In this document: in pieces, positions 1 through 64,000 of the stretch | How positions within the stretch are numbered: the first letter of the stretch is position 1 | How the letters are laid out: each line of letters begins with the position of its first letter | Translations under genes and position numbers: made by a program | Virus record (IMG/VR): IMGVR_UViG_3300005253_000361 | Coordinates: 32,001-96,000 of that record | Strand: one strand, 5' to 3' | DNA: 64,000 nucleotides | Source: a virus | Notes under the pieces: model-generated | Databases searched by the model: none | Told to the model about the DNA's origin: nothing | The model's input: only the letters and a program-made list of their open reading frames with translations

Positions 1-18
1 AGGGTACCTGCCCCACAT

Positions 19-303
19 ATGGTCAGTGAGGGCGACACGTACATAGCCCCCCCTTGGCGAGAGCCCGAGCAAGTCTTCCTCGTTATCGCGTACTGCGATC
101 CCGAGGCTGGCGCCAAAATTCACGGCGTCTTTACCACTCGAGAGAGGGCCGAAGAGGCTGCCGAGATCGCCAACGATTCGCGAGAGAACGGCTCTATCCT
201 GAGCGACGCCGAGATCGTAGAGGTGGCGGTCGACGCAGTATGGAGCATCGACCCAGGACTACGAGAAGCCCCACCGGAGGAGGCGGCGACAGATGAACAT
301 TGA
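19..303 (+). CDS. hypothetical phage protein (acidic)
   Basis: 94-aa ORF, first of a chain of overlapping small plus-strand ORFs. Confidence 0.6.
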   Translation: MVSEGDTYIAPPWREPEQVFLVIAYCDPEAGAKIHGVFTTRERAEEAAEIANDSRENGSILSDAEIVEVAVDAVWSIDPGLREAPPEEAATDEH

Positions 304-466
304 GAGGACGCCAAGTACAGCCACAGAGGCCGTTACGCAGTATATGGCGCAAGAGGGTGAAGGATATCTGTCGGAGACGGCACCTGGGGTCATCACCGTA
401 TTTCTAGATGGGGGGAGGACCCAGATCTGGCCGCTAGCGGAACAGGAGGTGAAGGATGACGCTTGA
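293..466 (+). CDS. hypothetical protein (57 aa, not in ORF track)
   Basis: ATG at 293 after GGAGGAGG; MNIERTPSTATEAVTQ...KDDA; overlaps both neighbours. Confidence 0.55.
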   Translation: MNIERTPSTATEAVTQYMAQEGEGYLSETAPGVITVFLDGGRTQIWPLAEQEVKDDA

Positions 467-758
467 GGGACCACATCAGCGTAAGGCGCTGGACCAGGGG
501 GGTGACGCGCGCTGGCCAGACGAGACCTCCGCGCCGCGTTTCAGCTGTTGGAGGCGGCGAATGGTCACCCCTGAGGAGCTGGCCGTCTGGGGGACTGACA
601 ACTCTAGCGTGCCCCCAGCTGCCCTGACGCTAGAGGTGCTCGACGAAATGTTACTGAAGGGGCTGAGACAACAGCTACGCCAGCCCTGTCTGCGGTACGA
701 CCACCGCTTCGGGCTGCTGCCGTTTAGCTTCGTCCGGCGCGGGAAGGGAGTGACGTGA
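456..758 (+). CDS. hypothetical protein
   Basis: AGGAGG RBS upstream; overlaps next ORF (GTGA). Confidence 0.5.
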   Translation: MTLEGPHQRKALDQGGDARWPDETSAPRFSCWRRRMVTPEELAVWGTDNSSVPPAALTLEVLDEMLLKGLRQQLRQPCLRYDHRFGLLPFSFVRRGKGVT

Positions 759-967
759 GCGTGGACCGGGGGGCGGGGAGTCAGTTCCTGACCGATATCG
801 GAAGAGGTTTCGATGTCATCGGCGAGGCTGTTGCGACGGGGGAGCTGTTCCGATGGATTGCCGTGTGGTGTATTTTTGCCGCCGCGACAGCCGCGGCCGG
901 CCCCCTGCTGGGATCAGCTCTCGCGTTGGCGTTGCTCTGGGTGGCCACGGAGGTACCGGATGAGTGA
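755..967 (+). CDS. small membrane protein
   Basis: hydrophobic C-terminal half (WIAVWCIFAAATAAAGPLLGSALALALLWV). Confidence 0.6.
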   Translation: MSVDRGAGSQFLTDIGRGFDVIGEAVATGELFRWIAVWCIFAAATAAAGPLLGSALALALLWVATEVPDE

Positions 968-1052
968 TCTGGCGTATGACGTGTTGTCGCTTATCGCCGT
1001 CGCTATTTGGGTTCTGGCTTTCGGCATTCACATGAACAGAAGGGTGACGTGA
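960..1052 (+). CDS. 30-aa single-TM peptide
   Basis: GGAGG RBS; MSDLAYDVLSLIAVAIWVLAFGIHMNRRVT; overlaps both neighbours. Confidence 0.45.
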   Translation: MSDLAYDVLSLIAVAIWVLAFGIHMNRRVT

Positions 1053-1426
1053 TGCGAAACAGTCTACTGATCAGCCTCGCGATAGCGGGGCTCGTGATAT
1101 GTTCTGTCGCGCTGTCGGTGGTTGTGACGGCTACTGCGACGGCGGAAGCCCAGCAGGATCCCCAGCAAGAGACCGGGATGTTCCGTGTCGGGTACGCCTA
1201 CACGACGTACAGTTACGCTGCCCGGGACGACTTGGCCTGCGGCCTTGTGGTTCTCGAGACGCGAGAGAACTGGATCCGAGTCAAGAAATTGAGGAACTCC
1301 TCCAACTGTATGCTCCGTTGGATCGTTCTTCTTGACGCCACAAAGTCGCGTTTTAGGGACGGCAGAGGGGTATGGATCAACTCCGATCATCTTCTGAGCG
1401 TTGTCGAGCGGCTCAAAGTTGAGTAA
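1052..1426 (+). CDS. secreted or membrane-anchored hypothetical protein
   Basis: MRNSLLISLAIAGLVICSVALSVVV...AEA signal-peptide-like N-terminus. Confidence 0.65.
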   Translation: MRNSLLISLAIAGLVICSVALSVVVTATATAEAQQDPQQETGMFRVGYAYTTYSYAARDDLACGLVVLETRENWIRVKKLRNSSNCMLRWIVLLDATKSRFRDGRGVWINSDHLLSVVERLKVE

Positions 1427-1430
1427 GCAG

Positions 1431-1628
1431 ATGGACCCACTCTGGGACACCACGATCAGCACGGAAGGCGGAGCCGCTCTAACGCCGGAGATCTGGGACG
1501 AGGGCTGCCGGCTCGGGCGGGAGAGGATGCGGCATCCACCGCGCTGGATCCACTTTGAGCCCCGGACGGGCGGGATATTCTCGGCCGTGTTTCGGCGGCT
1601 CCGGTGGAACCCCAGGATCCAGGACTGA
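1431..1628 (+). CDS. hypothetical protein
   Basis: ATG 4 nt after the previous stop; last plus-strand ORF before the convergence point. Confidence 0.45.
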   Translation: MDPLWDTTISTEGGAALTPEIWDEGCRLGRERMRHPPRWIHFEPRTGGIFSAVFRRLRWNPRIQD

Positions 1629-1694
1629 ATTGGACTGCTGATCAGTCTCAGGCCACGCCCAGCCTGGGTTTCCAGAGTCATCAGGCGAAGAATC

Positions 1695-1737
1695 ATGGAC
1701 TCAATGGACCGAAACAACGGTCTATTGAGTCCATTTT
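1695..1737. terminator. long hairpin at convergence of plus- and minus-strand gene blocks (probable terminator)
   Basis: ATGGACTCAATGGACCG-aaacaa-CGGTCTATTGAGTCCAT, 17-bp stem with one G-U pair, followed by TTT on the plus strand. Confidence 0.7.
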
Positions 1738-1785
1738 GGCGTTCAGGGGTGCGGCAGAAGGGGTTGTGCCGTGTAACCCGCGGCC

Positions 1786-2421
1786 CTAGCGGGTCCTGCG
1801 GAGCCATCCTTTATACAGGGGGCTACCCATGAACTTCCGGGTAATCTGGATCAGAATCTCGTGATCGTTCATCAGGTTCTGGGGCCAATCGCCAGGGCGG
1901 TAGCGCTTGATCGGCACCGGTGAGATCCGGTGGAGGATGTGGTGGAGGAATTCGTGGATCACGATCTCGTCACCGAGCTGCCACACGTACACCTCAGCTA
2001 GCTCATCCGAAAGGCTCCCGGGGGTGTTGAATCCAATCAGGATGAGGCACTCAAAGTCCTGGACGACATCCCGGAGAAAGTTCTGCCCAAAGATCTTTAC
2101 CGCCACCGCCTCGAAGTCCACGAACCGCAGCTGACGCAGTACGAGCCGGTCGGGCATCTCGACACCGGGGAACGCACTGAACAGGAGTCGGATGAGCTGC
2201 CCGTACCGTTCCGCATCGGGGGTGGGGAAGCTGGGATCGTACTCGAGGTAGCCGAAATCGCCGAGCGGTAGCCGGGCCAGTTCAACCCCCGAGAGCGGGG
2301 CGCTGTACTGCGGAGCGGGTGGGGCCGCGGCCGCCGCAAGGCTGGCCGGCAGACACGCGAGAAGCGTAAGGGCCGGCAGCAGATTTTTGCACGTTCGTGT
2401 CATCAGAATCACCTGGTACAA
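1786..2421 (-). CDS. secreted protein with HEXXH zinc-metallopeptidase-like motif
   Basis: signal peptide LLPALTLLACLPASLAAAA; IVIHEFLHHILH; true start may be a few codons downstream. Confidence 0.6.
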   Translation of the reverse strand: MYQVILMTRTCKNLLPALTLLACLPASLAAAAAPPAPQYSAPLSGVELARLPLGDFGYLEYDPSFPTPDAERYGQLIRLLFSAFPGVEMPDRLVLRQLRFVDFEAVAVKIFGQNFLRDVVQDFECLILIGFNTPGSLSDELAEVYVWQLGDEIVIHEFLHHILHRISPVPIKRYRPGDWPQNLMNDHEILIQITRKFMGSPLYKGWLRRTR

Positions 2422-2454
2422 AGATAACGATCGGGGAGGGGGGGAGACAACGAA

Positions 2455-2631
2455 CTACTCCCCGGGCCGCGTACTTTCTGTGGCGCAATCTACCGACACC
2501 GCGATCTTGCAGGCATCCACTCGCCCGACCGCATCGAGCTGATCAGCTACTGCCCGATCCTCACGGCGGCGTAACCACCTATGCCACATGCACGGCCTCC
2601 AGTCGGTTACGCCCTTCTTGAAGCGCGCCAT
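2455..2631 (-). CDS. hypothetical protein
   Basis: MARFKKGVTDWRPC...; ATG follows GAGGG just after the metallophosphoesterase stop. Confidence 0.4.
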   Translation of the reverse strand: MARFKKGVTDWRPCMWHRWLRRREDRAVADQLDAVGRVDACKIAVSVDCATESTRPGE

Positions 2632-2635
2632 CCCT

Positions 2636-4045
2636 CTATCGGTCCAGCTGGAGACCGGTGTTGTCAGTCGCGATCTCGACGTTGTGGACGAACATCGCGG
2701 CCTGACCACGTTCCTGGCTCCACAGGTAGGCCTCCGCACCCCGGTAGCTCTTGTAGCCCATCCCGTTTGCCCAGGCCGAAGGTGCCGACAGGGTCGGCAT
2801 GATCCGGGTCACGACTCCGTAGGCGTCGTCATACAGGACGTGGGTGGTGCCCTTCCGGTGGTGCTTATCACCGATGTGGAACTCGCAGTATCGAGCCTGG
2901 GCCCATAGCTGCCGGGCCTCGGTCGCCATGATCTCCCCGTAGTGCTTCTGGTTCACAGCACTTTCCCGGCCGTGCGTGAACCCCAAGAGGGTGTTGCCGT
3001 ACAGGAGGTACTTACGAGGGCTGGCCGAATTGTCCACCTGGACGTCCTCGACCCGGTCGTACGCGACCTCCAGGACCTCGCCGAGAGCGAAGCTCAGAAG
3101 CGGGTCGTGGTTGCCCGGGATCACTTTGACGATCACGGGAGCAATAGCACGGCACCGGTCAATGGCCCACCGGTTGAGCCGCTGCCCCTCCCGAAACATC
3201 TTCTGGTGCCGGGTGTCCATGTCCTGGGGGGTGCCGTCGGCCGTGGTGCCGTGGATGTTGTCTGAGTTGAAGAAGTCGTTGCCGGCGACCCAGAGGATCT
3301 GGTCCACGTCGAACCTGGAAGCCTTGGCCAGCAGGTCCTCGACCGCCTCCCGGAACATGCGGCGCTGGATCGTGAGGTCCCAGTCCGCGCCAGTCTCTTC
3401 CGCCCACGCGAGGCTGCAGAGGTGGAAGTCCGCCAGGTGCATCTCCAGCAGGTGGGGTTCGTCATACTGCTGCACCGCCGACTGGCGCTGGAACCATTCG
3501 GTGTCCCGAGTCGCCAGATCAGCCAGGATGTCAGCCTTAGCCTGATCGGCGAAGACCTGCACTCGCTCGATGGGGCGCTTGAGCCCGAACTTGGCATAGA
3601 CCTGCCAGTTGTCCGCCGGCACGAGCTCATCGCCGATCTTGGCCGTGACGGTCCAGACGTTCTCCTTGAAGTCCGTGATCTGGTAGGTCTCGAGATCATG
3701 AGCACAGCCGCGGTCGCGGGCATGCGCCAGGAGCTCCTCAATGTTTGTGATGTTGGCACTTCGGCTGGTCAGCACGACCGACCCGTCCGGAGCTACGGTT
3801 CGCTCAAGCTTTGGACCCTTGTTGATACTCTCCCGGATACCGTCCGACAGTAGAGGGCCGACGGTCTCGTCCCGAATGAGATCGATCAACTTGAGCCGCA
3901 CCGCCTTGGGGGTGCGCTCGGGGTTGCGGAAGATTGGTGCGAGCTCCTCTGCTGCAGCAACGAGCGACTCAGCGTCCCGAACGGTCTCCCATTCACGCTT
4001 GATCTGGTCGAGCTGCCCAGAGGATTCCCAGGACTTCATTCCCAT
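2636..4045 (-). CDS. calcineurin-like metallophosphoesterase (phage type) with N-terminal extension
   Basis: motifs ADFH, AGNDFF, PGNHD, FTHG, GDKHH in the canonical order. Confidence 0.85.
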   Translation of the reverse strand: MGMKSWESSGQLDQIKREWETVRDAESLVAAAEELAPIFRNPERTPKAVRLKLIDLIRDETVGPLLSDGIRESINKGPKLERTVAPDGSVVLTSRSANITNIEELLAHARDRGCAHDLETYQITDFKENVWTVTAKIGDELVPADNWQVYAKFGLKRPIERVQVFADQAKADILADLATRDTEWFQRQSAVQQYDEPHLLEMHLADFHLCSLAWAEETGADWDLTIQRRMFREAVEDLLAKASRFDVDQILWVAGNDFFNSDNIHGTTADGTPQDMDTRHQKMFREGQRLNRWAIDRCRAIAPVIVKVIPGNHDPLLSFALGEVLEVAYDRVEDVQVDNSASPRKYLLYGNTLLGFTHGRESAVNQKHYGEIMATEARQLWAQARYCEFHIGDKHHRKGTTHVLYDDAYGVVTRIMPTLSAPSAWANGMGYKSYRGAEAYLWSQERGQAAMFVHNVEIATDNTGLQLDR

Positions 4046-4112
4046 GATGAGCTCCTTCCCCTCAGTCGTTATGGTGAGGGCGCCGGCCGTTCCCCAGCCG
4101 GCACCCCCGGGA

Positions 4113-4289
4113 TTACGCTTCCTGCTTTGCGTTCGCGGTGATGCGAGTCACCACGTCAGCGATCGCGATGATGTCGTTGACGTCACCGTCGTCGATCTTT
4201 CGCGACAGGTACTCGAAGATCTTCTCGAGCAATACCGGGATCAGGTCCTCCAGAACCTCTGCGAGGACCCGAGCGAGATACTTCTTCAC
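4113..4289 (-). CDS. small amphipathic protein in lysis cassette (58 aa, not in ORF track)
   Basis: AGGAGG RBS, GTG start overlapping the endolysin stop; VKKYLARVLAEVLEDLIPVLLEKIFEYL... Confidence 0.6.
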   Translation of the reverse strand: MKKYLARVLAEVLEDLIPVLLEKIFEYLSRKIDDGDVNDIIAIADVVTRITANAKQEA

Positions 4290-4831
4290 GGGGTACCACC
4301 TCCTTGAGACGGGCCCAGGCCCGCGGTACTGAACTGGATAGCCAGGTCTATCGAGACCTCGACCCAGTCAATGTAGAAAAGCTTCCTCGGGGGGCCTTCT
4401 TCCCAAGGGCAGGTGTCGACGTGGAGCCGGTTCTCCCGGCTGTAGAGGCAGAGGCGGTCCCACACGAGATCTTCCGGATTGCGGGCGATCGTGCGGAGCA
4501 TGATCTGAGCCGGGATGTCGTGCACGTAGAAGTCGGCCGCGAGTCCCAGTAGGTGGCGCCGCATCCGGGAGACCTTCCCGTCCGTCACCACCCGGTCCAG
4601 CGCCTCGGACCGGAGCCAACTGTTCATGATGAACCGATGGTCTAAGCGGTTTCGGGCCGGCTGTAGGAACTCATGCGTGAGCCGCATGAAGTTCACGGTC
4701 TGCTGCCCGGTCAGTTGGTCAGGGGTGGTCTGGAGCTCGGGATGCTCCCTCGATCGCAACACTTCCGCGAGCGTGAAGTCGCGCGCGATCCGGATCTGGG
4801 CCGGGTCAGGCGTCGGCACCGGCAGCCTCAT
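4286..4831 (-). CDS. peptidase M15A-family endolysin
   Basis: FTLAEV..S N-terminal motif, SWLR, RHLLGLAADF (H..D) and LHVD zinc ligands; start reassigned to ATG 4831. Confidence 0.8.
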   Translation of the reverse strand: MRLPVPTPDPAQIRIARDFTLAEVLRSREHPELQTTPDQLTGQQTVNFMRLTHEFLQPARNRLDHRFIMNSWLRSEALDRVVTDGKVSRMRRHLLGLAADFYVHDIPAQIMLRTIARNPEDLVWDRLCLYSRENRLHVDTCPWEEGPPRKLFYIDWVEVSIDLAIQFSTAGLGPSQGGGTP

Positions 4832-5099
4832 CCGGCTCGGGGGCGTCTCCCTCGGGGGCCTCCGGCACGACCTCGACCAACTTAGTGAGATCGAGTCCCT
4901 GCATCGTCTGGCGGAACTGAACCGGGGTGTCGGGGTTGATCCCGATGTCTTCCTTGATGTCCTCGATAATCTGCAGGTGGCGCGACTGGTTCTCGCGCAT
5001 GATGGCCGCCATCGCGGCCCGCTGGATCTTGCTGGTCTTCCAGCTCTGTGACTTCTTGGTGGTGGGCTTCTTCGCGGGCTTCTTCGGTGCGCGTGGCAT
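4806..5099 (-). CDS. hypothetical protein (basic N-terminus, acidic C-terminus)
   Basis: AGGAGGGGG RBS; lies between holin and endolysin. Confidence 0.65.
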   Translation of the reverse strand: MPRAPKKPAKKPTTKKSQSWKTSKIQRAAMAAIMRENQSRHLQIIEDIKEDIGINPDTPVQFRQTMQGLDLTKLVEVVPEAPEGDAPEPDEAAGADA

Positions 5100-5117
5100 T
5101 GCTCCCCCTCCTGTTGG

Positions 5118-5381
5118 TTACAGCCGGTCGAGTAGCCGTTCCAGCACTCGACGCGTGTCCTTCTGGACAAGACTGGATTCCTGAATCACTTCGGAGTTGC
5201 GGTGGACCGCAGACTCCAGATGTTGTATGTGGTTACCCATCAGGGTCGCCAACGTGACGTTCTGCTCCTTCTGGTCCACGCTGTGCCGGCTGGCCAACCT
5301 GTACATCAGGTACCCGAACCCAAGCGACACCGCCACAATCGGCGGTGCGTACTTGACAAGTTCGAGCAGGTAGGTTTCCAC
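5118..5381 (-). CDS. putative holin (single N-terminal TM plus coiled coil, BhlA-like architecture)
   Basis: one TM helix (PIVAVSLGFGYLMY) then a heptad-like tail; upstream of the endolysin. Confidence 0.6.
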   Translation of the reverse strand: METYLLELVKYAPPIVAVSLGFGYLMYRLASRHSVDQKEQNVTLATLMGNHIQHLESAVHRNSEVIQESSLVQKDTRRVLERLLDRL

Positions 5382-5410
5382 GGAGCGTTGTCCTCAGTCG
5401 GTAGGGTTGG

Positions 5411-6280
5411 TTAACCTACAGTCAAACCTATACCGGTGAGCCAGGCGGAATCCATCAAACTCTCACGGATCCGATAGGTCTCCTGGCCCACCAGATCGTG
5501 GAAGATTTCCGGTACCGCGGAGGATATATCCCACGGTCCTGGATCAGCCTCTACGCGCCCCCCCGCGGGGGTGTAGACCCGGATCCCCCGGTCCCACACT
5601 TCTTGCGCACGCCGGTACGCCGCCGCCCGAACCTCGTGCCCGACAGCGTAGAACTCAGCATGCTGGCGGGCCCGCACGACATCGCCGGCCGGGAAGCAGT
5701 TATGGAGATGCTGCAGCTGGATCGAGCACCTACATTCGGGAGGTAAGTTGTGAGAGGTGAATCCGGTACGCTGCGGGTCCTTACCCCGGCGGTGGAAACA
5801 GTCGCCGCCATCCCGACTCTGTAGGTCGGGGAAGTAGCGGAAGCACCGGACCGTCTGATAGACATAAGCCTCGGGGTTGTGTTTCCAGCATGAGGTCGTG
5901 ATGAGCGGTTGCCGAAGGGAGTTGAAACCGGCGGCGTCCGCCCACCGGAGGCCCGTGAGGAACCGATCGTGGTCCCGCGGGTGCAGGTAACCGTCGGCCC
6001 CCATGGAGAGTACCCAGCCGTCATCGACCAGGTGGAGGGCCCGCTCCCAGGGTTCATCCAGCCCCTGCCAGTGCGTACCCTCGTGATGGGGAAATTCAGT
6101 GACCTCGATCCGGGGGAATGCGTCGGCGAGCTCACGGCAGGCCTCGAGCGTCCCGTCGGTGGAGCCGCCGTCGTTGATGATCAGGCGATCCACCAGCGGA
6201 AGCATGAGCACGACGCACTCAACCCACGGGAACATCGCCTCGGTGGTGTTGCGGATGTTGAACAGGCCAGTTATTTTCAT
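5411..6280 (-). CDS. glycosyltransferase family 2
   Basis: IINDGGSTDGT motif, MGADG at the DxD position; start reassigned to ATG 6280 (ATGA overlap). Confidence 0.85.
   Translation of the reverse strand: MKITGLFNIRNTTEAMFPWVECVVLMLPLVDRLIINDGGSTDGTLEACRELADAFPRIEVTEFPHHEGTHWQGLDEPWERALHLVDDGWVLSMGADGYLHPRDHDRFLTGLRWADAAGFNSLRQPLITTSCWKHNPEAYVYQTVRCFRYFPDLQSRDGGDCFHRRGKDPQRTGFTSHNLPPECRCSIQLQHLHNCFPAGDVVRARQHAEFYAVGHEVRAAAYRRAQEVWDRGIRVYTPAGGRVEADPGPWDISSAVPEIFHDLVGQETYRIRESLMDSAWLTGIGLTVG
5425..5466 (-). promoter_or_regulatory. putative late promoter (copy before lysis cassette)
   Basis: GTGAGAGTT-tga-TGGATT-N18-TAGGTT, inside the 3' end of the GT2 gene. Confidence 0.6.
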
Positions 6281-6630
6281 GTCAGCCAGGCGTGGTTCGG
6301 CTGGGACCGCACCCTCCGGAGTCCCCCTTCGAGCTCCTCTACTCGGAGCTCCAGAGCCGCAAAGCGCTTCTCCCACGCTTGCGCCTCAGGCGAACGCAAT
6401 CCGGAGGCCGTCCCGTCACAGTGCCCGCAGCTGGACCCGGAAGTGGGGTCCACTCCATGGGGGCAGCTCACGGGCAGGGGAGTCGTGCGGGTGATCCACT
6501 CCTTCTCCCGCCAGGGCTTGCCACCGTTCGGGTGGTAATCCCCGCAGAAGTCACAGGCGAAACCCAAGCCATAGTCCACCTGGTAATAGAGGCCTTGTCC
6601 GCAGTCATCACACCGTCCTAGATGGCTCAT
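6277..6630 (-). CDS. Cys-rich zinc-finger protein with C-terminal coiled coil
   Basis: CDDC, CDFC, CPH, CGHC motifs; ATGA overlaps. Confidence 0.65.
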   Translation of the reverse strand: MSHLGRCDDCGQGLYYQVDYGLGFACDFCGDYHPNGGKPWREKEWITRTTPLPVSCPHGVDPTSGSSCGHCDGTASGLRSPEAQAWEKRFAALELRVEELEGGLRRVRSQPNHAWLT

Positions 6631-6875
6631 GCTGGGTTCCTCGGTAGCGAGATCACCTCCTCATCCCCGCCGGGTGACCAAGCTGCGTAGACGTAGTAGA
6701 GCGACCAAGCGGCAAAGTAAAAGTCGCAGGGTTTGGACCCTGGGTGCCGCTCCAGCTCGACAACGTCCACAAGGGCCTCTCCATTACACTCCATCTCCTC
6801 AGCGAGCAGCTTGTTCCAGCTGGTGGTACGGCCGTAGCCGGCGTTCATCTCCCGGTCCATGTCGGGGTCGCTCAT
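6627..6875 (-). CDS. hypothetical phage protein
   Basis: ATGA-coupled ORF ending SLPRNPA. Confidence 0.65.
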   Translation of the reverse strand: MSDPDMDREMNAGYGRTTSWNKLLAEEMECNGEALVDVVELERHPGSKPCDFYFAAWSLYYVYAAWSPGGDEEVISLPRNPA

Positions 6876-7336
6876 GCCGCATCCTTAGTCGTAATATCCT
6901 CGGCCCGGATGACGAATTCCAGGCCGCTCAACTCCTGCGTCGCCGGCACCTTGACCCGCACCAGACCTTTCCCCTGGCGGTTGAATACATTGACCACCTC
7001 GACTTTCACGGTTCCGACCTGCCCCACCTCGAGCCCCGGGGTTTCTCGGGCCTGCACGAGAGCCCGCCACTCGATCATCTCATCGTACGAAAGGGAATCA
7101 GCGCCCGACTGACTCCAGAAGAACGCACGCCCCAAGTGGCACTCCCGCAGCAGAGCCTCCCTAGAAACCTCGGAGTCAATCTGAACCTCTGCGTCCCGGT
7201 CGAGCATCAAGCGATACATGCCGCCCGGTATACTGGTATGGATCGGAACGTCCACCACGGCGCAGCCTTCGAAATTACGTGGGCAATGCACAACTGCAGG
7301 AATCCGTACTGTCGTACCGACCTTGAGCTCGCTCAT
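6872..7336 (-). CDS. hypothetical protein
   Basis: AGGAGG RBS, ATGA-coupled. Confidence 0.65.
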   Translation of the reverse strand: MSELKVGTTVRIPAVVHCPRNFEGCAVVDVPIHTSIPGGMYRLMLDRDAEVQIDSEVSREALLRECHLGRAFFWSQSGADSLSYDEMIEWRALVQARETPGLEVGQVGTVKVEVVNVFNRQGKGLVRVKVPATQELSGLEFVIRAEDITTKDAA

Positions 7337-7482
7337 GCCGCATCCTCCTTCTGCGCCTCGGCCAGGAGGGCATCCGCGATATCAAGCGCCTTCTTGGCCG
7401 CCACCTCGACCGCCACATAAGTTTCAGCCGGGTTAGCGGCGAGCCCCGCCATCACGAAAACTGCAATCTCGAGACGGTTCAT
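7333..7482 (-). CDS. hypothetical protein (49 aa, not in ORF track)
   Basis: MNRLEIAVFVMAGLAANP...ALDIADALLAEAQKEDAA; ATGA-coupled on both sides. Confidence 0.6.
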   Translation of the reverse strand: MNRLEIAVFVMAGLAANPAETYVAVEVAAKKALDIADALLAEAQKEDAA

Positions 7483-7796
7483 CGGCCGGGGTCCACGCTG
7501 CGCCCGGGATCCACCTGATCCATCGGGCCACCCGTGACCGACGCCGACTTGGTCGGGATCGCGTCGGCCGTCAGATCGGGAGCCTCGACAACCTCATAGT
7601 TCTTCACCCGGTCGGTGTCGAACCATTCTTGGGAGGCCGTGACGGCACCCGTATCCCTGCTTACCACACCGCACTCCAGCATCACGCGAGCGCACCCGTG
7701 CAGCCAGTACGTGATCGCCAGCGCGATCCCCTGGAAGCCCGTGACGGGGTCCCGGTAGGTCTTGCCAAGCGTGATTCCTGTGTTGGGCATACTCAT
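7479..7796 (-). CDS. conserved-type phage hypothetical protein
   Basis: LGKTYRDPVTGFQGIA..ITYWLHGC pattern; AAGGAAG RBS before ATG 7796. Confidence 0.65.
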   Translation of the reverse strand: MSMPNTGITLGKTYRDPVTGFQGIALAITYWLHGCARVMLECGVVSRDTGAVTASQEWFDTDRVKNYEVVEAPDLTADAIPTKSASVTGGPMDQVDPGRSVDPGR

Positions 7797-7854
7797 GATT
7801 TCCACTTCCTTTTGGTTGTAGTCGCCCTGACTCACCCTGGAGCCGAGTACGAAC

Positions 7855-9009
7855 TTATGCTGTCGGTTGTTGGCGAATTGCGTCTTCTGGAGATTGAGCC
7901 CGAGCCAAGTGCTGCTGGATCGCCGCCATGGAGGTCCCGTTACCCTCAACTACACCGGCATACTCGTCAGCCTCACGCGCGGCCACAGGAAAGAACCGCA
8001 GAAACAGATCCCTCACCTGCTCGGGGCCCGGGCCTTCAATCTCCCAACGCTGATCTATGCGTCCGGCACGCACCAGCGGCGCCGGTAGAAGGTCTGCATC
8101 GTTGGCGGTGATAACCAGTAGCCGCCCCTCGGACGCGAGCGGCCCATCTATCGTGTTGAGCAGCCCTGCCAGCGTGACGCTCGTGTCGGTGCCGAAGTCG
8201 ATCTTCTCGATGTCCTCCAGCACCACCAGTGATCGCCCCGGCAACTGCGCCATGGCGCGAGCCAACGTGGCGTCATTGAAGTCATCCCCCTGCGACAGCG
8301 TGAGCACATACAGGGGCATTTGGTAGTGGCCGGCGATCGCCTGGACGAGCGAAGACTTGCCGTTTCCAGGGGGCCCCACGAGCAGGTATCCACGCCGATA
8401 CGGCAAACCCCGTTCCACGTGCCACGATCGAGCGTTCCGGAACCAATCAACATCATCGACGATCTCGTCCATCAGACCGGGGCGCAGCACTACCGATTCG
8501 AGTGGTCGCGGTTCGCCGACACGGATCTGTGACCATCCACCGTTCTGGTTATTGATGTACGCGACCTGCTTGCCGCGGCGGCGCAACATTGCCGCATCGA
8601 CCACGTCGTGCACGAGGGCTCGAATCGGGGACGGATCACGTCCCAGCGCTCGCAGGGTGATGGTCCGAGCCTTGGCGCCGGCATAGCCAACCTCTTCGAG
8701 AGTCTGGTGAAGAAGACACCAACGATTCTCGTAACGGAACACGTGCACGCCAAGGCCGGGCTCGAGCACCGCACGCGGCTCGTCTCGTTCGCCCTCGTAA
8801 GCCACGAACCCCGACAGCCTCCGGCAGCTACGGCCGTAGCTGGTCTCGGCGAGCCACTCGCCCATCCAACGCACGAACTCGGTGTCCATCGTGTAGAAGG
8901 ACGCGGTAAAGAATCTATCGAACACGTAGCGGGGCAGGTAGCGCACCGCAGCGGCTGCGGCACCGAGCGCCATGAGGTACAGACCGCCCTCGAAGAACTG
9001 GTTCTCCAT
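7855..9009 (-). CDS. Bcs1-like membrane-anchored AAA+ ATPase
   Basis: N-terminal TM NQFFEGGLYLMALG; PGLGVHVFRY; RPLESVVL; RGLPYRRGYLLVGPPGNGKSS (Walker A); LEDIE (Walker B); GLLNTIDG; RAGRID. Confidence 0.85.
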   Translation of the reverse strand: MENQFFEGGLYLMALGAAAAAVRYLPRYVFDRFFTASFYTMDTEFVRWMGEWLAETSYGRSCRRLSGFVAYEGERDEPRAVLEPGLGVHVFRYENRWCLLHQTLEEVGYAGAKARTITLRALGRDPSPIRALVHDVVDAAMLRRRGKQVAYINNQNGGWSQIRVGEPRPLESVVLRPGLMDEIVDDVDWFRNARSWHVERGLPYRRGYLLVGPPGNGKSSLVQAIAGHYQMPLYVLTLSQGDDFNDATLARAMAQLPGRSLVVLEDIEKIDFGTDTSVTLAGLLNTIDGPLASEGRLLVITANDADLLPAPLVRAGRIDQRWEIEGPGPEQVRDLFLRFFPVAAREADEYAGVVEGNGTSMAAIQQHLARAQSPEDAIRQQPTA

Positions 9010-9980
9010 TACGCCGTCTCTTTCTTCTTCTCGAACATCTTCGTGTAGTCCATCATGGGCCAGAACTGTCCCGCTACTCGGCCCGGGATCTTGTCGTAGG
9101 TGAATGGGAGCAGCCAGGGGTCCGGCTCGACGTGCACGATGTAACGGTGCTGGGTCTCGACGGAGCCGGCGTGCACGGTGAAGGCAGGCGTCACCACCTT
9201 GGCCCACCCGTGGCAGACATCCCACGCCATCGGGAGACTCAGCAGCTGGATCGTCGCCTTGCCGCCTCCGGGAGTGATCTCCTCCATGATCCGGATCCAT
9301 TCCTCGGCCCGGTTGATCGTGGCGCCACACTGGAGTTGACAGGTCAGGTGGAACATCACCCGGGCGCTCGCGTACCGGAGCATGTTGTTCGTGGCCGGAT
9401 GGGCCTTCACCTGCAGTACCTCTACAGGACGCTCCGGGGGATTCGCAATACTGTAGGGGCCGCCCACGTAGGGCAGCTCCAGCGCGCCAGGGGTGTTCTG
9501 GGCCGACTGCCAGATGGGGTCGCAGTACTCCGGCCAGTGCTGGTCAAAAAATCCGACACAACAAGGCGGGAAACCCAATAGATCTCCAATGGCGTTGTGG
9601 TTGGACTCCTCATGGGCTGCCTCGAAGGCATCGAGATTTGCATCATCGGGCGACACCACGGTGAACCAGGAGAAGTTCGGGTCACCCTCACGGAGCGGTG
9701 CGTGCCGGCGGTGGCTGAACCCATCGCTGGGGCCGACCGTAGTGAGCCGGCGCCACTTGAGTCCGTACCGCGCGAGTTTCTCGTACATCCTGTCACCGCC
9801 CACGTTCGGGATGTGGCAGGTACCGCAGGCACGAACACCATCGGCGGCCGTCTTGAGCTCCGCTTCCCAGCAGACACTGGAGGCCAGCTTGAAGGCCGGA
9901 CCCCAGTAGTCGCGCGCCTCGGAGGAGTGGTAGGTGATGCGGGTGAAGCTCGGGGCTTCGAAGTTCGGTAGGAGCTTCAT
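9009..9980 (-). CDS. Cys-rich protein with DUF483-like motif
   Basis: IGDLLGFPPCCVGFF and FHLTCQLQC; start reassigned to ATG 9980. Confidence 0.55.
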   Translation of the reverse strand: MKLLPNFEAPSFTRITYHSSEARDYWGPAFKLASSVCWEAELKTAADGVRACGTCHIPNVGGDRMYEKLARYGLKWRRLTTVGPSDGFSHRRHAPLREGDPNFSWFTVVSPDDANLDAFEAAHEESNHNAIGDLLGFPPCCVGFFDQHWPEYCDPIWQSAQNTPGALELPYVGGPYSIANPPERPVEVLQVKAHPATNNMLRYASARVMFHLTCQLQCGATINRAEEWIRIMEEITPGGGKATIQLLSLPMAWDVCHGWAKVVTPAFTVHAGSVETQHRYIVHVEPDPWLLPFTYDKIPGRVAGQFWPMMDYTKMFEKKKETA

Positions 9981-10312
9981 CGGAGCCTCGCCAACCACAC
10001 AACCTTGCACGCGATGTGTAGGAACTGGTCTTCGTGAACGTTGATCCGGTTCTCGCACTTGGCGAAGTCGATCAGCCAATGCACCACCGTCTCAGCCGCA
10101 CCGAGATAAACGTTGCTGGTGATCGCCCACACGACACCGCCGTGAATGAGAGCGTGAGAGGATAGCCAGTAGGGCCAGCAAAGCGTGCAGGTTGCCCCCG
10201 GCGGTGTCGTGGTTCTGTTGTGTCGGTTCTTGCCCTTCGCCATCGCGTCGGACTGTAGGACGAAGTCCGCCAGGGCGTGCCCGATCAGTAGCGCGAAGAA
10301 TGTCTCGATCAT
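9977..10312 (-). CDS. DUF3307-like membrane protein
   Basis: GHALADFVLQ, SHALIHG, HWLIDFAK, DQFLH motifs. Confidence 0.8.
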   Translation of the reverse strand: MIETFFALLIGHALADFVLQSDAMAKGKNRHNRTTTPPGATCTLCWPYWLSSHALIHGGVVWAITSNVYLGAAETVVHWLIDFAKCENRINVHEDQFLHIACKVVWLARLR

Positions 10313-10316
10313 TCGC

Positions 10317-10619
10317 CTAAACCTCCAGAGTCTCGGTCCAGTCCGACGGCAGCCGGGGCAACAGCTCATCCCTCAGCTCCCTATAGCTTTCCAGCGCGAC
10401 CGAATAGAGCCACTCCCGGCCGACAGGATCTCCGTAGGTCATCACAAGAGGCGATCCGTCTGCGCAGAAGGTGTTCTGGATGATCTTTTGCTGCAGGTAC
10501 ACCACCTGACCCAGCAGACGGATCGTTTGGTCTCGGTCGCGCAGGTCCATCTCAGCCTCCATCACACTGTCGATGGGGGTTGGTCCTGATTCTTGCCAAT
10601 CTTCTCGAGTTAGGATCAT
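10317..10619 (-). CDS. hypothetical protein
   Basis: GGAG RBS, ATGA overlap with the upstream ORF. Confidence 0.6.
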   Translation of the reverse strand: MILTREDWQESGPTPIDSVMEAEMDLRDRDQTIRLLGQVVYLQQKIIQNTFCADGSPLVMTYGDPVGREWLYSVALESYRELRDELLPRLPSDWTETLEV

Positions 10620-10810
10620 TGCTTGCTCTCCGGGTGAGGTAGAACAACCACCTCTTTGTAGACGATGTACTCGGGTAAGCCGGTCCAGCCGCAGGGCCAA
10701 CAGATCACGTCACCGCTGAACTGGATGTCGCTGCTGTTCAGATGGTCGAAGGTCTCCTCGTACACCTCGGTGCTGTCGCACTCCGGACAGTGGTACTTGC
10801 CGTCAGCCAT
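10616..10810 (-). CDS. small zinc-ribbon protein
   Basis: MADGKYHCPEC...CWPCG; overlaps the radical SAM stop. Confidence 0.6.
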   Translation of the reverse strand: MADGKYHCPECDSTEVYEETFDHLNSSDIQFSGDVICWPCGWTGLPEYIVYKEVVVLPHPESKQ

Positions 10811-13319
10811 TTGAATCTCCGTGGTCGTCGTAGTTGCCGTGCGGGACGTTGGCGTGCTCCAGTGGGTTCTTCTGGTGAGCCGCGTCCGCGTGGTCGCCGT
10901 GGTCGTCGTAGTTGCCGTGGGCCACATTCGCGTGGGCGGGATCGTTGGGATCGACAAGCTTCAGTTGGCAAGGGTTGCCGACCGGCGCATCCTCAGTCCG
11001 GACGAACTCAGAGTTCTTCGCCTCGCCTCGCCAGGCCGAGGGACGATACGTGTTGGCTTTCCGCAGCCAGCGGAACGGATCCCAGGGCGGTTCGTTCTGT
11101 TGGATCGAGTGGTAGAGACCATTGGCGTCGAACCGGTGCGCCACCTGGTCAAGTGTCGTGAGATTCGGGATGGTCCGGTGGAGATGGTCCGCTACCGCCT
11201 GATAGAGGCCGGCCCAGCCACGACAGAAGCGGGTGCGGTTGCGCCAGTCACCATCGATCGCGTGACCGTTGCAGTGGCCCGTGCAGACTGCCCACCAGCG
11301 GCACACCTGATCGCCGTCACGTCCATCCACACCGCCGAGGCATCCACCGTGCTCATGCGAGACGCCCCGCAGTATCTCGTAGCGAGCCTCGGAGAACTTC
11401 TTGTCCTCGGCTACCTGGTACGGGATCCCCCCGGCCGCATACAAATGTTCGCAAACTCCGATTGCCGAGTCCTCCTGGATGGTCCGTTCGGCAGCCGTGT
11501 GGAGAGGATCGCATTGGGTCCGAACGCATGTAAATTGGCCGCACCCGAGCAACCCGTCCATCGTTTCCGCGATGGCGGGAAACTGGTAACCCCGACTCAG
11601 ACTCCACGGCACAAACTCTGCCCAGAAGGCTGCCATATCGGTTTCGGAAAGCTCCCAGTCAGAGCGCTCCGGCTCGGTATCGATATGGGCGGGGTTGAGA
11701 CGTGGATTGCGAATACCGTGGTCGGCGAGCCAGTCGATGAACCGCTTCAACTCATCGATCTTCCGACGGTTCTGCCCCGGCACCAGACCCGGGCCGGCGT
11801 TAGCCTTGGTCAGGCAGATGATCAGACCGGGGGGCCGGTGCTCCCTGCAGAGCCGCAGGAGTGTCCGGAGCGTGGCGGCTGTGCCCTCCAGGGTGGTGCG
11901 TAGGGTGTTGCCCATCTTACGAACATCGTTCAGGCGCCCCCAGCCGTCGATCGAGAGCCCCACGTTGACGTTGTACCGCTTGAACATGGCCATGTGGTCG
12001 TCGTCGACCAGCACGCCGTTCGTCTGGATCGCGGCCTTGCCGAACCGCTCGTGGTTGATCCGAAAGATCTCCTCGAGGTCGGCCTTCTTGATCAGAAGAG
12101 GTTCGCCGCCGTGCGCGGTAGCTACCGCGGCGCCGCCCCGATTCTCTTCCTCCCAATCCCACTGGGCATTGATTGCCCGAATGGCCGCGTGGATATCGTA
12201 GTCGTGGGCCTTCTTGACGTTGCCGAGATCCCTGGCGGTGTTCTGGTAACAGTCCACCGAAAGAAACCCTCCAGCCACAAAGGTCTTACTGGTCGTCTCG
12301 ACATCATAAACTTCAGGGTCTCGCTTGTGTCCCATAGGCTCGATGGCCGTAATCTGAGCCCGGGGCGTCTTCGAAACTGCACCCGTAATCGCCACTTTGC
12401 GTGTGAGCGCCGGCCGACAAAGAGAAGCGAACCGTGCAACCTCAGGTCGGCCGCCCCGCATATAGACCCACCATGAATCGTCCGCCTTCTGGGCGATCCG
12501 GACATCGAACCCTAACTTCTCCCAGCAGTACCGAACCTCGTCAATAGCCTCCTGCTCCTTTTGGCAGATGCCAAGACCATTTCGGGTGCCTTCAGCGTCA
12601 AACATGCCTGCGAGCCACCCCTTAATGAATGGAGTACTCCTACCCATCGGAGGGGTTTCGGCGAGATCCATTAACGCGGTCAGGTCATCATTCCGGTGCA
12701 CGCGAGTAAGGTGACTGTAGGAAAGTTCGGCCCCCGTATCCTTTCGCTTGTGGTGCACGCGAGAAAGTTCAACGCCGAAAAGAGATTTGGCGTACAACTC
12801 TACTCGGTCCAGGAGTTCTTGATCCTTCGAATAGACCTTGAAAGTGCTTACGGGACCGCGCTTGCATACGTAATCCCCCCAGCTGCCGTCCCCAAAACTG
12901 ACCCCAGATAGCCACCCAGCTCGATAGTCGCTGTCCTGAGTAATGTCCTCCTTAACGGGGTCACACAAATGCAGGAACGCATCGCCTACCCGTAGGTCCC
13001 TCGTCCGGACCACACAATGGCGGTCCTGCCGCTTAACGAGCCACTCATGATCCGGTGTCGACTTGACCTCCCCTGCAGTCGTGGTGATGCGAATCAACCG
13101 CTCACGCTTGCGGATGAGGCGAATAACTTCCGTATCAACGTACCGTCGATACTTCTTGCCCTCCACAGCATCGAGTTCCCAGGAAACCAGGCGGTCCCCA
13201 ACCTCGACAGACTCGATGGGTTTCCAACTACCGTCGGTCAACAGCATCAGTGTGCCCTTGGCCAGACAGTGGCTACACGACAGGTTGCAGGCGCGCGTCA
13301 ACTTGGTTGATTGCGGCAA
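10803..13319 (-). CDS. radical SAM/SPASM-domain enzyme (peptide-maturase type), intein-containing
   Basis: after splicing CNLSCSH/CYQ gives CxxxCxxC; HGGEPLL, IQTNG, GLSIDG; Cys-rich SPASM (C..C, GVCE, CRWWAVCTGHC, RFC); TTG start with AGGAGGGGG RBS. Confidence 0.9.
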   Translation of the reverse strand: MPQSTKLTRACNLSCSHCLAKGTLMLLTDGSWKPIESVEVGDRLVSWELDAVEGKKYRRYVDTEVIRLIRKRERLIRITTTAGEVKSTPDHEWLVKRQDRHCVVRTRDLRVGDAFLHLCDPVKEDITQDSDYRAGWLSGVSFGDGSWGDYVCKRGPVSTFKVYSKDQELLDRVELYAKSLFGVELSRVHHKRKDTGAELSYSHLTRVHRNDDLTALMDLAETPPMGRSTPFIKGWLAGMFDAEGTRNGLGICQKEQEAIDEVRYCWEKLGFDVRIAQKADDSWWVYMRGGRPEVARFASLCRPALTRKVAITGAVSKTPRAQITAIEPMGHKRDPEVYDVETTSKTFVAGGFLSVDCYQNTARDLGNVKKAHDYDIHAAIRAINAQWDWEEENRGGAAVATAHGGEPLLIKKADLEEIFRINHERFGKAAIQTNGVLVDDDHMAMFKRYNVNVGLSIDGWGRLNDVRKMGNTLRTTLEGTAATLRTLLRLCREHRPPGLIICLTKANAGPGLVPGQNRRKIDELKRFIDWLADHGIRNPRLNPAHIDTEPERSDWELSETDMAAFWAEFVPWSLSRGYQFPAIAETMDGLLGCGQFTCVRTQCDPLHTAAERTIQEDSAIGVCEHLYAAGGIPYQVAEDKKFSEARYEILRGVSHEHGGCLGGVDGRDGDQVCRWWAVCTGHCNGHAIDGDWRNRTRFCRGWAGLYQAVADHLHRTIPNLTTLDQVAHRFDANGLYHSIQQNEPPWDPFRWLRKANTYRPSAWRGEAKNSEFVRTEDAPVGNPCQLKLVDPNDPAHANVAHGNYDDHGDHADAAHQKNPLEHANVPHGNYDDHGDSNG
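12252..13268 (-). mobile_element. intein (339 aa) with LAGLIDADG homing endonuclease in radical SAM gene
   Basis: block A CLAKGT, block B STPDHEWL, WLSGVSFGDG and WLAGMFDAEG, block F VYDVET, ends GFLSVD before +1 Cys. Confidence 0.9.
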
Positions 13320-13344
13320 GGTTCCCCCTCCTTTGGCCGACTCC

Positions 13345-13716
13345 TCAGTCGGCGCGAACTCGAAATGGCGTCTGCTTCTCCAGATAGATAGTGTGCTGGT
13401 GGCCCGGAATACCGGGCTCGATAGTCGGGTAGAGCGCGAACGCCTGAAGGACCTCGCAGGTCATCCCGACCGGATAGCGCCGCAAGAACCACCTGGGGGC
13501 GAAGCGTTGCTTAACCGCCTGCCACCAATCAGTTGGCCACTCGCAGTGGACCTCCTCGACAGTCTTCCCCAGCACCCGCATCTCAACGTCAACAACGAGC
13601 TCCTCGAGCTGCAGGTCCCAGTGGGCAGTCGGCAGGTCAAAAAGACGCCCGTGCAGAATCTTCCGTTGGTGAAAGCGCAAGACGTCGAGGACGACCTTTT
13701 CGGTCTCGATGTTCAT
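13345..13716 (-). CDS. hypothetical protein
   Basis: AGGAGGGGG RBS; directly upstream of the radical SAM gene. Confidence 0.7.
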   Translation of the reverse strand: MNIETEKVVLDVLRFHQRKILHGRLFDLPTAHWDLQLEELVVDVEMRVLGKTVEEVHCEWPTDWWQAVKQRFAPRWFLRRYPVGMTCEVLQAFALYPTIEPGIPGHQHTIYLEKQTPFRVRAD

Positions 13717-13738
13717 AGGTAGGTTCCCCCTCCTTTGA

Positions 13739-14005
13739 TCAGCCCCTCAGCCGACCTCGAGTAGCCCTCGCTCGCTCCAGCTGAGCGGACAAGATGTCGA
13801 GCCACTCCTGGGCCCGCTCAAGAGTCATACGGCGAGTGGCCATCACCTCGCCATTGACGATGTACTTGTCAAAGCCCCCCTCGGGGACCGGCACGTTCCA
13901 CTCGAGGTCGACCTTGACCGCCGAGCCGGTCTCACCCCAGGCCTCGATCGGGACGAGATTCGGGCCGTGAATATCGTCGAGTTCTACGAGATGTGCAGAT
14001 GCCAT
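13739..14005 (-). CDS. hypothetical protein
   Basis: AGGAGGGGG RBS; first gene after the promoter copy at 14060-14100. Confidence 0.7.
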   Translation of the reverse strand: MASAHLVELDDIHGPNLVPIEAWGETGSAVKVDLEWNVPVPEGGFDKYIVNGEVMATRRMTLERAQEWLDILSAQLERARATRGRLRG

Positions 14006-14059
14006 ATAGGTTCCCCCTCCTTTTTCCCTCGGTCGGCCGGTCCCTCAACCGACGCAGCT

Positions 14060-14100
14060 ACTCTGCTAAATCACCGCGCCACTGTCCAGTGAACTCTCAC
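14060..14100 (-). promoter_or_regulatory. putative late promoter (copy before radical SAM operon)
   Basis: GTGAGAGTT-cac-TGGACA-N17-CAGAGT in an intergenic gap. Confidence 0.6.
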
Positions 14101-14102
14101 CG

Positions 14103-14336
14103 TCAGGAAGTTTTTATTTCCTCGCCCGTACGCTCGTTCAGCATCACGGTATTGCCGCAGACCGGGCAGCTGAACCGATCGCTCGTCTGGGGATCCCGAT
14201 GGGGTGGTACCCCGGTGAACATGTGGGCATAGGCGAGCCCGCCCCGGATGCCCTCGCAAGCAGCCCGCCAGACGGTTTCGCCGCAAGCCGCGCAGTCGAT
14301 GAAATCCTCCTTACGGAACAGCACTTCTGTCTCCAT
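14103..14336 (-). CDS. small zinc-finger protein
   Basis: CAAC...CPVC; AGGAGGGGG RBS. Confidence 0.65.
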   Translation of the reverse strand: METEVLFRKEDFIDCAACGETVWRAACEGIRGGLAYAHMFTGVPPHRDPQTSDRFSCPVCGNTVMLNERTGEEIKTS

Positions 14337-14346
14337 CTTCCCCCTC

Positions 14347-15747
14347 CTAGACCCCGATCTCGGTCGGGTCGTCCACGTAGGCCACTGACAGATTGTCGTC
14401 GTGGTTGTCGTGGGCGGTGTCGGTGTGTGGTGTCGCGTCCTGGTGCGTTACATCGTCGTGGTCGGTGTAATTTGAGTGGGCGGTGTCGTCGTGGTCCGCG
14501 TGGTTCGTATGGGCGGTGTCGTTGTGATCGTCGTGGTTGATGTGGGCTACATCCGCGTGATCCTGGTGGTTGTCGTGGGCGACATCCGTATGGTCGTCAT
14601 GGTTGGTGTGCGCGGTGTCGGTGTGGTCGGTGTGGTTCACGTGCGCGACGTCGTCGTGATCGCTGTAGTTGATGTGGGCGACGTCAGAGTGGTCCGTATA
14701 GTCCGCGTGGGCCGTGTTGTTGTGGGATGAGGTGTCGGTATGGGCCACATCGGTGTGGTCGGTGTAGTTGGCGTGTGAAGCATTAGTGAAGTCGTCGTAG
14801 TCGGAGTGCGCGACATCGCTGTGGTCGGAGTGGTCCGAGTGGGCTAGGTCCCCGTGATCGGTGTAATCGTCATAATCGGTATAATCCTCGTGGAATGGAA
14901 CATCGTCCCAATCATCGTGGTACGTCTGGTCGTGGCTATTGTCCAGATTGTCGTGCGCTACGTCGCTATGATCGTTCCAGTCGTCATGAACGACATCAAC
15001 ATGATCGTCCCAGTCGTCATAAGCGGTGTCGGTGTGGTTATTGATGTTGCTGTGCGCGACGTTGTTGTGATCGGACCAGTTGATGTGAGTGACGTCGCTG
15101 TGGTCCGAATGGTTCGTGTGGGCGGTGTCGGAGTGATCGGTGTGGTTGTCGTGCACCGTATCGGTGTGCTGGGTCGAGGTGTTGTCCACGTAGGCTGTAT
15201 CATCGTGATCCGAGATATCAGTATGGGAGACGTCATCGTGATCGGTGTAGTTGCTGTGGGCCGTGTCGGAATGGTCGCTGTAATTTATGTGAGCGACATC
15301 GGAGTGGTCTGAACCGGTGTTGTCGTCATGCGCGACATCGGCGTGGTCACTGTGGTTGTCGTGGGCCACGTCAGAATGATCTGAATGATTGTCGTGGGCC
15401 GCGTCGCCATGGTCGCTGTAGTTGGTGTGCGCGACGTCAGCGTGCCCAATTACCTCCCGGCCCGACTCGCCAATCCAACGCCAGCGACCGTTGCCGGTGT
15501 CGTCCTCGACCCAATAACTACCTTGTACCCCGTCGCTGTGCGACTGGATATCGATCGGGAGACGGCGCTCATCCCCAGTGGCGCTAACGTAGTGCCAGTA
15601 ATCCCCTTCTACCCAGTAGCTGCCCACGACTGCCGGACTCGGAGTCGAGACGTACTCGGCCGTCTGGTATTGCCACTCCGAGGCAACCTCGTCGATGAAG
15701 CACCAGTAGTCCCCCTCGACCCAGAACGATCCAGCAGTCTTAGCCAT
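14347..15747 (-). CDS. His/Asp-rich tandem-repeat protein (tail module; candidate radical SAM substrate)
   Basis: N-terminal ~100 aa with 3x GS[FY]WVE[GD]D, then 31 units of consensus HxD[VT]AHx[ND][HYW]xD. Confidence 0.85.
   Translation of the reverse strand: MAKTAGSFWVEGDYWCFIDEVASEWQYQTAEYVSTPSPAVVGSYWVEGDYWHYVSATGDERRLPIDIQSHSDGVQGSYWVEDDTGNGRWRWIGESGREVIGHADVAHTNYSDHGDAAHDNHSDHSDVAHDNHSDHADVAHDDNTGSDHSDVAHINYSDHSDTAHSNYTDHDDVSHTDISDHDDTAYVDNTSTQHTDTVHDNHTDHSDTAHTNHSDHSDVTHINWSDHNNVAHSNINNHTDTAYDDWDDHVDVVHDDWNDHSDVAHDNLDNSHDQTYHDDWDDVPFHEDYTDYDDYTDHGDLAHSDHSDHSDVAHSDYDDFTNASHANYTDHTDVAHTDTSSHNNTAHADYTDHSDVAHINYSDHDDVAHVNHTDHTDTAHTNHDDHTDVAHDNHQDHADVAHINHDDHNDTAHTNHADHDDTAHSNYTDHDDVTHQDATPHTDTAHDNHDDNLSVAYVDDPTEIGV
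14395..15444 (-). repeat. 31 degenerate ~33-nt coding tandem repeats
   Basis: 11-aa periodicity over residues 102-451; codons diverged between units. Confidence 0.9.
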
Positions 15748-15756
15748 CCCGACCCC

Positions 15757-16647
15757 CTATACGGTGACCCACTTGTTCGCCCCAATCGGAGCGATCGCTC
15801 CGGCGAGTCCCCTGAGGTTACGGCTCGAATCCACGACGGTCGTGGCACCGATCTGCAGACTGTCCGCCTCGAGCGTCGCGATACCGGTAATGTTGAAGGC
15901 GCCTGTCGCCCAATGGGCTGTAAGCGCGATCGAACCGCCGGCCCGAAGGAAGGCCGCGCTACTGAGACTGTCGAGCGTGTCAGCGTCCAAGCCGGTCTCG
16001 TTGACCGCGATCGTGATTTGATTCCCGGGGTTATCCGGGGTGATGACGATTTGGTTTCCAGCCACCAAGTTGACGTCCCCGCCTGAATTCGACACCCCGT
16101 CGATACTCGCGAGCGCGCCCGCTTGGGCCGCCGTTACGCTGTGGGGGTTCGAGGTCGAGGACACGTGAGGGTCGACATACCCCTTGGTCGTGAGGTCGTT
16201 CGACCCTGAAGGTGTGGCGCCCCGGACGATCGCGTAGGCCGAATCGCCCGCGTTGCGTGCCGCCACGACACCGGCCGCCTCCCGCTGGAACCACACATCG
16301 AGCGCAGAACCAACGCCGGCACCGAACGCAATACCGCTGCGGGACGCGTCAAGCTGCACCACCGGATTCGCATCACCGGCCGCCCCGTAGAGACTGGCAT
16401 CCACACCGACGTAGAAAACATCAGACGCAATCGGGATCCAGTCGGCCCCGTCGAAGCTGAAGTAGAAGATGTCCTCGTCGGTCGCCATGTACTGCTGCGA
16501 TACAGCTGGGGCCGCCGGTAGGTTCACCACGGGTCCGTAGTCCGCCTCGGTCATCGCGAGGTAGATGAAGTCGTTCAGGTCGGAGGCACGCGTGGTGGTG
16601 CCGACCGACACCTCATAGAGCGACAGATCACGGACAGGTGTTGCCAC
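15757..16647 (-). CDS. short tail fibre/adapter protein (paralog of 19190-20926)
   Basis: shares MATPVRD.SLY.VS.G.TTRAS, SQQY.ATD, QREA..VVA.RNA and H.SS..NPH.V.A.Q.GA with the long fibre. Confidence 0.75.
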   Translation of the reverse strand: MATPVRDLSLYEVSVGTTTRASDLNDFIYLAMTEADYGPVVNLPAAPAVSQQYMATDEDIFYFSFDGADWIPIASDVFYVGVDASLYGAAGDANPVVQLDASRSGIAFGAGVGSALDVWFQREAAGVVAARNAGDSAYAIVRGATPSGSNDLTTKGYVDPHVSSTSNPHSVTAAQAGALASIDGVSNSGGDVNLVAGNQIVITPDNPGNQITIAVNETGLDADTLDSLSSAAFLRAGGSIALTAHWATGAFNITGIATLEADSLQIGATTVVDSSRNLRGLAGAIAPIGANKWVTV

Positions 16648-16650
16648 GCG

Positions 16651-16923
16651 CTACTCCTTTACCGGTTGAACTGTTTGCCGGCTCGCGAGCTCCGCCCGAA
16701 GCTCCTCTAGGGCTACCGCCATAGACTGCCGCCACCCCAGCGGCATGAACCCAAACGGGTCCCCCTGGGCACCCGCCACACGCTCATCATCGTCGTTCAT
16801 CACGTTCACGTTGGCCCGGTACTGTCGGGTCTCAGCGGTGCCGTCGCGGTCATCGATGATCAGGCGGATCTTGCCCAGGTGGGTGGGCGGCTTCTGGATC
16901 ACTGCAGGTTTCTCGAGAGACAT
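16651..16923 (-). CDS. small tail-module protein (possible fibre assembly factor)
   Basis: GAGGAG RBS; position between tail genes. Confidence 0.6.
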   Translation of the reverse strand: MSLEKPAVIQKPPTHLGKIRLIIDDRDGTAETRQYRANVNVMNDDDERVAGAQGDPFGFMPLGWRQSMAVALEELRAELASRQTVQPVKE

Positions 16924-17000
16924 TCGTCTCCTCCTCTTTCAGCAGGTTGCCAACTCGGGTAGTTGGTACCACTCCGGTGGGGCCGCTTGATAGCAAACGC

Positions 17001-18860
17001 TCACCGGGACCGGAACCACCTTCGCAGGAGTGCCTCCAGCAAGATCTCCCACCACTTCTTCTTGCGCGGCGGGGGCAGGATAGGGGGCTCGGGAGGGCCT
17101 GGCGGGAGATCTGGCGGAGGCGGTTCCACGGGTGGTGCCGGTGACAGCAGCTCCCGTATCTGAGCCTTCAGCAGGTACGGGAGCGATCCAAGATCCTGGT
17201 CGCGGTCACCGATGTTGCCCCAAATGGCGGCGTAGCCCTCCTCGAGACAAATCCTCATCCCCTCGAGCGACTCGGCTTCCGTCCAGTCCTTGCGGCCTCC
17301 CCGGATACGGAACCGGTCCTCCGTCATGCAGGGACGATCGACCCGCGCGACCTGGAGCATCTGACGCAACTGGGACTTGTCCGGAACCTGGTGCCCCCAC
17401 CCGACGTAGTGGCCCGGGTAGGGGCGGCCGCCGGGACGCTGCCGACCACCATACTGATGGAACCGAAGCTCCTCGGTGTGCATGAAGTGGACCCAGCCGC
17501 CGACCTGATCCCACGTGACCCACTCGGGTAGGTCGTACCCGAGCCCCATCGACCAATTAGCGTAGCCTCCGATCCGAGCCAGGACCTGCCGCTGAAAGTC
17601 CCGCTCGTCCGACACGTTGGGATCCTGCGGGGCGCGGTCGTCCCACTCACGGTCCCCATAGAGCCACAAGTGGACCCAGAACTCGTGTAGGGCCGCCAGC
17701 GAGAGCAGCCGGATCAGCCCTTCGCTCGGGAGGCGCCGGAACAGGCCGACGTGGAAGCCGTGGAAGCCGTGCCCCACGATGAACTCCCGGTAGAACTCCT
17801 CAGCCTGCTCAACCGTCAGGTTCTCGCTCGAGGGCGCCATGACGAGCTGGAGCGCCGGATTGTCGCCAGGCCACGGCACGATCTCGGCCGGCTCCTCGGC
17901 TTCCGCAAACGGTTCCCCGAACCACGTGATGGGGGTGCGTTGTGGATTTGGATTCTGGTCATGCGTCACGACGAAGCAGCCGAGCCGGCGCGCCTCCGCG
18001 GGCTCGAACCCAGACTCCTGGATCTTGTCGTCCTTCGCCTTGGCCCGCATGGTCTGGCCGAGGGTCGTGTGGTTGTCGGGCGGATCGGCCCACATTTCAA
18101 TTGAGGCTCCCTTCTCCTCACCGTCCCGGAGGTGCTCACCGGGGGCGCCAGCGTACTCATCCTGGACCCACGAGACCCAGCAGAGGCGGCCGAACCGATC
18201 GCCAGATTCATACCGCGGCAGGGAGCCGAGGTCGCGCTCCCAGGTCGCCCTGAGATGATCGCGCCGAATCTCGATCTCCATCTGGCCGACCTCCAGCGTC
18301 GGAGGGTAGTCCATGAGGCGTTCGAACGCATCCGGGATCCGAATCTCGAACGGCTCGGGCCGGACATCAGGCTCCGACTGCCATTCGGGGCGATCAGGTT
18401 CCTCCGGGCGCTCGAGCGCGCTGAACCGGAGCGGCGCCAGGTCGGTACGACGGGCAATCTCGACGCCTCCGACCCAGACCCCACAGAGAGCGTCGGGCTC
18501 GAGGTCATCCAGCTGGGCCTCATGCCAGAAGTTCGGGATCGAGATACCGGTATCGTGGATGCCGCGGTGTAGGTCGGCGATCGGCCGAGACGCCGTCCCG
18601 CCATCAAACGGCGCCACCACGTGGACTCGGCCGAATAACCCCGGGGCCTCCTTGGGTTCCCAGCCCTCGACCTTGTGCCAGGTCAGGTGGAGTGTGCCGG
18701 CCTCGTCGATGCTCCAGGTACCGGGCGTAATTCCGGGATGCCAAGGACGGAACCGGAGCTTGACCTTCGTCCTGGGTAGCCGGAGGTGGTCACTGTTGGG
18801 ACCGCCGGTCTCGACGGTCTCGATAAACTCAGGGCTGTTGAGCAGTTCGTAATCGGTCAC
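17001..18860 (-). CDS. 619-aa hypothetical protein; C-terminal half possibly glycoside-hydrolase-like, Pro-rich linker and basic amphipathic tail
   Basis: WVHLWLYGD...QVLARIGGYANWSMGLGYD...PCMTED pattern; poly-Pro run; RKKKWWEILLEALLRRWFRSR. Confidence 0.5.
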   Translation of the reverse strand: MTDYELLNSPEFIETVETGGPNSDHLRLPRTKVKLRFRPWHPGITPGTWSIDEAGTLHLTWHKVEGWEPKEAPGLFGRVHVVAPFDGGTASRPIADLHRGIHDTGISIPNFWHEAQLDDLEPDALCGVWVGGVEIARRTDLAPLRFSALERPEEPDRPEWQSEPDVRPEPFEIRIPDAFERLMDYPPTLEVGQMEIEIRRDHLRATWERDLGSLPRYESGDRFGRLCWVSWVQDEYAGAPGEHLRDGEEKGASIEMWADPPDNHTTLGQTMRAKAKDDKIQESGFEPAEARRLGCFVVTHDQNPNPQRTPITWFGEPFAEAEEPAEIVPWPGDNPALQLVMAPSSENLTVEQAEEFYREFIVGHGFHGFHVGLFRRLPSEGLIRLLSLAALHEFWVHLWLYGDREWDDRAPQDPNVSDERDFQRQVLARIGGYANWSMGLGYDLPEWVTWDQVGGWVHFMHTEELRFHQYGGRQRPGGRPYPGHYVGWGHQVPDKSQLRQMLQVARVDRPCMTEDRFRIRGGRKDWTEAESLEGMRICLEEGYAAIWGNIGDRDQDLGSLPYLLKAQIRELLSPAPPVEPPPPDLPPGPPEPPILPPPRKKKWWEILLEALLRRWFRSR

Positions 18861-18875
18861 ACATCATCAGAGCTC

Positions 18876-19193
18876 CTACGCTGGGTTAAGGTCGGTTTCG
18901 TCTTCGGAGGTAGTGCCGGCGCCGAGCTTCCCGTCAGCCACCAGCTGGTCCAGCACGACCTGGCGCAGTCTTGGCTTGGCCCCAGAGAAGTCCTTTCGAT
19001 TTATGGCCCGGATCAACACCTTGGCCTCCGCACCATGGTAGGTATGCTGGGTCGGACGCTCCAGGGCGTCGTGGGTCTCGATCGACACCAGGTACTGATC
19101 CTCCGCGGGGGCGAAACGGAGACGGAAATCCACCACCTCTACGGTCGAGAGATCCACCATCAGAGGGGTGTCGAGTACTAGGGTTGCGCTCAT
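18876..19193 (-). CDS. small tail-module protein
   Basis: ATGA-coupled to the long fibre gene. Confidence 0.65.
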   Translation of the reverse strand: MSATLVLDTPLMVDLSTVEVVDFRLRFAPAEDQYLVSIETHDALERPTQHTYHGAEAKVLIRAINRKDFSGAKPRLRQVVLDQLVADGKLGAGTTSEDETDLNPA

Positions 19194-20926
19194 GCAGCCA
19201 ACTTCCTTTCGAGTTCGGCCACCTTGGCCTTGAGACGTCGGACCTCGGGTTCGAGCTTGTCGACACGAGGCATTAGTCGTTCAATGTCTGCTGTGTGCTC
19301 GTTGAATCCGGCCACCACCAGCGGTAGCACCTTGCTGTACTTCAGACCGAGGAACCCATCGGGGTCGGTATAGACCGCCTCAGGCAGAACCTTCTGAACG
19401 TCCTGCGCGATGAGGAACGCACGCCGTTGCCCTGCCGCCTTCGCGTCGAAGCGTTCCGATTCGATGAAGTACCCTGTCTCGGTGCGCAGCGTGCCGAGCT
19501 TACGGGTGGCGTCCACGATAGGCTCCAGGCCGGTCTTGAGACGCTCGTCCGAAACGGCCACCCACGCGGTCGCACCTAAGGTCAGGTCGACGCCACCCGA
19601 GCCTCCCGCGACGCAGCGAATCACATCGGCGGACACCTCGGTGAGATACGTGTTGCTGCCACCGTCGAGGTAGAGCTTCTTGGTGGACCCTAGCGACCAG
19701 TTCCCCATGACGCCACTGGTCTGTGCAGCCACGCGGAAGTACGCGGCCAAACCGCCACCGGTATAGATGTCGATGCGGTTGGCGCTGGACTCGGTGATGT
19801 ACGTGTCGCTGCCGCCGTCGAGGAAGAGCTTCTTCAACGGGTCTACTGACGCTGATTGGCGGAACTTCCAAATACCCGAAGTCGAGCTCACCATTACCGT
19901 TCCGCCGACTACAACTTGGTAGTTGTCTACGCTGGACTCGGTGATGTACGTGTCACCGCCGCCATCCAAGTAGAGCTTCTTGAGGGCCGACAGGTAGATG
20001 TCGTCGGTAAAGCTCCACTGGCCCGTGATGACCTCGGCAACCCCGACCTGCGGGACCCCAACAGCCGTGAGGTTGCCCGTGTGGACCAGAGTCCGGGTCG
20101 CGTCAGGCGTGATGGTCTCGTCGGCCGACAGGATGCCACTGAACTCGAGAAGCTGCGGATCACTACCGCCGGAGAACTTGAGCGCTCGCGCGTTGCCTGA
20201 CCAGCTGGTCGAGATCGATTTGTAATTCCCGGCCCCGTCCTCGTACACGTTGACCCCGATCAACCCGTACCCAGCCGTGAACTCCTGGATGCAGAAGTAG
20301 CTGCCGACCAGGATCCGGTCGTCCCGCAGGAGCGTGATGTCGGCCCCCGACATCTGAAGATCGCCCGTCATGATGCCGCCAGCCAGCGCGACAGCACCCG
20401 TCTGACCTGCCGACACCCCGTGCGGATTCGCGCCCGAGCTCGCATGGGTGTCATGGTGGCTCTTCGTCACGTAATCGTTGTCGCCGACCGGGGCGAGGCC
20501 GCGCATGATCCCGTAGGCACTGTTGGCGGCGTTACGGATCGCCACAACCTCGGTGGCCTCACGCTGGACGAAGGTGTCGTGCGCGTTCGAACCCCCTTGG
20601 CCGAACCCGACGGCTGTCCGGCTCGCGCTCAACTGGACCTTGGAATAGGTATCCGAGACGGCCCCGTAGAGATCCAGATCATCGCCCATCTGGACCTTGG
20701 TGCTCGCGATCGGCGTCAGGGTGCCGGCCTCGAGCGCCATGTAGAAGACCCCGCTGTCCGTGGCGAGATACTGCTGACTCACGGCGGGCGAACCCGGCCG
20801 GCTACCGTAGAGGCCGTAGTCGGTCTCGGTCAGGCTGAGGTAGAGAGCGTTGTTCTGATGGGATGCTCGGGTAGTGTTGCCCGGGCTAACTGTATAGAGC
20901 GATACGTCGCGAACCGGCGTGGCCAC
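19190..20926 (-). CDS. tail fibre with C-terminal intramolecular chaperone (peptidase S74)
   Basis: SDERLK autocleavage motif, LIAQDVQKVLPEAV, terminal coiled coil; 3x KKL[YF]LDGGx[DN]TYxTE internal repeat. Confidence 0.85.
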   Translation of the reverse strand: MATPVRDVSLYTVSPGNTTRASHQNNALYLSLTETDYGLYGSRPGSPAVSQQYLATDSGVFYMALEAGTLTPIASTKVQMGDDLDLYGAVSDTYSKVQLSASRTAVGFGQGGSNAHDTFVQREATEVVAIRNAANSAYGIMRGLAPVGDNDYVTKSHHDTHASSGANPHGVSAGQTGAVALAGGIMTGDLQMSGADITLLRDDRILVGSYFCIQEFTAGYGLIGVNVYEDGAGNYKSISTSWSGNARALKFSGGSDPQLLEFSGILSADETITPDATRTLVHTGNLTAVGVPQVGVAEVITGQWSFTDDIYLSALKKLYLDGGGDTYITESSVDNYQVVVGGTVMVSSTSGIWKFRQSASVDPLKKLFLDGGSDTYITESSANRIDIYTGGGLAAYFRVAAQTSGVMGNWSLGSTKKLYLDGGSNTYLTEVSADVIRCVAGGSGGVDLTLGATAWVAVSDERLKTGLEPIVDATRKLGTLRTETGYFIESERFDAKAAGQRRAFLIAQDVQKVLPEAVYTDPDGFLGLKYSKVLPLVVAGFNEHTADIERLMPRVDKLEPEVRRLKAKVAELERKLAA

Positions 20927-20929
20927 TCA

Positions 20930-22867
20930 TTACCACCACCTTGATGCGTCTGCGGAGGACTCGTCAGCCGGGTCAATGTACCCGTTGTCGTCCGTCCAGA
21001 ACCCCTGAACCTGCTTCTGTTCTTCTGTTGCGTCGGCCCAATCGGCGGCAGTAGGGGTGGTCCAGTTCCCGATCCCGGTCACGCCCTTCTGGTTGTTCAG
21101 CAGGAGCTCGATCCGGGGGATCGGGCTGAAGGAGCGGATGATCTGGATGACCTCCATGACCCGGTTGGTCCAGGAGCCGTCAGCCGAGGGAGCGCGGGCG
21201 GTCGTCAGGAGGATGCGGTCGCCGATCTTCACCTCAGACATGCCGAGTCCGGTCTCGATCACCCGCACCTCAGTGTCGGGATTGGCCGACACGAACCGGA
21301 CCCGTTCAGCGAGCTCCACTGCTTGCGCGGCCGTGGTGAGGTAGGTCGTGATGACTCGGTCCTCGGTGCGGCCGTCCAGCTGGACATACCGCGCCTCGTT
21401 GTCAGTCCGCTCCCGCGTGAGGAACCTACGTGACGTCGGGTTCTCCGCGTACCGGACCAGCACCCTAGAGAAGATCGTCTCGATCTTGGTCTCTGGGGCA
21501 AATTCCATGATGATGGGGTCGTCCAGCACCGGAGCCCCCACGGGGTAGTAGGGGTACCAGATGGTCGGCTGGATCAGACCCGTGAGACCACGGATCGTCC
21601 GCCCCATCACACCCCGCTCGAAGTTGCGGATGTAGGTGCGGGCCGACTGCTCATCCTGGATGTAAGCCGCCTGGGCCCACGGCTGGAACGCGTCCGAGTC
21701 GGTCGCGCCAGTCGAGTCGATCTCGGCGTCCAGCAACCCGAGGTAGTTCGTGTAGATCTCGCAGACAATCTCGCCGTAGTACTTCAGGTAGTCAGTCGAG
21801 GTCTCCCAGGCCTTACCGCGCGCGGGCTGCCCGGTGGCATCGCACGTAACCACCCCGGGCGTACCACTGTACTGACCCAGGATGGTGAGGCTGCAGCCCG
21901 TGAGATCGAGCGTCATGTCGCCGGCGTCGATCTCGACCCCGTCGTCGTAGACCGCGTCAATGGAGTAGAGAGTCTGGTAGGCCGGGTCCGCCACGAGGTA
22001 CTTACCCTTGTTGTCGGTGGTGTCGACCAGCTTGGGCGTGATGCCGGTCTTGACGCCAAAGAGCAACGGGATCCTGGTCCCCCGGACCTCCTCATCCGTG
22101 TTGGGGTAGTTGTCCTCGAAGATAGGCGTGACCGGCAGGTTGCGGTACGCCACCTTCTGCTTGTCCCGGACCATCAGCGTCATGGTCTTCATACCGGGCG
22201 CGATCGATTCAACGTACAGTTCGGCAATCTCGGCGTAGTCGCCCCCGCCGCCCGGCGTGTGGGCAAGTGAGTCGCCGCCGAAGTACACCCGGACCTTGGC
22301 GTTCTTCCAGGCCCAGGTCGCGGAGAGCCGGTCGAACATCCCGTCCGCGTTGCTGATCGAGAGCTCGCCCGACGCGACACGCTTGACCGGGCCCCAGAAC
22401 AGGTCCTCGGTCGACTCGGTTACGGACGGCAGCGCCTCAGCGGTCAACCGGGGGTCGTAGATGATGCGGCCGAAGATCCTGGGGTGGGACGCCAGATGGA
22501 TACGGAAGAAGCTCACCATAGCGGTATAGAGGTCCGGGTCGACCGAGCCAGTAGTGCTGCAGTAGAGAGTGGAGGTTGAGCCGAGGGACTGCTCGTCGTA
22601 GTACCAGGAGCCCGCCGCAGCATCGCAGGCCGCGATCGACGCCACCTCGGTCAGATCTACATCGTTCTGCCGGAGCCCAGTCAGCTTCCGGTAGAGGCCG
22701 CCCTTCTGGATGTCGGTGCCGACGAAGTTCTCGAACGTGATCTCCCACACATTCGTCCGGCCGGCCGTCTTGCTCCAGCCGGCGAGCTTCTGCTTCGGCG
22801 TGATCTCGACCAGCACGATCGCCTCCCGGACCGTCTGGTCGATGAAGTTCTCAAAGGCCTGCGACAA
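20930..22867 (-). CDS. tail tip/baseplate hub-like protein
   Basis: second gene after the tape measure; GELSISNADG.FD and IPLLFG patterns. Confidence 0.65.
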   Translation of the reverse strand: MSQAFENFIDQTVREAIVLVEITPKQKLAGWSKTAGRTNVWEITFENFVGTDIQKGGLYRKLTGLRQNDVDLTEVASIAACDAAAGSWYYDEQSLGSTSTLYCSTTGSVDPDLYTAMVSFFRIHLASHPRIFGRIIYDPRLTAEALPSVTESTEDLFWGPVKRVASGELSISNADGMFDRLSATWAWKNAKVRVYFGGDSLAHTPGGGGDYAEIAELYVESIAPGMKTMTLMVRDKQKVAYRNLPVTPIFEDNYPNTDEEVRGTRIPLLFGVKTGITPKLVDTTDNKGKYLVADPAYQTLYSIDAVYDDGVEIDAGDMTLDLTGCSLTILGQYSGTPGVVTCDATGQPARGKAWETSTDYLKYYGEIVCEIYTNYLGLLDAEIDSTGATDSDAFQPWAQAAYIQDEQSARTYIRNFERGVMGRTIRGLTGLIQPTIWYPYYPVGAPVLDDPIIMEFAPETKIETIFSRVLVRYAENPTSRRFLTRERTDNEARYVQLDGRTEDRVITTYLTTAAQAVELAERVRFVSANPDTEVRVIETGLGMSEVKIGDRILLTTARAPSADGSWTNRVMEVIQIIRSFSPIPRIELLLNNQKGVTGIGNWTTPTAADWADATEEQKQVQGFWTDDNGYIDPADESSADASRWW

Positions 22868-22869
22868 CG

Positions 22870-23643
22870 CTAGCGGGCCTCCCGAAACTTCAGTGGGGCC
22901 GTCACGACACCCATGGTGCGGTGGTTGAACTCCATCAGGGCCAGGCTGCCCAGCATGGTCCAGGAGAATTGGCCGTCCGTGACGTTGTCGAACTGGTCGT
23001 TGTCCGGGTCGAGCATCAGGATGAAGTCGCGCTTGCCCTGCCAGCGGTAGAACCCAGTGAGCTTCGTGAGGTCGAGCTCGTCGCCGATGTTGAACCGGAC
23101 CTCCCGATACTTCGAGCGCACGTATAGGGAGCGCTGACCGTCGTCGCTGAAGACCTCGACCGAGGGGTCGGGCTGCTTGAAGTTGAAGCCCGGGCGGTAG
23201 TCGAAGTCGACCTTCGGCCCGAGGAAGATGTAGCCGATCTGGATGTCGTCGGCGTTACCTGAATCCTCGACCAGGAGACGCCAGTACTGATACGAGAGCG
23301 TGGAGGGGACCGCGTAGGCCGCCACACCGTAGTCAGAACTGAATGGAATGTCGTCGATCGTGATAGCCGGCGGACTGAATCCAGCATTAGCCGAGCCCAC
23401 CAGCGTCACGGTCGCGCCCGCGGTCCAGTTGTGGTCCAGCACTACTAGCTGGTCCACAGGTAGCGCGGACGGCAGGTTGACCTGCATCCACTCAGCTGTT
23501 TTGCCGGTGGCCTCCCACACACGGACGCGCTGCGGGTTCTGGATGTTGTCGTCGGGCAGGGTTACTTGTTGGCTCGAACCCGACACACCGGCGCCAGGCC
23601 GGGTGACCCAGTTCACGTAACAGAACCTCGCAATGTTGGACAT
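22870..23643 (-). CDS. distal tail-like protein
   Basis: immediately after the tape measure; LDHN, YQYWRL, IGYIFLG patterns. Confidence 0.65.
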   Translation of the reverse strand: MSNIARFCYVNWVTRPGAGVSGSSQQVTLPDDNIQNPQRVRVWEATGKTAEWMQVNLPSALPVDQLVVLDHNWTAGATVTLVGSANAGFSPPAITIDDIPFSSDYGVAAYAVPSTLSYQYWRLLVEDSGNADDIQIGYIFLGPKVDFDYRPGFNFKQPDPSVEVFSDDGQRSLYVRSKYREVRFNIGDELDLTKLTGFYRWQGKRDFILMLDPDNDQFDNVTDGQFSWTMLGSLALMEFNHRTMGVVTAPLKFREAR

Positions 23644-23667
23644 CGTCTGTGCCTCCTTGCGGCAAAC

Positions 23668-26600
23668 TTAGTTATACGGGAACACGCCGTCCTGGTGTAC
23701 CGAAATATCCCCGTTTAGGGTCCCCTCGCCAACAATCTTCGCCACGACCCCCTGGACCTCTCGGTTGCCGATGAACACCTGGATAGTCGGGCGCACCACC
23801 GGAGTCATATCGGAACCGCCCAGGTTGGCACCACTGAGGGCTTCCGCGACCGCCTTGGCGATCTGGTTGGGTGAGATCGAGGCCGCCATCGAGGCCGCCG
23901 GCGCGGTCTGGCTGACATCCCCGGCGGAAAAGTCGCCGAGCCCGGAGTAGTTTAGCGAGGCCGCCATGGTGGCGCCGGCATCGGTGAAGAAGCCAGTGAG
24001 GTTGGCGGCGGTCTCCTGGCCGTACTGCCGGAGCAACTTGAACTGTTTGACGGCGCCCTTCCGTACATCCGGGAACACGCTGTTCCCGATCATGTCGTCC
24101 TCGTACGCCCCGAAGTATCCACTCAGCCGTCGAGCAGCTTCTCGCCCGGCATCGTCCATTCCCTGGAAGGTGTCGTCAACATAACGGCCCATGTCGCCCC
24201 AGCCGTCCTCCATCTCGTCCCACAAGTTGCCGTAGTTGGTCCGGAGGTCATCGTAGGCGCCCTGCCCAGCCTCCGAGATGTCGCGGAACGCATCCTGACC
24301 GTTTCGGGAAACGAACCCGAAGCCGTCCCGGATGTCCTTCAGGACGTTCACAACGTCCTCCATGATGTCGTGCATGTCCCGCTGGGCCTCGGTGATGATC
24401 CCGGCCTCTTCCGCCTGGTCAATCAACTCCTGAGTAGCATCACTCAACTCGTACCCGTACTGCGCGGCGGTGTCGCGGACCTCAGTCAGGTAACCGGCCA
24501 TGACGCCGAGCGCCTGGTTGTGGTCAAAGCCAGCCGCGGTCAACTCCTCATACATGCCGGAGCCCTGCTGGGTCAGCAGTTCGAACGTCTCGAGGTTCAT
24601 CGCGCCAATGTTGTTGAGGCCCGCCATGACCTGCGTGAGTCCGCCGAAACCGTCGACGAGCTCGCGGTTGGTCTGCACGAGGCTGCGGAACTGGATCAGC
24701 TTGTTGAACGCCGCGTCGCCTTCGATGCCCAGCAGCTGCTGTCGGCGAACCAGCTCATCGAGACTCGGCGCGATGGCGTCCATCGCCTCAACAACGGAGG
24801 AGCCGTTCGCGATCATCTCGTTGAAGACCGTCAGGGTGATGATACCGAGGCGCTCATACTCAGCCGTCAGATCGCCACCACTCGCGATCAGCACCTCGAT
24901 CTCCTTCTGGAGCTCATGAATCTGCTCCGCCTCCTCCTCGGTGAGCTCGCGATTCTCCTCCCGCGCGTCCGCGAGAATCTTCGCGATCGCCTCAGTCTTC
25001 TCCAGCCAGAGATCAAACAGAGGACCGTGGACCGCCAGCAGCTTCTCCAGGCCTTCAGCCACACCGGCGAGCTCATCGCCGATGAACGCGAGGACGGACG
25101 GGATCTCGAGACCACGTTCCCGAACCTCCTTGAGGAACCGAATGACGGATGCGTCGCCCGTGATGCCGAGCTCCTTCATCTGCTCCACCAGCAGACCAAA
25201 GGCATCGTCCAGAATCTTCGTGGCCTGGCTAGTCGAGATCACGCCGCTATCTAGATCGTAGAACAGCTGTACCAGCTGACCCGCGTACCGGCTGAAGTTC
25301 TCGGTCGTGACCCCGATCTCCTCCATGACGGCTCCCATGTGGAGCACGCGCGACGCAAATATCCCGATCGACTCAGACGACTTAGCGATCTTCCCTCCCA
25401 GCTCCAGCGAGAGAGTGCCCATGTTGGCGTAGAAAAACACCACGGTCTTGGCCAGCTTCTCGAACTTCTCCTCAGCCGACTCAGTGAAGAAGCCGATGAT
25501 TGACCCGATGGCCGCACCGACGCCGGCGATCGCAGCACCGATGGGACCGCCGGTAGCGAACCCGGTCGCGATTGCGGAGCCGATCGCCACGATGGCGCCC
25601 TTCCAGCCGGCCGAAGCGGTGGCGGCGTAACCAGCGACAGCAGAACCGACACCGAGGAAGATCTTGCCCACCATGCCCATGCCCTCTTCGGTGGCCTGCA
25701 CCATCTCACCATCCTGGCCCACCACATCACCCCACGAAACGGACGCCTCAACCGAGACCTGTTCCACCGTACCGCCAGAACCGAGAAGCTTGGTGAACCA
25801 CCCCTGCACGACGCCGACAAACCCCTCAGCTTGCTTCTCAGCCGGGCCAAAGAACTTATCCCGCAGAGACAGCAACAGGCCACCGAACGTGTCGACGATC
25901 ATCTTCTTCGCGAGACCCTTGAAGAGACGCTCGATGAATTCACCGAACGAGGTGCCGTCAAAAATCATTTGGGCAATCGCGTCCCCCATGCCCTTCGTGA
26001 TGGAGTCGAAGAAGTTGGTCCAGAGGTCCTTCCCCTTCTTGGTGCTCTCGGCCATCTCGTCGCGGATCTTCTGCTGCAGGGCCCCGAAGTCCCCACCCAT
26101 CTCCTCATAGATCCGCTTGATCTCTTGGAACTCGGCCCCGTAGAGCGAGTTGACGACATCGATCGGCAGCGCAGCCGCGATCAGCTCTTCTCGTCCTTCG
26201 ACGAGGGTTCCGAGCAGCTCGCCCACATACAGCCGCTTGAGTGCCGGCGCCCAGTCCTGCACCATAAAATCCTGCACGACGAGGAGGCCGTCCGTGAGAC
26301 TCTGCTTGATCTGGAACGGAAGATCTGTCGACACGAAACCATCACCGAGCTTGTTCAGCTCTTCGCGCACATCCGCCAGCGCATCCACAAACGCTTGCGT
26401 TTCCTTTGCGAGAGTGCCGGACTCGACCAAGTACCGCCCCATGATGCCGAAGAATTCGTCATTGATGTAGTCGCCGTACAGCTTGTGGAACTTCCGAACA
26501 CGTGCCAACTGGTCCCCGACGAGCTGTAGGGCCTTCATTTCCGACAGACCCTCCGCGATGTTCTTACGGTAGATCTGCAGGATTGCTTCCTGGACCTCAA

Positions 26601-28827
26601 TATAGGACTCACGATCCGAGATCTCCTGGAGCATCTGCTCCCGGAGCTTGACCCGCGCGGCGGCAGCGGCGCGGATCACCTCATTCTCCGACTCGAGAGC
26701 CTTAAGCTCAGCCTTGTGCATCACATCCAGCAGGACGTACCCATTGGCCCAGACATCGATATTGTCTGCCGCATCGAGGACCGTCTGGGACCAGCCCCAA
26801 GTGGTGTCGTCAACTGCCTTGATCCCGCCGGCGAGATGCGACAGACCCAACACCATGTCAGCTGCCGCGCCCATCCCCAGCAGGCGCATCTGCATGGAGG
26901 CGGCGAACAACTTGAGCGACATGTTGTGGAGTGCGTCCTCGACAACCTGGAACGCGGGGGCGACCAAGTCGCGCATAATCGTCGCGACCGTGCGCGCGAT
27001 GTCGATCGTCATGGTCTCGGCGAACCACGCAATACTCTCGCCCATCTTCCCGAGGCCCCAAAAGACCATGTCGACGAAGCCATTCCACTCAGGCTCGAAA
27101 TCCTCCGAGATCGCCCGACCGGCCGTCTGGGCCATCCAGGTGAAAGCGTGACCAAGGTCGCGGAGCCCCTGCTGCATGATGAACGACTGGTTGTAGGCGT
27201 CGCGAAAGGCCCAGATGACCCCGATCAAGGTGAAGCCCTTGACGATGGCCCAGAAGGCTCGGAACGCCCACCCGACCTCCAAAACGGTGTTCTTAAACAG
27301 ACCCAACCAGCTGAGCCCGATCATCAGCGAGGGGATGAAGACGTCGAAGAAAGCGACGTAGCCGACCAACACCTGCAAGAGACCCGTCAGAACAGCCTTG
27401 ACCTCACTGGCGGCAAACTTGAGCCTATCGAAGTTGACAATCATCCAGTCGATCTTCTCGCTCGCGAGATCGATCCACCGGACGAGCGTGTCCTTCATAC
27501 TGAAGAACCACAGCAGAGACAGGTCGGTCACCTTGGAGAAGAAGAGCTTGTACCGGTTCGTCAGTGAGCCCAGAAGGGCCTCATAGGTCGCGACCGACAG
27601 ATTCCCCTCGACCGAGTTCTTCCACCGATCAGAAAACTGCTGGAGCGAATCGATCCCAACCGCCAGACTGGCTCGAAAAGACGTGATGAACTGAGCCACG
27701 ACCGGGCCGGCGCGGCGCCCAAAGATAACGGCCGAATCGCCGGCGTCGAAGAACGAGAACGCGAGGGTCCGAAGGATGTCGGGGAGTGGACGCATCAGCG
27801 GGTCGAGGTCCCTCACTCGCAACCCGAGCTCCAAGATGCGCTTGGCTGCTTCCGTGCTCGGATCCAGCAGGGCCTGGATCATGAACCGGAACGCCCGGCC
27901 CGAGATACCGCCCTGCTTGGTCACGTCGACAAAACCCGCCACGACCGCCATCATGTCCGAGATCCCAACACCCGCGGCCGCTGCGGCCGGGGCGGAAAAC
28001 TTCAGGGCATCCTTCAGGCGATCGATATTGAGCGTGGTGGTGGCGATAGAGAACACGAGACCGTCCGCGATATCGCCCAGGTCCTCGGACGAGAGCCCGA
28101 AGGCCTTCATAATCTGGGTCAAGATATCGGTTGCGGTCGAGAGGTCTGTCTGGGCCGCAGCGGCGAACGCAGCCGAGGCGGCGATCGCGTCCTGGACTTC
28201 CGGCACCGTGAGCCCGACCGACACAAGCTCGTACATTGCGGTCGCAAGCTGAGTGGCGGTGAAGACGGTCTCGCGGGCAAGCGTCCTGGCGGTTTCGGTG
28301 AGCTGCTCGAAGGCCGGCTGGATCACATCCGTCACAGCGGCTGCGGCCACAACCGCCGTACGGAGCATCGCGTCCTCGAAGTCCTTGCCGGTCTGGATCG
28401 TGAACCGGATCCCCTCACGGATCCATCGGAGCGGGGCCAAGACAGCATTCTGAATCGTGGTGGCGAACGTGAACGTGAGCCTGCGGACGAAGACCCCGGA
28501 GAAGTTTTGAAGGTCGGACTTCATGTGACCCCAGAGGGATCGATAGCTCGAGCCCATCTGCTTCCCGGACTTCTCGGAATTCGACATCGAGACCGCCATC
28601 TGACCCAGGCCGGTCTTGGCCGACATCCCGATCTTGTCGTAGTTCTTGGAGGCCTGGGAGGCGAACTGGTTCAACGTCGCGAACGGGTTCGCGGCCTTCG
28701 TCATGGAGGCGCCCGAGGTGGCGGCAAACTGCTTGATGCGAGTGGCCGCGACAGCGAGGTCAGCCGCGAAGAGACGCAGATCGGCCCGGAGGGCGATCAG
28801 GTACTCTTCACGCGATACGACCGACAC
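23668..28827 (-). CDS. tape measure protein (TP901-type core)
   Basis: 1719 aa, helical and Ala/Gly-rich; ARTLARETVFTATQLATAMYELVSVG core. Confidence 0.92.
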   Translation of the reverse strand: MSVVSREEYLIALRADLRLFAADLAVAATRIKQFAATSGASMTKAANPFATLNQFASQASKNYDKIGMSAKTGLGQMAVSMSNSEKSGKQMGSSYRSLWGHMKSDLQNFSGVFVRRLTFTFATTIQNAVLAPLRWIREGIRFTIQTGKDFEDAMLRTAVVAAAAVTDVIQPAFEQLTETARTLARETVFTATQLATAMYELVSVGLTVPEVQDAIAASAAFAAAAQTDLSTATDILTQIMKAFGLSSEDLGDIADGLVFSIATTTLNIDRLKDALKFSAPAAAAAGVGISDMMAVVAGFVDVTKQGGISGRAFRFMIQALLDPSTEAAKRILELGLRVRDLDPLMRPLPDILRTLAFSFFDAGDSAVIFGRRAGPVVAQFITSFRASLAVGIDSLQQFSDRWKNSVEGNLSVATYEALLGSLTNRYKLFFSKVTDLSLLWFFSMKDTLVRWIDLASEKIDWMIVNFDRLKFAASEVKAVLTGLLQVLVGYVAFFDVFIPSLMIGLSWLGLFKNTVLEVGWAFRAFWAIVKGFTLIGVIWAFRDAYNQSFIMQQGLRDLGHAFTWMAQTAGRAISEDFEPEWNGFVDMVFWGLGKMGESIAWFAETMTIDIARTVATIMRDLVAPAFQVVEDALHNMSLKLFAASMQMRLLGMGAAADMVLGLSHLAGGIKAVDDTTWGWSQTVLDAADNIDVWANGYVLLDVMHKAELKALESENEVIRAAAAARVKLREQMLQEISDRESYIEVQEAILQIYRKNIAEGLSEMKALQLVGDQLARVRKFHKLYGDYINDEFFGIMGRYLVESGTLAKETQAFVDALADVREELNKLGDGFVSTDLPFQIKQSLTDGLLVVQDFMVQDWAPALKRLYVGELLGTLVEGREELIAAALPIDVVNSLYGAEFQEIKRIYEEMGGDFGALQQKIRDEMAESTKKGKDLWTNFFDSITKGMGDAIAQMIFDGTSFGEFIERLFKGLAKKMIVDTFGGLLLSLRDKFFGPAEKQAEGFVGVVQGWFTKLLGSGGTVEQVSVEASVSWGDVVGQDGEMVQATEEGMGMVGKIFLGVGSAVAGYAATASAGWKGAIVAIGSAIATGFATGGPIGAAIAGVGAAIGSIIGFFTESAEEKFEKLAKTVVFFYANMGTLSLELGGKIAKSSESIGIFASRVLHMGAVMEEIGVTTENFSRYAGQLVQLFYDLDSGVISTSQATKILDDAFGLLVEQMKELGITGDASVIRFLKEVRERGLEIPSVLAFIGDELAGVAEGLEKLLAVHGPLFDLWLEKTEAIAKILADAREENRELTEEEAEQIHELQKEIEVLIASGGDLTAEYERLGIITLTVFNEMIANGSSVVEAMDAIAPSLDELVRRQQLLGIEGDAAFNKLIQFRSLVQTNRELVDGFGGLTQVMAGLNNIGAMNLETFELLTQQGSGMYEELTAAGFDHNQALGVMAGYLTEVRDTAAQYGYELSDATQELIDQAEEAGIITEAQRDMHDIMEDVVNVLKDIRDGFGFVSRNGQDAFRDISEAGQGAYDDLRTNYGNLWDEMEDGWGDMGRYVDDTFQGMDDAGREAARRLSGYFGAYEDDMIGNSVFPDVRKGAVKQFKLLRQYGQETAANLTGFFTDAGATMAASLNYSGLGDFSAGDVSQTAPAASMAASISPNQIAKAVAEALSGANLGGSDMTPVVRPTIQVFIGNREVQGVVAKIVGEGTLNGDISVHQDGVFPYN

Positions 28828-28843
28828 GCTGCATCACTGCTCC

Positions 28844-29392
28844 TTAGATTCGTGTTCCGGAAAATCCCTGGCTGAACAGGGCCCCGAACTTGGGCTTCAT
28901 TTCCTCGTAAGACCCGCGCAGAAAATCCCGCTGGATCATGTAGCGGGTCCCGTCGATCACGTAGATCGCGTGGGGCGCCCGGGTGGTGTCGACCCCGACC
29001 TTCGCGACAACCGCATAGCCGCTCCGGATCTTCATCTCGCTGAAGATGGCATCGATCAGCTGCGACGAAACCGTGATGCCCCCACCACGACGCACGTCAA
29101 ACTGAATGTGGACGTCGAACGGTCCGTGGGGCCGGGGAGAGCGGTCGGCCCCGGATTCGTCTGCCCTTGTGCGGTAGCCGTAGGGATGGCCCATGCGGGC
29201 GAGTTGCTCGAGAGTGTGCTCATCGATATGACCAACGTGGGCCCGAATGGCGGCCTCGAGAGCATCGCTGCAGACCAGCAGACCGCCAGTCGCGCGCACC
29301 AGAGCCAAAGACCGAAAACGGATCTGGATACGGTCCCACTGCGCGGTGTGCTGGAACGGCTGCAGAAAGAAACCATCCTTCCGCCTAGCCAC
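28844..29392 (-). CDS. HK97 gp10-like tail completion/neck protein
   Basis: APHAIYVIDGTRYMIQRDFL resembles the gp10-family A.Y.E.GT..M..RPFL motif. Confidence 0.65.
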   Translation of the reverse strand: MARRKDGFFLQPFQHTAQWDRIQIRFRSLALVRATGGLLVCSDALEAAIRAHVGHIDEHTLEQLARMGHPYGYRTRADESGADRSPRPHGPFDVHIQFDVRRGGGITVSSQLIDAIFSEMKIRSGYAVVAKVGVDTTRAPHAIYVIDGTRYMIQRDFLRGSYEEMKPKFGALFSQGFSGTRI

Positions 29393-29705
29393 TCACAACA
29401 GATCCCGGATGCATCATCTCGACCTTTCGTAGGGACTCATCCGAATCCACCACGAGAGCCGTATCGCCCGAACGAGAGCCAGTGGAACTCTTACCGCTCC
29501 ACGCATCCGATTCCGCCTTCTTCCGATCGATGATGCGGTCCAGCAGGAGCCGGATCTCATCCATCGACAGGTCGAAGATCTCCGGTACGGTCCAGCCGTA
29601 CTCGTGCGCCAGAGTGTCGACGATCCGACTTACGGGGTGCTCATCCGGCCTGACACTTTGCCCATCAGCGTGAGAAGATCGGCGCCTTCGGCATAGAATA
29701 AAGGG
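29385..29705 (-). CDS. tail assembly chaperone gpGT C-terminal part (reached by -1 frameshift)
   Basis: open -1 frame from heptamer CCCTTTA to TAG at 29385; encodes IVDTLAHEYGWTVPEIFDLSMDEIRLL. Confidence 0.75.
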   Translation of the reverse strand, partial: PFILCRRRRSSHADGQSVRPDEHPVSRIVDTLAHEYGWTVPEIFDLSMDEIRLLLDRIIDRKKAESDAWSGKSSTGSRSGDTALVVDSDESLRKVEMMHPGSVVSG

Positions 29706-30109
29706 ATCAGGAGGTCCGCCACATCGGCAGTCTCGAGGTCCGCCAGATCTTTATCCGTCAGCGACGGATAGGCGAGCCCCAGCAACCGATCCACATATCC
29801 CGGGACGATCATCAGAATGTCCTGCATGATGGGCAGGAAATCCGTGGGCTGGAGTTTCATGAAGTCCAGCTTCTTGAACTCCGGAACATCCCGCACCAAC
29901 TCACCGAAGGTCTGCAGGATTTTGGCCTGGAGTTGCCACTTCAACTTCGGAAACGGAATCTTCTTCCCGTTCGAGGCGAGCTCGATCTCATCGGGTGGGA
30001 CGAAAACGTCCAGTTCGGGTTCGACCGGTACTTCTTCCTCGACCGCTACTGCGTCGGGAGCCTCGGTGGGCTCCTCCTTCGTGGGCGTTGCCTTGGGCAC
30101 CGCGATCAC
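29630..30109 (-). CDS. tail assembly chaperone gpG
   Basis: follows the tail tube gene; contains an in-frame slippery heptamer near its 3' end. Confidence 0.75.
   Translation of the reverse strand: MIAVPKATPTKEEPTEAPDAVAVEEEVPVEPELDVFVPPDEIELASNGKKIPFPKLKWQLQAKILQTFGELVRDVPEFKKLDFMKLQPTDFLPIMQDILMIVPGYVDRLLGLAYPSLTDKDLADLETADVADLLIPLFYAEGADLLTLMGKVSGRMSTP
29699..29705 (-). other. programmed -1 ribosomal frameshift site C CCT TTA
   Basis: X XXY YYZ heptamer in the correct phase in gpG (ATC CCT TTA). Confidence 0.7.
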
Positions 30110-30120
30110 CTCCAGGTGAT

Positions 30121-30147
30121 AAAAAAGTAGGACGCATCAGGTGCGTC
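30121..30147 (-). terminator. intrinsic terminator after tail tube gene
   Basis: GACGCA-cctga-TGCGTC hairpin followed by CTAC and TTTTTT on the minus strand. Confidence 0.6.
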
Positions 30148-30157
30148 AACCAGGTCC

Positions 30158-30709
30158 TTATTGCTTCTGGATCTGGAAATACCGATTCTTGTCGGCCAGA
30201 CTGCCACCAGCCCAGTCCGTGCTCGCCAGGACTGCGTCCCAACGATACGGGAACTTGTGCGAATCCTCGCCGAAACCGAGCGAGACCTCACCGTTGCCGA
30301 CAGCCTCCCAGATGCGGACATCAATCGTGCCGCCCGAGGGAGTCTGATGCTGGATCAGGAGAGCGATCTTTGCAGTGTTCGGGTCGCCTCCGAAGTCCAA
30401 CTTGCCGGAAACGGAGGTAACTCCGCAGCCGAGCGCCTGAGAGATTGCATACAGGTCCCATTCGAGACCGCTGCAGGAATAACCGACATCCTGCGACTGA
30501 TTGAACCTCTTGACCAGCGCACTGGGGTTGCCCTGACGCACATCGAGAACGGAAGTCCGGATCTCCAACTGAGAGCCGGACTCAACCGCGCCGAGATGAG
30601 TCGAGGGGGTGGTGCCTACCGGGCCGACATAGACCACACCGGGGCCGAACGACAAGTCGTTCTGGGTAATGGTGGGTACGTTGAGTGGTCCAGCCAAGTG
30701 ACGCCACAC
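30158..30709 (-). CDS. major tail (tube) protein
   Basis: LSFGPGVVYVG N-terminal motif, size, position before chaperones; true start may be TTG 30697. Confidence 0.8.
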   Translation of the reverse strand: MWRHLAGPLNVPTITQNDLSFGPGVVYVGPVGTTPSTHLGAVESGSQLEIRTSVLDVRQGNPSALVKRFNQSQDVGYSCSGLEWDLYAISQALGCGVTSVSGKLDFGGDPNTAKIALLIQHQTPSGGTIDVRIWEAVGNGEVSLGFGEDSHKFPYRWDAVLASTDWAGGSLADKNRYFQIQKQ

Positions 30710-30743
30710 CTCCTATGGTGCTTGGGGGTTAAACTACCGAGCC

Positions 30744-30785
30744 AGTGTAACGATGAAGAATTACCCGGGGCAATGCAACTCTCAC
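30744..30785 (-). promoter_or_regulatory. putative late promoter (copy before tail tube gene)
   Basis: GTGAGAGTT-gca-TTGCCC-N18-TACACT. Confidence 0.7.
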
Positions 30786-30819
30786 CGGGACGTGGATAGC
30801 CGTGTAACGGCTCGACACC

Positions 30820-31050
30820 TCACGCGCTGTCGACCTCGTTAACGAGCCCACACCGACGACATGTCGTCTTGATCCACTGGGCGCGGCCGACCTCCACATA
30901 GAGATCCTTGTACTTGATCCGGGCCACATCCTTCGCCTTGTTCAGGTAGGCCAGGATGAACTTACACTCATCGCACCTCCATATCTGATCGGCCGGAAGA
31001 GCCGGGTTGCTGAATGAGCGCTTCTGCTCCTGCTTTTGTTGCTCCCTCAA
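30820..31050 (-). CDS. Mu Com-like zinc-finger protein
   Basis: WRCDECKFILA...IKTTCRRCGLVN matches the Com pattern RCxxCxxLL...IKCxRCxxxN. Confidence 0.65.
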   Translation of the reverse strand: MREQQKQEQKRSFSNPALPADQIWRCDECKFILAYLNKAKDVARIKYKDLYVEVGRAQWIKTTCRRCGLVNEVDSA

Positions 31051-31067
31051 AGGGATCAGTCATCCTT

Positions 31068-31499
31068 TCAGTCTTGGACAGGCTCCGTGTACTGCACGCT
31101 CCATAGAGCCGTCACGGTGTAGTCCTTCATGGCTTGATCGTAATTCCAGGTGGGGCCGCGCTTCTCGGTGGCGACACCGTAGACGCCGCCCCGGTCGAGC
31201 CGCACTCCGTCGATGACGTTGCGGAACAACCGGTAGCACCACGAGGCCTCCTCGTAATCCTCCTGGCTGAAGCTCCAGACCTGCATACCGGTATTCCGGA
31301 TACCCAGCTTGGAGTCGCCGCCAGCACCATAGACCCGGAAACACATCGCCGGCAGCTCCGCATCCCGAAGCTCCGCCGGTTCCGCGACGGTGATCCGGCC
31401 CCGCAGCTTTTCCCAGACAGCCGTGTCGGCTTGAAGCAGGCGCATGATAGCCACGGCCAGCAGCACCTCAGGATCCAGCGGGTTCGTCATGGTGCCCAT
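31068..31499 (-). CDS. tail terminator-like protein
   Basis: size, LLQAD.AV...L.GRI and QVWSFS patterns, neck-module position. Confidence 0.65.
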   Translation of the reverse strand: MGTMTNPLDPEVLLAVAIMRLLQADTAVWEKLRGRITVAEPAELRDAELPAMCFRVYGAGGDSKLGIRNTGMQVWSFSQEDYEEASWCYRLFRNVIDGVRLDRGGVYGVATEKRGPTWNYDQAMKDYTVTALWSVQYTEPVQD

Positions 31500-33922
31500 C
31501 AGGCCTCACACTCCTCAGTCGGTGGGGTGCCGAACAGAAGCGGCACCAGGGGGGCAAACTCTTCCTCCTCCAGGACCTCGCGAACGTGGTCGGGACAAAA
31601 GGTGTCGATCGGTGTACATGCGGCCGACATACCCCGTACGGAGGCCTCGAGATTCGGGATGTTGTTGTGGCCTTCCGGCAGCGACTGGAGGGCCTGCGCC
31701 AAGAACGCACGCCCCTCCTGGGCCTTCAAAACCCCGAGGGCCTCGAGTGCCATCGTGAACTCACTATCGAGCGCGATCGCCTTCTGCAGCATCCCCTCCG
31801 CGACCGCTCGATCGCCTGACTCGAGGAAGTGCATCGCGAGGTTGTAGTTGGTGGCGGCATCGAGCGGGCTATGAGCCAGCTGCCGAAGTCCGATCCGGAA
31901 ATACATCTTGAGCTTCCGCTTCAACTTCTCCGGGTCCGAGAGAAAACCTGCGTGATCAATCACGCACTCCGACCGCAAGATCTGAAGGTTGTGCTCCCGG
32001 AGCGAGTCCGTAACGGTCTCGTGGACCCACCGGTAGTACCGGATCCGTGGATCGTTCCGGAACAGGCGAATCGCATCCTGATTCCACACCCGCCCATTCG
32101 GAAGTCGGTTCCGCACGTAGAACCCGTAGGCATAGGCGATCGGCCGCTCGATCTCCCGACGAATCATCCGGGTCTCCGACGAGGACTCGTCGATGTCGAG
32201 GTGCAAAATCCACTCATGCCGAGCCATCTTCACGGCAGCGTTCCGCGGAGCGGCAAAGTCGTCGTTCCACTCGCGCTCGATGACACGACAGCCCCACATC
32301 TCCGCGATCTCGATCGAGGCGTCCTCAGAGCCGGTATCACAGATCACGATCTCGTCGGCGAAGGCCCAGAACTGCGGGAAGAAGTTGTGCAGCCGGGCCT
32401 CCTCGTTCCGCATGATCGTCACGAGCGAGATACCGTTGTCCTCCTGCCACGGCATCAGCTGCATGCCGGTCTCGTCGATGATGTGGCTGTAGTCGTCGTT
32501 ACCGATCAGCCTGGCGTTCTTCTCGTTGTCAGTACGCTGGTAGAACTCGTACTTCCGCTGACGTTCCTCTGCGGTCATGTTGCCGTAGTGCTTGATCCGC
32601 ACGGACGTGAGGGCAATCGAACCCTCAGGGAATGCCGGCGCGTTCCCCACGTGAAACGCCTCGTTCGGGACCCGGAACCCCGACAGGCATCGATACATGC
32701 GGCAGCCGCCGCCCATCTGGCCCCAGACACCGTCCGCCCGCCAGTACTGATCAGAGTTCCAGAAGTGGTACCAATGGAAGCTGTACCCGGAGATCGCCGG
32801 GTGAGGAACCCGCATGAGCCTCTCCGCGTACGCACGGTCGAACTTATCCTCGAAGACCTCGTCGGCGTCGATGCTGATGGCCCAGTCACAGCCATCCTCA
32901 CAGGCCCACCGGTAGAGGTCCTGCCGATCCTGCCCCTCGAGCTTCTTATGGGTCCGCCGCTCGTACCGGGCGAGCTTGGCCCCGCAGATCTCCTCGATCT
33001 CGTCAGTCGGCCACAGCTCGGCCGGCGACTGGTCGTCGAGAATGTAGAAGCGATCCACGAACGTGGCCGCGTTCCTCAGGCTGTCGAGGAACCACGGCAC
33101 CTGGTACTCCCGGGTCAGCTTGACCCGAAAGAGAGCCCCCAGGATCTGCTCCTCCTTCGGCTCCCACTTCTGGTACAGCCGCTTGAGGTTCCGCACACCC
33201 GTGAGCGAATCGGGAGCGATCCGGCGGAGCGTCACGCTACCGTAGTGGTAGATGAAGCACGGGGCGCAGATGACGGTGGACCAGCCGGCCCGCATCGCGC
33301 GCACGCAGAGATCATTATCCTCGGCCCCGCCGACGGGGAACCACTCCTCATCGAAGATGAACCCGTCCTGCTCGAGACGCTCATCGAAGAACTCGCGCGA
33401 CATCATGAAACAGAATCCCGACAGAAAGGCGACCGCGTCCCACTTGAGTGCGTTCTTGGCCGCCCACAGCTTGGAATGTTCGGCGACATTGGTCGGGTTG
33501 AGCTGGGGCGAGTGGACCATCTGGAACCCGCCGCAGTAATTGGTCAGCGGCCCCACCATGCCGGCCTTGGGTCGGTTCGGATCCGTGGCGTGGTACATGT
33601 CCAGGCAGTCGATCAGGAGCGTGTCCCAGTCGGGCGTGAACAGGACATCGTCATTGGTGCAGACGATGTATTTGGCCTCCGGCGACACCGCGTCAAATCC
33701 GGTGTTCATCCCCTCGCCGAACCCGCGCAACTCCGCGGATCGCAAGACCTTGTCGGCCCCGTAGGCCTCGGCCAACGCAGCGGCTCGAGGGCAGTCGTCG
33801 TTCACGACCACGATGAGTTCGTAGTCGGTAGTGGTGTGTTCTTCGAGCGTCGCGAGCGCCTGCTGAAAAAACTCGCAGGATTCCCCGCCCACGGTGAGCA
33901 TTACAATACTTAGATCCGGCAT
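31499..33922 (-). CDS. multi-domain glycosyltransferase (three GT2 domains plus TPR)
   Basis: TNDDV/GGAEDND; ILDDQS/SIDADE; CDTGSED/LDIDE/VHE; C-terminal YNLAMH..KAIALD TPR-like helices. Confidence 0.88.
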   Translation of the reverse strand: MPDLSIVMLTVGGESCEFFQQALATLEEHTTTDYELIVVVNDDCPRAAALAEAYGADKVLRSAELRGFGEGMNTGFDAVSPEAKYIVCTNDDVLFTPDWDTLLIDCLDMYHATDPNRPKAGMVGPLTNYCGGFQMVHSPQLNPTNVAEHSKLWAAKNALKWDAVAFLSGFCFMMSREFFDERLEQDGFIFDEEWFPVGGAEDNDLCVRAMRAGWSTVICAPCFIYHYGSVTLRRIAPDSLTGVRNLKRLYQKWEPKEEQILGALFRVKLTREYQVPWFLDSLRNAATFVDRFYILDDQSPAELWPTDEIEEICGAKLARYERRTHKKLEGQDRQDLYRWACEDGCDWAISIDADEVFEDKFDRAYAERLMRVPHPAISGYSFHWYHFWNSDQYWRADGVWGQMGGGCRMYRCLSGFRVPNEAFHVGNAPAFPEGSIALTSVRIKHYGNMTAEERQRKYEFYQRTDNEKNARLIGNDDYSHIIDETGMQLMPWQEDNGISLVTIMRNEEARLHNFFPQFWAFADEIVICDTGSEDASIEIAEMWGCRVIEREWNDDFAAPRNAAVKMARHEWILHLDIDESSSETRMIRREIERPIAYAYGFYVRNRLPNGRVWNQDAIRLFRNDPRIRYYRWVHETVTDSLREHNLQILRSECVIDHAGFLSDPEKLKRKLKMYFRIGLRQLAHSPLDAATNYNLAMHFLESGDRAVAEGMLQKAIALDSEFTMALEALGVLKAQEGRAFLAQALQSLPEGHNNIPNLEASVRGMSAACTPIDTFCPDHVREVLEEEEFAPLVPLLFGTPPTEECEA

Positions 33923-33959
33923 CTGGATCTCCTTCCCCTCAGTCGGTTTTTGGTGTCCT

Positions 33960-34571
33960 CTAACCAGCGGGACTCTTGTACTCCGTCAAGCGGAGTTGAA
34001 TGTGGCGCACAGCGCCGTGCCTCTTGTACTTCGGGTCGATCTCCTGGATCTCCCAGGTGGTAGAGCTGTAAGTGAGCTTGTCCCCAACCTCGACATCTGC
34101 ATCGGGCGCCACGTACAGAACCGCAAACCTCTTGGTCGCGCCACCGGCGACCGTCACCTCCACGCTCTCCTTCGGGCGGGTGAGACGGCCGTAGATCGGG
34201 CCTGTCACGGTGAGCCCCATGATGAGCTCACCCATCGAGGTGACGGCTTGCACCAGGACCGTCCCGACAGCTGCCTCATCGGCGAGGCCTGACGTCTGGA
34301 TCCGGGTGATGGAGCTGAAGAGTTGAGCACCGAGACGCCGGCCATTCCCGGCGAACGTAAGTACATCGCTGGTCGCCGAACCCCCCTCATCGAGGCCGGT
34401 GACCGTTACGGTGCCGGAACCAGTGGTGAAGCCGGAGAGCGTGATCGCCAGGTAGGCGTCTTTGGCCGGTGTGAGTGACAGCCCAGAGGCGTCCGCCACT
34501 GCGGTCTCGCTGTAGAGCTCCGCGGACGGCCGCTCAGCGACAAAGGGCTGCTGGAGGAGCGTCTGCCACAT
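33960..34571 (-). CDS. head-closure-like neck protein with N-terminal beta-rich extension
   Basis: C-terminal ADVEVGDKL...WEIQEI...HIQLRL pattern; follows the connector. Confidence 0.6.
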   Translation of the reverse strand: MWQTLLQQPFVAERPSAELYSETAVADASGLSLTPAKDAYLAITLSGFTTGSGTVTVTGLDEGGSATSDVLTFAGNGRRLGAQLFSSITRIQTSGLADEAAVGTVLVQAVTSMGELIMGLTVTGPIYGRLTRPKESVEVTVAGGATKRFAVLYVAPDADVEVGDKLTYSSTTWEIQEIDPKYKRHGAVRHIQLRLTEYKSPAG

Positions 34572-34574
34572 GGT

Positions 34575-35144
34575 CTACCCCACCGAGCAGAGTCGGTAGT
34601 GGCCAATGGTGTCGTTGAGGATCACCGACTCCTCGGGCCGGCGGAACGACTCCTGTAGGTCGCCGATGAGTTGACTCCCGAGACCCTCGGTAGCCTTCCG
34701 ATTGAACCAGTAGGACCCGAGCCGCAGGCAACACATCTCCACCTCGGACGGAGCCGCGGCGAAACCTGCCACGAACGTGATCAACAGCACCCCCGAGACC
34801 CGAGCCTCGTAGCCGGCACTGTCGATGAACGTGATGACGCCAATCCGAAGGTCAATCCTGTAGTCAGTACCCGCTACCTGCGCGACACCATCGAGCGTGA
34901 TGGTGGTGACCGAGATGACCGGCCACTCCCGCAGCACGACCCTCGACACCGCCGCGAGCTGATGCACCTGGCCTGCCCGGGTATGGGACTCGAACCCCTC
35001 ACCGGGGTTGTCGCCATAGACCCGGCCCGTAAACTTGTCGCACCTCTCACCTGCCGCCACCACGTACACCGCCAGAATGGTGTCCTGCCCGGAATCTGTG
35101 AAGTCGAGCTGGGCCTTCATCGTGGCGAGGTCGGTGTAGGCCAT
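34575..35144 (-). CDS. head-tail connector (gp6/gp15-like)
   Basis: MAYTDLATMKAQL...D..L...AA...CDKFTGR; FVAGF...P.EV. Confidence 0.8.
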   Translation of the reverse strand: MAYTDLATMKAQLDFTDSGQDTILAVYVVAAGERCDKFTGRVYGDNPGEGFESHTRAGQVHQLAAVSRVVLREWPVISVTTITLDGVAQVAGTDYRIDLRIGVITFIDSAGYEARVSGVLLITFVAGFAAAPSEVEMCCLRLGSYWFNRKATEGLGSQLIGDLQESFRRPEESVILNDTIGHYRLCSVG

Positions 35145-35518
35145 TAGCCGGCGGCGCCCGCCCTCTGGATCCGCAGAGCTTCAGCGTCAATACGGCTGAT
35201 GCGGTACCGAGGGCCGTCGGGGGTGTCGAGCTTCTCGGCCAACAGCTTCCCGTTATCGATGTACTTGTAGATCGTGGAGCGGGCATAGCCAGTGAGCTCC
35301 GAGACCTGCTCCGGGTTCAGGCGAGCCTTGGTGGGATCGATAACGCCCTCTGGGTCCTCGACGAGCTCGTACCCTTCGAACATGAGGCGCTCAGCTGAAT
35401 GCTGGTACTTCACCTCGACCAGATGGTTGCGCTGCTCGGGGGTCTCGTCGTAGAGACAGTTGATGGGGATATCGGGCGGCCCGAATTCCGTCCGGAGAAC
35501 AAACGGTTGCGTGGTCAT
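35144..35518 (-). CDS. helix-turn-helix DNA-binding protein (excisionase/MerR-like C-terminal domain)
   Basis: LNPEQVSELTGYARSTIYKYIDNGKL.A...YRI. Confidence 0.75.
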   Translation of the reverse strand: MTTQPFVLRTEFGPPDIPINCLYDETPEQRNHLVEVKYQHSAERLMFEGYELVEDPEGVIDPTKARLNPEQVSELTGYARSTIYKYIDNGKLLAEKLDTPDGPRYRISRIDAEALRIQRAGAAG

Positions 35519-35557
35519 TGTTGCGTCCCTCCTGAATGTCGTGGTCCCTCTCGGGGT

Positions 35558-35589
35558 AAAAAATAGGGAGCGCCTCGAGGGCGTCTCTA
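35558..35589 (-). terminator. intrinsic terminator after capsid gene
   Basis: TAGAGACGCC-ctcga-GGCGCTCCCTA imperfect stem then TTTTTT on the minus strand. Confidence 0.65.
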
Positions 35590-35607
35590 ATCCCTTGTGA
35601 TCAGCGG

Positions 35608-36591
35608 TTAGCTGATCTTTACTCCGTACAGGGCGCTGATCTTCAACGTGTTGAAGAGCACCAGCGCCTCGTCCATGAACATGTCGAACTCTTCGTACTG
35701 CGAGCTCTTGTTCGACAACGCCTGGGTCTGGAATTCGGACAGAACGCCCATCCAGAGGTTGTCGAAGTCCACGATGAACGCCATCGAAGTGGTCCCGGTA
35801 CCCCCGACAGCCTGCGCCTGCGTGGGAGTCGCAGAGCCGCTGTAGAAGATGGTGTCCGGGATGTTCGTGGTGGGTAGAACGGGGATGCCGTTGTAGGTCA
35901 TCACCTTGAACCCGGCCGCGATCTCCGTGTGGTCGATCCAGCGCTGCTGCGACTGCAGCTTGGCTGCGAGCAACCGGCGGAAAGCGCGAGACACCAGGAT
36001 CAAGCTCGGGTTGCCACGGTTCCGATCAATGGCCTGATCCATCTTGGCCAACGTCAGAGTGGCACCGTTCATGACGCCGGTCGACTGTGCGACCTTCTGG
36101 GCGTCCGTGATGAGCTTGTTCATGCCGCTGAACTGCTTCGCGTCCTGGGCAGCATCGCCCCAGATGGACCAGTGCTCCTCGTAGTCGCGCACGTCTTCGA
36201 CGCGATAACGAATCTCGTCCATCAGGATGTCCCGGAACGAACGGCCAATGGCACGCGCCTTACGCGTGACCTTGCCGCGAGCCAGGATGGTCTTGTAGAC
36301 GAAGGACACGCGGGCGTACGAGCTGACATCCTCGTCCGGCTCCTCGATGTCGTTCACGAACTGGGCGATCGTGGTACCGACGGAACGTCGGTCCAACAGC
36401 CAAGCAGAACTTGTGCCGGTCAGACGCGGAACGCTCTGGCGCCACGGGTTCAGGTAGTCCATCAGCCCGGCGATTTCCTTCTGCACATCGGGCTGCTCCA
36501 GGACACCGGTGACCGCGGTTGCAGTGAGCGTGCGCTTGAGCCTTTCTACATCGGCACGCGACAACGCATGATTCAGTACTTCGTTGTTCAC
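35608..36591 (-). CDS. major capsid protein (HK97 fold)
   Basis: 327 aa after protease and scaffold; EEHWSIWGD...FSGM, YNGIPVL.T..IP patterns; AGGAGG RBS. Confidence 0.85.
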   Translation of the reverse strand: MNNEVLNHALSRADVERLKRTLTATAVTGVLEQPDVQKEIAGLMDYLNPWRQSVPRLTGTSSAWLLDRRSVGTTIAQFVNDIEEPDEDVSSYARVSFVYKTILARGKVTRKARAIGRSFRDILMDEIRYRVEDVRDYEEHWSIWGDAAQDAKQFSGMNKLITDAQKVAQSTGVMNGATLTLAKMDQAIDRNRGNPSLILVSRAFRRLLAAKLQSQQRWIDHTEIAAGFKVMTYNGIPVLPTTNIPDTIFYSGSATPTQAQAVGGTGTTSMAFIVDFDNLWMGVLSEFQTQALSNKSSQYEEFDMFMDEALVLFNTLKISALYGVKIS

Positions 36592-36637
36592 TTACCGCAC
36601 ACCTCCTCAGGTGGTAGTTCGGAATACCGCTGGGCGA

Positions 36638-37252
36638 TTACTCGCCGAAGTGGGCTCCGAGGGTTTCACGCAAGCGCACCTTGGGGTCGGTCTCGCCATC
36701 GAGCTTTCGTTCAAGCTCGCTCTGCGTGTTGTCTTGATCGCTGCCGTCGTCTTCAGCGTCACCTACGACGCCGCGCCGAACCGGCTGCGCGTTCTCCAAC
36801 TTCTTGATGGAGCGCTCGACCTTGTCGAGCCGCTCATCGTTCTCGTCCTCGTCGACGGAACGCCCGCCGGTATCGGCATCTGCCGAATCCTCGTCTGCGT
36901 CCTCATCCACGTCTTCAGTCGCGGCTACGACGATCGCATCGATCTTCTCGTTCAGCGCGCGAAGCGCCTCTGCGATGGGCTCAGCAAATTCGCCGAGCCT
37001 GTCGGCCACGGGGCCGAGATCGAGCACTACTTCAGGGGCCGCATCGCGCGACTCCTCGGTGTCCTCGTCGGCATCGGCTTCCGCCTGCGCCGTCTCGAAC
37101 GCCGTGATCTGCGATCGCTGGGTCTCGTCTTGGGTTTCGAGATCCGTGAAAATCGTATCGAACGCCTCACGTTCCTCGTCACTCAGGTCAACACCGGCGA
37201 CCAGTTCCCTCAATTGCTTCAAGAGGTCCACGGGGTACAACACCTCCTTCAC
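36638..37252 (-). CDS. capsid scaffolding protein
   Basis: very acidic, coiled-coil, between protease and capsid. Confidence 0.65.
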   Translation of the reverse strand: MKEVLYPVDLLKQLRELVAGVDLSDEEREAFDTIFTDLETQDETQRSQITAFETAQAEADADEDTEESRDAAPEVVLDLGPVADRLGEFAEPIAEALRALNEKIDAIVVAATEDVDEDADEDSADADTGGRSVDEDENDERLDKVERSIKKLENAQPVRRGVVGDAEDDGSDQDNTQSELERKLDGETDPKVRLRETLGAHFGE

Positions 37253-37264
37253 CCGTTGTGTAGT

Positions 37265-38218
37265 TCAGCCAGCCAGCTCCACCAGATAGGCCGGAATGCC
37301 CTGCCCGGAAATACCGTGGGTGGTTCGGTACTCCTGCAGCAGATGCGCGGCTACGCTGTGCTTGTCCTCATCGGGAAGGTCAGAGCCCTCCAGTTTCGAC
37401 GCGGCGGTATCTAGCCCCGCCCGGACCGACACCAGGTGCCCGTCCACTACGTCGTGATGAGGAAATCCGTAGTCCCCGAAACGGGAACCGTCACCAGACA
37501 CATGTGCGAAGGCCTGCCGATAGACAGACCAGTCGACGTCTTGCTTGGTCGGGCCGCCCGCCAGCGCACGAACGCGCTGAATGGCACCGACCGAATCCCA
37601 CTGGCGCTCCCGGCTCGGGGGCGTGTGGGCAAATTCGAGTTGAACGAAAGTAGCGATTTCCGAGTGCTCGACCGTGCCGAAAGAAACGCCGGCCGACCGC
37701 AGAGCGCGCTCGACCCAGCTGGTCAGCTCAGCCTCCGGAACCGCCGGCACAGAAACCAGCGATACCTCCAGCAGGCGGAGCGAATGAACGACGATCTTCG
37801 ACTCGCCGTTCGGCTGCTCAACGTACTCGTAGTCCATCGTGCGCCACGAGACGGAGAACTTGTTCAGTACGCCTTCACGGATCTTCGTCCAGAGATCGTT
37901 CTCGACAGACGAGATGAACCCGGTGAACCGGATCCCCTTGATGGCGTCGTCGTAGTAGCACTCGGTGACACGACCGACTGCCCGGCCTATATCGTGGCCG
38001 TAGAGGATGGTGGCGTACGTGAGCAGGTCGTGAGCCGAAGCCCGGAGGGCCGCTTCGGTAATCTCGACGCCATTCATGTCGAGGCACGCCACGGTGGCGA
38101 TACCCTCGATCCAACGTCGAGGCTCAGACTCGCCGGCGCGGACTCCTTCGGAAACATCGCGAATCATTACCGGCAAGGCCGGAATGTCCTGCTGCCTGCG
38201 AAAGTCGATATGCTCCAA
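37265..38218 (-). CDS. HK97-family prohead protease with C-terminal extension
   Basis: IEGIAT, ILYGHD...VG, FSVS, LLEVSLVSVPA motifs. Confidence 0.88.
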   Translation of the reverse strand: MEHIDFRRQQDIPALPVMIRDVSEGVRAGESEPRRWIEGIATVACLDMNGVEITEAALRASAHDLLTYATILYGHDIGRAVGRVTECYYDDAIKGIRFTGFISSVENDLWTKIREGVLNKFSVSWRTMDYEYVEQPNGESKIVVHSLRLLEVSLVSVPAVPEAELTSWVERALRSAGVSFGTVEHSEIATFVQLEFAHTPPSRERQWDSVGAIQRVRALAGGPTKQDVDWSVYRQAFAHVSGDGSRFGDYGFPHHDVVDGHLVSVRAGLDTAASKLEGSDLPDEDKHSVAAHLLQEYRTTHGISGQGIPAYLVELAG

Positions 38219-38226
38219 GCTTCATG

Positions 38227-38424
38227 TCACCCCCGGGTGAATGTCTGGCGCCCAAGATCGATACGCCCGAAGCCCTTGCAGGCCTCGCAGGTCGTCTGCT
38301 TCATGCACTTTGGATGGTCCTCGTGTAGGTAGCCGTAACCGCGGCAGTTAGGGCAAACCGGCCCCTCTGCTTGGCGCAGCCTCGGGTCCATCGCTCGCAT
38401 GTCTTGCTCATTGATCATGGACAT
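38227..38424 (-). CDS. small DnaJ-type zinc-finger protein
   Basis: CPNCRGYG and CEACKGFG (CxxCxGxG twice). Confidence 0.65.
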   Translation of the reverse strand: MSMINEQDMRAMDPRLRQAEGPVCPNCRGYGYLHEDHPKCMKQTTCEACKGFGRIDLGRQTFTRG

Positions 38425-38454
38425 TGTGGTTCAGTGGTAACTCACGTATGCACA

Positions 38455-38496
38455 AGGATGGATAATCGGTAGGGGTGTTCGCAATGAAACTCTCAC
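38455..38496 (-). promoter_or_regulatory. putative late promoter (copy before head genes)
   Basis: GTGAGAGTT-tca-TTGCGA-N18-CATCCT; here the box is also half of an inverted repeat CTCTCACCGG...CCGGTGAGAG (38490-38520). Confidence 0.65.
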
Positions 38497-38558
38497 CGGG
38501 GTTCCACATTCCGGTGAGAGGCACACTTGAGGGCGGGAAAGCGCAGAATCGGACGACG

Positions 38559-41486
38559 CTACGCTGCCCGGGCGCTCCTCTCGGCATCTCGCAGAGAGGC
38601 CCGAATCGGCGCCGCTGCGGCCTGCTTGAGCCACTGCAGCACGGCGAGCCTCGGGAACGGGTCGACCTCGTCCGCGTTCTCGTCGGCGAAATCGTCGAAC
38701 GTCGGGATCACGAAGACCTTGTTGAAGGTCCGGCCGAACGCGCGAGAGAGCCCGTACGTCACGGTCGAGTACCCGAGCTCAGGGTCCACGTCCATCACGT
38801 GCCGCAGCGACTCGACCTCAGCGGTCAGGATCGCCCCGTCGACAACACTGACGACCTGGTCCTGACAGTCTCCGAGGATTGCCTTCGCTTGGTTCCAGTG
38901 CGACGGCTCAAGTTCCTCGAGTCGCTGGTTCGCTTCATCGATGAAAACCCGTATCACAGTCTCGAGCCGCAGAGCCTCGCGAGTCAGCGCGGCCGTCTCC
39001 TTCGTGCCACCAAACCGGGCCAACAGATCATCATCGCTCCCAGTGGAGTACTCGATCGGCTTCGCCGCACGGGTCGGTCGAGCCATCCCCATACCGTCCG
39101 GCCGAGAAGCGGCGGTGATGCGCTGGCCGGGAGAAAGACCGAAGAACGGAGTCGCGCGATAACCACGTGGCACCTGGCCAGAGGAAGTCATGCTGGCGCC
39201 CTCGCCCTCACCGGGGATGTCGGTGTCGACCGCGGTAGACTCATCCCCGATCTGAGCCGTGTGCACAAGCTCGAGGAACAGCCCGGGATGGATCTCGTGG
39301 AGGAGGTCAAACGTGAACTTCTCCGCCATCAGGTCCATCAGGGGCTTGAAGAGGTTGAAGACCCGCAGCTCCTTGTACGCCTCCGCGGTGTTGCCCTGAA
39401 TGGCAATCCTTCCGTTCCGACGGGTCAAGAACAGTTGGTTCGGAGGAACCGAGAAACAGTAGACCTCGCCGTCATACTCGACACGGTCTACATTGGTGTT
39501 TGCCCGAACCGAAGCCTCAAAGCACCCTTCGACAATACTCACCCGGTAAACTGGGTCATAACCGTTCCGCTGATGCACAACACTTATATGGGCACGGTAC
39601 CCAAGACTAATAGCAAGAAGCTGAACCCCGTCAGCAAGCTGCTTCGACTTGGAGTAGTAGCAAGCTGCCTTCCGGTTCGGGCGAGGATCTCGACTGCCGT
39701 CCCCTGCAATAAGCGCATTGTAGAGAATCTCTAACTGGTCCCTGGACAGACCCCAAATAAACTCAGGTAGCCTCTTTTCTCCGGCCCCTTGGCCGCAGTG
39801 TTCGATGAGCCACGAGCACAATGCCTTGTCAGCCACCTGCCAGCGGCGTGTGTTGTCCGCGCTGGTTCGGCGGTCAAAAGCTACCGGCATCTGGTCCACC
39901 ACATACTGCATACGCTCAACCACTGGGGACGCTTCAGACTGACACAGATTGATCTTCCAAGTACCCTTCCCGTAGCGCTTGGCATGCCCCTCAGAGAGCC
40001 AATACCCCAAAAACTCCATAAACAAATCCATGGGAATCCCGCGATCAGGGTAGTCGCCGTTAGGCCCCCCACCAACAGTGCAGCCCGGGAGAACGAAACC
40101 CTCCTTGCGGTCCCCCCTGTGTTCAACCGCACCGCGAAATGCCCACCGAGTATTCGCTATCTCCAACTCGTGGGCCCGATAGGTCTTGTAAGGATGGCGA
40201 CCGTCTCCCAACTTGCTGTTCGAGAAGTCACGCGCCCACATCCGGTGGTCAGGCGTGACCATTACGTCCACCTGCAGGCTGTGGAAATGGACCATTTCGC
40301 CTCTGTAGGGAGCACGGTAAACGCCATCTGCAGAACATCGGTACTCAATCTGACGGGTCTCCGGGTTGAACGTAGCGACACAATCATCATCCCGAAGATC
40401 CGGAAGCGTCTTCCACCCACGCTGCGTCAACGTCTCTGTGTCGGCACTATAGCAACTTCTGTTAACATCTGCAGATTGTCCCATGTCCAGCGGAGTTACG
40501 CCGAAATTTCTAAAAATTATCTTCTCAATCCGGGGCACGATCAGCGCGATCTCCTGCTCGCGGTACGGCCGGCGGAACGGGACCCACTTCGGGGGTTCGC
40601 CGGGGCCGTAGGTCGCGTACATCTTCGTGTTGTTCTTACCGCCCTTGTTCGCAGTGAACTCTTCCTTGGCCCGTAAGTACCCTTCTTCGCCGACATCCCC
40701 AAGCGCCAAGATGCCCTGTGGAATCTCGTTATCATTGAAGAAGGCCGCGATATCCACGCTTGCCAGTATGAGAGCTGCGACCTCCTGTGTAATCGTTTCG
40801 ATGATCGGGGTCCCGTAAGGACTGTTGGTGCGCGGGTACAGTACCGAGTAGGAAATCTGGTCCGGGGTAAACCTGACCTTCTTCTCACTCTTGTCGCTGA
40901 GCTTCACAACCTGAACGAACTCCTCGATAATTCCGTTGTAGTCCCACTTGACCGCGAACCTGGCGAAATCCCGCGGGATGAACTCGACCAGGTCGCCGCC
41001 CCGAGTAAATACCTTCTCGATCACGGCACCGTCCATGACCAGCAGATCGTTGAGGTACTGGGCCCGGACTCCCCGGAAGGAATGACCCGGCGCCGGACGG
41101 GTAAAGAGATCGACGGCGCGATTGAAGTCGCGCTTCGGCACGCCGGGCTCCGCGATGATGCGCCATGGGCAGGTCGAGAGAGCGCGAACAATGAAATCGA
41201 CGCATGGCCGAACCGCGGCTGACTTCATATAGGTCTCACGCAGATCCTTTCGCGAAAGCCTATGGTCCCACCCGGTCGTGCTGTCGGGCATGAAGACCGA
41301 ACCAAACCCGCCCCCTACGTGGTCATCACGCCAGCCACGGCTGGTGACCCCAGCTGGGGTCACCGGCACCAACTGTGGATTCGCGGCCCGGGTGACCCGC
41401 GCCTGCCCACTGTCAACGAGCCGGCGGGCCTCCTCGAGACTGACGGTTTCTCCTGCTCCCCTGATCGGTACCGACAACGCCTTCAC
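38559..41486 (-). CDS. portal protein (HK97-type), intein-containing
   Basis: VRPCVDFI, YGTPIIE, FFNDNEIPQGIL, IFRNFGVTP patterns; follows the terminase. Confidence 0.88.
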   Translation of the reverse strand: MKALSVPIRGAGETVSLEEARRLVDSGQARVTRAANPQLVPVTPAGVTSRGWRDDHVGGGFGSVFMPDSTTGWDHRLSRKDLRETYMKSAAVRPCVDFIVRALSTCPWRIIAEPGVPKRDFNRAVDLFTRPAPGHSFRGVRAQYLNDLLVMDGAVIEKVFTRGGDLVEFIPRDFARFAVKWDYNGIIEEFVQVVKLSDKSEKKVRFTPDQISYSVLYPRTNSPYGTPIIETITQEVAALILASVDIAAFFNDNEIPQGILALGDVGEEGYLRAKEEFTANKGGKNNTKMYATYGPGEPPKWVPFRRPYREQEIALIVPRIEKIIFRNFGVTPLDMGQSADVNRSCYSADTETLTQRGWKTLPDLRDDDCVATFNPETRQIEYRCSADGVYRAPYRGEMVHFHSLQVDVMVTPDHRMWARDFSNSKLGDGRHPYKTYRAHELEIANTRWAFRGAVEHRGDRKEGFVLPGCTVGGGPNGDYPDRGIPMDLFMEFLGYWLSEGHAKRYGKGTWKINLCQSEASPVVERMQYVVDQMPVAFDRRTSADNTRRWQVADKALCSWLIEHCGQGAGEKRLPEFIWGLSRDQLEILYNALIAGDGSRDPRPNRKAACYYSKSKQLADGVQLLAISLGYRAHISVVHQRNGYDPVYRVSIVEGCFEASVRANTNVDRVEYDGEVYCFSVPPNQLFLTRRNGRIAIQGNTAEAYKELRVFNLFKPLMDLMAEKFTFDLLHEIHPGLFLELVHTAQIGDESTAVDTDIPGEGEGASMTSSGQVPRGYRATPFFGLSPGQRITAASRPDGMGMARPTRAAKPIEYSTGSDDDLLARFGGTKETAALTREALRLETVIRVFIDEANQRLEELEPSHWNQAKAILGDCQDQVVSVVDGAILTAEVESLRHVMDVDPELGYSTVTYGLSRAFGRTFNKVFVIPTFDDFADENADEVDPFPRLAVLQWLKQAAAAPIRASLRDAERSARAA
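39390..40454 (-). mobile_element. intein (355 aa) with LAGLIDADG endonuclease in portal gene
   Basis: CYSADTETLTQRGWK; VTPDHRM; LGYWLSEG and LIAGDG; VYCFSVP...RRNGRIAIQGN/T. Confidence 0.92.
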
Positions 41487-41519
41487 CTCTCCTTATATGG
41501 GTTCCACACCTGAATCCAC

Positions 41520-41561
41520 AGTATGAGAGGGTAGGGGAGACGTTGTAAATCAAACTCTAAC
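41520..41561 (-). promoter_or_regulatory. putative late promoter (copy before portal gene)
   Basis: GTTAGAGTT-tga-TTTACA-N18-CATACT (one mismatch in the box). Confidence 0.65.
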
Positions 41562-43161
41562 CGAAGTTCCAGATCCCAAACCCACCGGCCTGGCGCGCCC
41601 GAAACTTGATCGCCCGCTGGGCAATCCAAAGAGCCATGACGGTGTCGGTCTTCTTGGACCCGGGGTACCAGTTGACCATCTCGTAGAGCCATACGCACCA
41701 GGGGCACACGCACCCGTCGGGATGCCGAAACTTCATCGGGATGACCCAGTTGCCCCGCTGGAACTCGGCCGCCAGCAACGGGATGCCCTCGTTGAGGTCC
41801 ATCTTCTGGCTACCGGTCCGGTGAGCCTCGAGCGGAAGGTTGACCCCATCCATGTCCTCCATCCAGTCGATCAACGCCTGCTGGTAGTAGTTGTTCTCCA
41901 CCATGACGGCGTTCGGATGGTAGGTCTCGTAGACGTCAATGAGCTGTCGAGCTGTATTGGGAGAGGTCCAGTGGCCGCGCCGAATGTCGATCGGGATCCG
42001 GGTGCCCTTCGGGAGGCTCCCCGTCCCGTCGGCGACCGCCACAGTGAAGATGACGCTGGGGCAGTTGGTCTTCTTGAGCCCAATCCCGAGATCCACTCCG
42101 GTGTAACGGGTGTACTCGGCGAACTCGGGGTCGTCGGGAGAGATGCCGTACACGATCGAGCCGTCGGAATTGTCGTCGCCGTAGAAGAACTCCCTACGGA
42201 ACAGCCGGACCGACTCATCCATGGGACGGTTACGGTGCGAACGGTTGAAGACAAAGACACCGCGCTCCTGGCACTCCGCCTCGTACGCCTCTTTGGTCCA
42301 ATCCTGACCGCCGGGAATCGGCAGATCAAACGAGGAGCCGTGCCAGGACTCGATAGAGTTGAAGTCGTCCGCGACACCGTAGACGCGGTGCTGCCACGCG
42401 GGGTTCTTGATGACCCGCATTGAGCAGTCATCCTCGTGCCAGAGCGTACAGATGTACCAGAAGCGAGCCTGCGGGCCGGACTTGACGTCTGCCCAGGTAC
42501 CCTCAAACGCATTCGTGATGTTGTCGCGGCTGCGCTCCTCCACGACAGAGGTCTGGAGTGACGTGATGTCGTCGTACAGGATGATGTCAGCACGCCCGCC
42601 CTCCGGCGAGCTCGTCACGCCCCAGGCCTCGACGGTCGAGTCACGACTGTCGAGCGTACCCTTGGGGCGCAGGACATTGATCTGCTCGCTCGACCAGGCC
42701 TTATCGGGGTCAGGCTGCATATCGGGAAACACGGCCTGGCAGACGCCGGACGGGCACTCGACGATGTGGCGGCCAATCTCCTGCAGGTTCTTCTTCGCCC
42801 GCGTCTGACTGACCGACACCTCCTTGATGCGGATCGCCAGGCTGTTACCGATCTCCCACAGGCACCGCAGCACCGAGATCTGGGTTGACTTGCCACACCC
42901 ACGTGGAGCCGCTATCAGGATGCGTGAGTGCTCGCTCAGCAGGTCCTGCCACTCGATGTGCATCGGGTGCTGGGCCCGCATAAAATGGAGCGCGACGAAG
43001 ACGTTCGGATCCTTGCGAGCAAGCACAATCAGCTCCTGCTGAAGCCCCTGCTGGACCAGCTCAACTTCCGCGTCCTCCAGAGCCCCGAGATTCGGGAGCT
43101 CAACCTGGGGCGCCCAGGGCGTGATGATCCGTGGTTCCCCCTCCTGGCCCACCTCGCACAC
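41557..43161 (-). CDS. terL: terminase large subunit
   Basis: APRGCGKST Walker A, GGRADIILYDD Walker B, GVDLG and DTVMALWIA nuclease motifs. Confidence 0.92.
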   Translation of the reverse strand: MCEVGQEGEPRIITPWAPQVELPNLGALEDAEVELVQQGLQQELIVLARKDPNVFVALHFMRAQHPMHIEWQDLLSEHSRILIAAPRGCGKSTQISVLRCLWEIGNSLAIRIKEVSVSQTRAKKNLQEIGRHIVECPSGVCQAVFPDMQPDPDKAWSSEQINVLRPKGTLDSRDSTVEAWGVTSSPEGGRADIILYDDITSLQTSVVEERSRDNITNAFEGTWADVKSGPQARFWYICTLWHEDDCSMRVIKNPAWQHRVYGVADDFNSIESWHGSSFDLPIPGGQDWTKEAYEAECQERGVFVFNRSHRNRPMDESVRLFRREFFYGDDNSDGSIVYGISPDDPEFAEYTRYTGVDLGIGLKKTNCPSVIFTVAVADGTGSLPKGTRIPIDIRRGHWTSPNTARQLIDVYETYHPNAVMVENNYYQQALIDWMEDMDGVNLPLEAHRTGSQKMDLNEGIPLLAAEFQRGNWVIPMKFRHPDGCVCPWCVWLYEMVNWYPGSKKTDTVMALWIAQRAIKFRARQAGGFGIWNFG

Positions 43162-43166
43162 GCGCG

Positions 43167-43730
43167 CTACTCCTCCCCGGGCGGGAGAGCCTCTGGTTCA
43201 GGGGTGACGTCGATGACAGGCCCGCCCTGCTCGTAATGAGGGGAGGACTGGGCAATCTCGAGCAGCGTCGTGATGGCGATCTTCCGGTTGGCCGGCAGAC
43301 CGTGCAGGACGATATTGTGATCCGTACGGATATTCGCGGTGGGCTCGCCGAGGTGGAGGCGAAGCTTGTCGTCCCACAGCGCCAAGATCTTCATCACCTG
43401 CTCAATCTGGGTGAACTCCATCTCCTGGTCTACGAAATCCTCCATGGCCTTCGTGACCAGAAAGCGAAAGCGCTTCATGTTGTCGACGAGCTCGTCCGAA
43501 TGGACGTCTACATCGACCGCCTGCTGGAGTGCACCAAGCTTCAACTTCCGGGACACTTCGTCCTTCAGCACAGCGAGGTGGCGGTCCCAGCCCTCCTCTT
43601 TGGCCCATCGGCCGAGCTGCGATCGATCAACACCCAGTTCCTTCGCGACCAACGTGAGGTTGCCGAGCTTCTTATAAAGCTCCAGGCATCGGGTGCGCTT
43701 CTCAGTATCCTTCTTCCTACCGGCCACCAA
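43167..43730 (-). CDS. terS: terminase small subunit
   Basis: N-terminal HTH (LTLVAKELGVDRSQLGRWAKEEGW); directly upstream of terL. Confidence 0.75.
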   Translation of the reverse strand: MVAGRKKDTEKRTRCLELYKKLGNLTLVAKELGVDRSQLGRWAKEEGWDRHLAVLKDEVSRKLKLGALQQAVDVDVHSDELVDNMKRFRFLVTKAMEDFVDQEMEFTQIEQVMKILALWDDKLRLHLGEPTANIRTDHNIVLHGLPANRKIAITTLLEIAQSSPHYEQGGPVIDVTPEPEALPPGEE

Positions 43731-43773
43731 ACATCACCCCTTGAAAAAAATGAGCGTGTACTTCGCACCCCCA

Positions 43774-43815
43774 ATACTGGAGAGGCAAGTGCCCTCATGG
43801 CAATCAAACTCTCAC
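43774..43815 (-). promoter_or_regulatory. putative late promoter (copy before terminase genes)
   Basis: GTGAGAGTT-tga-TTGCCA-N18-CAGTAT. Confidence 0.65.
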
Positions 43816-44501
43816 GCGGATTCGCGGTCGAGTTCTACCTCCTTCTGCAGCAGTGCCAGCGCCCGCCAGGCCATCTTGGCCGAGTGCCGCGTCCCGTCGG
43901 TGTCGATCCCCCCACGCTGCAGAAAATGGCGGATCAGCGCGTCGCCCTCGTCACTGCTCTTGCCTCGAGCCCAGTGCAGGTGCTCACCCGGGTTGTGCTG
44001 TTCGTTACCGACCCACGAGACATGTGCGATCTCGACGAACGCGTCGGGGAAATAGTCGAGCACGCCGCTGGCCACGGGCCGCTGCTTGCGGACTTCCGCA
44101 GCCTCCGGGAAGATGGACGCCCGGGTCGGCGCCACATCCGGCTCCTCGTCGACCTCCAGAAGCGGCCCCATAGTGGGGTACGTTATCAACTCCAATCCCA
44201 GCTCGCGAGCAATCGCCACCTCGAGGCGTGCTCCTGCGGAATTCTGCCAACCCGGCAACACCACCACCGCGTCGACTTCCAGAAGCGCCCCGACATCCTG
44301 CCGCATGTAGTGCGGGCGGGACTTCGAGGTGTCACCGCCGTCAGTTTCAGCGGGGCTGAAAACTTTCCAACCGTGGGCCTTGATGTCCTTCGAGGCAGCG
44401 CGGAACGCGGGGAAGTTGAGCTCCGGGAGGCCCGTCATAGGACCCGACAGATAGACGTAGTAGTTGGAGTGCCGTGACAACTGCGTGCCCATATCGGTCA
44501 T
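43812..44501 (-). CDS. fusion of DUF4406 (nucleoside deoxyribosyltransferase-like) and DUF5664-like dATP/dGTP diphosphohydrolase domain
   Basis: VYLSGPMTGLPELNFPAF...LPGWQNSAGARLE; GVLDYFPDA...GNEQHNPG..LHWARGKS...HSAKMAWRALALLQ. Confidence 0.8.
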   Translation of the reverse strand: MTDMGTQLSRHSNYYVYLSGPMTGLPELNFPAFRAASKDIKAHGWKVFSPAETDGGDTSKSRPHYMRQDVGALLEVDAVVVLPGWQNSAGARLEVAIARELGLELITYPTMGPLLEVDEEPDVAPTRASIFPEAAEVRKQRPVASGVLDYFPDAFVEIAHVSWVGNEQHNPGEHLHWARGKSSDEGDALIRHFLQRGGIDTDGTRHSAKMAWRALALLQKEVELDRESA

Positions 44502-44986
44502 CCGATGGACCCCAGAAAGTCGTCAAGCAGACAGACGAAATAGGCCTCGTCGTCGACCACGAACACCAGATGGGCGGGCAGATCGAAAAAGTCAGAGAGG
44601 AAGTCGAACCCGTCCTGGTCCGTCATGCAGAACACCTGCTGGTGCGGCATCGAGAACACGAGCAGTGGGTTGAGGTCAATCGGGGCATCGTCCCGCGCCT
44701 CGATGAACCACTGGTAGATGATCGACTTCTTCGGGTCCCTGAACAGGCTCCGGAGCGACCAGCCCTGACGGTACTTGCACTCCCACCAGTAGGGAAACGT
44801 ATCGCTGTAGGGAGCGTGCGGTACGGCGTCGTGTGACTGCTTGTGGCCGGAACCGGCACGGTCGGCGAACTTTTGCCAGCCCCAGCCAAACGTGAACGCG
44901 ATCTTCTTGGCGGTGCGGCGCTCGAACCCCTTGCCGGCGGTCCGGTTCCGCTTCCCCATCTTTCGTTGCAGCTCTTTCTTGTCCAT
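44498..44986 (-). CDS. Holliday junction resolvase (PD-(D/E)XK, Hjc-like)
   Basis: GKGFERR, SHD, WECKYR motifs. Confidence 0.75.
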   Translation of the reverse strand: MDKKELQRKMGKRNRTAGKGFERRTAKKIAFTFGWGWQKFADRAGSGHKQSHDAVPHAPYSDTFPYWWECKYRQGWSLRSLFRDPKKSIIYQWFIEARDDAPIDLNPLLVFSMPHQQVFCMTDQDGFDFLSDFFDLPAHLVFVVDDEAYFVCLLDDFLGSIG

Positions 44987-45016
44987 CTGCCTCGCTCCTT
45001 CCCCTCAGTCGGTAGG

Positions 45017-45307
45017 CTATTGCTCGTTTGCGCACCCAACAGATTCGTGAATGTTGTCCACCCAGTGGCCGATCTCACAGGCCGGGCAGAATTCCATCGC
45101 GGTCAACCCCTTCACCGCCAGCGCCATCCCCATCGCGGTGATGTGGAGCGCGCCCACTTCGCCGTTCTCCAGCATCGTCAGGAGATCCACCTGGAATTCG
45201 GCGAACGCCTCGTCGACAACATTCGGCATCCCGTGGTCCCCCTCCACACGACATGTCGGGTCCGACATCGCGTGGAAGCGCTCCTCAAACTCGTCGAATC
45301 GTGTCAT
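45017..45307 (-). CDS. hypothetical protein
   Basis: ATGA-coupled to rmlC; GGAG RBS. Confidence 0.55.
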   Translation of the reverse strand: MTRFDEFEERFHAMSDPTCRVEGDHGMPNVVDEAFAEFQVDLLTMLENGEVGALHITAMGMALAVKGLTAMEFCPACEIGHWVDNIHESVGCANEQ

Positions 45308-45786
45308 CGGTTCTCCGTCTCCCAGAACTCCGGCCCCGTGAACTCGTCCCACTGGTGGCGAAGCTCATCGGGATTCTCCCGGTCGTACGGGTGCGACGGC
45401 AGGTTGAGGATCGTGGCCCCGTCGCGTGACAACGGTGTGAAACCGTGGGCGACTCCGGGCGGGATCCAGAGCCGTGCGTCCGAACCCTTTTCGCCCAAGA
45501 TGGCGTAGGCCCAACTCATATACGAGTTCTCGGCGAGACCGCGCCGCAGATCGACAAGTCCGACCTTCATCGTGCCCTGCACGCAAAAGAAGCAGTCGGT
45601 CTGGATTGCGTGCTCGTGCCAGGCCTTCACAGCACCAAAATGACAATGGGTGATGTAGGCTTGCCCGAACTGACGAAAGTCACGATCATCCGCCCGAAGG
45701 ATCTCGGTTAGAAACCCCCGGTCGTCAGCGTTCCTTTTCACGGGTTGCAGCTTCACTCCCGGCAGGCACTCTCCGACCAGACTCAT
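45304..45786 (-). CDS. rmlC: dTDP-4-dehydrorhamnose 3,5-epimerase-like cupin
   Basis: DDRGFLTE, VKAWHEH, VDLR, LWIPPGVAHGF. Confidence 0.88.
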   Translation of the reverse strand: MSLVGECLPGVKLQPVKRNADDRGFLTEILRADDRDFRQFGQAYITHCHFGAVKAWHEHAIQTDCFFCVQGTMKVGLVDLRRGLAENSYMSWAYAILGEKGSDARLWIPPGVAHGFTPLSRDGATILNLPSHPYDRENPDELRHQWDEFTGPEFWETENR

Positions 45787-46781
45787 GCCGCCACCTCGGG
45801 TAATTCTCCGGTCCACTTGCCGGCGTAGTAACCGATCGTGTGAGACACACCACGATCGAGGGGGATCCTCGGCGCCCACGCCAGTTCCATCCGAGCGCGC
45901 TCCGAAGAAATGCTGTAACGCGCGTCACCGCCCGGCCGGTCCTCGACGTAGGTGATCTTGGTCTCCTCCAACCCGAAGTGGTGCAGGACCGCCAACGCAA
46001 CTTCACTGACGGTCATGTACTCCTCGGATGCAATGTTGAAAATGGATCCGCTGGCACCTCGCTCGCCGGCAAGCAGGATCCCCATGGCCCCGTCGCTCAC
46101 GTGGGTGAACTCGCGGAGCTGAGATCCGTCACCGTGCACGGTGAGGTTCTGTCCCGACATCGCGAGATACACGAAGCGGGGGAACAGCTTCTCCGGGTAC
46201 TGCCGCGGCCCGTACTGGTTTGCCGGGCGTAGGATTACCGTGTCCAGACCATGGGTTCGGTGGTACGCCTGAACCAAGAAGTCCGCGCCCGCCTTTGCGG
46301 CGCTGTACGGGTTGGTCGGGGCCAGCGCGGTGTCCTCCGTAGCGACATCTATCGCGCGCGTCTGCATGTCGCCGTAGACCTCGTCGGTCGACACAAAGAC
46401 GAACCGTGAACCCCACTGGCGGGCCCACTCGAGCATGACCGCGGTCCCGTAGAAATCCACCTGGGCGAACGGGAGACCATTCTCGATGGAGCGGTCCACA
46501 TGGGTCTCGGCCGCGAGGTGAAAGATCACATCGGGTCGCTTCACGCTGAAGCCGATGGCCTCGTCGCACACATCCAGTTCCTTCAGGATGATCTGATCCC
46601 GCACGTCACTAAGGTTCTCCCTGTCGCCGGCGTAAGTGAACTTGTCGACCACCGTCAGTGACGCGGGGGAGCGGCGAGCAAGAAGGAGCTCAACCAATCG
46701 CGAGCCGATGAAGCCCCCGCCCCCGGTCACAAGAACGTGCTTCCCGTCCAGCGACGGAGGCGCCCTGTGCGTATAAGCCAT
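45783..46781 (-). CDS. rmlB: dTDP-glucose 4,6-dehydratase
   Basis: VTGGGGFIGS, DKFTYAG, HLAAETHVDRSI, STDEVYG, PYSAAKA, YGPRQYPEKL. Confidence 0.93.
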   Translation of the reverse strand: MAYTHRAPPSLDGKHVLVTGGGGFIGSRLVELLLARRSPASLTVVDKFTYAGDRENLSDVRDQIILKELDVCDEAIGFSVKRPDVIFHLAAETHVDRSIENGLPFAQVDFYGTAVMLEWARQWGSRFVFVSTDEVYGDMQTRAIDVATEDTALAPTNPYSAAKAGADFLVQAYHRTHGLDTVILRPANQYGPRQYPEKLFPRFVYLAMSGQNLTVHGDGSQLREFTHVSDGAMGILLAGERGASGSIFNIASEEYMTVSEVALAVLHHFGLEETKITYVEDRPGGDARYSISSERARMELAWAPRIPLDRGVSHTIGYYAGKWTGELPEVAA

Positions 46782-47506
46782 CACTCCACCCCCCTGTTCC
46801 TGATGTCGTTCTGGAGCCCGCGCACGCCGACGCTGTACTCCAGGCTCGGGACCCGGATCTTTTCGCCCTTCGACTCGAGTAGCCGCCGGGTGTTGGTTGG
46901 GCCCCAGAAATAGCTCGTGAGGGTGAGGTGCCACTCGTCGCGGCCCTCCAACCCCTCTGCCATGTAGATCCTGTGGAGTCGCATCAACTCCATCACCCCA
47001 ACCCCGATGTTCACATCCGGCCGCTGCATCAGCTCGACGCTCCAGGTCTCACCGAGCGCCACCAGGTGGGGTTCCGCGGTTTCATGAATCACCTGCATGA
47101 TCCCAACAGCTCCCCGACCGCTCACCGCGTCCGGGCGGAAGTTCGACTCTCGCTCCATCACGGCCAGCACGAGACTCGAGGTGAGCCCGTCGGCCCTGTA
47201 GAGAGTTGCGAGCTCAACCACCATGGAGGCGATCTCGGGGATCTGCTGGAGCGTCAAGTGGTCCGATGCCTTGGCCACCAGAACGTCAACCACCGCGAGG
47301 TACTGCTGATCCACCTTCACGGCCGCCTGAGTTGCTGCAGCCTGCTGGCGTACAGCTGCCAGCTCTTCCGTGAGCGTCGCGAGCTGATCGGACTGCCGAA
47401 TATTGACCACAGAACTGATAAACAACGACACAGCCACCACCCCGGCAATCGTCCAACGAACAACCCGACTCCCCATCAGCACGTCATCAACATCCTGAGT
47501 AGTCAT
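46781..47506 (-). CDS. membrane-anchored lytic transglycosylase (SLT domain)
   Basis: N-terminal TM; AVMERESNF, AVS.RGAVGIMQV, LTSY..GP. Confidence 0.85.
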   Translation of the reverse strand: MTTQDVDDVLMGSRVVRWTIAGVVAVSLFISSVVNIRQSDQLATLTEELAAVRQQAAATQAAVKVDQQYLAVVDVLVAKASDHLTLQQIPEIASMVVELATLYRADGLTSSLVLAVMERESNFRPDAVSGRGAVGIMQVIHETAEPHLVALGETWSVELMQRPDVNIGVGVMELMRLHRIYMAEGLEGRDEWHLTLTSYFWGPTNTRRLLESKGEKIRVPSLEYSVGVRGLQNDIRNRGVE

Positions 47507-47808
47507 GCTGCTTCCTCCTTCTTCGCTCGAGCGACCTGGAGCCGGATCAGGTTGCGGGCATACCCGACCCGGAGGTCGAGCATCTCGCAAATGTTTTCCA
47601 GCCCGAGGTCCTCGGGATTGAACAAAAAAGACTCGGCATCCGCGCGAACCTTCGCCTTCGGATGGTCCAAGTCATTGACCGCGCGCTTCAGTACAGCCAG
47701 ATAGAGCTTGAGCTCCCCCGGCTGAGTGCTGAGACCCAACCGACGGAACACCTGCGTGATGTCCTCGCTACGCCGGGACTGCGCGTAGCGCTTACCCGCT
47801 CGAATCAT
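47503..47808 (-). CDS. conserved-type phage hypothetical protein
   Basis: ELKLYLAVLKRAVNDL...AESFL...ICEMLDL pattern; start at ATG 47808. Confidence 0.6.
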   Translation of the reverse strand: MIRAGKRYAQSRRSEDITQVFRRLGLSTQPGELKLYLAVLKRAVNDLDHPKAKVRADAESFLFNPEDLGLENICEMLDLRVGYARNLIRLQVARAKKEEAA

Positions 47809-48805
47809 CCGCGCCCTCCGGGTCGAAGACACGAGCCCGTAGTTCCTCATACATCTCGTCCGTGAAGTGCTCCGCGAACTTGGTGTCGTAGAACGACTTC
47901 TCGGCGCCAGGGAACTTGACACGCCCCTTGCTGGCCCGCTCGACCATCCCGTACTGCAGGGCTAGCGGTAGAGCGCATTGCAGCTTGTCCGCACCACGGT
48001 CGAAGAAGAACGGCACCACGATCTTCTGGAACGGACGACTTCCGCCGACCTTCGACTTCGCAAGGGTGATCTGGACATTGAACCCGATGGGGGTCTTGTC
48101 CTTGCCGGTCCTGATGAAGCCGATACGGCGCATGTCCAGCCGGACAGCCGCGTGAAATTCGATGGCGTGGCCACCAATGGTTCCGAAGGCGCCACCGAAC
48201 TGTCCGATCGTGTCCTTCTTCTGCGACATGAGAACGAGCGCGACAGGCATCCTGGAGATCCGCCCCATCAGGCGGCGAAACTCCTGCGCCAAGATGCGAG
48301 CGTGCTCGCCAGGCGTTTTCACTCCTTCGTCGCGCTCACGTGCGGTCTGGAGAGCCGACACAGAATCGATGACAATCACGGAAGGCTTGTCGAAATCGAT
48401 CAACGCCTTCGTGACATCGTCGATCATCTCGAAACACTCCTCGATCGTCTCGGGGTTATAATCGACCAGATTTTCAACGTCGCCGCCGAAGGCCTCGAAC
48501 CAAGCCGCATCGTACGCACGCTCGGTGTCGAGCAGGATCGCCATACCGCCTTGCCGCTGAGCCTCGACGAGAAGATGGTTCCCCACCATGGACTTGGCAG
48601 TCGAGTAGCCGCCCACCAGTTCGGTGATGCGGCCCATCGGTATACCGGGTTTCCCGATCAGGTCATCCAGCGTCAGGATCTGACTAGACAGGAAGCCGGG
48701 GGCGAGTCGGTCCGACAGAAGACCGACTCGCTCTGTCCCGTACTTCTTGGTACCGGCCTGGATGAGACAATCGAGAAGCGCCCGTGCTGCTTGGCGCTTC
48801 GCCAT
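47792..48805 (-). CDS. RecA/UvsX-like recombinase
   Basis: LDDLIGKPGIPMGRITELVG, LDTERA, VIDSVSAL, GGHAIEFHAAVRL. Confidence 0.92.
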   Translation of the reverse strand: MAKRQAARALLDCLIQAGTKKYGTERVGLLSDRLAPGFLSSQILTLDDLIGKPGIPMGRITELVGGYSTAKSMVGNHLLVEAQRQGGMAILLDTERAYDAAWFEAFGGDVENLVDYNPETIEECFEMIDDVTKALIDFDKPSVIVIDSVSALQTARERDEGVKTPGEHARILAQEFRRLMGRISRMPVALVLMSQKKDTIGQFGGAFGTIGGHAIEFHAAVRLDMRRIGFIRTGKDKTPIGFNVQITLAKSKVGGSRPFQKIVVPFFFDRGADKLQCALPLALQYGMVERASKGRVKFPGAEKSFYDTKFAEHFTDEMYEELRARVFDPEGADDSSG

Positions 48806-48807
48806 GG

Positions 48808-49626
48808 TTAGCTCCGGGAACCGCGCAGCCGCTCGCGCAGCCGCTTGCGGGTATCCTCGACGGACTCCTTGGTCTCCGCCGAAGCTTCCTCGCGGGCCGG
48901 AGGCGCCTCGTCGGCGGCACCACGGATCTGACGAGTCTCCGGTGCCTCCACCAACTGGCGGTCATCCGGAACCTGCGCCTCGGCGTTGCCCTCCAGGATC
49001 GCGAGCTGCTCCTCGTACGTGGGGTACTCGATCAGCTCGGCGAGCGGGTGGAGGTTGTCCAGCGTGTCCCACGCGGCCTCCGGGATGGGCGTGTTTTTGC
49101 GCTCGGCCGAGACCTTGTACTCGATGTCACGAGCATTGGGTCCGGTCGAACGCTTCTCGATGATGAAAGCGAACCCGTCTTCCGGGTCCGTCGGATCGCT
49201 CTCACGCTCCGCGAGATCGATGATGTCGCGCGAGATCGACGGGCCGCACTCCAGCACCTTGCACCCGGCAGCCTCGTCGCCGACCACGTACGCGTTGAAG
49301 AGCGTGCGAGTCTTGGCCTTGAACTGGCTGTAGAGCTCCGGAGCCTTGTTACGGTAGTCGGCCGAGCACTCACAGAACATGCAGGTCTCGGGCACGTCGG
49401 TCGCCGCGATGCACGGCCAGGTCTTCCGAACGTTGTCGATCGGCAGCCCGAAGTGCATCCCGTAACGGTAGTACCACCGGCCCGACTCGTCGTAGGCCGG
49501 CAGGATCCGTACGGTGGTGAAGCCGATCTCCAACTTGATCCGCGGATACGGCGCCCGCTTCATGCGGTCATCGAGAAACTCGCGCTCCTTGGCGAGCCCG
49601 TCCATGTCAGACTTGAAATAAGCCAT
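48808..49626 (-). CDS. single-stranded DNA-binding protein (gp32-like)
   Basis: VRILP, H...C...C.FC zinc motif, DPTDPEDG, acidic C-terminus. Confidence 0.75.
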   Translation of the reverse strand: MAYFKSDMDGLAKEREFLDDRMKRAPYPRIKLEIGFTTVRILPAYDESGRWYYRYGMHFGLPIDNVRKTWPCIAATDVPETCMFCECSADYRNKAPELYSQFKAKTRTLFNAYVVGDEAAGCKVLECGPSISRDIIDLAERESDPTDPEDGFAFIIEKRSTGPNARDIEYKVSAERKNTPIPEAAWDTLDNLHPLAELIEYPTYEEQLAILEGNAEAQVPDDRQLVEAPETRQIRGAADEAPPAREEASAETKESVEDTRKRLRERLRGSRS

Positions 49627-49646
49627 ACTGGGTTCCTTCCCCTCAG

Positions 49647-50111
49647 TCAGTGTTGTTTGGGTTGTACGTTACTCAACCGACGCTTCTGCATCGTGGCTTC
49701 GAGCTCGGCGATCAACAGCTTGATCCGGGAACACATCATGATTCCCTTCTGGTCGAGAGCACGAACCACAGCTCGATACTGGCGCTGGCGATACTCGTCC
49801 TGCATTAGGGCTTCCTGGGCACTACGGACCTCGGGATCCTGGGCCACTTCGGCCTTCACGTCCGCTTCGGTCACACGGCCCCTCTGTTCGTCCAGCTCCT
49901 CCCTTCGCAACTTGGCCTTCACCCGCACCCATGCGACAGCTTCGGCCTGTTCCAAGGCATACTTCGATTCCTGCAGCAACGTCTCGGCATCCGCGAGTCG
50001 TACGGACCAGAACGCCAAAAGCGCCGGCTGCTTCTGCAGCTCCTCCCCGATGTTCTCGGAGTCGATGTCGAACAACTCAACCTCGAACTTCCCCCAGTCG
50101 ACGATATTCAT
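49647..50111 (-). CDS. UvsY-like recombination mediator
   Basis: ID..NI.EELQKQP; helical; next to SSB and RecA. Confidence 0.6.
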   Translation of the reverse strand: MNIVDWGKFEVELFDIDSENIGEELQKQPALLAFWSVRLADAETLLQESKYALEQAEAVAWVRVKAKLRREELDEQRGRVTEADVKAEVAQDPEVRSAQEALMQDEYRQRQYRAVVRALDQKGIMMCSRIKLLIAELEATMQKRRLSNVQPKQH

Positions 50112-50143
50112 TGTCTCCTCGACCGGACGGCGGGCCGGGGCCA

Positions 50144-52519
50144 CTAATCCTTCTCGCTCTGCCATCGCTGATGCACCTCGATATCGGTTGGGAGCACACA
50201 GTTCAGTACCGGCAACGGCCGCTCCATCTCCTCCTTGACGATTTGGGAAACCTCTTCAATCTCTTCATCCGGACACAGGAGCAACACTTCATCGTGCACA
50301 GTCAGCACGATGTGGGCTCGGTACCCGCCGGCTAACAACCGGCGAGCGATCCGCACGAGTGCCTTCCAGAGCGCGTCCGCGACGCCGCCCTGCACAGGAG
50401 AATTCTTGGCCTCGCGCTCAATGTGGGACCGGGCCGAGTTGGTGAACGCCGGCGGTAGGTGGCGGATGCGGCCGAACACGTTCTTGACCTGCCCGGTCTC
50501 GATCGCAGTATCGACCTGCAACTGCAGCCACGCCATCAGGTCCGGATAGCCGTTGCAGTAGTCCCGCAACAGCCCCTCCGCGGCACTCTCCTCGCACCCA
50601 ATCTTCTTGGCGAGCGTGCTGACACCCATCCCGTAGAAGATGCCAAAGTTAAGCACTTTGGCTCTATCGCGCTGTTCGTCCGTGGCCTCCTCGACCGGAA
50701 TCCGGTACATCTGGGCGGCCGTCTTGATGTGGATATCAATGTCGTTCTCGAACGCATCAATCATCGCCTGCTCGCCGGCAGCGTAGGCGGCATACCGAAC
50801 CTCCGCCTGGGAGAAGTCAGCCGACAGGAGCTTCCACCCCTCCGGCGCCTCGAACACCTCCCGAATCCCGCCCCGCTTCGGGAGGTTCATCAGGTTCGGT
50901 CGGGCCGATGCGGCTCGCCCGGTCCGAGTGCCGGTCAGATAGAGATCACTGTGGACCTTGCCATCCGAGGCGATGTTGCGCTGAATTCCCTTGGGGCCGT
51001 CCCCGAGGTACATCTTCCGCACCGTCTCGCCGGTCCGGTAGTCCTGCATCAACGCGACCACGGGATGTTTCCCCTCCAGCGCCGAAAGCGTCTCATCGTC
51101 CGTGGACCAAGCCTCTCCGGAATCGGTCCGCTTGAGCGGCGTGAGCCCAATGTCCTCGAACAGCACCCTTGCGAGCTGCTGGGGCGAGCGCGGATTGAAC
51201 TCCTGTCCGACCGCCTCTTGGATCTGAGCGTTCAGCCTCTGCAGATGGAGGTTCATCTCCACGTCCTGGCGCTGAATCGCCTCCCGGACGATCGGCATGC
51301 CAGCGTTCTCCATCTGGATGAACACATCCGCAGTCGGCATCACGTGATCAGTGAAGAAGTTCCAAAGCCCTTGCCGTTCCAGATCCGGCACGTAATGCCG
51401 GTACAGACGAAGCGTCCCGTCGGCATCCTCGCCAGCGTAGGGCTGCAGCAGAGCATCGGGCAGATCCCCGTACGAGCAATCCCTACCGCCCGTCAGCTTC
51501 TTCTTCTCCACCTCAAACTTAGTCTTCCAAGGTGGCATCGTGGTGTGGAGCGAGGCCAGATACCCGAGACCCAACCGGAGGTTTTCGTCGACGGTGTGCT
51601 GCATGAGTCCCGTGCAGGCGAGCCGGTTGACCGGGCCGGGGATGTCCCAGCGACGCATCAGGTACTTCCAGTCGTGGGCACCGAAGTGGTCAACCCACCG
51701 CACGCCCGACTCCAAAAACAGCTCCCGAAGCGCCGCGTCGACCCGCTTGTTCTCCTCCAGGACCGGCACCATCCCGCAGCTGTGCATCGGGATCACGTAG
51801 CCCCATCCGGGCTCGTCTGAGAAGGAAAAGCAGATGATCTTGCCATCAACGAAGTCGCCCGTGGTCTCGAGGTCGTACGCCACCACGTCTTGCTGGCTGA
51901 GATGGGCGATGATCTCCAGAGCCTCGTACTCGCTCCGGGCGATGATGAGCTCCGTGCCCTTCTCCGTCAGGGTCCCGTCGAGAAAACTCTGCGCCTTCGA
52001 CAGGTCCGCCACGAAGGCGGGCCACTCGCCGCCGCTGTGGAAGAAAGTGCCGGGCGAGAGAGTCGCGAGAACAGGACGGTTCCCGAACTCCGGTCGAGAC
52101 TCCATGATGCAACCACGCGCCCTGTCGGACGACGGATGTGTCGTCAGCATCTTCCAGGCGACGGCACCGAGCGCCACGATGAGCTCGGGATCCACGACCT
52201 CGATCTCTTCCTCAAGCAGCTTCTGACACACATCCTTGTGCACCTTCAGCGGCTTCTTCTTGCCCGACGGCTTGTGCTTCACGGCCAACGTGACGTAGGC
52301 GTTCTCGATGTCGAACCCGGACTGCTCGGACGCCATCCCGAGAATCTGACCGGTGGTGCCAGAGAAGCAGGTCAGGTTCAACTGGTCCCGGTCGTCCGGC
52401 TTATCCCCCACCACAACCACGCGCGCACCAACTGGGCCGACACCTTGGACGAAGGGCCGAATCTCCCCGTCATCCCCCCGGCATAAAGAGCAGGCACTAC
52501 AAAAAAGGTCATCACTCAT
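50144..52519 (-). CDS. DNA polymerase family A with N-terminal uracil-DNA-glycosylase-like domain and 3'-5' exonuclease
   Basis: YDLETTG (ExoI), YAGEDAD (ExoIII), TGR...PNLMNLP, ADFSQAEVR (motif A), RAKVLNFGIFYG (B), VHDE (C). Confidence 0.93.
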   Translation of the reverse strand: MSDDLFCSACSLCRGDDGEIRPFVQGVGPVGARVVVVGDKPDDRDQLNLTCFSGTTGQILGMASEQSGFDIENAYVTLAVKHKPSGKKKPLKVHKDVCQKLLEEEIEVVDPELIVALGAVAWKMLTTHPSSDRARGCIMESRPEFGNRPVLATLSPGTFFHSGGEWPAFVADLSKAQSFLDGTLTEKGTELIIARSEYEALEIIAHLSQQDVVAYDLETTGDFVDGKIICFSFSDEPGWGYVIPMHSCGMVPVLEENKRVDAALRELFLESGVRWVDHFGAHDWKYLMRRWDIPGPVNRLACTGLMQHTVDENLRLGLGYLASLHTTMPPWKTKFEVEKKKLTGGRDCSYGDLPDALLQPYAGEDADGTLRLYRHYVPDLERQGLWNFFTDHVMPTADVFIQMENAGMPIVREAIQRQDVEMNLHLQRLNAQIQEAVGQEFNPRSPQQLARVLFEDIGLTPLKRTDSGEAWSTDDETLSALEGKHPVVALMQDYRTGETVRKMYLGDGPKGIQRNIASDGKVHSDLYLTGTRTGRAASARPNLMNLPKRGGIREVFEAPEGWKLLSADFSQAEVRYAAYAAGEQAMIDAFENDIDIHIKTAAQMYRIPVEEATDEQRDRAKVLNFGIFYGMGVSTLAKKIGCEESAAEGLLRDYCNGYPDLMAWLQLQVDTAIETGQVKNVFGRIRHLPPAFTNSARSHIEREAKNSPVQGGVADALWKALVRIARRLLAGGYRAHIVLTVHDEVLLLCPDEEIEEVSQIVKEEMERPLPVLNCVLPTDIEVHQRWQSEKD

Positions 52520-52793
52520 CTGTGTCCTCGTCATGCGCGACACACGTGACCTGGGTCCGGTCAACACAGCCCCGGATGGCCGCAGGTGACTTGAAGTCCT
52601 TCGGAAGCCCGTCGTTGTCGAGGATCATGTTCTTGGCGCATCGGATGTGGATAATCCGGTCACGTTTGAGGACGGTGCAGATGCGAGTAGAGAGAATCCG
52701 CTCTTGTGAATCGAGCTCCAGGTCCCGAAGGTCGAACATGATCTTGAGGTTGAAGCAGGTCAGACAATCGGCACACATCTCCCGGAGGAACAT
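52512..52793 (-). CDS. Cys-rich hypothetical protein
   Basis: CADCLTC; coupled to neighbours. Confidence 0.55.
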   Translation of the reverse strand: MFLREMCADCLTCFNLKIMFDLRDLELDSQERILSTRICTVLKRDRIIHIRCAKNMILDNDGLPKDFKSPAAIRGCVDRTQVTCVAHDEDTDE

Positions 52794-53209
52794 CAGAGCG
52801 TCACCTCGGTCGTGTCGAACCAGACGTCTCGTGACAGACTGAACAAAACGACCTGTGTACCAGCGGGAATCGCGACCGCGGACTCGCCGGAATTGACTAG
52901 CCAGAACGGACCCTGGCGCTGCTCCCGAATGATGCCGGGGGCAACCCGCACAGTTGGAATGCGGTACCCGGGAGACGTCAGGAGGAGATGGTCCTCCGGC
53001 GGAAGAAACGTGTAGGGCGCCTCAACCTGCGCCGTCATGCCAGGACCCAGCAAGATGTCCTGGGTGGTCACTAACGCTCGGCCCGAGTCGTCAAGCATCA
53101 ACTCATAGGTACGCCCGTCCTCAACCGCAAAGAACTTCACTTCCTGCGGTTTCTTCAAAACCCGCAGGACTTGCCGCGCGCAAAAGCGCTGCCAAATGTT
53201 TCGGATCAT
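52793..53209 (-). CDS. degenerate dUTPase-like beta-fold protein
   Basis: ILLGPG...V, VAPGII...QG, LVNSG..AVAIPAGTQVV pattern without the catalytic motifs. Confidence 0.45.
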   Translation of the reverse strand: MIRNIWQRFCARQVLRVLKKPQEVKFFAVEDGRTYELMLDDSGRALVTTQDILLGPGMTAQVEAPYTFLPPEDHLLLTSPGYRIPTVRVAPGIIREQRQGPFWLVNSGESAVAIPAGTQVVLFSLSRDVWFDTTEVTL

Positions 53210-53999
53210 TAGAATCCGGGTCTCCTTCCTCGAGCTGCACGACGGCAACCCGAAACACCGCGTTACTCACGAGAGTCCTCGCGAGTAACTTGGCGTCCTC
53301 AGTCGCATCCGCGTCCAACATGACGAAGATGTAGTCGAAGTACTCCAGTAGTGCTCGCTGCTGTGCGGAAGTCGTCTTCCCCAACATCGCGACACCCCAG
53401 TCCGGGATGCGCAACGCATCGAAGATCCCCTCGACCAACACGCACCAGCGCTGCTGTGCGAACACTTGATGAAAGTTCCAAAGGAACTGGCTCTTCTTGG
53501 TGCCGGAAGCCGTGATCCACTTCGGGACCCCTGCCGGCAAGTGCGGCAGTACCCACCTCCCCTGAAACCCGCGGTACTCTCCAGCCCGCGAGTAGAACGG
53601 AAAGATCAGGCGGTATCGGTATCGACCGGTAGGGCAGTACCCCACACGATTCTGAATCAGCGCGTCGACATCGAGCCGACGCCTCACAATAAACTCCCAC
53701 CCGAGGGAGTCACTTGGCAATTCCTCCGCCGGGACCATCACGGGTACCGGGGTCGGGCCAGGAGCCTTCTTCACCGTCGGCACCAGCCCGATACCGGACA
53801 GACGTGCCGCGCCAAGAAGCTGCTCCAGGCGAGGGCTGTAGTGACAGTGGTAGCAGTACCCCACGCCCTTGCTCGGGTCGACCCAGAACTTATAGCGACC
53901 ATCGCCACACTCCGGACACACCCGCACCGCGACCTCTTTGCCCTGTACTCGGTATTCACCGAGCACCGCGATGTCTTCAATGGTGTACTTGCCGAACAT
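53121..53999 (-). CDS. DNA primase (zinc finger plus TOPRIM)
   Basis: CPEC...CYHC; RLIFP; FQGR; LVEGIFDA; MLDADA; GDPD. Confidence 0.9.
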   Translation of the reverse strand: MFGKYTIEDIAVLGEYRVQGKEVAVRVCPECGDGRYKFWVDPSKGVGYCYHCHYSPRLEQLLGAARLSGIGLVPTVKKAPGPTPVPVMVPAEELPSDSLGWEFIVRRRLDVDALIQNRVGYCPTGRYRYRLIFPFYSRAGEYRGFQGRWVLPHLPAGVPKWITASGTKKSQFLWNFHQVFAQQRWCVLVEGIFDALRIPDWGVAMLGKTTSAQQRALLEYFDYIFVMLDADATEDAKLLARTLVSNAVFRVAVVQLEEGDPDSNDPKHLAALLRAASPAGFEETAGSEVLCG

Positions 54000-54001
54000 G
54001 G

Positions 54002-54241
54002 TCAGGCGTCAATCAACCGGTCCAACATCCCCATCCACTCCGGGTCGCCGTGCTCCGGGTGCCGGACCCACTCGAGCGCCTGAATAAAACCTGCGGCCCG
54101 TTCGGCCCCACGCCGCAGTGCCTCCTCAGCCGGGGGCGACATGTTCACGCTGTACTTCAGCTTGGTCATGAGCCGGTTATGCCGCTGCACCATTAGGTGA
54201 TGCAAACGAGCGACCTGCTCCTGGTTGCGTAGCATTGGCAA
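54002..54241 (-). CDS. hypothetical protein
   Basis: fills the gap between helicase and primase; GGAAGGAG RBS. Confidence 0.55.
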   Translation of the reverse strand: MPMLRNQEQVARLHHLMVQRHNRLMTKLKYSVNMSPPAEEALRRGAERAAGFIQALEWVRHPEHGDPEWMGMLDRLIDA

Positions 54242-55583
54242 CTCCTTCCTGTGTGCCGAGAAATTCGGTCCTCAGGTACCGGCACTTCTCGAAATCCACC
54301 TCGGCCCGAAACAACATCCCTGCCGCTCCGGTGTCACGAGCTTTTATGATCTGGAGGCGGCCAAAATTCTTGGCTCCAACCGCGCCAGGCGGCGCAATGT
54401 CCTCAGTGAGGCGAAAAGCCCCCAGGCCGAAATCAGCGTCCTTGGCCGGCTCATACGTCAGCCCCATCATGCCGTCGTCCAGCCGCGCCTTACCTCGACC
54501 CTTTCGATTCGTATGCATGACGCAAAGCACCACGCAGTTGTACTCTCCCGCGAGGTCAGAAAGCTCGCCGAAGACATTCTTGACGTCCAGGTGGTAACTG
54601 TCCCTAGACATCCCCGCTTCCGGCTGCATCTTGCCTATGTGGTCAACAACGATGACATCGACCGCCATGCCCCCCGCCACCGCACGTTCCACCGTACGAA
54701 ACACATCCGAAGGCTTTGCGTAATTCGGAAGGTGCTTCAGAATGAGTTTCCCTACCCGAACCTCAGCCAGCTTGGCGCACGCCGCCCTGGTCTTGTCCAA
54801 CGCCCTTTCACCCCCGGCGAGAAAATCCTTCCGGCTAACCCCACCGTAATGACCGACCAACCGCGCGCTTAAAAGCTCGGAGGATTCGTCGTTGTAGCAG
54901 TACACAACATTCAGATGGATCATCGTGGCGGTACCGGCGAAGTGACTGCAGAAGGTTGACTTCCCGCCGTGCGGCGGGCCCATGATGTAACCAGTAGAGC
55001 CGCGCATGAGCCCTCCCCCAAGAGCGCGGTCGAGTGGCTCGATGCCTGTCGGGATGAAGAGCCCCTCACGCCGGTCCACAAGACCCTGTACCCGCCGCTC
55101 CATTGTGATGATGAAATCCTCCTCATCGAGCGGAGTCGGCTTCAAAAGTGCGGCCCCTCGAATCAGGAGGACGGCCTCGTCAACATCCGCGCTACCCTCC
55201 TGAACCCGCTGGACCACCTCTGACACTCGAGCGCGCAGCCGACGTTCCTGCGCCCAACGCGAAACCCGCTCCCGCACAAACTCAAAATTGACAACCTCAT
55301 CAGTCCCAATGTTGACAACCGGCGGGATGTACTCCTCCAGAATGTCGACCTCATCCTCCCGAAAAAGCTTGTCGTCAACCGCGTTCTCCAAAAGCTCAAA
55401 GAGCGTCGCCTCCGAGGGTGGCTCCTTATGCTCGAAGTAGAATTTCTGGATGATCAGCCAGAGCTTCGCGTACACCGGAAACGAAAACAGCTCGGGCTCG
55501 ATCACACCCGCGAACTCAACCAAATACTCGCGACGTAAAATCATCCTCAGAAAGTCCCTTTCAAACAGCTCGTTAAACGCCAT
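54177..55583 (-). CDS. DnaB-like replicative helicase
   Basis: IPTGIEPLDRALGGGL, GPPHGGKST, IVVDH, HTNR, IIKAR. Confidence 0.88.
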   Translation of the reverse strand: MAFNELFERDFLRMILRREYLVEFAGVIEPELFSFPVYAKLWLIIQKFYFEHKEPPSEATLFELLENAVDDKLFREDEVDILEEYIPPVVNIGTDEVVNFEFVRERVSRWAQERRLRARVSEVVQRVQEGSADVDEAVLLIRGAALLKPTPLDEEDFIITMERRVQGLVDRREGLFIPTGIEPLDRALGGGLMRGSTGYIMGPPHGGKSTFCSHFAGTATMIHLNVVYCYNDESSELLSARLVGHYGGVSRKDFLAGGERALDKTRAACAKLAEVRVGKLILKHLPNYAKPSDVFRTVERAVAGGMAVDVIVVDHIGKMQPEAGMSRDSYHLDVKNVFGELSDLAGEYNCVVLCVMHTNRKGRGKARLDDGMMGLTYEPAKDADFGLGAFRLTEDIAPPGAVGAKNFGRLQIIKARDTGAAGMLFRAEVDFEKCRYLRTEFLGTQEGVANATQPGAGRSFASPNGAAA

Positions 55584-56203
55584 CAGGCGTGAGCCTCGAT
55601 GTAACTGTCGATAGCATCGAGGTCGTATCCGGCATCCCGAATAGCCCGACGAAACGCCGCCGAGCGAAGCTCGTTCCGCGCGTCCCTCACAAGGTCCCGG
55701 CCAGCATCAAGGTTCAACTGTAGGAACCAAAAGATGCGGTACCAGGCGTCGAACTGGCATACCGGGTTCAGCAGGATGTCAAATTCCGTCGTGCCCTCGC
55801 CCATGTGGGCCCCGTACATCCGGAACCGTTGGTCTTGCGCGGCGACACGTCCGGCTGCGTCGCGCCCAATGAGGTAATCGACCCACCGCTGCTGGGCCCG
55901 CTTGCTGTACAGGCCATTGGGGTAGGGGACGGTGTCGACAAACTGCGCCGCGATGTACTCGTGGGGATCCGCCCCAATCTCCCGGATGAGATCAGCCGCA
56001 CGGACAAAGTGAATCCGATTCGGGTGACGATGCATCTCCACCTTGAGCCGGTAATAGGGCTGCGTTTCCCGGCGAGCACGGGTGTAGGTGTCGACGACAG
56101 ACCAGAACACTTGCGTATCGACAGGGTCGAGCGAGGTGTCAAACGGTTCAGCTAGCGCCAATGGAGTTCCCCCTCCTGTAAGACCTGGCAGTGTGCGGGA
56201 CAA
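55583..56203 (-). CDS. hypothetical protein (replication module)
   Basis: coupled to the helicase gene; YIAAQF...PYPN.L pattern. Confidence 0.6.
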   Translation of the reverse strand: MSRTLPGLTGGGTPLALAEPFDTSLDPVDTQVFWSVVDTYTRARRETQPYYRLKVEMHRHPNRIHFVRAADLIREIGADPHEYIAAQFVDTVPYPNGLYSKRAQQRWVDYLIGRDAAGRVAAQDQRFRMYGAHMGEGTTEFDILLNPVCQFDAWYRIFWFLQLNLDAGRDLVRDARNELRSAAFRRAIRDAGYDLDAIDSYIEAHA

Positions 56204-56261
56204 CCGGGTCAGCCTTCAACGAACTTCTCACCGAAACGAAAAGTTTCCTCGGAAACTTTCG

Positions 56262-57725
56262 CTACGCGGCGAGCTCCTCCTCCGAGAGGCTCTCCGCTTT
56301 CCGCACACTCACCCCCTCCTGCTGGTACGCGCGCTTCCGCGCCCTCGAATGCTTCTTGAGAATCTTGTGCCCGGTGTCCATGAAGTCGATCACCAGAAGA
56401 CTCTTGTCGCCGGGATTCCGAAGACCGCGCCCAAGCTTCTGCTTAGTGGCGTTCAACGACTTGCCGCCGGCCGCATTGATCAGCACCTCGATATTGGGTA
56501 CATCTATCGAATCATCGTAGATTCCGGACCCGATCACGATCCGGTGCTCGCCTGACTGGAGCCCCGTGTAGATCTTGTCGCGCCCCTTCGAGTTGCCGTG
56601 GGCGAACGGAACCTCATACCCGATGAACGCAAACAACTCGCGTAGCCGGCGCCCGTGATCAATCCGCTTCACCAGGATCAATACCTGGCGCCCACACTGC
56701 TGCGCCTGGGTCGCCGCGTCCACGATCGCGATATTGCGGACCTCATTCTCGAGAATCCCCTCGGCCTCGACGTCCCGCCAAAGCTGCGCCCGGAGCTTCC
56801 GGAGCTTGAACTGATTACCCCGGGACAGTTTGCCGGACTGCTGCAGCAGAACCAGTGCTGCGATATCCTCCTCGACCGCCGGATGGATGTCGCCCGGGAT
56901 ATGGAGCATAATCGCCGCAGCACGTGCGGAGAATCCACGCTTAATCAACGCATCCTGCGGCATCCGGTAGATCACCGGCCCGGTCGCCCCGATGAAATAG
57001 AGGTCCTTGCCGTCCTCACGACCGCCGGGCGTGCCCGACAGGCCGTAGCGGTGGTAGGCGTTCTCCGCGGTCGCGAGCGCGCCGCAGTAGGTCTTGGCGC
57101 CGACCCGATGAACCTCATCAGCAATGACCAGAAGGTAGGGACTGAGGTCGCGCTTCGACGCCTTCGTGTAGGTCATGATGACGTAGGACTTGCCCTCGCC
57201 AGTCTCGTTCGCGACGAGGTCGTCGCCGAAGCACCGGCGGAACAGCTCCGTCATCTGGCGCACACCCTCGGCCCGCACGACCAACACGATCGTCGGGACC
57301 GCGACACAGTCGTGACTCGCAAAGGATTGCACCAGCGCGGCGGCGATAATCGATTTTCCCGAATTCGTCGCGAGCCCAAGAATTCCCCGACCCTCCCGGA
57401 GCGCGACCTTGACCGCCTCCTCCTGGTAATCACGAAGCTCAATACCGTCCGGCACCACCAGCTCCGGATCCACCACGTAGCCGAGATGGGGGTCGATCTC
57501 GTATTCGATCCCGACCGCATCGAGCTGCTGCACCACGTCCCACAGCAGCCCGGTGGGGAACTGGAGCTCCTTCTCCCTGATCCGCCACAAGTGGAAATGC
57601 GAGGCACCACCGGTGAAGAACGCCTGCGGGTCGCGGGCCTTACACTGGTCCTTGATCAGCTTCGCGACCTCGCGAGGACAGCCCGGAGCCGTCACCCACG
57701 AGGCCTCAACCTGCAGTCGAATCAT
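56262..57725 (-). CDS. superfamily 2 DNA helicase (UvsW-like)
   Basis: LRDYQ, ATNSGKS, DEVH, GLSGTP, QKLGRGLR. Confidence 0.9.
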   Translation of the reverse strand: MIRLQVEASWVTAPGCPREVAKLIKDQCKARDPQAFFTGGASHFHLWRIREKELQFPTGLLWDVVQQLDAVGIEYEIDPHLGYVVDPELVVPDGIELRDYQEEAVKVALREGRGILGLATNSGKSIIAAALVQSFASHDCVAVPTIVLVVRAEGVRQMTELFRRCFGDDLVANETGEGKSYVIMTYTKASKRDLSPYLLVIADEVHRVGAKTYCGALATAENAYHRYGLSGTPGGREDGKDLYFIGATGPVIYRMPQDALIKRGFSARAAAIMLHIPGDIHPAVEEDIAALVLLQQSGKLSRGNQFKLRKLRAQLWRDVEAEGILENEVRNIAIVDAATQAQQCGRQVLILVKRIDHGRRLRELFAFIGYEVPFAHGNSKGRDKIYTGLQSGEHRIVIGSGIYDDSIDVPNIEVLINAAGGKSLNATKQKLGRGLRNPGDKSLLVIDFMDTGHKILKKHSRARKRAYQQEGVSVRKAESLSEEELAA

Positions 57726-58027
57726 TGGGGCCTCCCAAGTTTCTCGCGCCAGCGATCGTACTGCTTGCGGGCTGCGTTGTGGGTAACGTCGTAGGCCTTC
57801 TGGATGGCCTCGATAGCGTCAGCCCGAGGAATGTTGGCTCGAGCGATGGACTCCACGAACATCTTGCGAGGCCTGTCTGCAGAGACCCCAGCACCCACCG
57901 CGCAAGGCAGCCGATAAGCACACCCGATACAGGCGTCGGTCCGGTAGAACCATTCCGGCTCCCGATAGCAGAATGGCTTGGTGGGCGTCGCGTCAACCAT
58001 CAGAATCCTCGCCGTTGATCTGCTCAC
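57722..58027 (-). CDS. hypothetical protein
   Basis: C..C...C motif; ATGA overlap with the helicase gene. Confidence 0.55.
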   Translation of the reverse strand: MSRSTARILMVDATPTKPFCYREPEWFYRTDACIGCAYRLPCAVGAGVSADRPRKMFVESIARANIPRADAIEAIQKAYDVTHNAARKQYDRWREKLGRPQ

Positions 58028-58166
58028 ACAACGCCTGAATCAGACCTCGAATTTGCGTTGACCCAATACTCGTGGGCAGGTCAAAGCGGCAGGGCCTCTC
58101 CTTGTGCTTCAGCCTGCGGATAATCTGCAGGGTTCGAGCTTCAAGCTTCTTCTGATCGAGCTTCAT
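57993..58166 (-). CDS. hypothetical protein (57 aa, not in ORF track)
   Basis: GGAGGAGG RBS; MKLDQKKLEARTLQ... Confidence 0.5.
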   Translation of the reverse strand: MKLDQKKLEARTLQIIRRLKHKERPCRFDLPTSIGSTQIRGLIQALCEQINGEDSDG

Positions 58167-58327
58167 CGAACCTCCTCCACCTTCCAGCCTTTCGAGGCGC
58201 TTCGCTTTTGTCGGCAGCTACACCCCTTGGTAAGCCGCTGATCTCGAGTAACTACAACCCGGCAAAAGCACCCAAATAAATCGTCGTGCACACGACGGTC
58301 ATGCCCGCAGGCGGTGCAGAGCTTCAT
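58163..58327 (-). CDS. small Cys/His protein (54 aa, not in ORF track)
   Basis: MKLCTACGHDRRVH...C.C...CSC; ATGA-coupled. Confidence 0.55.
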   Translation of the reverse strand: MKLCTACGHDRRVHDDLFGCFCRVVVTRDQRLTKGCSCRQKRSASKGWKVEEVR

Positions 58328-58503
58328 CGAATTTTCCCTTTTAAAAACTCAAGTACGCTAAGGTCCCAGACATCAGTCGCGCTCGGGAACGACACGGCCA
58401 CCGAAAGCGCCCGCCAGCGAGAGAGGCGAAACGGAACCAGTCGAAAATTGTGATAGTCGTACCAGAGAACTCGAAGTCGCCGGCATACCCACAGAGTCTT
58501 CAT
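58324..58503 (-). CDS. hypothetical protein (59 aa, not in ORF track)
   Basis: ATGA-coupled to the SbcC stop, GGAGGAGG RBS. Confidence 0.45.
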   Translation of the reverse strand: MKTLWVCRRLRVLWYDYHNFRLVPFRLSRWRALSVAVSFPSATDVWDLSVLEFLKGKIR

Positions 58504-60377
58504 CGAACCTCCTCCACCTTCCCGATCTCAATCCGTTCGCCGTCCAGGATTCCGATATCGAAATGGCTGAGCACCAGAACCTGGTCGACGTTAATCTCGC
58601 CGAGCAACATCCCGAGCGCATCACGGTTGTCTTCGTCGATGCGGTCCAGGACCCCGTCAAGGATCATGAGATTGCCGAAGCCAATCCGCTTCGACAGGTA
58701 CTCAGCGATCGCGATCCGGAGGCAGACACACACCGTGTCGACTTGCCCGGTCGAGAAATCGGCAAGCGGATTGCCGTTGATATGGAACTCCAGATCTTCG
58801 TTGACTGTGAGACGCCAGTCGCGGCCGGCCGCCCCGTAGAGCAGACGCGTGGCCCGGTCCGCAACCCACCCGAGCGACGCCGCCATGACGCTGTCTCGGA
58901 AGTCCGGCAGGGCCTTCGTGAGCGTCTCCATGGTGTCGCGTTTGACCCGGAGCCGATCCGCCTTCCTGAGTTCCTTCTCGGCCTTGTCCAGCTTGAAGGC
59001 AGCCTCGTCGACGGCCCGGTCGGCCACCGTGACCCGTCCCAGGGCAAGCCCGTGGGCTTGCGTGGTTGAATCCAGCTGGCGCTCCTCGGCCCTGAGGTCA
59101 CGCTCGGCGGTGTCGTCCACCTCCGGCAACTGCTCCAGCGCCGTGGCCACCTCAGCGAGCTTCACCTTGTAGCGATCCCGCTTCTCCTCCAGCTCCTTCT
59201 TGCGAGCCGTGGCGGACGCCGCTTCCGACTCAGCACGATCCGCGGCCTGAAGCTCGGCAACGACCTGCTCTCGTTCCATCGCCAGGTCGTAAGCCGCGCG
59301 ATTCGCCTCCTCCGCGGCCACTTGGGCTGCGGCGCACTCGTCTGTCAGCGTACCGAGTTCGGCATCAACAGCCTCCAGAGCCGCAGCCTTGTTGCGAATG
59401 CCCCGGAGGCACAGAGGACACTTTCCTCCGTCAAGTGCATCGCGGTTCTCGGCGAGAAAGTCCCGCTGACCTGAAAGGGCCGTGGACCCCAACACACACG
59501 CGCGCGCTTCCTCGTTGGCCTCGGCGAGCCTGGTATCGATCTCTTCCAGGCTCGGCAAGTCCTGCGGATCCGGCACCTCCGGTGCCACGATCCCGGCGGC
59601 CAGCATCTCGCACTCCTCGACGATATCAGCGAACCGGATCACGTCAGCCTCCAGGGCCGTGCGTTCCCGTACCGCGTCACCGGAGAATGCGGCGCGAAGC
59701 TCCTCCACCTTCGCTGCCTGATGGGTCTTGTCTACCTCCACCGCTGCGGCCGCGACCTTCAGTCCGTCCAGCTCATCGAGCGCATCCGTGGTGAGGGTGG
59801 CGTACCCCTCCACCATCTCAGCCGTCGGAGCCTGCAGACACTGTTGGGCATAATCCGCGTGCACCATCCGAACCGCCTTGATGACGCCGTCCAAGTCCTC
59901 GAGACGGAACAGCGAAGCCACCAGCTTCTTCCGCACCGACGGGATGGCGAACACAAAATAGTCCAACTCCTTCTGGGCGGCGTACTGGACCGAGAAGCCC
60001 TCCAGATCAAGCCCGAGCGACTCCAGATACTGCTGAACGCCAGACGAGCTGTCGGCCAACGTGTCGGTGGCGGTCTCGACCCAGGCCTTACTCCCGCCGG
60101 ACTGCAATAGCTCCCGGACGAACAGATGGTCAAGCCCGTCAAGCGCGATCACAACCTCGACCCGACACTTCTCCGCGCCGTATCGGATCAGGCGTTTCTG
60201 TTGCTTCGCCTGCACCCCCTGTGCCCCCCAGAGGCACCACGCGATCGCCTCAGCGATCGAGGTCTTGCCGGCGCCGTTCGGTCCAACCAGCACGGTGGTG
60301 CCGAGACCAAACTCCAGCGAAAGATCCTCGTGAACCTTGAAATTTTTAATCGCCACAGACCGCAGTTGCGCGCTCAT
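58500..60377 (-). CDS. SbcC/Rad50-like ATPase
   Basis: GPNGAGKTS Walker A, Q-loop AAQKE, CPLC zinc hook, FSTGQ signature, LSH. Confidence 0.9.
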   Translation of the reverse strand: MSAQLRSVAIKNFKVHEDLSLEFGLGTTVLVGPNGAGKTSIAEAIAWCLWGAQGVQAKQQKRLIRYGAEKCRVEVVIALDGLDHLFVRELLQSGGSKAWVETATDTLADSSSGVQQYLESLGLDLEGFSVQYAAQKELDYFVFAIPSVRKKLVASLFRLEDLDGVIKAVRMVHADYAQQCLQAPTAEMVEGYATLTTDALDELDGLKVAAAAVEVDKTHQAAKVEELRAAFSGDAVRERTALEADVIRFADIVEECEMLAAGIVAPEVPDPQDLPSLEEIDTRLAEANEEARACVLGSTALSGQRDFLAENRDALDGGKCPLCLRGIRNKAAALEAVDAELGTLTDECAAAQVAAEEANRAAYDLAMEREQVVAELQAADRAESEAASATARKKELEEKRDRYKVKLAEVATALEQLPEVDDTAERDLRAEERQLDSTTQAHGLALGRVTVADRAVDEAAFKLDKAEKELRKADRLRVKRDTMETLTKALPDFRDSVMAASLGWVADRATRLLYGAAGRDWRLTVNEDLEFHINGNPLADFSTGQVDTVCVCLRIAIAEYLSKRIGFGNLMILDGVLDRIDEDNRDALGMLLGEINVDQVLVLSHFDIGILDGERIEIGKVEEVR

Positions 60378-60610
60378 CGTCCAAGCTCCTTCGTGCGGCG
60401 TCGCAGTGCGGACAGCAAGGTGGCAACGGTAGCCGTGGCACTAACGAACTGGTTGACCTCACAACTCAACACACCCGGCCGAAAAGCTTCTTCGCAGCAG
60501 AGCGCCGGGCGCCCGCAGGCTTCGCACCGGTGCACCGGAGGCGAAAGCGAAGGGCCGTCACCCAAGAATTCACTGAGAGGGATTGGTTTGAACTCGAAAT
60601 CGTTAGTCAT
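60374..60610 (-). CDS. small hypothetical protein
   Basis: ATGA-coupled between SbcD and SbcC; CEAC motif. Confidence 0.5.
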   Translation of the reverse strand: MTNDFEFKPIPLSEFLGDGPSLSPPVHRCEACGRPALCCEEAFRPGVLSCEVNQFVSATATVATLLSALRRRTKELGR

Positions 60611-61617
60611 CGTCCAATCTCCCTCAAAAAGTGGCGGCCGTACCGGAACACCTGAGGAGATAGCTTCTGCCGGTTGCAAAATTCCTCCCAGGAGGTCGCG
60701 ACCTCTGCGGTGCCCAGGTTGACCTGGGCTGCCACGTCGGGGCGACCAAGAAACTCCCGCTGGATCAGCGGGTGGAAATCGAGACACTTCGGATCGATCC
60801 GGGTCGGATCTCCTGCCATCCGGAGCCGAATCGCAGCCGACTCAAACCCCTCCAGCACCTCCCGCAGCTTTTCCTCCGGGCGGTCCCAGGTATCGAGGTC
60901 GAAGTCGATCGTGATGAGCTCGCGGGCCGGAGAATCCCAGGGCGTCACCTCGCCGGTATCGGTGTCGATGACCAGGATTCCGCAGTCCGAGCCCTGCTCA
61001 CCAAAATTGAGCCGCTCGAGGCCGCCGCTGTACCAGGCGCCGGGCATGATCTCCTTACGCTCATGCCAGTCGCCGAGCGCCAGGTAGGACCAGTTGTCCG
61101 GGATGCCCTCGTAGATAGCCCGCGGATGTCGGTCACTGAAAATCGCTGGCGGGTAGGGCGCGTGCACCACCAGGAAGTCGCCCTCAGGGAGCGCGGCCCA
61201 GTCGAGCGGGATGTTGTCCCAGCCCTGGTAGACGAAACGGAAGCCGTCGATGTCCTCGGTGAACTCGCCGGCGTGCATCATCTGCAGCCGACCGGTTGAA
61301 TCCGTGGCCTGCAGCGCGGCGAAGATATGACACCGTTCAGACTTGGGCGTATCGTGCTGGCCGGAAATAATCCGTACCGAGATCCCCTCGCGGGTCAGAC
61401 GGGTGATGCCCGTAATAGCCGCGAGTAGGGTTTCGTTATCGGGGTCAGGGCTGTCGAAAAAGTCGCCCGGAAACAGAGCCACCCGACAGCCCCGATCGAT
61501 GATCGTGTCGACCGCCGCGAGGAAGCAGTTGATCACGTCCTCCTTGCGGCGGGCGCTCCGGGCACCACCGAACCGCCCGAACCCCAGGTGTACGTCTGAA
61601 CAATGTGCGATCTTCAT
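60607..61617 (-). CDS. SbcD/Mre11-like nuclease
   Basis: SDVHLG, GDFFD, GQHD, ALGDWH, YSGGLER. Confidence 0.9.
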   Translation of the reverse strand: MKIAHCSDVHLGFGRFGGARSARRKEDVINCFLAAVDTIIDRGCRVALFPGDFFDSPDPDNETLLAAITGITRLTREGISVRIISGQHDTPKSERCHIFAALQATDSTGRLQMMHAGEFTEDIDGFRFVYQGWDNIPLDWAALPEGDFLVVHAPYPPAIFSDRHPRAIYEGIPDNWSYLALGDWHERKEIMPGAWYSGGLERLNFGEQGSDCGILVIDTDTGEVTPWDSPARELITIDFDLDTWDRPEEKLREVLEGFESAAIRLRMAGDPTRIDPKCLDFHPLIQREFLGRPDVAAQVNLGTAEVATSWEEFCNRQKLSPQVFRYGRHFLREIGR

Positions 61618-62612
61618 GCTCCCCCTCCTTCGGTCAAATCAAAGGGACGTGTGCCCGAGAGCAGCGCGTTCCCACAGGTGATCCGCCCCTCATCCTCCTC
61701 GCGAGAAGCGATGAAGACCAGAACGTCGTAGCCGTGTTCAACCAGCCGCTCCTCGGTCCATCGGTAGGGCTCGAACGTGGTGTAGTCGCCCTCGGTCTCG
61801 ATCCCGTTGCCCAGCGCCGCATCGGTGCGGTGCATCGGGGTGAGCTTGATCAGGTAGTGGGCGGGATCGAAGTAGCGCCGCAGCACATACGGATCGATCT
61901 CGTACCCGGCGAGCGCGAAGTTGAGCGTGATCTTCCGCCCGAGCGGGTCCGCCAACCCCTCCAGCATCTGACCGATATCGGCGAGCGATAGTGCGTTGCC
62001 GTTGAACATGTCGACACGCTCGGTCTCCGACGTCGAGTTGATACTCAGCTGCAGCCCCGCGTTGCCCCGGTAGATGTCGTTCTTGACTACCTCCAGCCAA
62101 CGCTGCAGGAAGTCGCGCAGATAGACGTTGTGGCGCGGCATCATCGTGGAGACCACCGGATGAACTCGGTACGCCGGCCAGAGGTGGTCGTAGAACCAAC
62201 AGGCCGCGTTGAGAACATGGGGGTTCCAAGTCGGTTCCCCCATCCGGGCAAAGTGAATATTCAGCCGGTCGCTCCACGGGACCTCCGGGTGGAGCGCCAG
62301 CCCCATCTGCACCTGCCGGATCATGTCGTTCAGGGTGGCGTTCTTCCCCGGCCCCACCTTGGGTACGTCGCAGAAATTGCAACCCATCGAGCAGCCGTAC
62401 TGGGTCGAGATCGTGATGACCCACTTCTGGTAAAGCGGCAACAGATCGGTGTGCTGCACCGTACCGAGCGGGCGCGTCAACCCCATCGCGTCACACTTGA
62501 CGTTGACGCCCTTCCCGTAGTCCCCCAGGGACAACAGCTCGAGTGAACCGTAGTCGCCCTGAACCACCAGGATGTCCCCCGTCGGGACCTCCACGCGCTC
62601 AATAATCTTCAT
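61614..62612 (-). CDS. RlmN/Cfr-like radical SAM protein
   Basis: ISTQYGCSMGCNFC, RMGEP, VST, LQLSIN, C-terminal TCGN. Confidence 0.8.
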   Translation of the reverse strand: MKIIERVEVPTGDILVVQGDYGSLELLSLGDYGKGVNVKCDAMGLTRPLGTVQHTDLLPLYQKWVITISTQYGCSMGCNFCDVPKVGPGKNATLNDMIRQVQMGLALHPEVPWSDRLNIHFARMGEPTWNPHVLNAACWFYDHLWPAYRVHPVVSTMMPRHNVYLRDFLQRWLEVVKNDIYRGNAGLQLSINSTSETERVDMFNGNALSLADIGQMLEGLADPLGRKITLNFALAGYEIDPYVLRRYFDPAHYLIKLTPMHRTDAALGNGIETEGDYTTFEPYRWTEERLVEHGYDVLVFIASREEDEGRITCGNALLSGTRPFDLTEGGGA

Positions 62613-63367
62613 GCTCCCCCTCCTTCATCCGGCCGGCGCCACGTCCGTCCCGTCAGGACCTGGCGTACCGTCGAAATTGAAATGTCGTGTTGTGCAGCAA
62701 GCTCGACCAGCGAAACCCCCCGGCCACCCCGGACGCGACGTGGTTGCGTCGTGTACGCCTCACGGATCTCCTGCGCGATTTCGAAGTTGATGCGGGCGTT
62801 TCCACAGTGGATGCCGCTAGGATGACCGACCTGCTGCACGTTCCACCGCTGCGGTCGAGCCCCCTGGTGCTCCGGGGCCAGACATAGCTGGTCCCCGCAG
62901 ATGTTGAAGATCTGAATGCCGTCCGGAACCGCTCCGTAGGTGAGCTCAACCGCGGCACGCCGGGCCGAAACCGAGGTACCGCCGAGTCCCAGCTTTGGCT
63001 GCGGGCACGTGTGACCCCGACCGGCGTGGCCGGCCCAGATCCAACACCCCTCAGGGGAGCGCTCCACCTTCGCGAGCAGCCGATCCCCGACGCCATTCTC
63101 GAGCGCGCGACACCGCTCTTCCGAACGAGCCACCCCCATCGTGGTGCAGTACTGACCCGACAACAGCTTGCTCGCCAGCACCCCCCGGTGGAGCCATGCC
63201 GTCAGGGTCTCGATCGTGTGGGTTTTGACTTCACGCACGACTTCCCGAGTCGACGGGGCGCGGCGGAACACCCCCGCGAGGTCGCAACCCCCCAGTACAC
63301 CGGTGCCCCCGTCATGCTCCACGGCACGCTTGAGCGCGATGTCGAACGCCTTAACCTTCAGCCCCAT
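62609..63367 (-). CDS. HNH-endonuclease-like protein (degenerate) with C-terminal HTH
   Basis: KVERSPEGCWIWAG...ARRAA.ELTYG.VP...C....C..PEH; ELAAQHDISISTV; start uncertain. Confidence 0.65.
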   Translation of the reverse strand: MGLKVKAFDIALKRAVEHDGGTGVLGGCDLAGVFRRAPSTREVVREVKTHTIETLTAWLHRGVLASKLLSGQYCTTMGVARSEERCRALENGVGDRLLAKVERSPEGCWIWAGHAGRGHTCPQPKLGLGGTSVSARRAAVELTYGAVPDGIQIFNICGDQLCLAPEHQGARPQRWNVQQVGHPSGIHCGNARINFEIAQEIREAYTTQPRRVRGGRGVSLVELAAQHDISISTVRQVLTGRTWRRPDEGGGA

Positions 63368-63374
63368 AACGGCC

Positions 63375-64000
63375 TCACACGAAGCAATAGCCCGAACACT
63401 CTTCCCCCTCGAGATCGAGGTTCTCCTCGGATAGATCGAGATCGCGAAGCGGCTGGCAGCTCCGGTGGATGTAGAGCTTCGACTCCACCCCACCACGCCG
63501 GCGCTTGTCGAAGTCACGAATCGCTTCGTCGAAGCTGCAGACGTCCTCCCAGTCCTCCGGCCAGTCGGTCTTCATGTAGCGCCAGAAGGCATTGTTGTGG
63601 TAGGGGCAGCCGATGCAGCTGGACTTCATGACGGGCGGGAAGTCGTTGTCGGCGAGCCAATCGATACAATCCTGGCGCGACATGCTGAGCTCGATCAGCG
63701 GATGGCGGTTGATCTGCCAAGGCAGTCGCGACTGCTTGATCCGAAAGACCTCATCGGTCGAAATGCCGAGCCAGGTCTCGACGAGGTGCTTAGTCTTCGC
63801 GTACTTTTTGTACCCGAGGAGCTCGCGGATCTTCCGACAGATCGGATCGATCTTGTACTCGCGGGTGCACTGCCGACGGAGTCGTCCCTCGCGCTTCTTG
63901 TCAGGGTGCTTGGTGAAGAACGGGATCGCAGCGAACCGGGTCGCGTGCAGGAAGTCGTCGCGGATGTTCCCGACCGAAACCGTATGGATCGTGAAGCCTC
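63375..64000 (-). CDS. PAPS-reductase-like (adenine nucleotide alpha-hydrolase) phage protein, 5' end outside window
   Basis: RQCTREYKIDP, WLGISTDE, HPLIE, KSSCIGCPY, C-terminal CSGYCFV. Confidence 0.7.
   Translation of the reverse strand, partial: GFTIHTVSVGNIRDDFLHATRFAAIPFFTKHPDKKREGRLRRQCTREYKIDPICRKIRELLGYKKYAKTKHLVETWLGISTDEVFRIKQSRLPWQINRHPLIELSMSRQDCIDWLADNDFPPVMKSSCIGCPYHNNAFWRYMKTDWPEDWEDVCSFDEAIRDFDKRRRGGVESKLYIHRSCQPLRDLDLSEENLDLEGEECSGYCFV

Follow-up and report, generated by a model that had tools for sequence, protein, structure and literature searches.

The window analysed here is a 64,000-nucleotide stretch of viral DNA (positions 32,001 to 96,000 of IMG/VR record IMGVR_UViG_3300005253_000361). 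After its tape measure gene (23668–28827) and a tail-fibre ORF (19190–20926) comes a group of minus-strand genes with the following features:

14347–15747 (−), ORF of 466 aa encoding the array protein, the candidate substrate
about 15448–15747, N-terminal part of the same ORF, three hairpin-like 'GS[FY]WVE[GD]D' repeats (residues 6, 42 and 76)
14395–15444, same ORF, array of ∼31 eleven-residue units H-x-D-[VT]-A-H-x-[ND]-[HYW]-x-D (residues 102–451)
13345–14336 (−), three small ORFs between the array and enzyme genes, one of 77 aa (zinc-ribbon-like), one of 88 aa and one of 123 aa (phrog_26218)
14092–14102 (−), 11-mer CGGTGAGAGTT, candidate phage promoter motif preceding the small ORFs and the enzyme gene
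10803–13319 (−), precursor (838 aa, intein-split) of a predicted anSME-like radical SAM/SPASM enzyme of the 'DGDWRNR' family
12252–13268 (−), intein with a LAGLIDADG endonuclease domain (residues 18–356; Pfam LAGLIDADG_3 and Intein_splicing)
11223–11528 (−), SPASM region with eight conserved auxiliary cysteines assigned from alignments (C-extein residues 255, 260, 280, 317, 330, 336, 340 and 356)
10806–10952 (−), C-terminal tail of the enzyme, two array-type 11-mers (HANVAHGNYDD and HANVPHGNYDD) plus HGD/HAD triplets
9009–10079 (−), DUF483-like partner protein, ORF of 356 aa, probable start codon ATG at 9980 (323 aa)

The array, 350 aa long, consists of 27 canonical 11-mers and three double or irregular segments, in agreement with the 31 units that an earlier note on this DNA had described. 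Among the canonical units, H1, D/N3 and N/D8 are invariant (27/27 each), followed by V/T4 (26/27), H6 (25/27), A5 (22/27), D11 (21/27) and H/Y/W9 (20/27). Asp or Asn occupies the +2 position of 87 of the 89 H/Y/W/F residues, including 14/14 Tyr and 4/4 Trp, compared with a mean of 30.6 aromatic-x-D/N triplets (sd 3.9, maximum 43) in 2000 shuffled arrays. At the DNA level, TRF detects a sole period of 33 nt with 66–77% matches over 14443–14725, and the units are thus old and diverged. The protein ends in ...DDPTEIGV and has no obvious leader peptide; searches of Pfam and PHROGs returned no tail-family assignment for it, and its ESM Atlas model is poor (pLDDT 0.38). Its layout is shared by 124 homologous proteins. 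Gene position makes it reasonably probable that the array protein is a component of the virion.

The enzyme ORF starts 1,028 nt downstream of the array ORF on the same strand, as the earlier note had reported, and matches Pfam Radical_SAM (PF04055; 37.7 bits versus a cut-off of 29.5); 348 homologues were found. Its intein begins with Cys, ends in Val-Asp followed by Cys+1, lies ahead of the third Cys of the CxxxCxxC motif and is recognised by NCBIfam rSAM_Rv_intein (5e-21), while the intein-free homologues P0002–P0004 read CN[LI]xCxYCYQ across the insertion site. In the clade of the window enzyme, CxxCx5Cx3C, the family motif of the SPASM region, is lengthened by an insert of 10 residues (C-x12-C). 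The top NCBIfam matches are XyeB, YhhB, DynA, anSME and FxsB, each scoring far under its cut-off (57.9 versus 450 bits for the XyeB model, which matches the core alone, and 47.3 versus 349 bits for anSME), and the enzyme does not come near the cut-off of any curated triceptide or cyclophane-synthase family. Among solved structures, anSME is the best match by sequence, aligned to the family profile over its full length (7e-22), and the top Foldseek matches of the AF2 model are ChlB (9gm3, 1.4e-7) and anSME (4k39, 1.8e-7). Judged by sequence and predicted fold, the enzyme is anSME/triceptide-synthase-like, and its sequence places it no farther from anSME, which is an oxidase and not a cross-linker, than from cyclophane synthases.

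Of the aromatic-x-D/N triplets in the enzyme, 9 fall within its last 49 residues, where they form two copies of the array 11-mer, a repetition already recognised in the earlier note; the remaining 789 residues, 93 of them aromatic, contain another 9. This tail is predicted to be disordered (pLDDT <50 at C-extein residues 454–495), and HGD-type tails are found in 24 of 89 stand-alone members of the family.

A third conserved member, the DUF483-like partner, had been missed by the earlier note. Pfam DUF483 scores 11.8 bits on the window copy and is borderline in its relatives, and BLASTP matches it to a bacterial partner with 3e-27. C173, C174 and C251 are invariant, C247 and H290 nearly so, and the AF2 model has a pLDDT of 84.5 (<50 for residues 1–29). 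A class-I methyltransferase domain is found in most partners, and its nearest solved relatives are the RiPP N-methyltransferases BamL and BpumL (3e-9); this domain is absent from the window copy, and at the loci with the nearest enzymes the partners are likewise of 290–330 aa and without it. Proteins of the P0009 type are fusions of partner and enzyme, an arrangement seen in many bacteria.

An enzyme-profile search returned 60 viral loci, which after removal of 5 without a family-level enzyme and 4 duplicates left 51 distinct loci. An array ORF, defined as a same-strand ORF within 4 kb that has 8 or more H-x-[DN] in a row, is present at 49 of these 51, and the other two begin with the enzyme gene and have no upstream DNA; in most viral enzyme loci the array ORF ends where the enzyme ORF starts. 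In the converse direction, a repeat-protein profile found 27 loci, 25 of them with arrays, and the enzyme lies directly downstream in 24 of these 25, the sole miss being a sequence that stops 30 nt past the array gene. The earlier proposal that enzyme and repeat protein belong together is thus borne out near-universally both ways, and repeat homologues lacking a SPASM neighbour, which as a common occurrence would by its own account have spoken against it, are not common. The partner adjoins the enzyme in 49/51 viral loci and in 16/18 of the repeat-found loci, and all viral loci without it are at contig ends. Among 69 cellular loci, jackhmmer places the partner adjacent to the enzyme in 48 and fused to it in 19 (67 in total), and at 24 of the 69 no same-strand array with 8 or more motifs lies within 4 kb. 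In the window the trio is not contiguous, with ∼1 kb and ∼0.7 kb of unrelated ORFs between the genes; the three small ORFs gave 0 phmmer matches in other loci and stand outside the conserved cassette, and the other window neighbours recur in none of the other loci. The array gene, the enzyme and the DUF483-like partner very probably form one functional unit.

The earlier note had also claimed a promoter motif common to the structural genes and the enzyme operon. The 11-mer CGGTGAGAGTT does lie ahead of both gene groups, with a one-mismatch copy at 16996–17006 upstream of the fibre/repeat genes. Together with five further sites this makes seven, all on the minus strand, against 1.46 expected from shuffles (at least seven in 0/100). 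As a promoter element it is a candidate; a sigma-70 scan gave 0 sites, and the motif intended in the note had not been spelled out.

The trio is already in print as the 'rSAM module' of Thermus phages Cumys and phiMa (Cumys_13/12/11; bioRxiv 10.1101/2024.08.14.607894, PMC11437467), so that the earlier suggestion of a new system does not hold for the genes; for the substrate reading, our literature search found no paper. In the available text of the preprint, DNA modifications are proposed for the module and the third gene is given no function. Gene order and location in the tail/baseplate region are the same as in the window. Cumys_13 has three hairpin repeats and a His-x-Asp array that ends in QPVRG, Cumys_12 is the counterpart of the enzyme (identity 34%, query coverage 72%, 8e-35) and Cumys_11 bears a DUF483-domain annotation. 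The window copy differs in the enzyme intein, the 11-mer super-repeat with Tyr/Trp at position 9, the unrelated ORFs between the genes and the enzyme tail that copies the array unit.

Among characterised enzymes, the triceptide synthases (XncB/XyeB, OscB/GrrM, MscB/FxsB, YxdB, HaaB, YhhB, HtkB and ChlB, the last being the top structural match of our predicted model) are likewise anSME-like radical SAM/SPASM proteins without an N-terminal RRE domain, acting on substrates with repeated aromatic-x-X motifs. As far as the accessible parts of these papers go, HaaB, YhhB and HtkB make His C2 to C-beta links (PMC11499958), YxdB joins Tyr C3 to Asp C-beta and OscB joins Trp C7 to Asn/Asp C-beta (PMC11002830). 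Their substrates are short leader-core peptides, whereas that of the window would be a 466-aa protein with ∼87 motifs; the window system further differs in its obligatory DUF483-like partner, in the signature DGDWRNR after the SPASM cysteines and in a ∼100-aa C-terminal extension.

The HXS antiphage system, in which HxsA carries His-x-Ser repeats and is accompanied by the radical SAM enzymes HxsB and HxsC and by HxsD, resembles the window in that a whole His-x-X repeat protein is matured by radical SAM chemistry with a small partner, its product acting outside the cytoplasm. By the available account, it is a bacterial defence system and not a phage structural module, and it has two radical SAM enzymes, five repeats, Ser in place of Asp and +8 Da at one site (PMC13128918). 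The HxsB model matches two enzyme homologues (P0005 and P0017, 4.5e-10 and 5.1e-10), and HxsB is absent among the best 25 NCBIfam families listed for the window enzyme.

We suggest, at slightly better than even probability, that these genes are a protein-maturation cassette that closes the tail-fibre block and carries out triceptide-type cross-linking of the array. That the enzyme acts on the array is likely in itself, and the conserved gene association points to the array protein as substrate; the enzyme tail, which repeats this phage's own array 11-mer, also speaks for the reading. The enzyme would first splice out its intein, restoring CxxxCxxC, and would then, together with the partner, modify every triplet. 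A 5′-deoxyadenosyl radical may abstract a hydrogen atom from C-beta of the position-3 Asp/Asn, and the resulting radical may add to the position-1 ring at His C2, Tyr C3 or a Trp ring carbon, so that each triplet would become a three-residue cyclophane and lose 2 Da. This ring-to-C-beta chemistry, drawn by analogy, is a best guess that we hold at somewhat below even odds. Some bacterial array proteins are Tat-signal lipoproteins, which fits cytoplasmic maturation ahead of export. Counting against the reading are the low scores with curated cyclophane-synthase models, the closeness to anSME, the size of the array protein and its want of an obvious leader, the unrelated ORFs between the window genes, the cellular loci without an array, and the array protein's poor model and lack of a tail-family match.

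It is rather unlikely, although it carries real weight, that enzyme and partner modify the array by another chemistry and that the His/Asp ladder mainly binds metal ions. Such chemistry could be anSME-type two-electron oxidation or dehydrogenation at Asp/Asn C-beta, epimerisation, hydroxylation, or methylation by partners with a methyltransferase domain. His and Asp are classic metal ligands, so that their conservation alone is no proof of cross-linking, and the His-x-His motifs of the T4 long-tail-fibre tip bind iron. The closeness of anSME, which is both the best full-length match among solved structures and among the top NCBIfam matches, points the same way; anSME acts on folded or unfolded protein at a C-beta hydrogen, as proposed here, and ties for best fold match. 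It oxidises Cys or Ser of a C/S-x-P-x-R motif to formylglycine, and no such motif is present here. The methyltransferase domain of most partners hints at further or other chemistry, but with the domain absent from the window and the nearest-enzyme loci, methylation cannot be the core reaction. The HXS effector, with +8 Da and no simple cross-link in the accessible part of its description, also favours this alternative. Across 146 distinct arrays, however, the +2 residue is D/N after 97% of His (a figure partly fixed by construction), 54% of Phe, 41% of Tyr and 35% of Trp, against a background of 2–14% after other residues. Phe and Trp are unable to bind metal, and the Tyr and Trp residues of the window array all obey the rule. 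An aromatic-x-X motif thus accounts for the pattern better than metal binding alone, and a cross-link from position 1 to position 3 predicts that the two positions are conserved together.

We consider it very unlikely that the module modifies DNA or another non-protein substrate, with the His-x-Asp protein an accessory or an unrelated fibre protein. The preprint places radical SAM and DUF483 homologues near deazapurine DNA-modification genes in some cyanobacteria (10.1101/2024.08.14.607894), but the word 'histidine' occurs 0 times in its main text, which suggests that the array was not considered there. The array gene is a constant neighbour located in tail modules, its bacterial counterpart can be an exported Tat lipoprotein, the nearest characterised relatives of the enzyme all act on peptides or proteins, and the enzyme's own tail mimics the array. 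Least probable of all is an adjacency without functional meaning, in which an ordinary low-complexity fibre protein lies beside a mobile gene that arrived with its intein. The unrelated ORFs that separate the window genes and the homing endonuclease, a mark of mobile sequence, would agree with this, but it is already close to refuted by the locus counts in both directions: the trio recurs in very different phages and many bacterial phyla, and enzyme and partner are fused in 19/69 cellular loci, while the other window neighbours do not recur.

If triceptide-type cross-linking of the array is correct, the phage would carry a densely stapled, rigid and protease-resistant rod on its tail fibre.

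Comparison with other viral and cellular loci strongly supports the proposal, drawn from sequence, that the radical SAM/SPASM enzyme encoded in the window acts with the neighbouring His/Asp-repeat (array) protein as its substrate. These two genes and that of a DUF483-like partner form a cassette, all on the minus strand, that follows the tape-measure and tail-fibre genes and precedes an endolysin-like ORF. The window spans bases 32001-96000 of a 117 kb IMG/VR virus record, estimated to be 67% complete, and a search of the phage collection returned no near-identical DNA to the window.

Features of the cassette and its surroundings (window coordinates, or residues of the array protein)
4286-5170: endolysin-like ORF
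7855-9012 (-): Bcs1-like AAA+ ATPase (phrog_7485, 1.1e-61)
9009-10079 (-): partner, 356-aa ORF
10803-13319 (-): enzyme, 838 aa, starting 1,028 nt downstream of the array-protein gene
12252-13268 (-): intein in the enzyme, 339 residues, Hint and LAGLIDADG endonuclease domains (Pfam, NCBIfam)
14347-15747 (-): array protein
residues 1-100: three GS[FY]WVE[GD]D hairpin-like repeats
residues 102-451: array, 27 canonical 11-mers and three double or irregular segments, ~31 units
19190-20926: tail-fibre ORF (PHROG tail-fibre families, best 9.4e-19)
20930-22867 (-): phrog_8917-family ORF, preceded by the tape-measure gene and an ORF of 257 aa
23668-28827: tape-measure gene (PHROG tape-measure families, best 3.6e-40)

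The array protein, encoded within the fibre block, has 466 residues, including 100 Asp, 71 His and 33 Asn, and no Pfam or PHROG match. Its 11-mer has the consensus H-x-D-[VT]-A-H-x-[ND]-[HYW]-x-D, and Asp or Asn stands at +2 after 87 of the 89 His, Tyr, Trp and Phe residues of the array (2000 shuffles: mean 30.6, sd 3.9, maximum 43). At the DNA level the repeat is visible only as a 33-nt period with 66-77% matches, a divergence strong enough to indicate that the units are old and that the protein pattern has been kept by selection. The ESM Atlas model of the protein is poor (pLDDT 0.38) and its structural neighbours are meaningless. Among nine large proteins bearing arrays, eight had no PHROG match. 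At one retrieved locus (L009, 7333-9948) a protein of 872 aa ends in an array and has an N-terminal part that matches phrog_8917 (3.8e-40), which supports the attachment of arrays to tail-tip proteins.

The enzyme has the hallmarks of the radical SAM superfamily, with CxxxCxxC restored across CNLSCSH, the intein and CYQ, a match to PF04055 (37.7 bits, cut-off 29.5) and, in the part after the intein (the C-extein), the GGEPLL SAM motif that is invariant in the enzyme family. SPASM proteins are defined by a C-terminal seven- or eight-Cys domain with CxxCx5Cx3C and two auxiliary clusters; here eight Cys downstream of GGEPLL, invariant in 90 sequences, conform to the anSME-like type. The family motif is CxxCx5Cx3C, which a 10-residue insert turns into C-x12-C-x5-C-x3-C in the window clade, and an invariant DGDWRNR signature comes after these cysteines. 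The Pfam SPASM model is absent among the enzyme's Pfam matches. Its best NCBIfam matches (XyeB, YhhB, DynA, anSME, FxsB and AmcB) cover the core only and lie far under their cut-offs, and the scores for synthases of triceptides (three-residue cyclophanes) are 57.9 against 450 for XyeB, 56.6 against 445 for YhhB, 42.8 against 370 for FxsB and 34.1 against 310 for GrrM. An AF2 model of the C-extein (pLDDT 80.0) fits the triceptide synthase ChlB (9gm3, 1.4e-7) and anSME (4k39, 1.8e-7) about equally, and the enzyme-family profile matches anSME over its full length (7e-22, positions 3-354 of 397) and ChlB in the N-terminal half only (1.2e-17). Taken together, the NCBIfam, fold and profile matches place the enzyme as an anSME-like SPASM protein in a family of its own.

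The last 49 residues of the enzyme hold HANVAHGNYDD and HANVPHGNYDD, two copies of the neighbour's 11-mer, and nine aromatic-x-D/N triplets. Among the 120 homologues listed, HGD-type tails are found in 24 of 89 stand-alone proteins and one of 31 long (fused) forms. Docking of the tail onto the enzyme was considered and set aside for the AF2 model, where the tail is disordered and makes no such contact. A complex prediction for the C-extein with array residues 375-466 scored 0.00 and is evidence neither way.

The intein lies exactly before the third Cys of CxxxCxxC, and since it interrupts this motif the enzyme is predicted to bind no cluster before splicing; intein-free homologues run through the insertion site uninterrupted (CNLxCSYCYQ). 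Canonical class-1 inteins have an N-terminal Cys or Ser, a C-terminal His-Asn and Cys, Ser or Thr at +1. The window intein has Cys1 and Cys+1 and ends in Val-Asp rather than His-Asn; inteins ending in Asp do occur. Among NCBIfam models, that of the Rv2578c radical SAM family, whose members contain an intein, fits the window intein best (5e-21). A Hint-type intein is also found, by Pfam and NCBIfam intein models, within the His/Asp array of P0128, a 339-aa homologue of the array protein, so both substrate and enzyme genes of the cassette can host inteins.

The association of enzyme and array extends well beyond the window. Scanning viral contigs with the enzyme profile gave 60 loci, or 51 distinct ones after removal of five without a family-level enzyme (<200 bits) and four duplicates. 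An array, called where a same-strand ORF within 4 kb of the enzyme has eight or more H-x-[DN] in a run, is present in 49 of these 51 and mostly stops where the enzyme ORF begins; both exceptions open with the enzyme gene, so that the upstream side is invisible. The reverse scan, with an alignment of array proteins, gave 27 viral loci, 25 of them with arrays, and the enzyme is directly downstream in 24 of the 25; the single exception stops 30 nt past the array gene. Relatives of the array protein in the database number 124, mostly of ~300 aa and with the same layout of hairpin repeats plus array. The earlier note had described a repeat protein accompanied by a radical SAM/SPASM enzyme with the same unit in its tail and had proposed a viral search for such neighbours; the description is borne out, the search pairs the two, and the pattern that the note had named as telling against its idea, array homologues commonly lacking a SPASM neighbour, is not observed. 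A scan of viral contigs with a single enzyme sequence gave no loci, whereas the alignment-based scan succeeded. Looking in metagenomes for the nearest relatives of the enzyme confirmed nothing, and a scan with P0003 alone gave six distant loci (29-41% identity), none of them contigs of the intein-free homologues P0002-P0004. Some phage loci have two tandem enzyme paralogues (L071, L072, L081), and in others the array genes come in series of two to five, with up to five before one enzyme (L073-L075, L077, L082-L084, L087).

Across 146 distinct arrays, Asp or Asn stands at +2 after 97% of His, a figure that is partly by construction as arrays were defined through H-x-[DN] runs, after 54% of Phe, 41% of Tyr and 35% of Trp, and after 2-14% of all other residues. 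Phe and Trp are unable to ligate metal; that they follow the rule too points to a unit of the form aromatic(1)-x-Asp/Asn(3), as in the logic of triceptides.

The two-gene unit of enzyme and array envisaged in the earlier note stands as a pairing and is extended here by a third member. Jackhmmer places the partner beside the enzyme in 49 of the 51 viral loci; for the 18 repeat-found loci the count is 16, and every miss is at a contig end. In cells, 67 of 69 loci have the partner next to the enzyme or, in 19 cases, fused to it. The window copy, which probably starts at an ATG at 9980 overlapping the stop of the upstream DUF3307 gene, has no Pfam or PHROG match at 0.01; with Pfam DUF483 (cut-off 25) its relatives score a borderline 25.7 and 26.5 bits and the window copy 11.8, the link between them being made by jackhmmer. 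It matches a 520-aa bacterial protein encoded beside the enzyme (3e-27), which in turn matches the C-terminal half of 640-680-aa enzyme forms (4e-30). Most partners carry a class-I methyltransferase domain, with BamL and BpumL as nearest solved relatives; the window partner and those that go with the nearest enzymes are without it. AF2 models the window partner with confidence (pLDDT 84.5, pTM 0.81). Foldseek against the PDB found no match to this model at E <= 0.001 (best 0.038), VIA-align reached at best Z 5.3, with the functionally uncharacterised 2guk, and 4.1, with NleE, both within noise, and the partner profile matched PDB sequences only through the methyltransferase half, a part missing from the window copy. 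Invariant Cys173, Cys174 and Cys251 and nearly invariant Cys247 and His290 suggest a metal site. Among 1.84 billion cluster representatives, 1,209 match the partner profile, methyltransferase half included, at E <= 1e-30.

Unrelated ORFs separate all three cassette genes in the window. The start of the Bcs1-like AAA+ gene coincides with the stop codon of the partner gene, which suggests translational coupling. The Bcs1-like AAA+, DUF3307 and small ORFs were ruled out as cassette members by phmmer (0 matches in other loci); the neighbours without recurrence comprise the first two and ORFs of 77, 88, 123, 127, 90, 296 and 619 aa. An identical 16-nt sequence containing a Shine-Dalgarno element, AAAGGAGGGGGAACCT, occurs at 13319-13334, 13721-13736 and 14008-14023 (-), preceding three consecutive genes (88-aa ORF, 123-aa ORF and radical SAM enzyme), and shorter versions are found at 14348 and five other gene starts. 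The 11-mer CGGTGAGAGTT occurs seven times with at most one mismatch, always on the coding strand (5458, 14092, 16996, 29486, 30777, 38488 and 41553 (-)), against 1.46 expected from shuffles, and may serve the phage as a promoter or regulatory element; the flanks of its three exact copies share little sequence. A sigma-70 promoter scan gave 0 sites.

Relatives of the enzyme are also widespread in cells, with at least 437 stretches in one-per-species genomes of many phyla (tblastn E <= 1e-3), and a same-strand array lies within 4 kb of the enzyme in 45 of the 69 distinct cellular family loci kept. Some bacterial arrays form proteins of 190-250 aa that bear both a lipobox and a twin-arginine signal (L094:7355-7936, L098:10670-11242), and Tat export of these proteins suggests that maturation in the cytoplasm would come first; others are C-terminal domains of 1000-2600-aa proteins. 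The array protein at L110:10700-11434 is similar in size to the former. In Pseudoalteromonas rubra (L124:6903-7187) a gene for a 94-aa peptide with three H-x-D motifs (HTD/HSD) and long (V/I)D runs adjoins a 2OG-oxygenase-like gene.

The closest known counterpart is the 'rSAM module' of Thermus phages, where three homologous genes likewise stand together in one phage locus. In a cultured-phage collection of 50,697 records, only Cumys, phiMa and phiLo, all Thermus phages, have enzyme matches at E <= 1e-10. The Cumys trio is located after baseplate and 'tail collar fiber' genes: Cumys_13 combines three hairpin repeats with an H-x-D array, Cumys_12 bears the annotation 'rSAM protein', and Cumys_11 is labelled a 'DUF483-domain protein'. 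What sets the window apart is that an intein interrupts CxxxCxxC, that the 11-mer super-repeat has Tyr or Trp at position 9, that the enzyme tail copies this 11-mer, that the partner is without a methyltransferase domain and that unrelated ORFs lie between the cassette genes. Triceptide systems resemble the cassette in having an aromatic(1)-x-x(3) substrate near the enzyme, but their precursors are short and leader-bearing and acquire a ring-to-C-beta bond (-2 Da), whereas the array protein is long with a folded-looking N-terminal part, and no curated cut-off of the triceptide synthases (XyeB, YhhB, FxsB, GrrM/OscB, AmcB) is reached by the window enzyme. The His-Xaa-Ser (HXS) system differs in using HxsB, HxsC and HxsD with the HxS-repeat protein HxsA, where the cassette has one enzyme and H-x-D/N repeats; the HxsB model scored no better than 4.5e-10 and 5.1e-10 with the homologues P0005 and P0017, and the HxsA and HxsD models gave no match.

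Several precedents exist for the proposed chemistry. His C2 to C-beta links are products of HaaB, YhhB and HtkB (PMC11499958), YxdB makes Tyr C3 to Asp C-beta and OscB Trp C7 to Asn/Asp C-beta links (PMC11002830), and a whole His-x-Ser-repeat protein is matured by rSAM enzymes (PMC13128918). On the model that we favour, splicing of the intein would restore the CxxxCxxC cluster motif, and the spliced enzyme would form a complex with the DUF483-like partner; this complex would move along the array and take the C-beta hydrogen of each Asp or Asn, and the C-beta would then be coupled to the ring two residues upstream. It is conceivable, and we advance it tentatively, that phages and many bacteria apply RiPP-type radical chemistry to whole structural proteins, one enzyme-partner pair installing three-residue cyclophanes by the tens (as many as 87 in this array) to give a covalently stapled fibre rod of a kind new among virion proteins. 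The array-like tail of the enzyme, evolving in step with the fibre repeat unit, would then serve as an internal pseudo-substrate or docking handle.

Oxidation as by anSME, another radical modification or metal loading of the array would leave the enzyme-array pairing as it is, and the first of these agrees with the anSME matches of the enzyme. QhpD-type enzymes make Cys-to-Asp C-beta links, and T4 gp37 has His-x-His iron sites; Phe and Trp in the +2 rule speak for the aromatic unit. We consider these chemistries, taken together, rather unlikely. Modification of DNA was guessed for the Thermus phage trio in the preprint that named it and noted its fusions (bioRxiv 10.1101/2024.08.14.607894), whose main text does not contain the word 'histidine'. 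With arrays beside nearly all viral enzymes, we regard DNA as a highly improbable target. In the literature searched, no paper ties radical SAM enzymes to phage fibre modification or His-x-Asp arrays, or takes the protein to be the substrate.

If cyclophane stapling of the arrays is correct, radical SAM peptide-maturase chemistry would extend beyond small secreted peptides to parts of virus particles and to exported bacterial proteins. The pair would offer a very large readout, of up to ~87 modifications per protein, and enzymology would gain a highly iterative cyclophane synthase, or else a new reaction on His-x-Asp. The cassette, which is widespread, adds a new DUF483-like partner fold, and for phage biology it may represent a way for some receptor-binding fibres to gain rigidity or protease resistance.

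Follow-up and report, generated by a model that had tools for sequence, protein, structure and literature searches.

The window, i.e., the whole stretch of 64,000 nucleotides that was analyzed, encodes at 14347–15747 a protein of 466 amino acids (HisRep) in whose repeat tail the unit under selection, as sequence comparison supports, is an aromatic-x-Asp/Asn triplet, neither the 11-residue repeat nor histidine as such. The coding frame lies on the minus strand (the plus-strand frame contains stops), and the product is probably a tail-fiber-associated phage protein composed of a beta-rich N-terminal module of ~100 amino acids and a very acidic, probably unfolded tail of 366 amino acids. Taking together the motif statistics, the aromatic substitutions, a conserved gene trio, the class of the linked enzyme and the fusion of similar tracts to tail proteins, our best explanation as a whole, to which we give about an even chance, is that of a tail-fiber protein modified to carry cyclophanes. 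The layout of the gene is as follows.

14347..15747, minus strand: aromatic-x-Asp/Asn repeat protein (HisRep), whole ORF, 466 aa, from the ORF list
15448..15747, minus strand: N-terminal module, residues 1–100, with three GS[FY]WVE[GD]D repeats, from sequence and AlphaFold2
14386..15447, minus strand: repeat tail, residues 101–454, with 88 aromatic-x-[D/N] triplets, mostly in 11-residue units (5+3+3)
14350..14385, minus strand: conserved C-terminal end, residues 455–466 (...PTEIGV), with a predicted strand at 462–465

Residues 104–442 are made up of 25 regular 11-residue units, which can be written D-[VT]-A-H-x-[ND]-[HYW]-x-D-H-x, and three longer ones. Over the 25 regular units, the two strongly conserved histidine sites read H24/Y1 and H24/F1, and the third aromatic site (H10, Y8, W3, I2, T1, A1) is mostly His, Tyr or Trp, as the preliminary description had claimed, with four exceptions. 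The irregular center of the tail, described there as four back-to-back triplets, was likewise recovered, as HEDYTDYDDYTD from residue 286. In the entire protein, Lys occurs only at residue 3, Cys only at 16, Met only at 1, and Arg at 61, 62, 88, 90 and 97; since R97 is the last residue of this kind, positions 98–466 are free of all four amino acids, in line with the reported K/R/C/M-free region. The tail (101–466) contains 94 acidic and no basic residues and consists of 19% His and 25% Asp. Its 88 triplets (68 with His, 15 with Tyr, 4 with Trp and 1 with Phe) account for nearly every aromatic residue: Asp or Asn stands at +2 from 68/69 His, 15/15 Tyr, 4/4 Trp and 1/2 Phe (20/21 for Phe, Tyr and Trp together), vs. 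about 33% for any position of the repeat region. Following His, position +2 holds Asp in 47 cases, Asn in 21 and Gln in one, and neighboring His triplets are spaced by 3 (21), 5 (26) or 6 (13) residues. At the DNA level, the 25 units share a mean nucleotide identity of 0.60 (maximum 0.85), the longest exactly repeated word in the array is 16 nt, and identical residues use the same codon in 952 of 1712 comparisons between units, which bears out the earlier statement that the codons have diverged. Tandem Repeats Finder reports 66–77% matches at periods of 33, 66 and 99 nt, no other period giving an array of more than 29 nt.

A search with the repeat protein yielded 124 homologues at E ≤ 1e-3, and in 120 of them the same rule can be followed on a much larger sample. 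Asp or Asn is found at +2 from 2824/2904 His (97%), 149/342 Tyr (44%), 57/168 Phe (34%) and 44/126 Trp (35%), vs. 0–9% (most 3–9%) for the remaining residues, except for Cys (4/16). Thus a free replacement of His by non-aromatic residues, named in the preliminary description as an outcome that would contradict it, is not observed in these homologues. After His, the residue at +2 is Asp in 2650 cases, Asn in 174 and another one in about 80 (Ser in 4). The spacing of triplets across the family varies from 3 (540) through 4 (693) and 5 (831) to 6 residues (305); therefore it is the triplet that is conserved and not a fixed period. At the midpoint of the 6-residue gaps between His triplets, Asp or Asn follows at +2 in 51/64 cases if the midpoint residue is aromatic and in 17/241 otherwise.

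The family further includes natural variants in which His is a minority. In one of them (locus L033, 2163–3200), 41 F/Y/W-x-D/N triplets, arranged in P-F-x-N-[TV] repeats, stand against 6 H-x-D/N triplets; this protein carries the same N-terminal module and is followed by a DUF483-methyltransferase protein and a radical SAM enzyme. In P0168, 3 His triplets stand beside 14 with Phe, Tyr or Trp (by eye, Tyr in most), and this protein is, together with P0158 and P0245, among the other Tyr- or Phe-dominated members. In a set of 95 distinct frames rich in triplets, taken from viral loci, the share of Phe, Tyr and Trp has a median of 0.17 and a maximum of 0.87. The proposal that selection acts on aromatic-x-D/N and not on His as such is therefore supported both by the 120 homologues and by the Phe- and Tyr-dominated members; because such variants exist, metal binding by histidine is, judging from these sequences, insufficient as the sole explanation of the tail. 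The same variants define the exact motif for testing.

Other searches place the protein outside of established families. It has no family in Pfam, PHROG or NCBIfam (the latter searched to E ≤ 0.1), and 15 kb of the window gave no megablast match to phage records. A scan of viral contigs with the single repeat protein as a query provided no confirmed relative; an alignment-based scan recovered relatives. At the C-terminal end, P461 is invariant in alignment A1, the last block reaches a pLDDT of 88 in the AlphaFold2 model, and homologues terminate in QPTVV, PELIG and similar sequences. For the tail itself, AlphaFold2 (38-row alignment) predicts no secondary structure over residues 102–454 at a pLDDT of about 43, and an Atlas model of the whole protein has a pLDDT of 0.38, so that a confident stable fold, the other outcome that would have counted against the preliminary reading, was not obtained. 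The best structural match of the whole-protein model is a beta-prism II lectin (Z 3.6, 85 residues aligned, rmsd 3.7), a score too weak for it to be named as the fold. A three-copy complex prediction for residues 1–320 (score 0.00, mark 0.42) speaks neither for nor against binding.

The gene is embedded in what appears to be a tail-fiber module, with the following neighbors upstream.

15757..16647, minus strand: fiber-like protein of 296 aa directly upstream of the repeat gene, ending ...PIGANKWVTV
19190..20926, minus strand: tail fiber with a C-terminal Peptidase_S74 chaperone domain, from Pfam and PHROG

These two proteins have their N-terminus in common. In homologues of ~300 aa, a segment equivalent to the end of the 296-aa protein (...PVGADKY/W) is fused ahead of the WVEGD repeats, and the 296-aa protein itself shows a weak BLASTP match (E 0.005) to residues 54–90 of P0002. 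Relatives of the candidate substrate are fused to tail proteins of at least 530 aa or occupy the C-terminus of proteins of more than 1000 aa. In P0108, a triplet tract and a tail protein are fused; the L007 homologue of this tail protein (33% identity, E 6e-74) directly follows an 847-aa ORF taken for a putative tape measure; PHROGs gave no tail annotation for the fused tail proteins and their neighbors. P0108 was also considered as the counterpart of a 645-aa protein of the window and was rejected, as the two have no similarity. At L047 (859–2484), collagen repeats occur together with the triplets.

Downstream, the repeat gene is accompanied by a radical SAM enzyme and a Cys-rich partner.

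10803..13319, minus strand: radical SAM/SPASM enzyme, 838 aa as encoded, ~1 kb downstream of the repeat gene
12252..13268, minus strand: intein, residues 18–356 of the enzyme, with a LAGLIDADG domain, inside the CxxxCxxC motif, from Pfam LAGLIDADG_3 and Intein_splicing
10803..10940, minus strand: C-terminal tail of the enzyme with its own H-x-[N/D], Y-x-D and H-x-D motifs
9009..10079, minus strand: DUF483-like Cys-rich partner (LGFPPCC..., HLTCxxxC), from tblastn and alignment A3

The enzyme is recognized by Pfam Radical_SAM (37.7 bits vs. a cut-off of 29.5). Its CxxxCxxC motif is formed by C12, C16 and C19 and begins at residue 12, i.e., with no N-terminal extension. Alignment A2 contains eight invariant cysteines (C245, C250, C270, C304, C307, C313, C317 and C333); C12, C16 and C19 as well as the SPASM pattern C-x4-C ... 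C ... CxxCx5Cx3C ... C are invariant in 13 sequences, and the seven cysteines of the pattern are present in the window enzyme, the window copy having an insertion. The intein assignment is supported by an NCBIfam model of intein-containing radical SAM proteins, from residue 357 on the sequence is again similar to relatives that lack an intein, and the +1 residue, Cys357, is the third cluster ligand. The intein ends in Val-Asp, which is unusual, and the window enzyme requires splicing.

All 13 relatives of the enzyme match AmcB, YhhB, GrrM/OscB, FxsB, DynA and anaerobic sulfatase maturase in NCBIfam, the best E-values among them being 5e-23 or weaker. The window enzyme, scored with and without its intein part, remains below the curated cut-off of every named cyclophane-synthase family (XyeB 58–59/450 bits, YhhB 56–57/445, FxsB 41–43/370, AmcB 37–41/425). 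Among solved structures, it is closest to anaerobic sulfatase maturase anSME (4k36, 79.6 bits), followed by ChlB (9gm3, 66.7 bits), a triceptide synthase. The enzyme is thus equally near anaerobic sulfatase maturase and the cyclophane synthases, and therefore homology does not settle the chemistry. When the repeat protein is compared with its own genome, the C-terminal tail of the enzyme comes out as its second match; the consensus of this tail, HGDxHGDHTD, is found in part or as a whole in 13/13 aligned relatives, and at least two HxD motifs occur in the last 60 aa of the enzyme in 61/76 viral and 18/76 genome loci.

The true start of the DUF483-like partner is probably residue 34. Pfam DUF483 is detected in 8/12 of its relatives and a methyltransferase domain in 7/12; in the window partner, neither of the two was found. 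The methyltransferase domain in these relatives points to additional or different chemistry. Atlas neighbors of the partner are DUF483 clusters. Its model (pLDDT 71.5) gave no Foldseek match at E ≤ 0.001, and VIA-align placed it closest to 2guk, a protein of unknown function (Z 5.2), followed by NleE (Z 4.1).

The three genes travel together. Among 15 related loci found via the repeat protein, tblastn detected the enzyme after the repeat gene in 14 and the DUF483 partner after it in 12. Starting from the enzyme, a same-strand His-triplet-rich ORF was found in 73/80 viral loci and the partner in 76/80; the misses are mostly contigs that were cut off. Among 80 genome loci from many bacterial phyla, tracts with at least 5 HxD per 60 aa lie on the enzyme strand in 63 and on the opposite strand in 4, vs. 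0/473 control frames of the window. At a stricter threshold, 30/80 genome loci are without a triplet-rich frame, and for L136, L139, L162 and L171 no tract was seen by eye. The genes upstream of the enzyme are otherwise unrelated, with the His-x-Asp tract as their one common feature. A BCS1-like ATPase, a DUF3307 protein, a 619-aa ORF and the three small ORFs located between the repeat gene and the enzyme were also considered as members of the cassette and were rejected, having no tblastn match in the 15 related loci.

Based on these observations, we propose that the radical SAM/SPASM enzyme, active only once its intein is spliced out, would act together with the DUF483-like partner on the repeat tail as a multi-site substrate. 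At each triplet it would abstract a hydrogen from the beta-carbon of Asp or Asn and bond this carbon to the ring (imidazole or aryl) of the residue at -2, generating one three-residue, triceptide-like cyclophane per triplet, with as many as 88 in a single chain. The resulting fiber tip would be stiffened, protease-resistant and possibly metal-binding. The parts of this scheme differ in strength: that the enzyme acts on the repeat protein seems to us quite likely, and that the product is a cyclophane has, at best, close to an even chance. A broader version, in which a leader-independent radical SAM/SPASM enzyme with DUF483 turns fiber tracts into dozens of cyclophanes in phages and some bacteria, is offered tentatively, as a generalization that may well prove wrong.

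The scheme draws on triceptide systems (XyeB, YhhB, GrrM/OscB, FxsB, AmcB, ChlB, HaaB, HtkB), with which the window has in common a repeated aromatic1-X2-X3 motif, the interchange of His, Phe, Tyr and Trp at position 1 across its family, and a radical SAM maturase with the SPASM cysteine set. Triceptide families, along with DynA and anaerobic sulfatase maturase, provide the best NCBIfam matches of the window enzyme, and ChlB is its second-best solved relative. As described in sections of a published account (PMC11499958), triceptide synthases form a bond between His-C2 and the X3 beta-carbon, and one such enzyme also takes Phe instead of His. The window system differs from them in several respects: its enzyme scores far under the family cut-offs (58 vs. 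450 bits and similar), its candidate substrate is a virion-associated protein of 466 aa with 88 motifs and not a short leader-core peptide, X3 in the motif of its family is always Asp or Asn, it has an obligatory DUF483 partner, usually with a methyltransferase domain, and it is phage-encoded within a tail-fiber module.

The closest published counterpart is the "rSAM module" of the Thermus phages Cumys and phiMa, where, according to the part of the 2024 paper devoted to it (PMC11437467), the same three gene families are adjacent. The window repeat protein, enzyme and DUF483-like protein match phiMa_29, phiMa_28 and phiMa_27 at E-values of 1.7e-28, 2.1e-46 and 1.0e-35, respectively. In that account two of the three proteins were called unknown and a role in DNA modification was guessed, and section 3.4 makes no mention of His-x-Asp repeats or of a protein substrate. 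Compared with this module, the window enzyme contains an intein, and the window partner is without the methyltransferase domain.

Several alternatives have to be weighed against the formation of cyclophanes. The nearest one retains the tail as a radical SAM substrate and changes the chemistry, e.g., to the "+C/-4H" type reported for HxsA, an anSME-like oxidation, epimerization, or a cross-link combined with methylation. The evidence of synteny and motif is equally applicable to it, the enzyme is equally close to anSME, 10/13 enzyme relatives weakly match HxsB (30.6 bits vs. a cut-off of 370 for L007), and a methyltransferase domain occurs in the majority of partners. HXS, in the portions of its description available in PMC13128918, is an anti-phage system in which HxsA, a protein with five His-Xaa-Ser repeats, is matured by HxsB and HxsC together with HxsD; radical SAM enzymes introduce a +8 Da change, of a chemistry not yet defined, in its SHRSS motif. 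The resemblance lies in a protein with His-x-small-residue repeats matured by radical SAM enzymes. The two systems differ in that HXS belongs to bacterial defense, vs. a phage structural module here, and has five basic repeats, vs. 88 acidic ones, with Ser at the place in the motif taken here by Asp/Asn; HXS employs two radical SAM enzymes and HxsD, vs. one enzyme and DUF483 here (the ORF list and Pfam show no second radical SAM gene in the window cassette), and the HxsA modification is a single-site change. Furthermore, a free exchange among the four aromatic residues, with Asp/Asn constant at +2, is exactly the triceptide rule and is less obviously needed by other chemistries, and the window partner has no methyltransferase domain; therefore methylation is not essential here, unless supplied in trans. 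On balance, we regard a different chemistry as rather unlikely.

The remaining alternatives dispense with modification of the tail. It could serve as an unmodified metal-binding fiber segment with His/Asp sites formed by three chains, the enzyme acting elsewhere. Metals are classically bound by His and Asp, and Tyr can serve as a ligand too; the acidic, His- and Asp-rich composition of the tail and its tail-fiber context agree with such a role. A precedent is found in the T4 long tail fiber protein gp37, in which, as far as the relevant passages of PMC11705849 go, seven irons are held via HxH, similar motifs occurring in other fibers; the window tail shares with it a short, His-rich motif recurring along a fiber and a possible role in metal binding. 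Unlike gp37, the window tail contains no His-x-His motif, has a dedicated enzyme linked to it and is not predicted to form a folded needle; in addition, Phe and Trp, neither of which binds metals, occur in place of His, the relative with 87% F/Y/W triplets retains both enzyme and partner, the spacing ranges from 3 to 6 residues, and the conserved trio is left without explanation, all of which makes this reading quite improbable. A beta-solenoid of the pentapeptide-repeat or a related type, with aromatics packed in the core and their substitutions due to packing instead of to an enzyme motif, is suggested by the P-F-x-N-[TV] repeats of L033, which match Pentapeptide_3 (57.1 bits, cut-off 27) and Pentapeptide_4 (56.2 bits, cut-off 38), by a sub-threshold Pentapeptide_2 match at L049 (3650–4927) and by the 5-residue H-x-D-x-x period of many homologues. 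Given the L033 matches, strictly pentad members could therefore be beta-helices with core-stacked aromatics. Nevertheless, no Pentapeptide model matches the window protein or any of the eight relatives tested, which are His-rich or mixed, the window protein lacks the strict 5-residue period of a pentapeptide-repeat beta-helix (its unit being 5+3+3, and gaps of 3, 4, 5 and 6 all being common in the family), and AlphaFold2 finds no structure in the tail. Classical pentapeptide repeats have Asp/Asn at -1 from the aromatic residue, vs. +2 here. As a solenoid would also leave the linked enzyme unaccounted for, we consider it highly improbable for the window protein. Finally, the radical SAM/DUF483 pair might modify DNA or another non-protein target, with the repeat protein as a bystander or metal donor; relatives of both proteins are placed beside cyanobacterial deazapurine DNA-modification genes in the corresponding part of PMC11437467. 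We find this barely credible, considering that the nearest families of the enzyme are all peptide- or protein-modifying SPASM enzymes, that the unrelated upstream genes share only the His-x-Asp tract, and that in most viral loci the enzyme carries a C-terminal tract of its own.

Returning to the cyclophane-bearing fiber tip, its significance would lie in extending a chemistry beyond its usual setting: cross-links made by radical SAM enzymes are familiar from natural products that are small peptides, and for virion proteins none was described in the literature searched. If correct, the tail would offer the first example of a virus-particle protein in which an enzyme installs carbon-carbon cross-links, and with it a new, protein-scale branch of RiPPs that shapes how stiff or stable fiber tips are, or how they bind metals or recognize the host. 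Modification of the tail would also imply a hidden chemical layer of phage fibers, which is ignored by sequence- and structure-based prediction of host range, and a leader-independent catalyst with dozens of sites per chain, attractive for protein engineering. In that case, the His-x-Asp tracts located by the same enzyme in many bacterial phyla would represent a large unnamed protein-modification system.

The N-terminal module deserves separate mention. Its three GS[FY]WVE[GD]D repeats are present as first described (residues 6, 42 and 76), and AlphaFold2 predicts beta hairpins with a pLDDT of 85–93 over residues 1–60. An Atlas search with the module gave no usable feature match, and TM values by structure did not exceed 0.44. 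Of the two roles initially suggested for it, attachment and recognition by the enzyme, the former has held up better: in bacterial genomes, the His-x-Asp tracts associated with the same enzyme are carried on unrelated large proteins, with 0–4 WVE-type motifs per frame and none in most. From these sequences, the module looks like a structural or attachment element rather than an enzyme-recognition one. It is matched by 189 representative clusters at E ≤ 1e-3, and among 70 relatives of the module whose tail reaches 60 aa or more, 20 have triplet-poor tails, several of those inspected being Cys-rich.

In a window of ~60–64% G+C from a 117-kb virus record, the repeat protein gene comes immediately downstream of two fibre-like genes and is followed on the same strand by genes for a radical SAM/SPASM enzyme and a Cys-rich, DUF483-like partner protein.

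Same-strand genes around the repeat protein gene
19190-20926, minus strand: fibre-like gene; Peptidase_S74 chaperone domain, numerous PHROG tail-fibre matches
15757-16647, minus strand: fibre-like gene adjoining the repeat ORF
14347-15747, minus strand: repeat protein, 466 aa, the sole ORF listed at these coordinates
13345-14336, minus strand: three small ORFs after the repeat ORF
10803-13319, minus strand: radical SAM gene, 838 aa, split by a LAGLIDADG intein
9977-10369, minus strand: DUF3307 protein, after the radical SAM gene
9009-10079, minus strand: Cys-rich protein (DUF483-like partner), 356 aa
7855-9330, minus strand: BCS1-like AAA ATPase, at the end of the run

The plus-strand frame over 14347-15747 contains many stops. 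The ATPase, the DUF3307 protein and the three small ORFs gave no tblastn match in 15 related loci and, thus, look like additions specific to the window. The two fibre-like proteins have nearly identical N-termini (MATPVRD[LV]SLY...), the chaperone domain being confined to the longer one.

All elements of the repeat protein given in the preliminary description are present: the three GS[FY]WVE[GD]D repeats of the N-terminal module (residues 1–100) are found at residues 6, 42 and 76, the central irregular stretch, HEDYTDYDDYTD, begins at residue 286, and residues 98–466 are free of Lys, Arg, Cys and Met. Residues 104–442 comprise three longer units in addition to 25 regular ones of 11 residues. 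Throughout the tail (residues 101–466), Asp or Asn stands two residues after the aromatic (+2) for 68/69 His, 15/15 Tyr, 4/4 Trp and 1/2 Phe (88 aromatic triplets in total), the baseline being about one third of all positions. The reported replacement of His by other aromatics holds at the two main His sites (H24/Y1 and H24/F1 over the 25 regular units), and the composition of the third aromatic site is H10, Y8, W3, I2, T1 and A1. The DNA copies of the unit are old, since nucleotide identity between units averages 0.60 (maximum 0.85) and the longest exact repeated word among them is 16 nt, in agreement with the earlier claim of diverged codons and no recent slippage; TRF detects only 66–77% matches, at 33-, 66- and 99-nt periods.

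That selection acts on aromatic-x-D/N and not on His as such, as originally proposed, is borne out by the homologues, which show no free exchange of His for non-aromatic residues. A search of a 5.8-billion-protein collection found 124 of them (mostly ~300 aa), with tails that also consist of H-x-D units but lack the 11-residue period of the window protein. Successive H-x-[D/N] motifs are spaced by 3 (540 cases), 4 (693), 5 (831) or 6 (305) residues and, judged by these variable gaps, the conserved unit of the family is the triplet, joined via linkers of 0–3 residues. Across the 120 listed homologues, D/N occupies +2 for 2824/2904 His (2650 D, 174 N, other residues in ~80), 149/342 Tyr, 57/168 Phe and 44/126 Trp, as well as for 0–9% of each remaining residue with the exception of Cys (4/16). 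Where two His triplets lie six residues apart, the residue midway between them has D/N at +2 in 51/64 cases if aromatic vs. 17/241 if not. The strongest evidence for aromatic-x-D/N over His as such is provided by natural F/Y/W-rich variants. One of these, from viral locus L033 (2163-3200), combines a three-repeat N-terminal module like that of the window protein with a tail of P-F-x-N-[TV] repeats (41 F/Y/W vs. 6 His triplets) and retains a DUF483-methyltransferase and a radical SAM gene downstream. F/Y/W triplets also prevail over His triplets in homologues P0168 (14 vs. 3, the aromatic being largely Tyr on visual inspection), P0158 and P0245 (largely Phe on visual inspection in both). Over 95 distinct frames of viral loci that are rich in triplets, F/Y/W account for a median share of 0.17 and a maximum of 0.87, a count that takes in a few Y-I-D motifs of the N-terminal module and, thus, slightly overstates Tyr.

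The association of such tracts with the enzyme extends well beyond the window. Among 15 loci (14 viral ones obtained with the homologue alignment, plus Thermus phage phiMa), a radical SAM homologue (27–34% identity, E 1e-23 to 1e-46) follows the repeat gene in 14, and 12 have a homologue of the Cys-rich protein (356 aa) next in line, the contig ending there in two of the three misses. The converse search with the enzyme alignment yielded 122 viral relatives, 80 of which were kept; 73/80 of these loci contain an ORF on the same strand that reaches 10 H-x-[D/N] per 100 aa or more, and 76/80 contain the partner gene, in counts that are not independent events, as the loci partly overlap the first set and include near-duplicates. 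The seven loci without such an ORF comprise five cut upstream, the Phe variant L033, and L028, where nothing was seen. Bacterial and archaeal contigs (one genome per species) provided 171 enzyme relatives, with 80 kept, from Acidobacteriota, Actinomycetota, Chloroflexota, Planctomycetota, Myxococcota, Cyanobacteria, Bacillota, Bacteroidota and others by record title. In 50/80 genome loci, a frame reaches 12 or more aromatic triplets per 100 aa (in a few, it is the enzyme's own tail), and many of the remaining ones carry a short H-x-D tract at the extreme C-terminus of a large ORF just before the enzyme. A density of at least 5 HxD per 60 aa is reached on the enzyme's strand in 63/80 genome loci (a count that can take in the enzyme's own tail) vs. 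4/80 on the opposite strand, and in 0/473 control frames of the window. The bacterial tracts can differ widely in context, as exemplified by genome loci L119 (4400-4915) and L144 (1500-2408), with PPHSDQPPLPGH many times over and VPHSDARVAD repeats.

The enzyme family has its CxxxCxxC motif at residues 12–19, and thus no N-terminal recognition domain, together with the full SPASM cysteine pattern. All 13 aligned members match the cyclophane synthases AmcB, YhhB, GrrM/OscB and FxsB, as well as DynA and anaerobic sulfatase maturase (anSME), while XyeB is matched by 12/13 and HxsB by 10/13, every family score being far below the curated cut-off; among solved structures, anSME (79.6 bits) and then the triceptide synthase ChlB (66.7 bits) score highest. 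By these matches, the enzyme is an unnamed family among protein-/peptide-modifying SPASM enzymes. The characterised enzymes among its nearest matches abstract hydrogen from a side-chain carbon. The window enzyme itself ends in an H-x-N / Y-x-D / H-x-D tail (10803-10940, minus strand), and all 13 aligned members show the tail consensus, HGDxHGDHTD, completely or partially; at least two HxD within the last 60 aa are found in 61/76 viral vs. 18/76 genome loci. The tail may serve as a pseudo-substrate or for docking, or may be modified by the enzyme itself. The 339-aa intein (12252-13268, minus strand), absent from all 12 aligned relatives, sits within CxxxCxxC; it starts with Cys18 and ends in Val-Asp instead of the usual His-Asn, and the +1 residue, Cys357, is the third cluster ligand. 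A Hint/intein-type insertion also lies in the middle of the His/Trp-x-D tract of a 339-aa homologue, P0008 (precomputed Pfam matches and sequence). In the partner family, DUF483 is detected in 8/12 members and a class I methyltransferase domain in 7/12 relatives, the latter being absent from the window copy, which apparently starts at residue 34; the partner fold gave no informative structural match.

Triceptide synthases, which form three-residue cyclophanes, act on aromatic1-X2-X3 and bond the aromatic ring to the X3 beta-carbon, with HaaB and HtkB linking from His-C2 and HtkB taking Phe in place of His (PMC11499958). The rule in the repeat family is any aromatic, any X2 and Asp/Asn fixed at X3 and, combined with the SPASM enzyme alongside, it makes triceptide-type ring-to-beta-carbon chemistry the candidate that fits best. 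The motif rule, the synteny, the class of the enzyme and the structural setting are established by the present data, and two further steps are inferred from them: the radical SAM enzyme would quite probably modify the triplet tract, whereas the nature of the product as cyclophanes is at best evenly balanced. There is genuine counter-evidence: a radical-SAM-dependent change other than a cyclophane would agree with the enzyme being as near to anSME as to cyclophane synthases, with the methyltransferase carried by most partners, and with the HXS effector, whose His-x-Ser repeats receive another such change of +8 Da (PMC13128918). For strict pentad members, a pentapeptide-type fold is a further alternative, the Phe variant L033 matching Pentapeptide Pfam models.

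The same trio in Thermus phages Cumys and phiMa has been termed an 'rSAM module' with no function assigned and DNA modification guessed (PMC11437467, section 3.4), that section making no mention of repeats or a protein substrate. A literature search, with most subscription journals outside its coverage, found no paper describing phage fibres modified by radical SAM enzymes. Known systems mature repeated aromatic-x-X motifs through radical SAM chemistry; the trio would differ from them in acting on a virion protein, at dozens of sites, and in its aromatic-x-D/N motif and DUF483 partner.

AlphaFold2 (38-row alignment) predicts beta hairpins for the N-terminal module (pLDDT 85–93 at residues 1–60) and a short C-terminal strand (residues 462–465), with residues 102–454 at pLDDT ~43 and devoid of secondary structure; the Atlas model has a mean pLDDT of 0.38. 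The monomer models thus offer no confident tail fold that could dispense with modification; the tail may nonetheless adopt a trimeric or metal-dependent one. Comparison of the N-terminal module with solved structures revealed no convincing likeness (best Z 3.6). In ~300-aa homologues, the WVEGD repeats are preceded by an extra segment of ~100 aa ending in ...PVGADKY/W, which in the window and many loci is the C-terminus of a separate upstream gene. In homologues P0108 and P0115, the H-x-D tract is joined straight onto a ~540-aa protein homologous to 7823-9415 of locus L007 (33% identity, E 6e-74), which directly follows an 847-aa ORF taken for a putative tape measure. Of 70 relatives of the module with at least 60 aa past it, 50 have a triplet-rich and 20 a triplet-poor tail, several inspected triplet-poor tails being Cys-rich. 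A Cys-rich domain (..HHIAIHR..) takes the place of the triplet tract at the end of P0123, P0124, P0147 and P0200, which suggests that the WVEGD module carries exchangeable tips; we interpret it as a module for attachment to the fibre, and the triplet tract as one such tip. Some phages (viral loci L047-L052, L054, L062 and L063) have three to five tandem triplet-rich paralogues upstream of one enzyme, and one paralogue (L047, 859-2484) combines triplets with collagen triple-helix repeats (85.7 bits).
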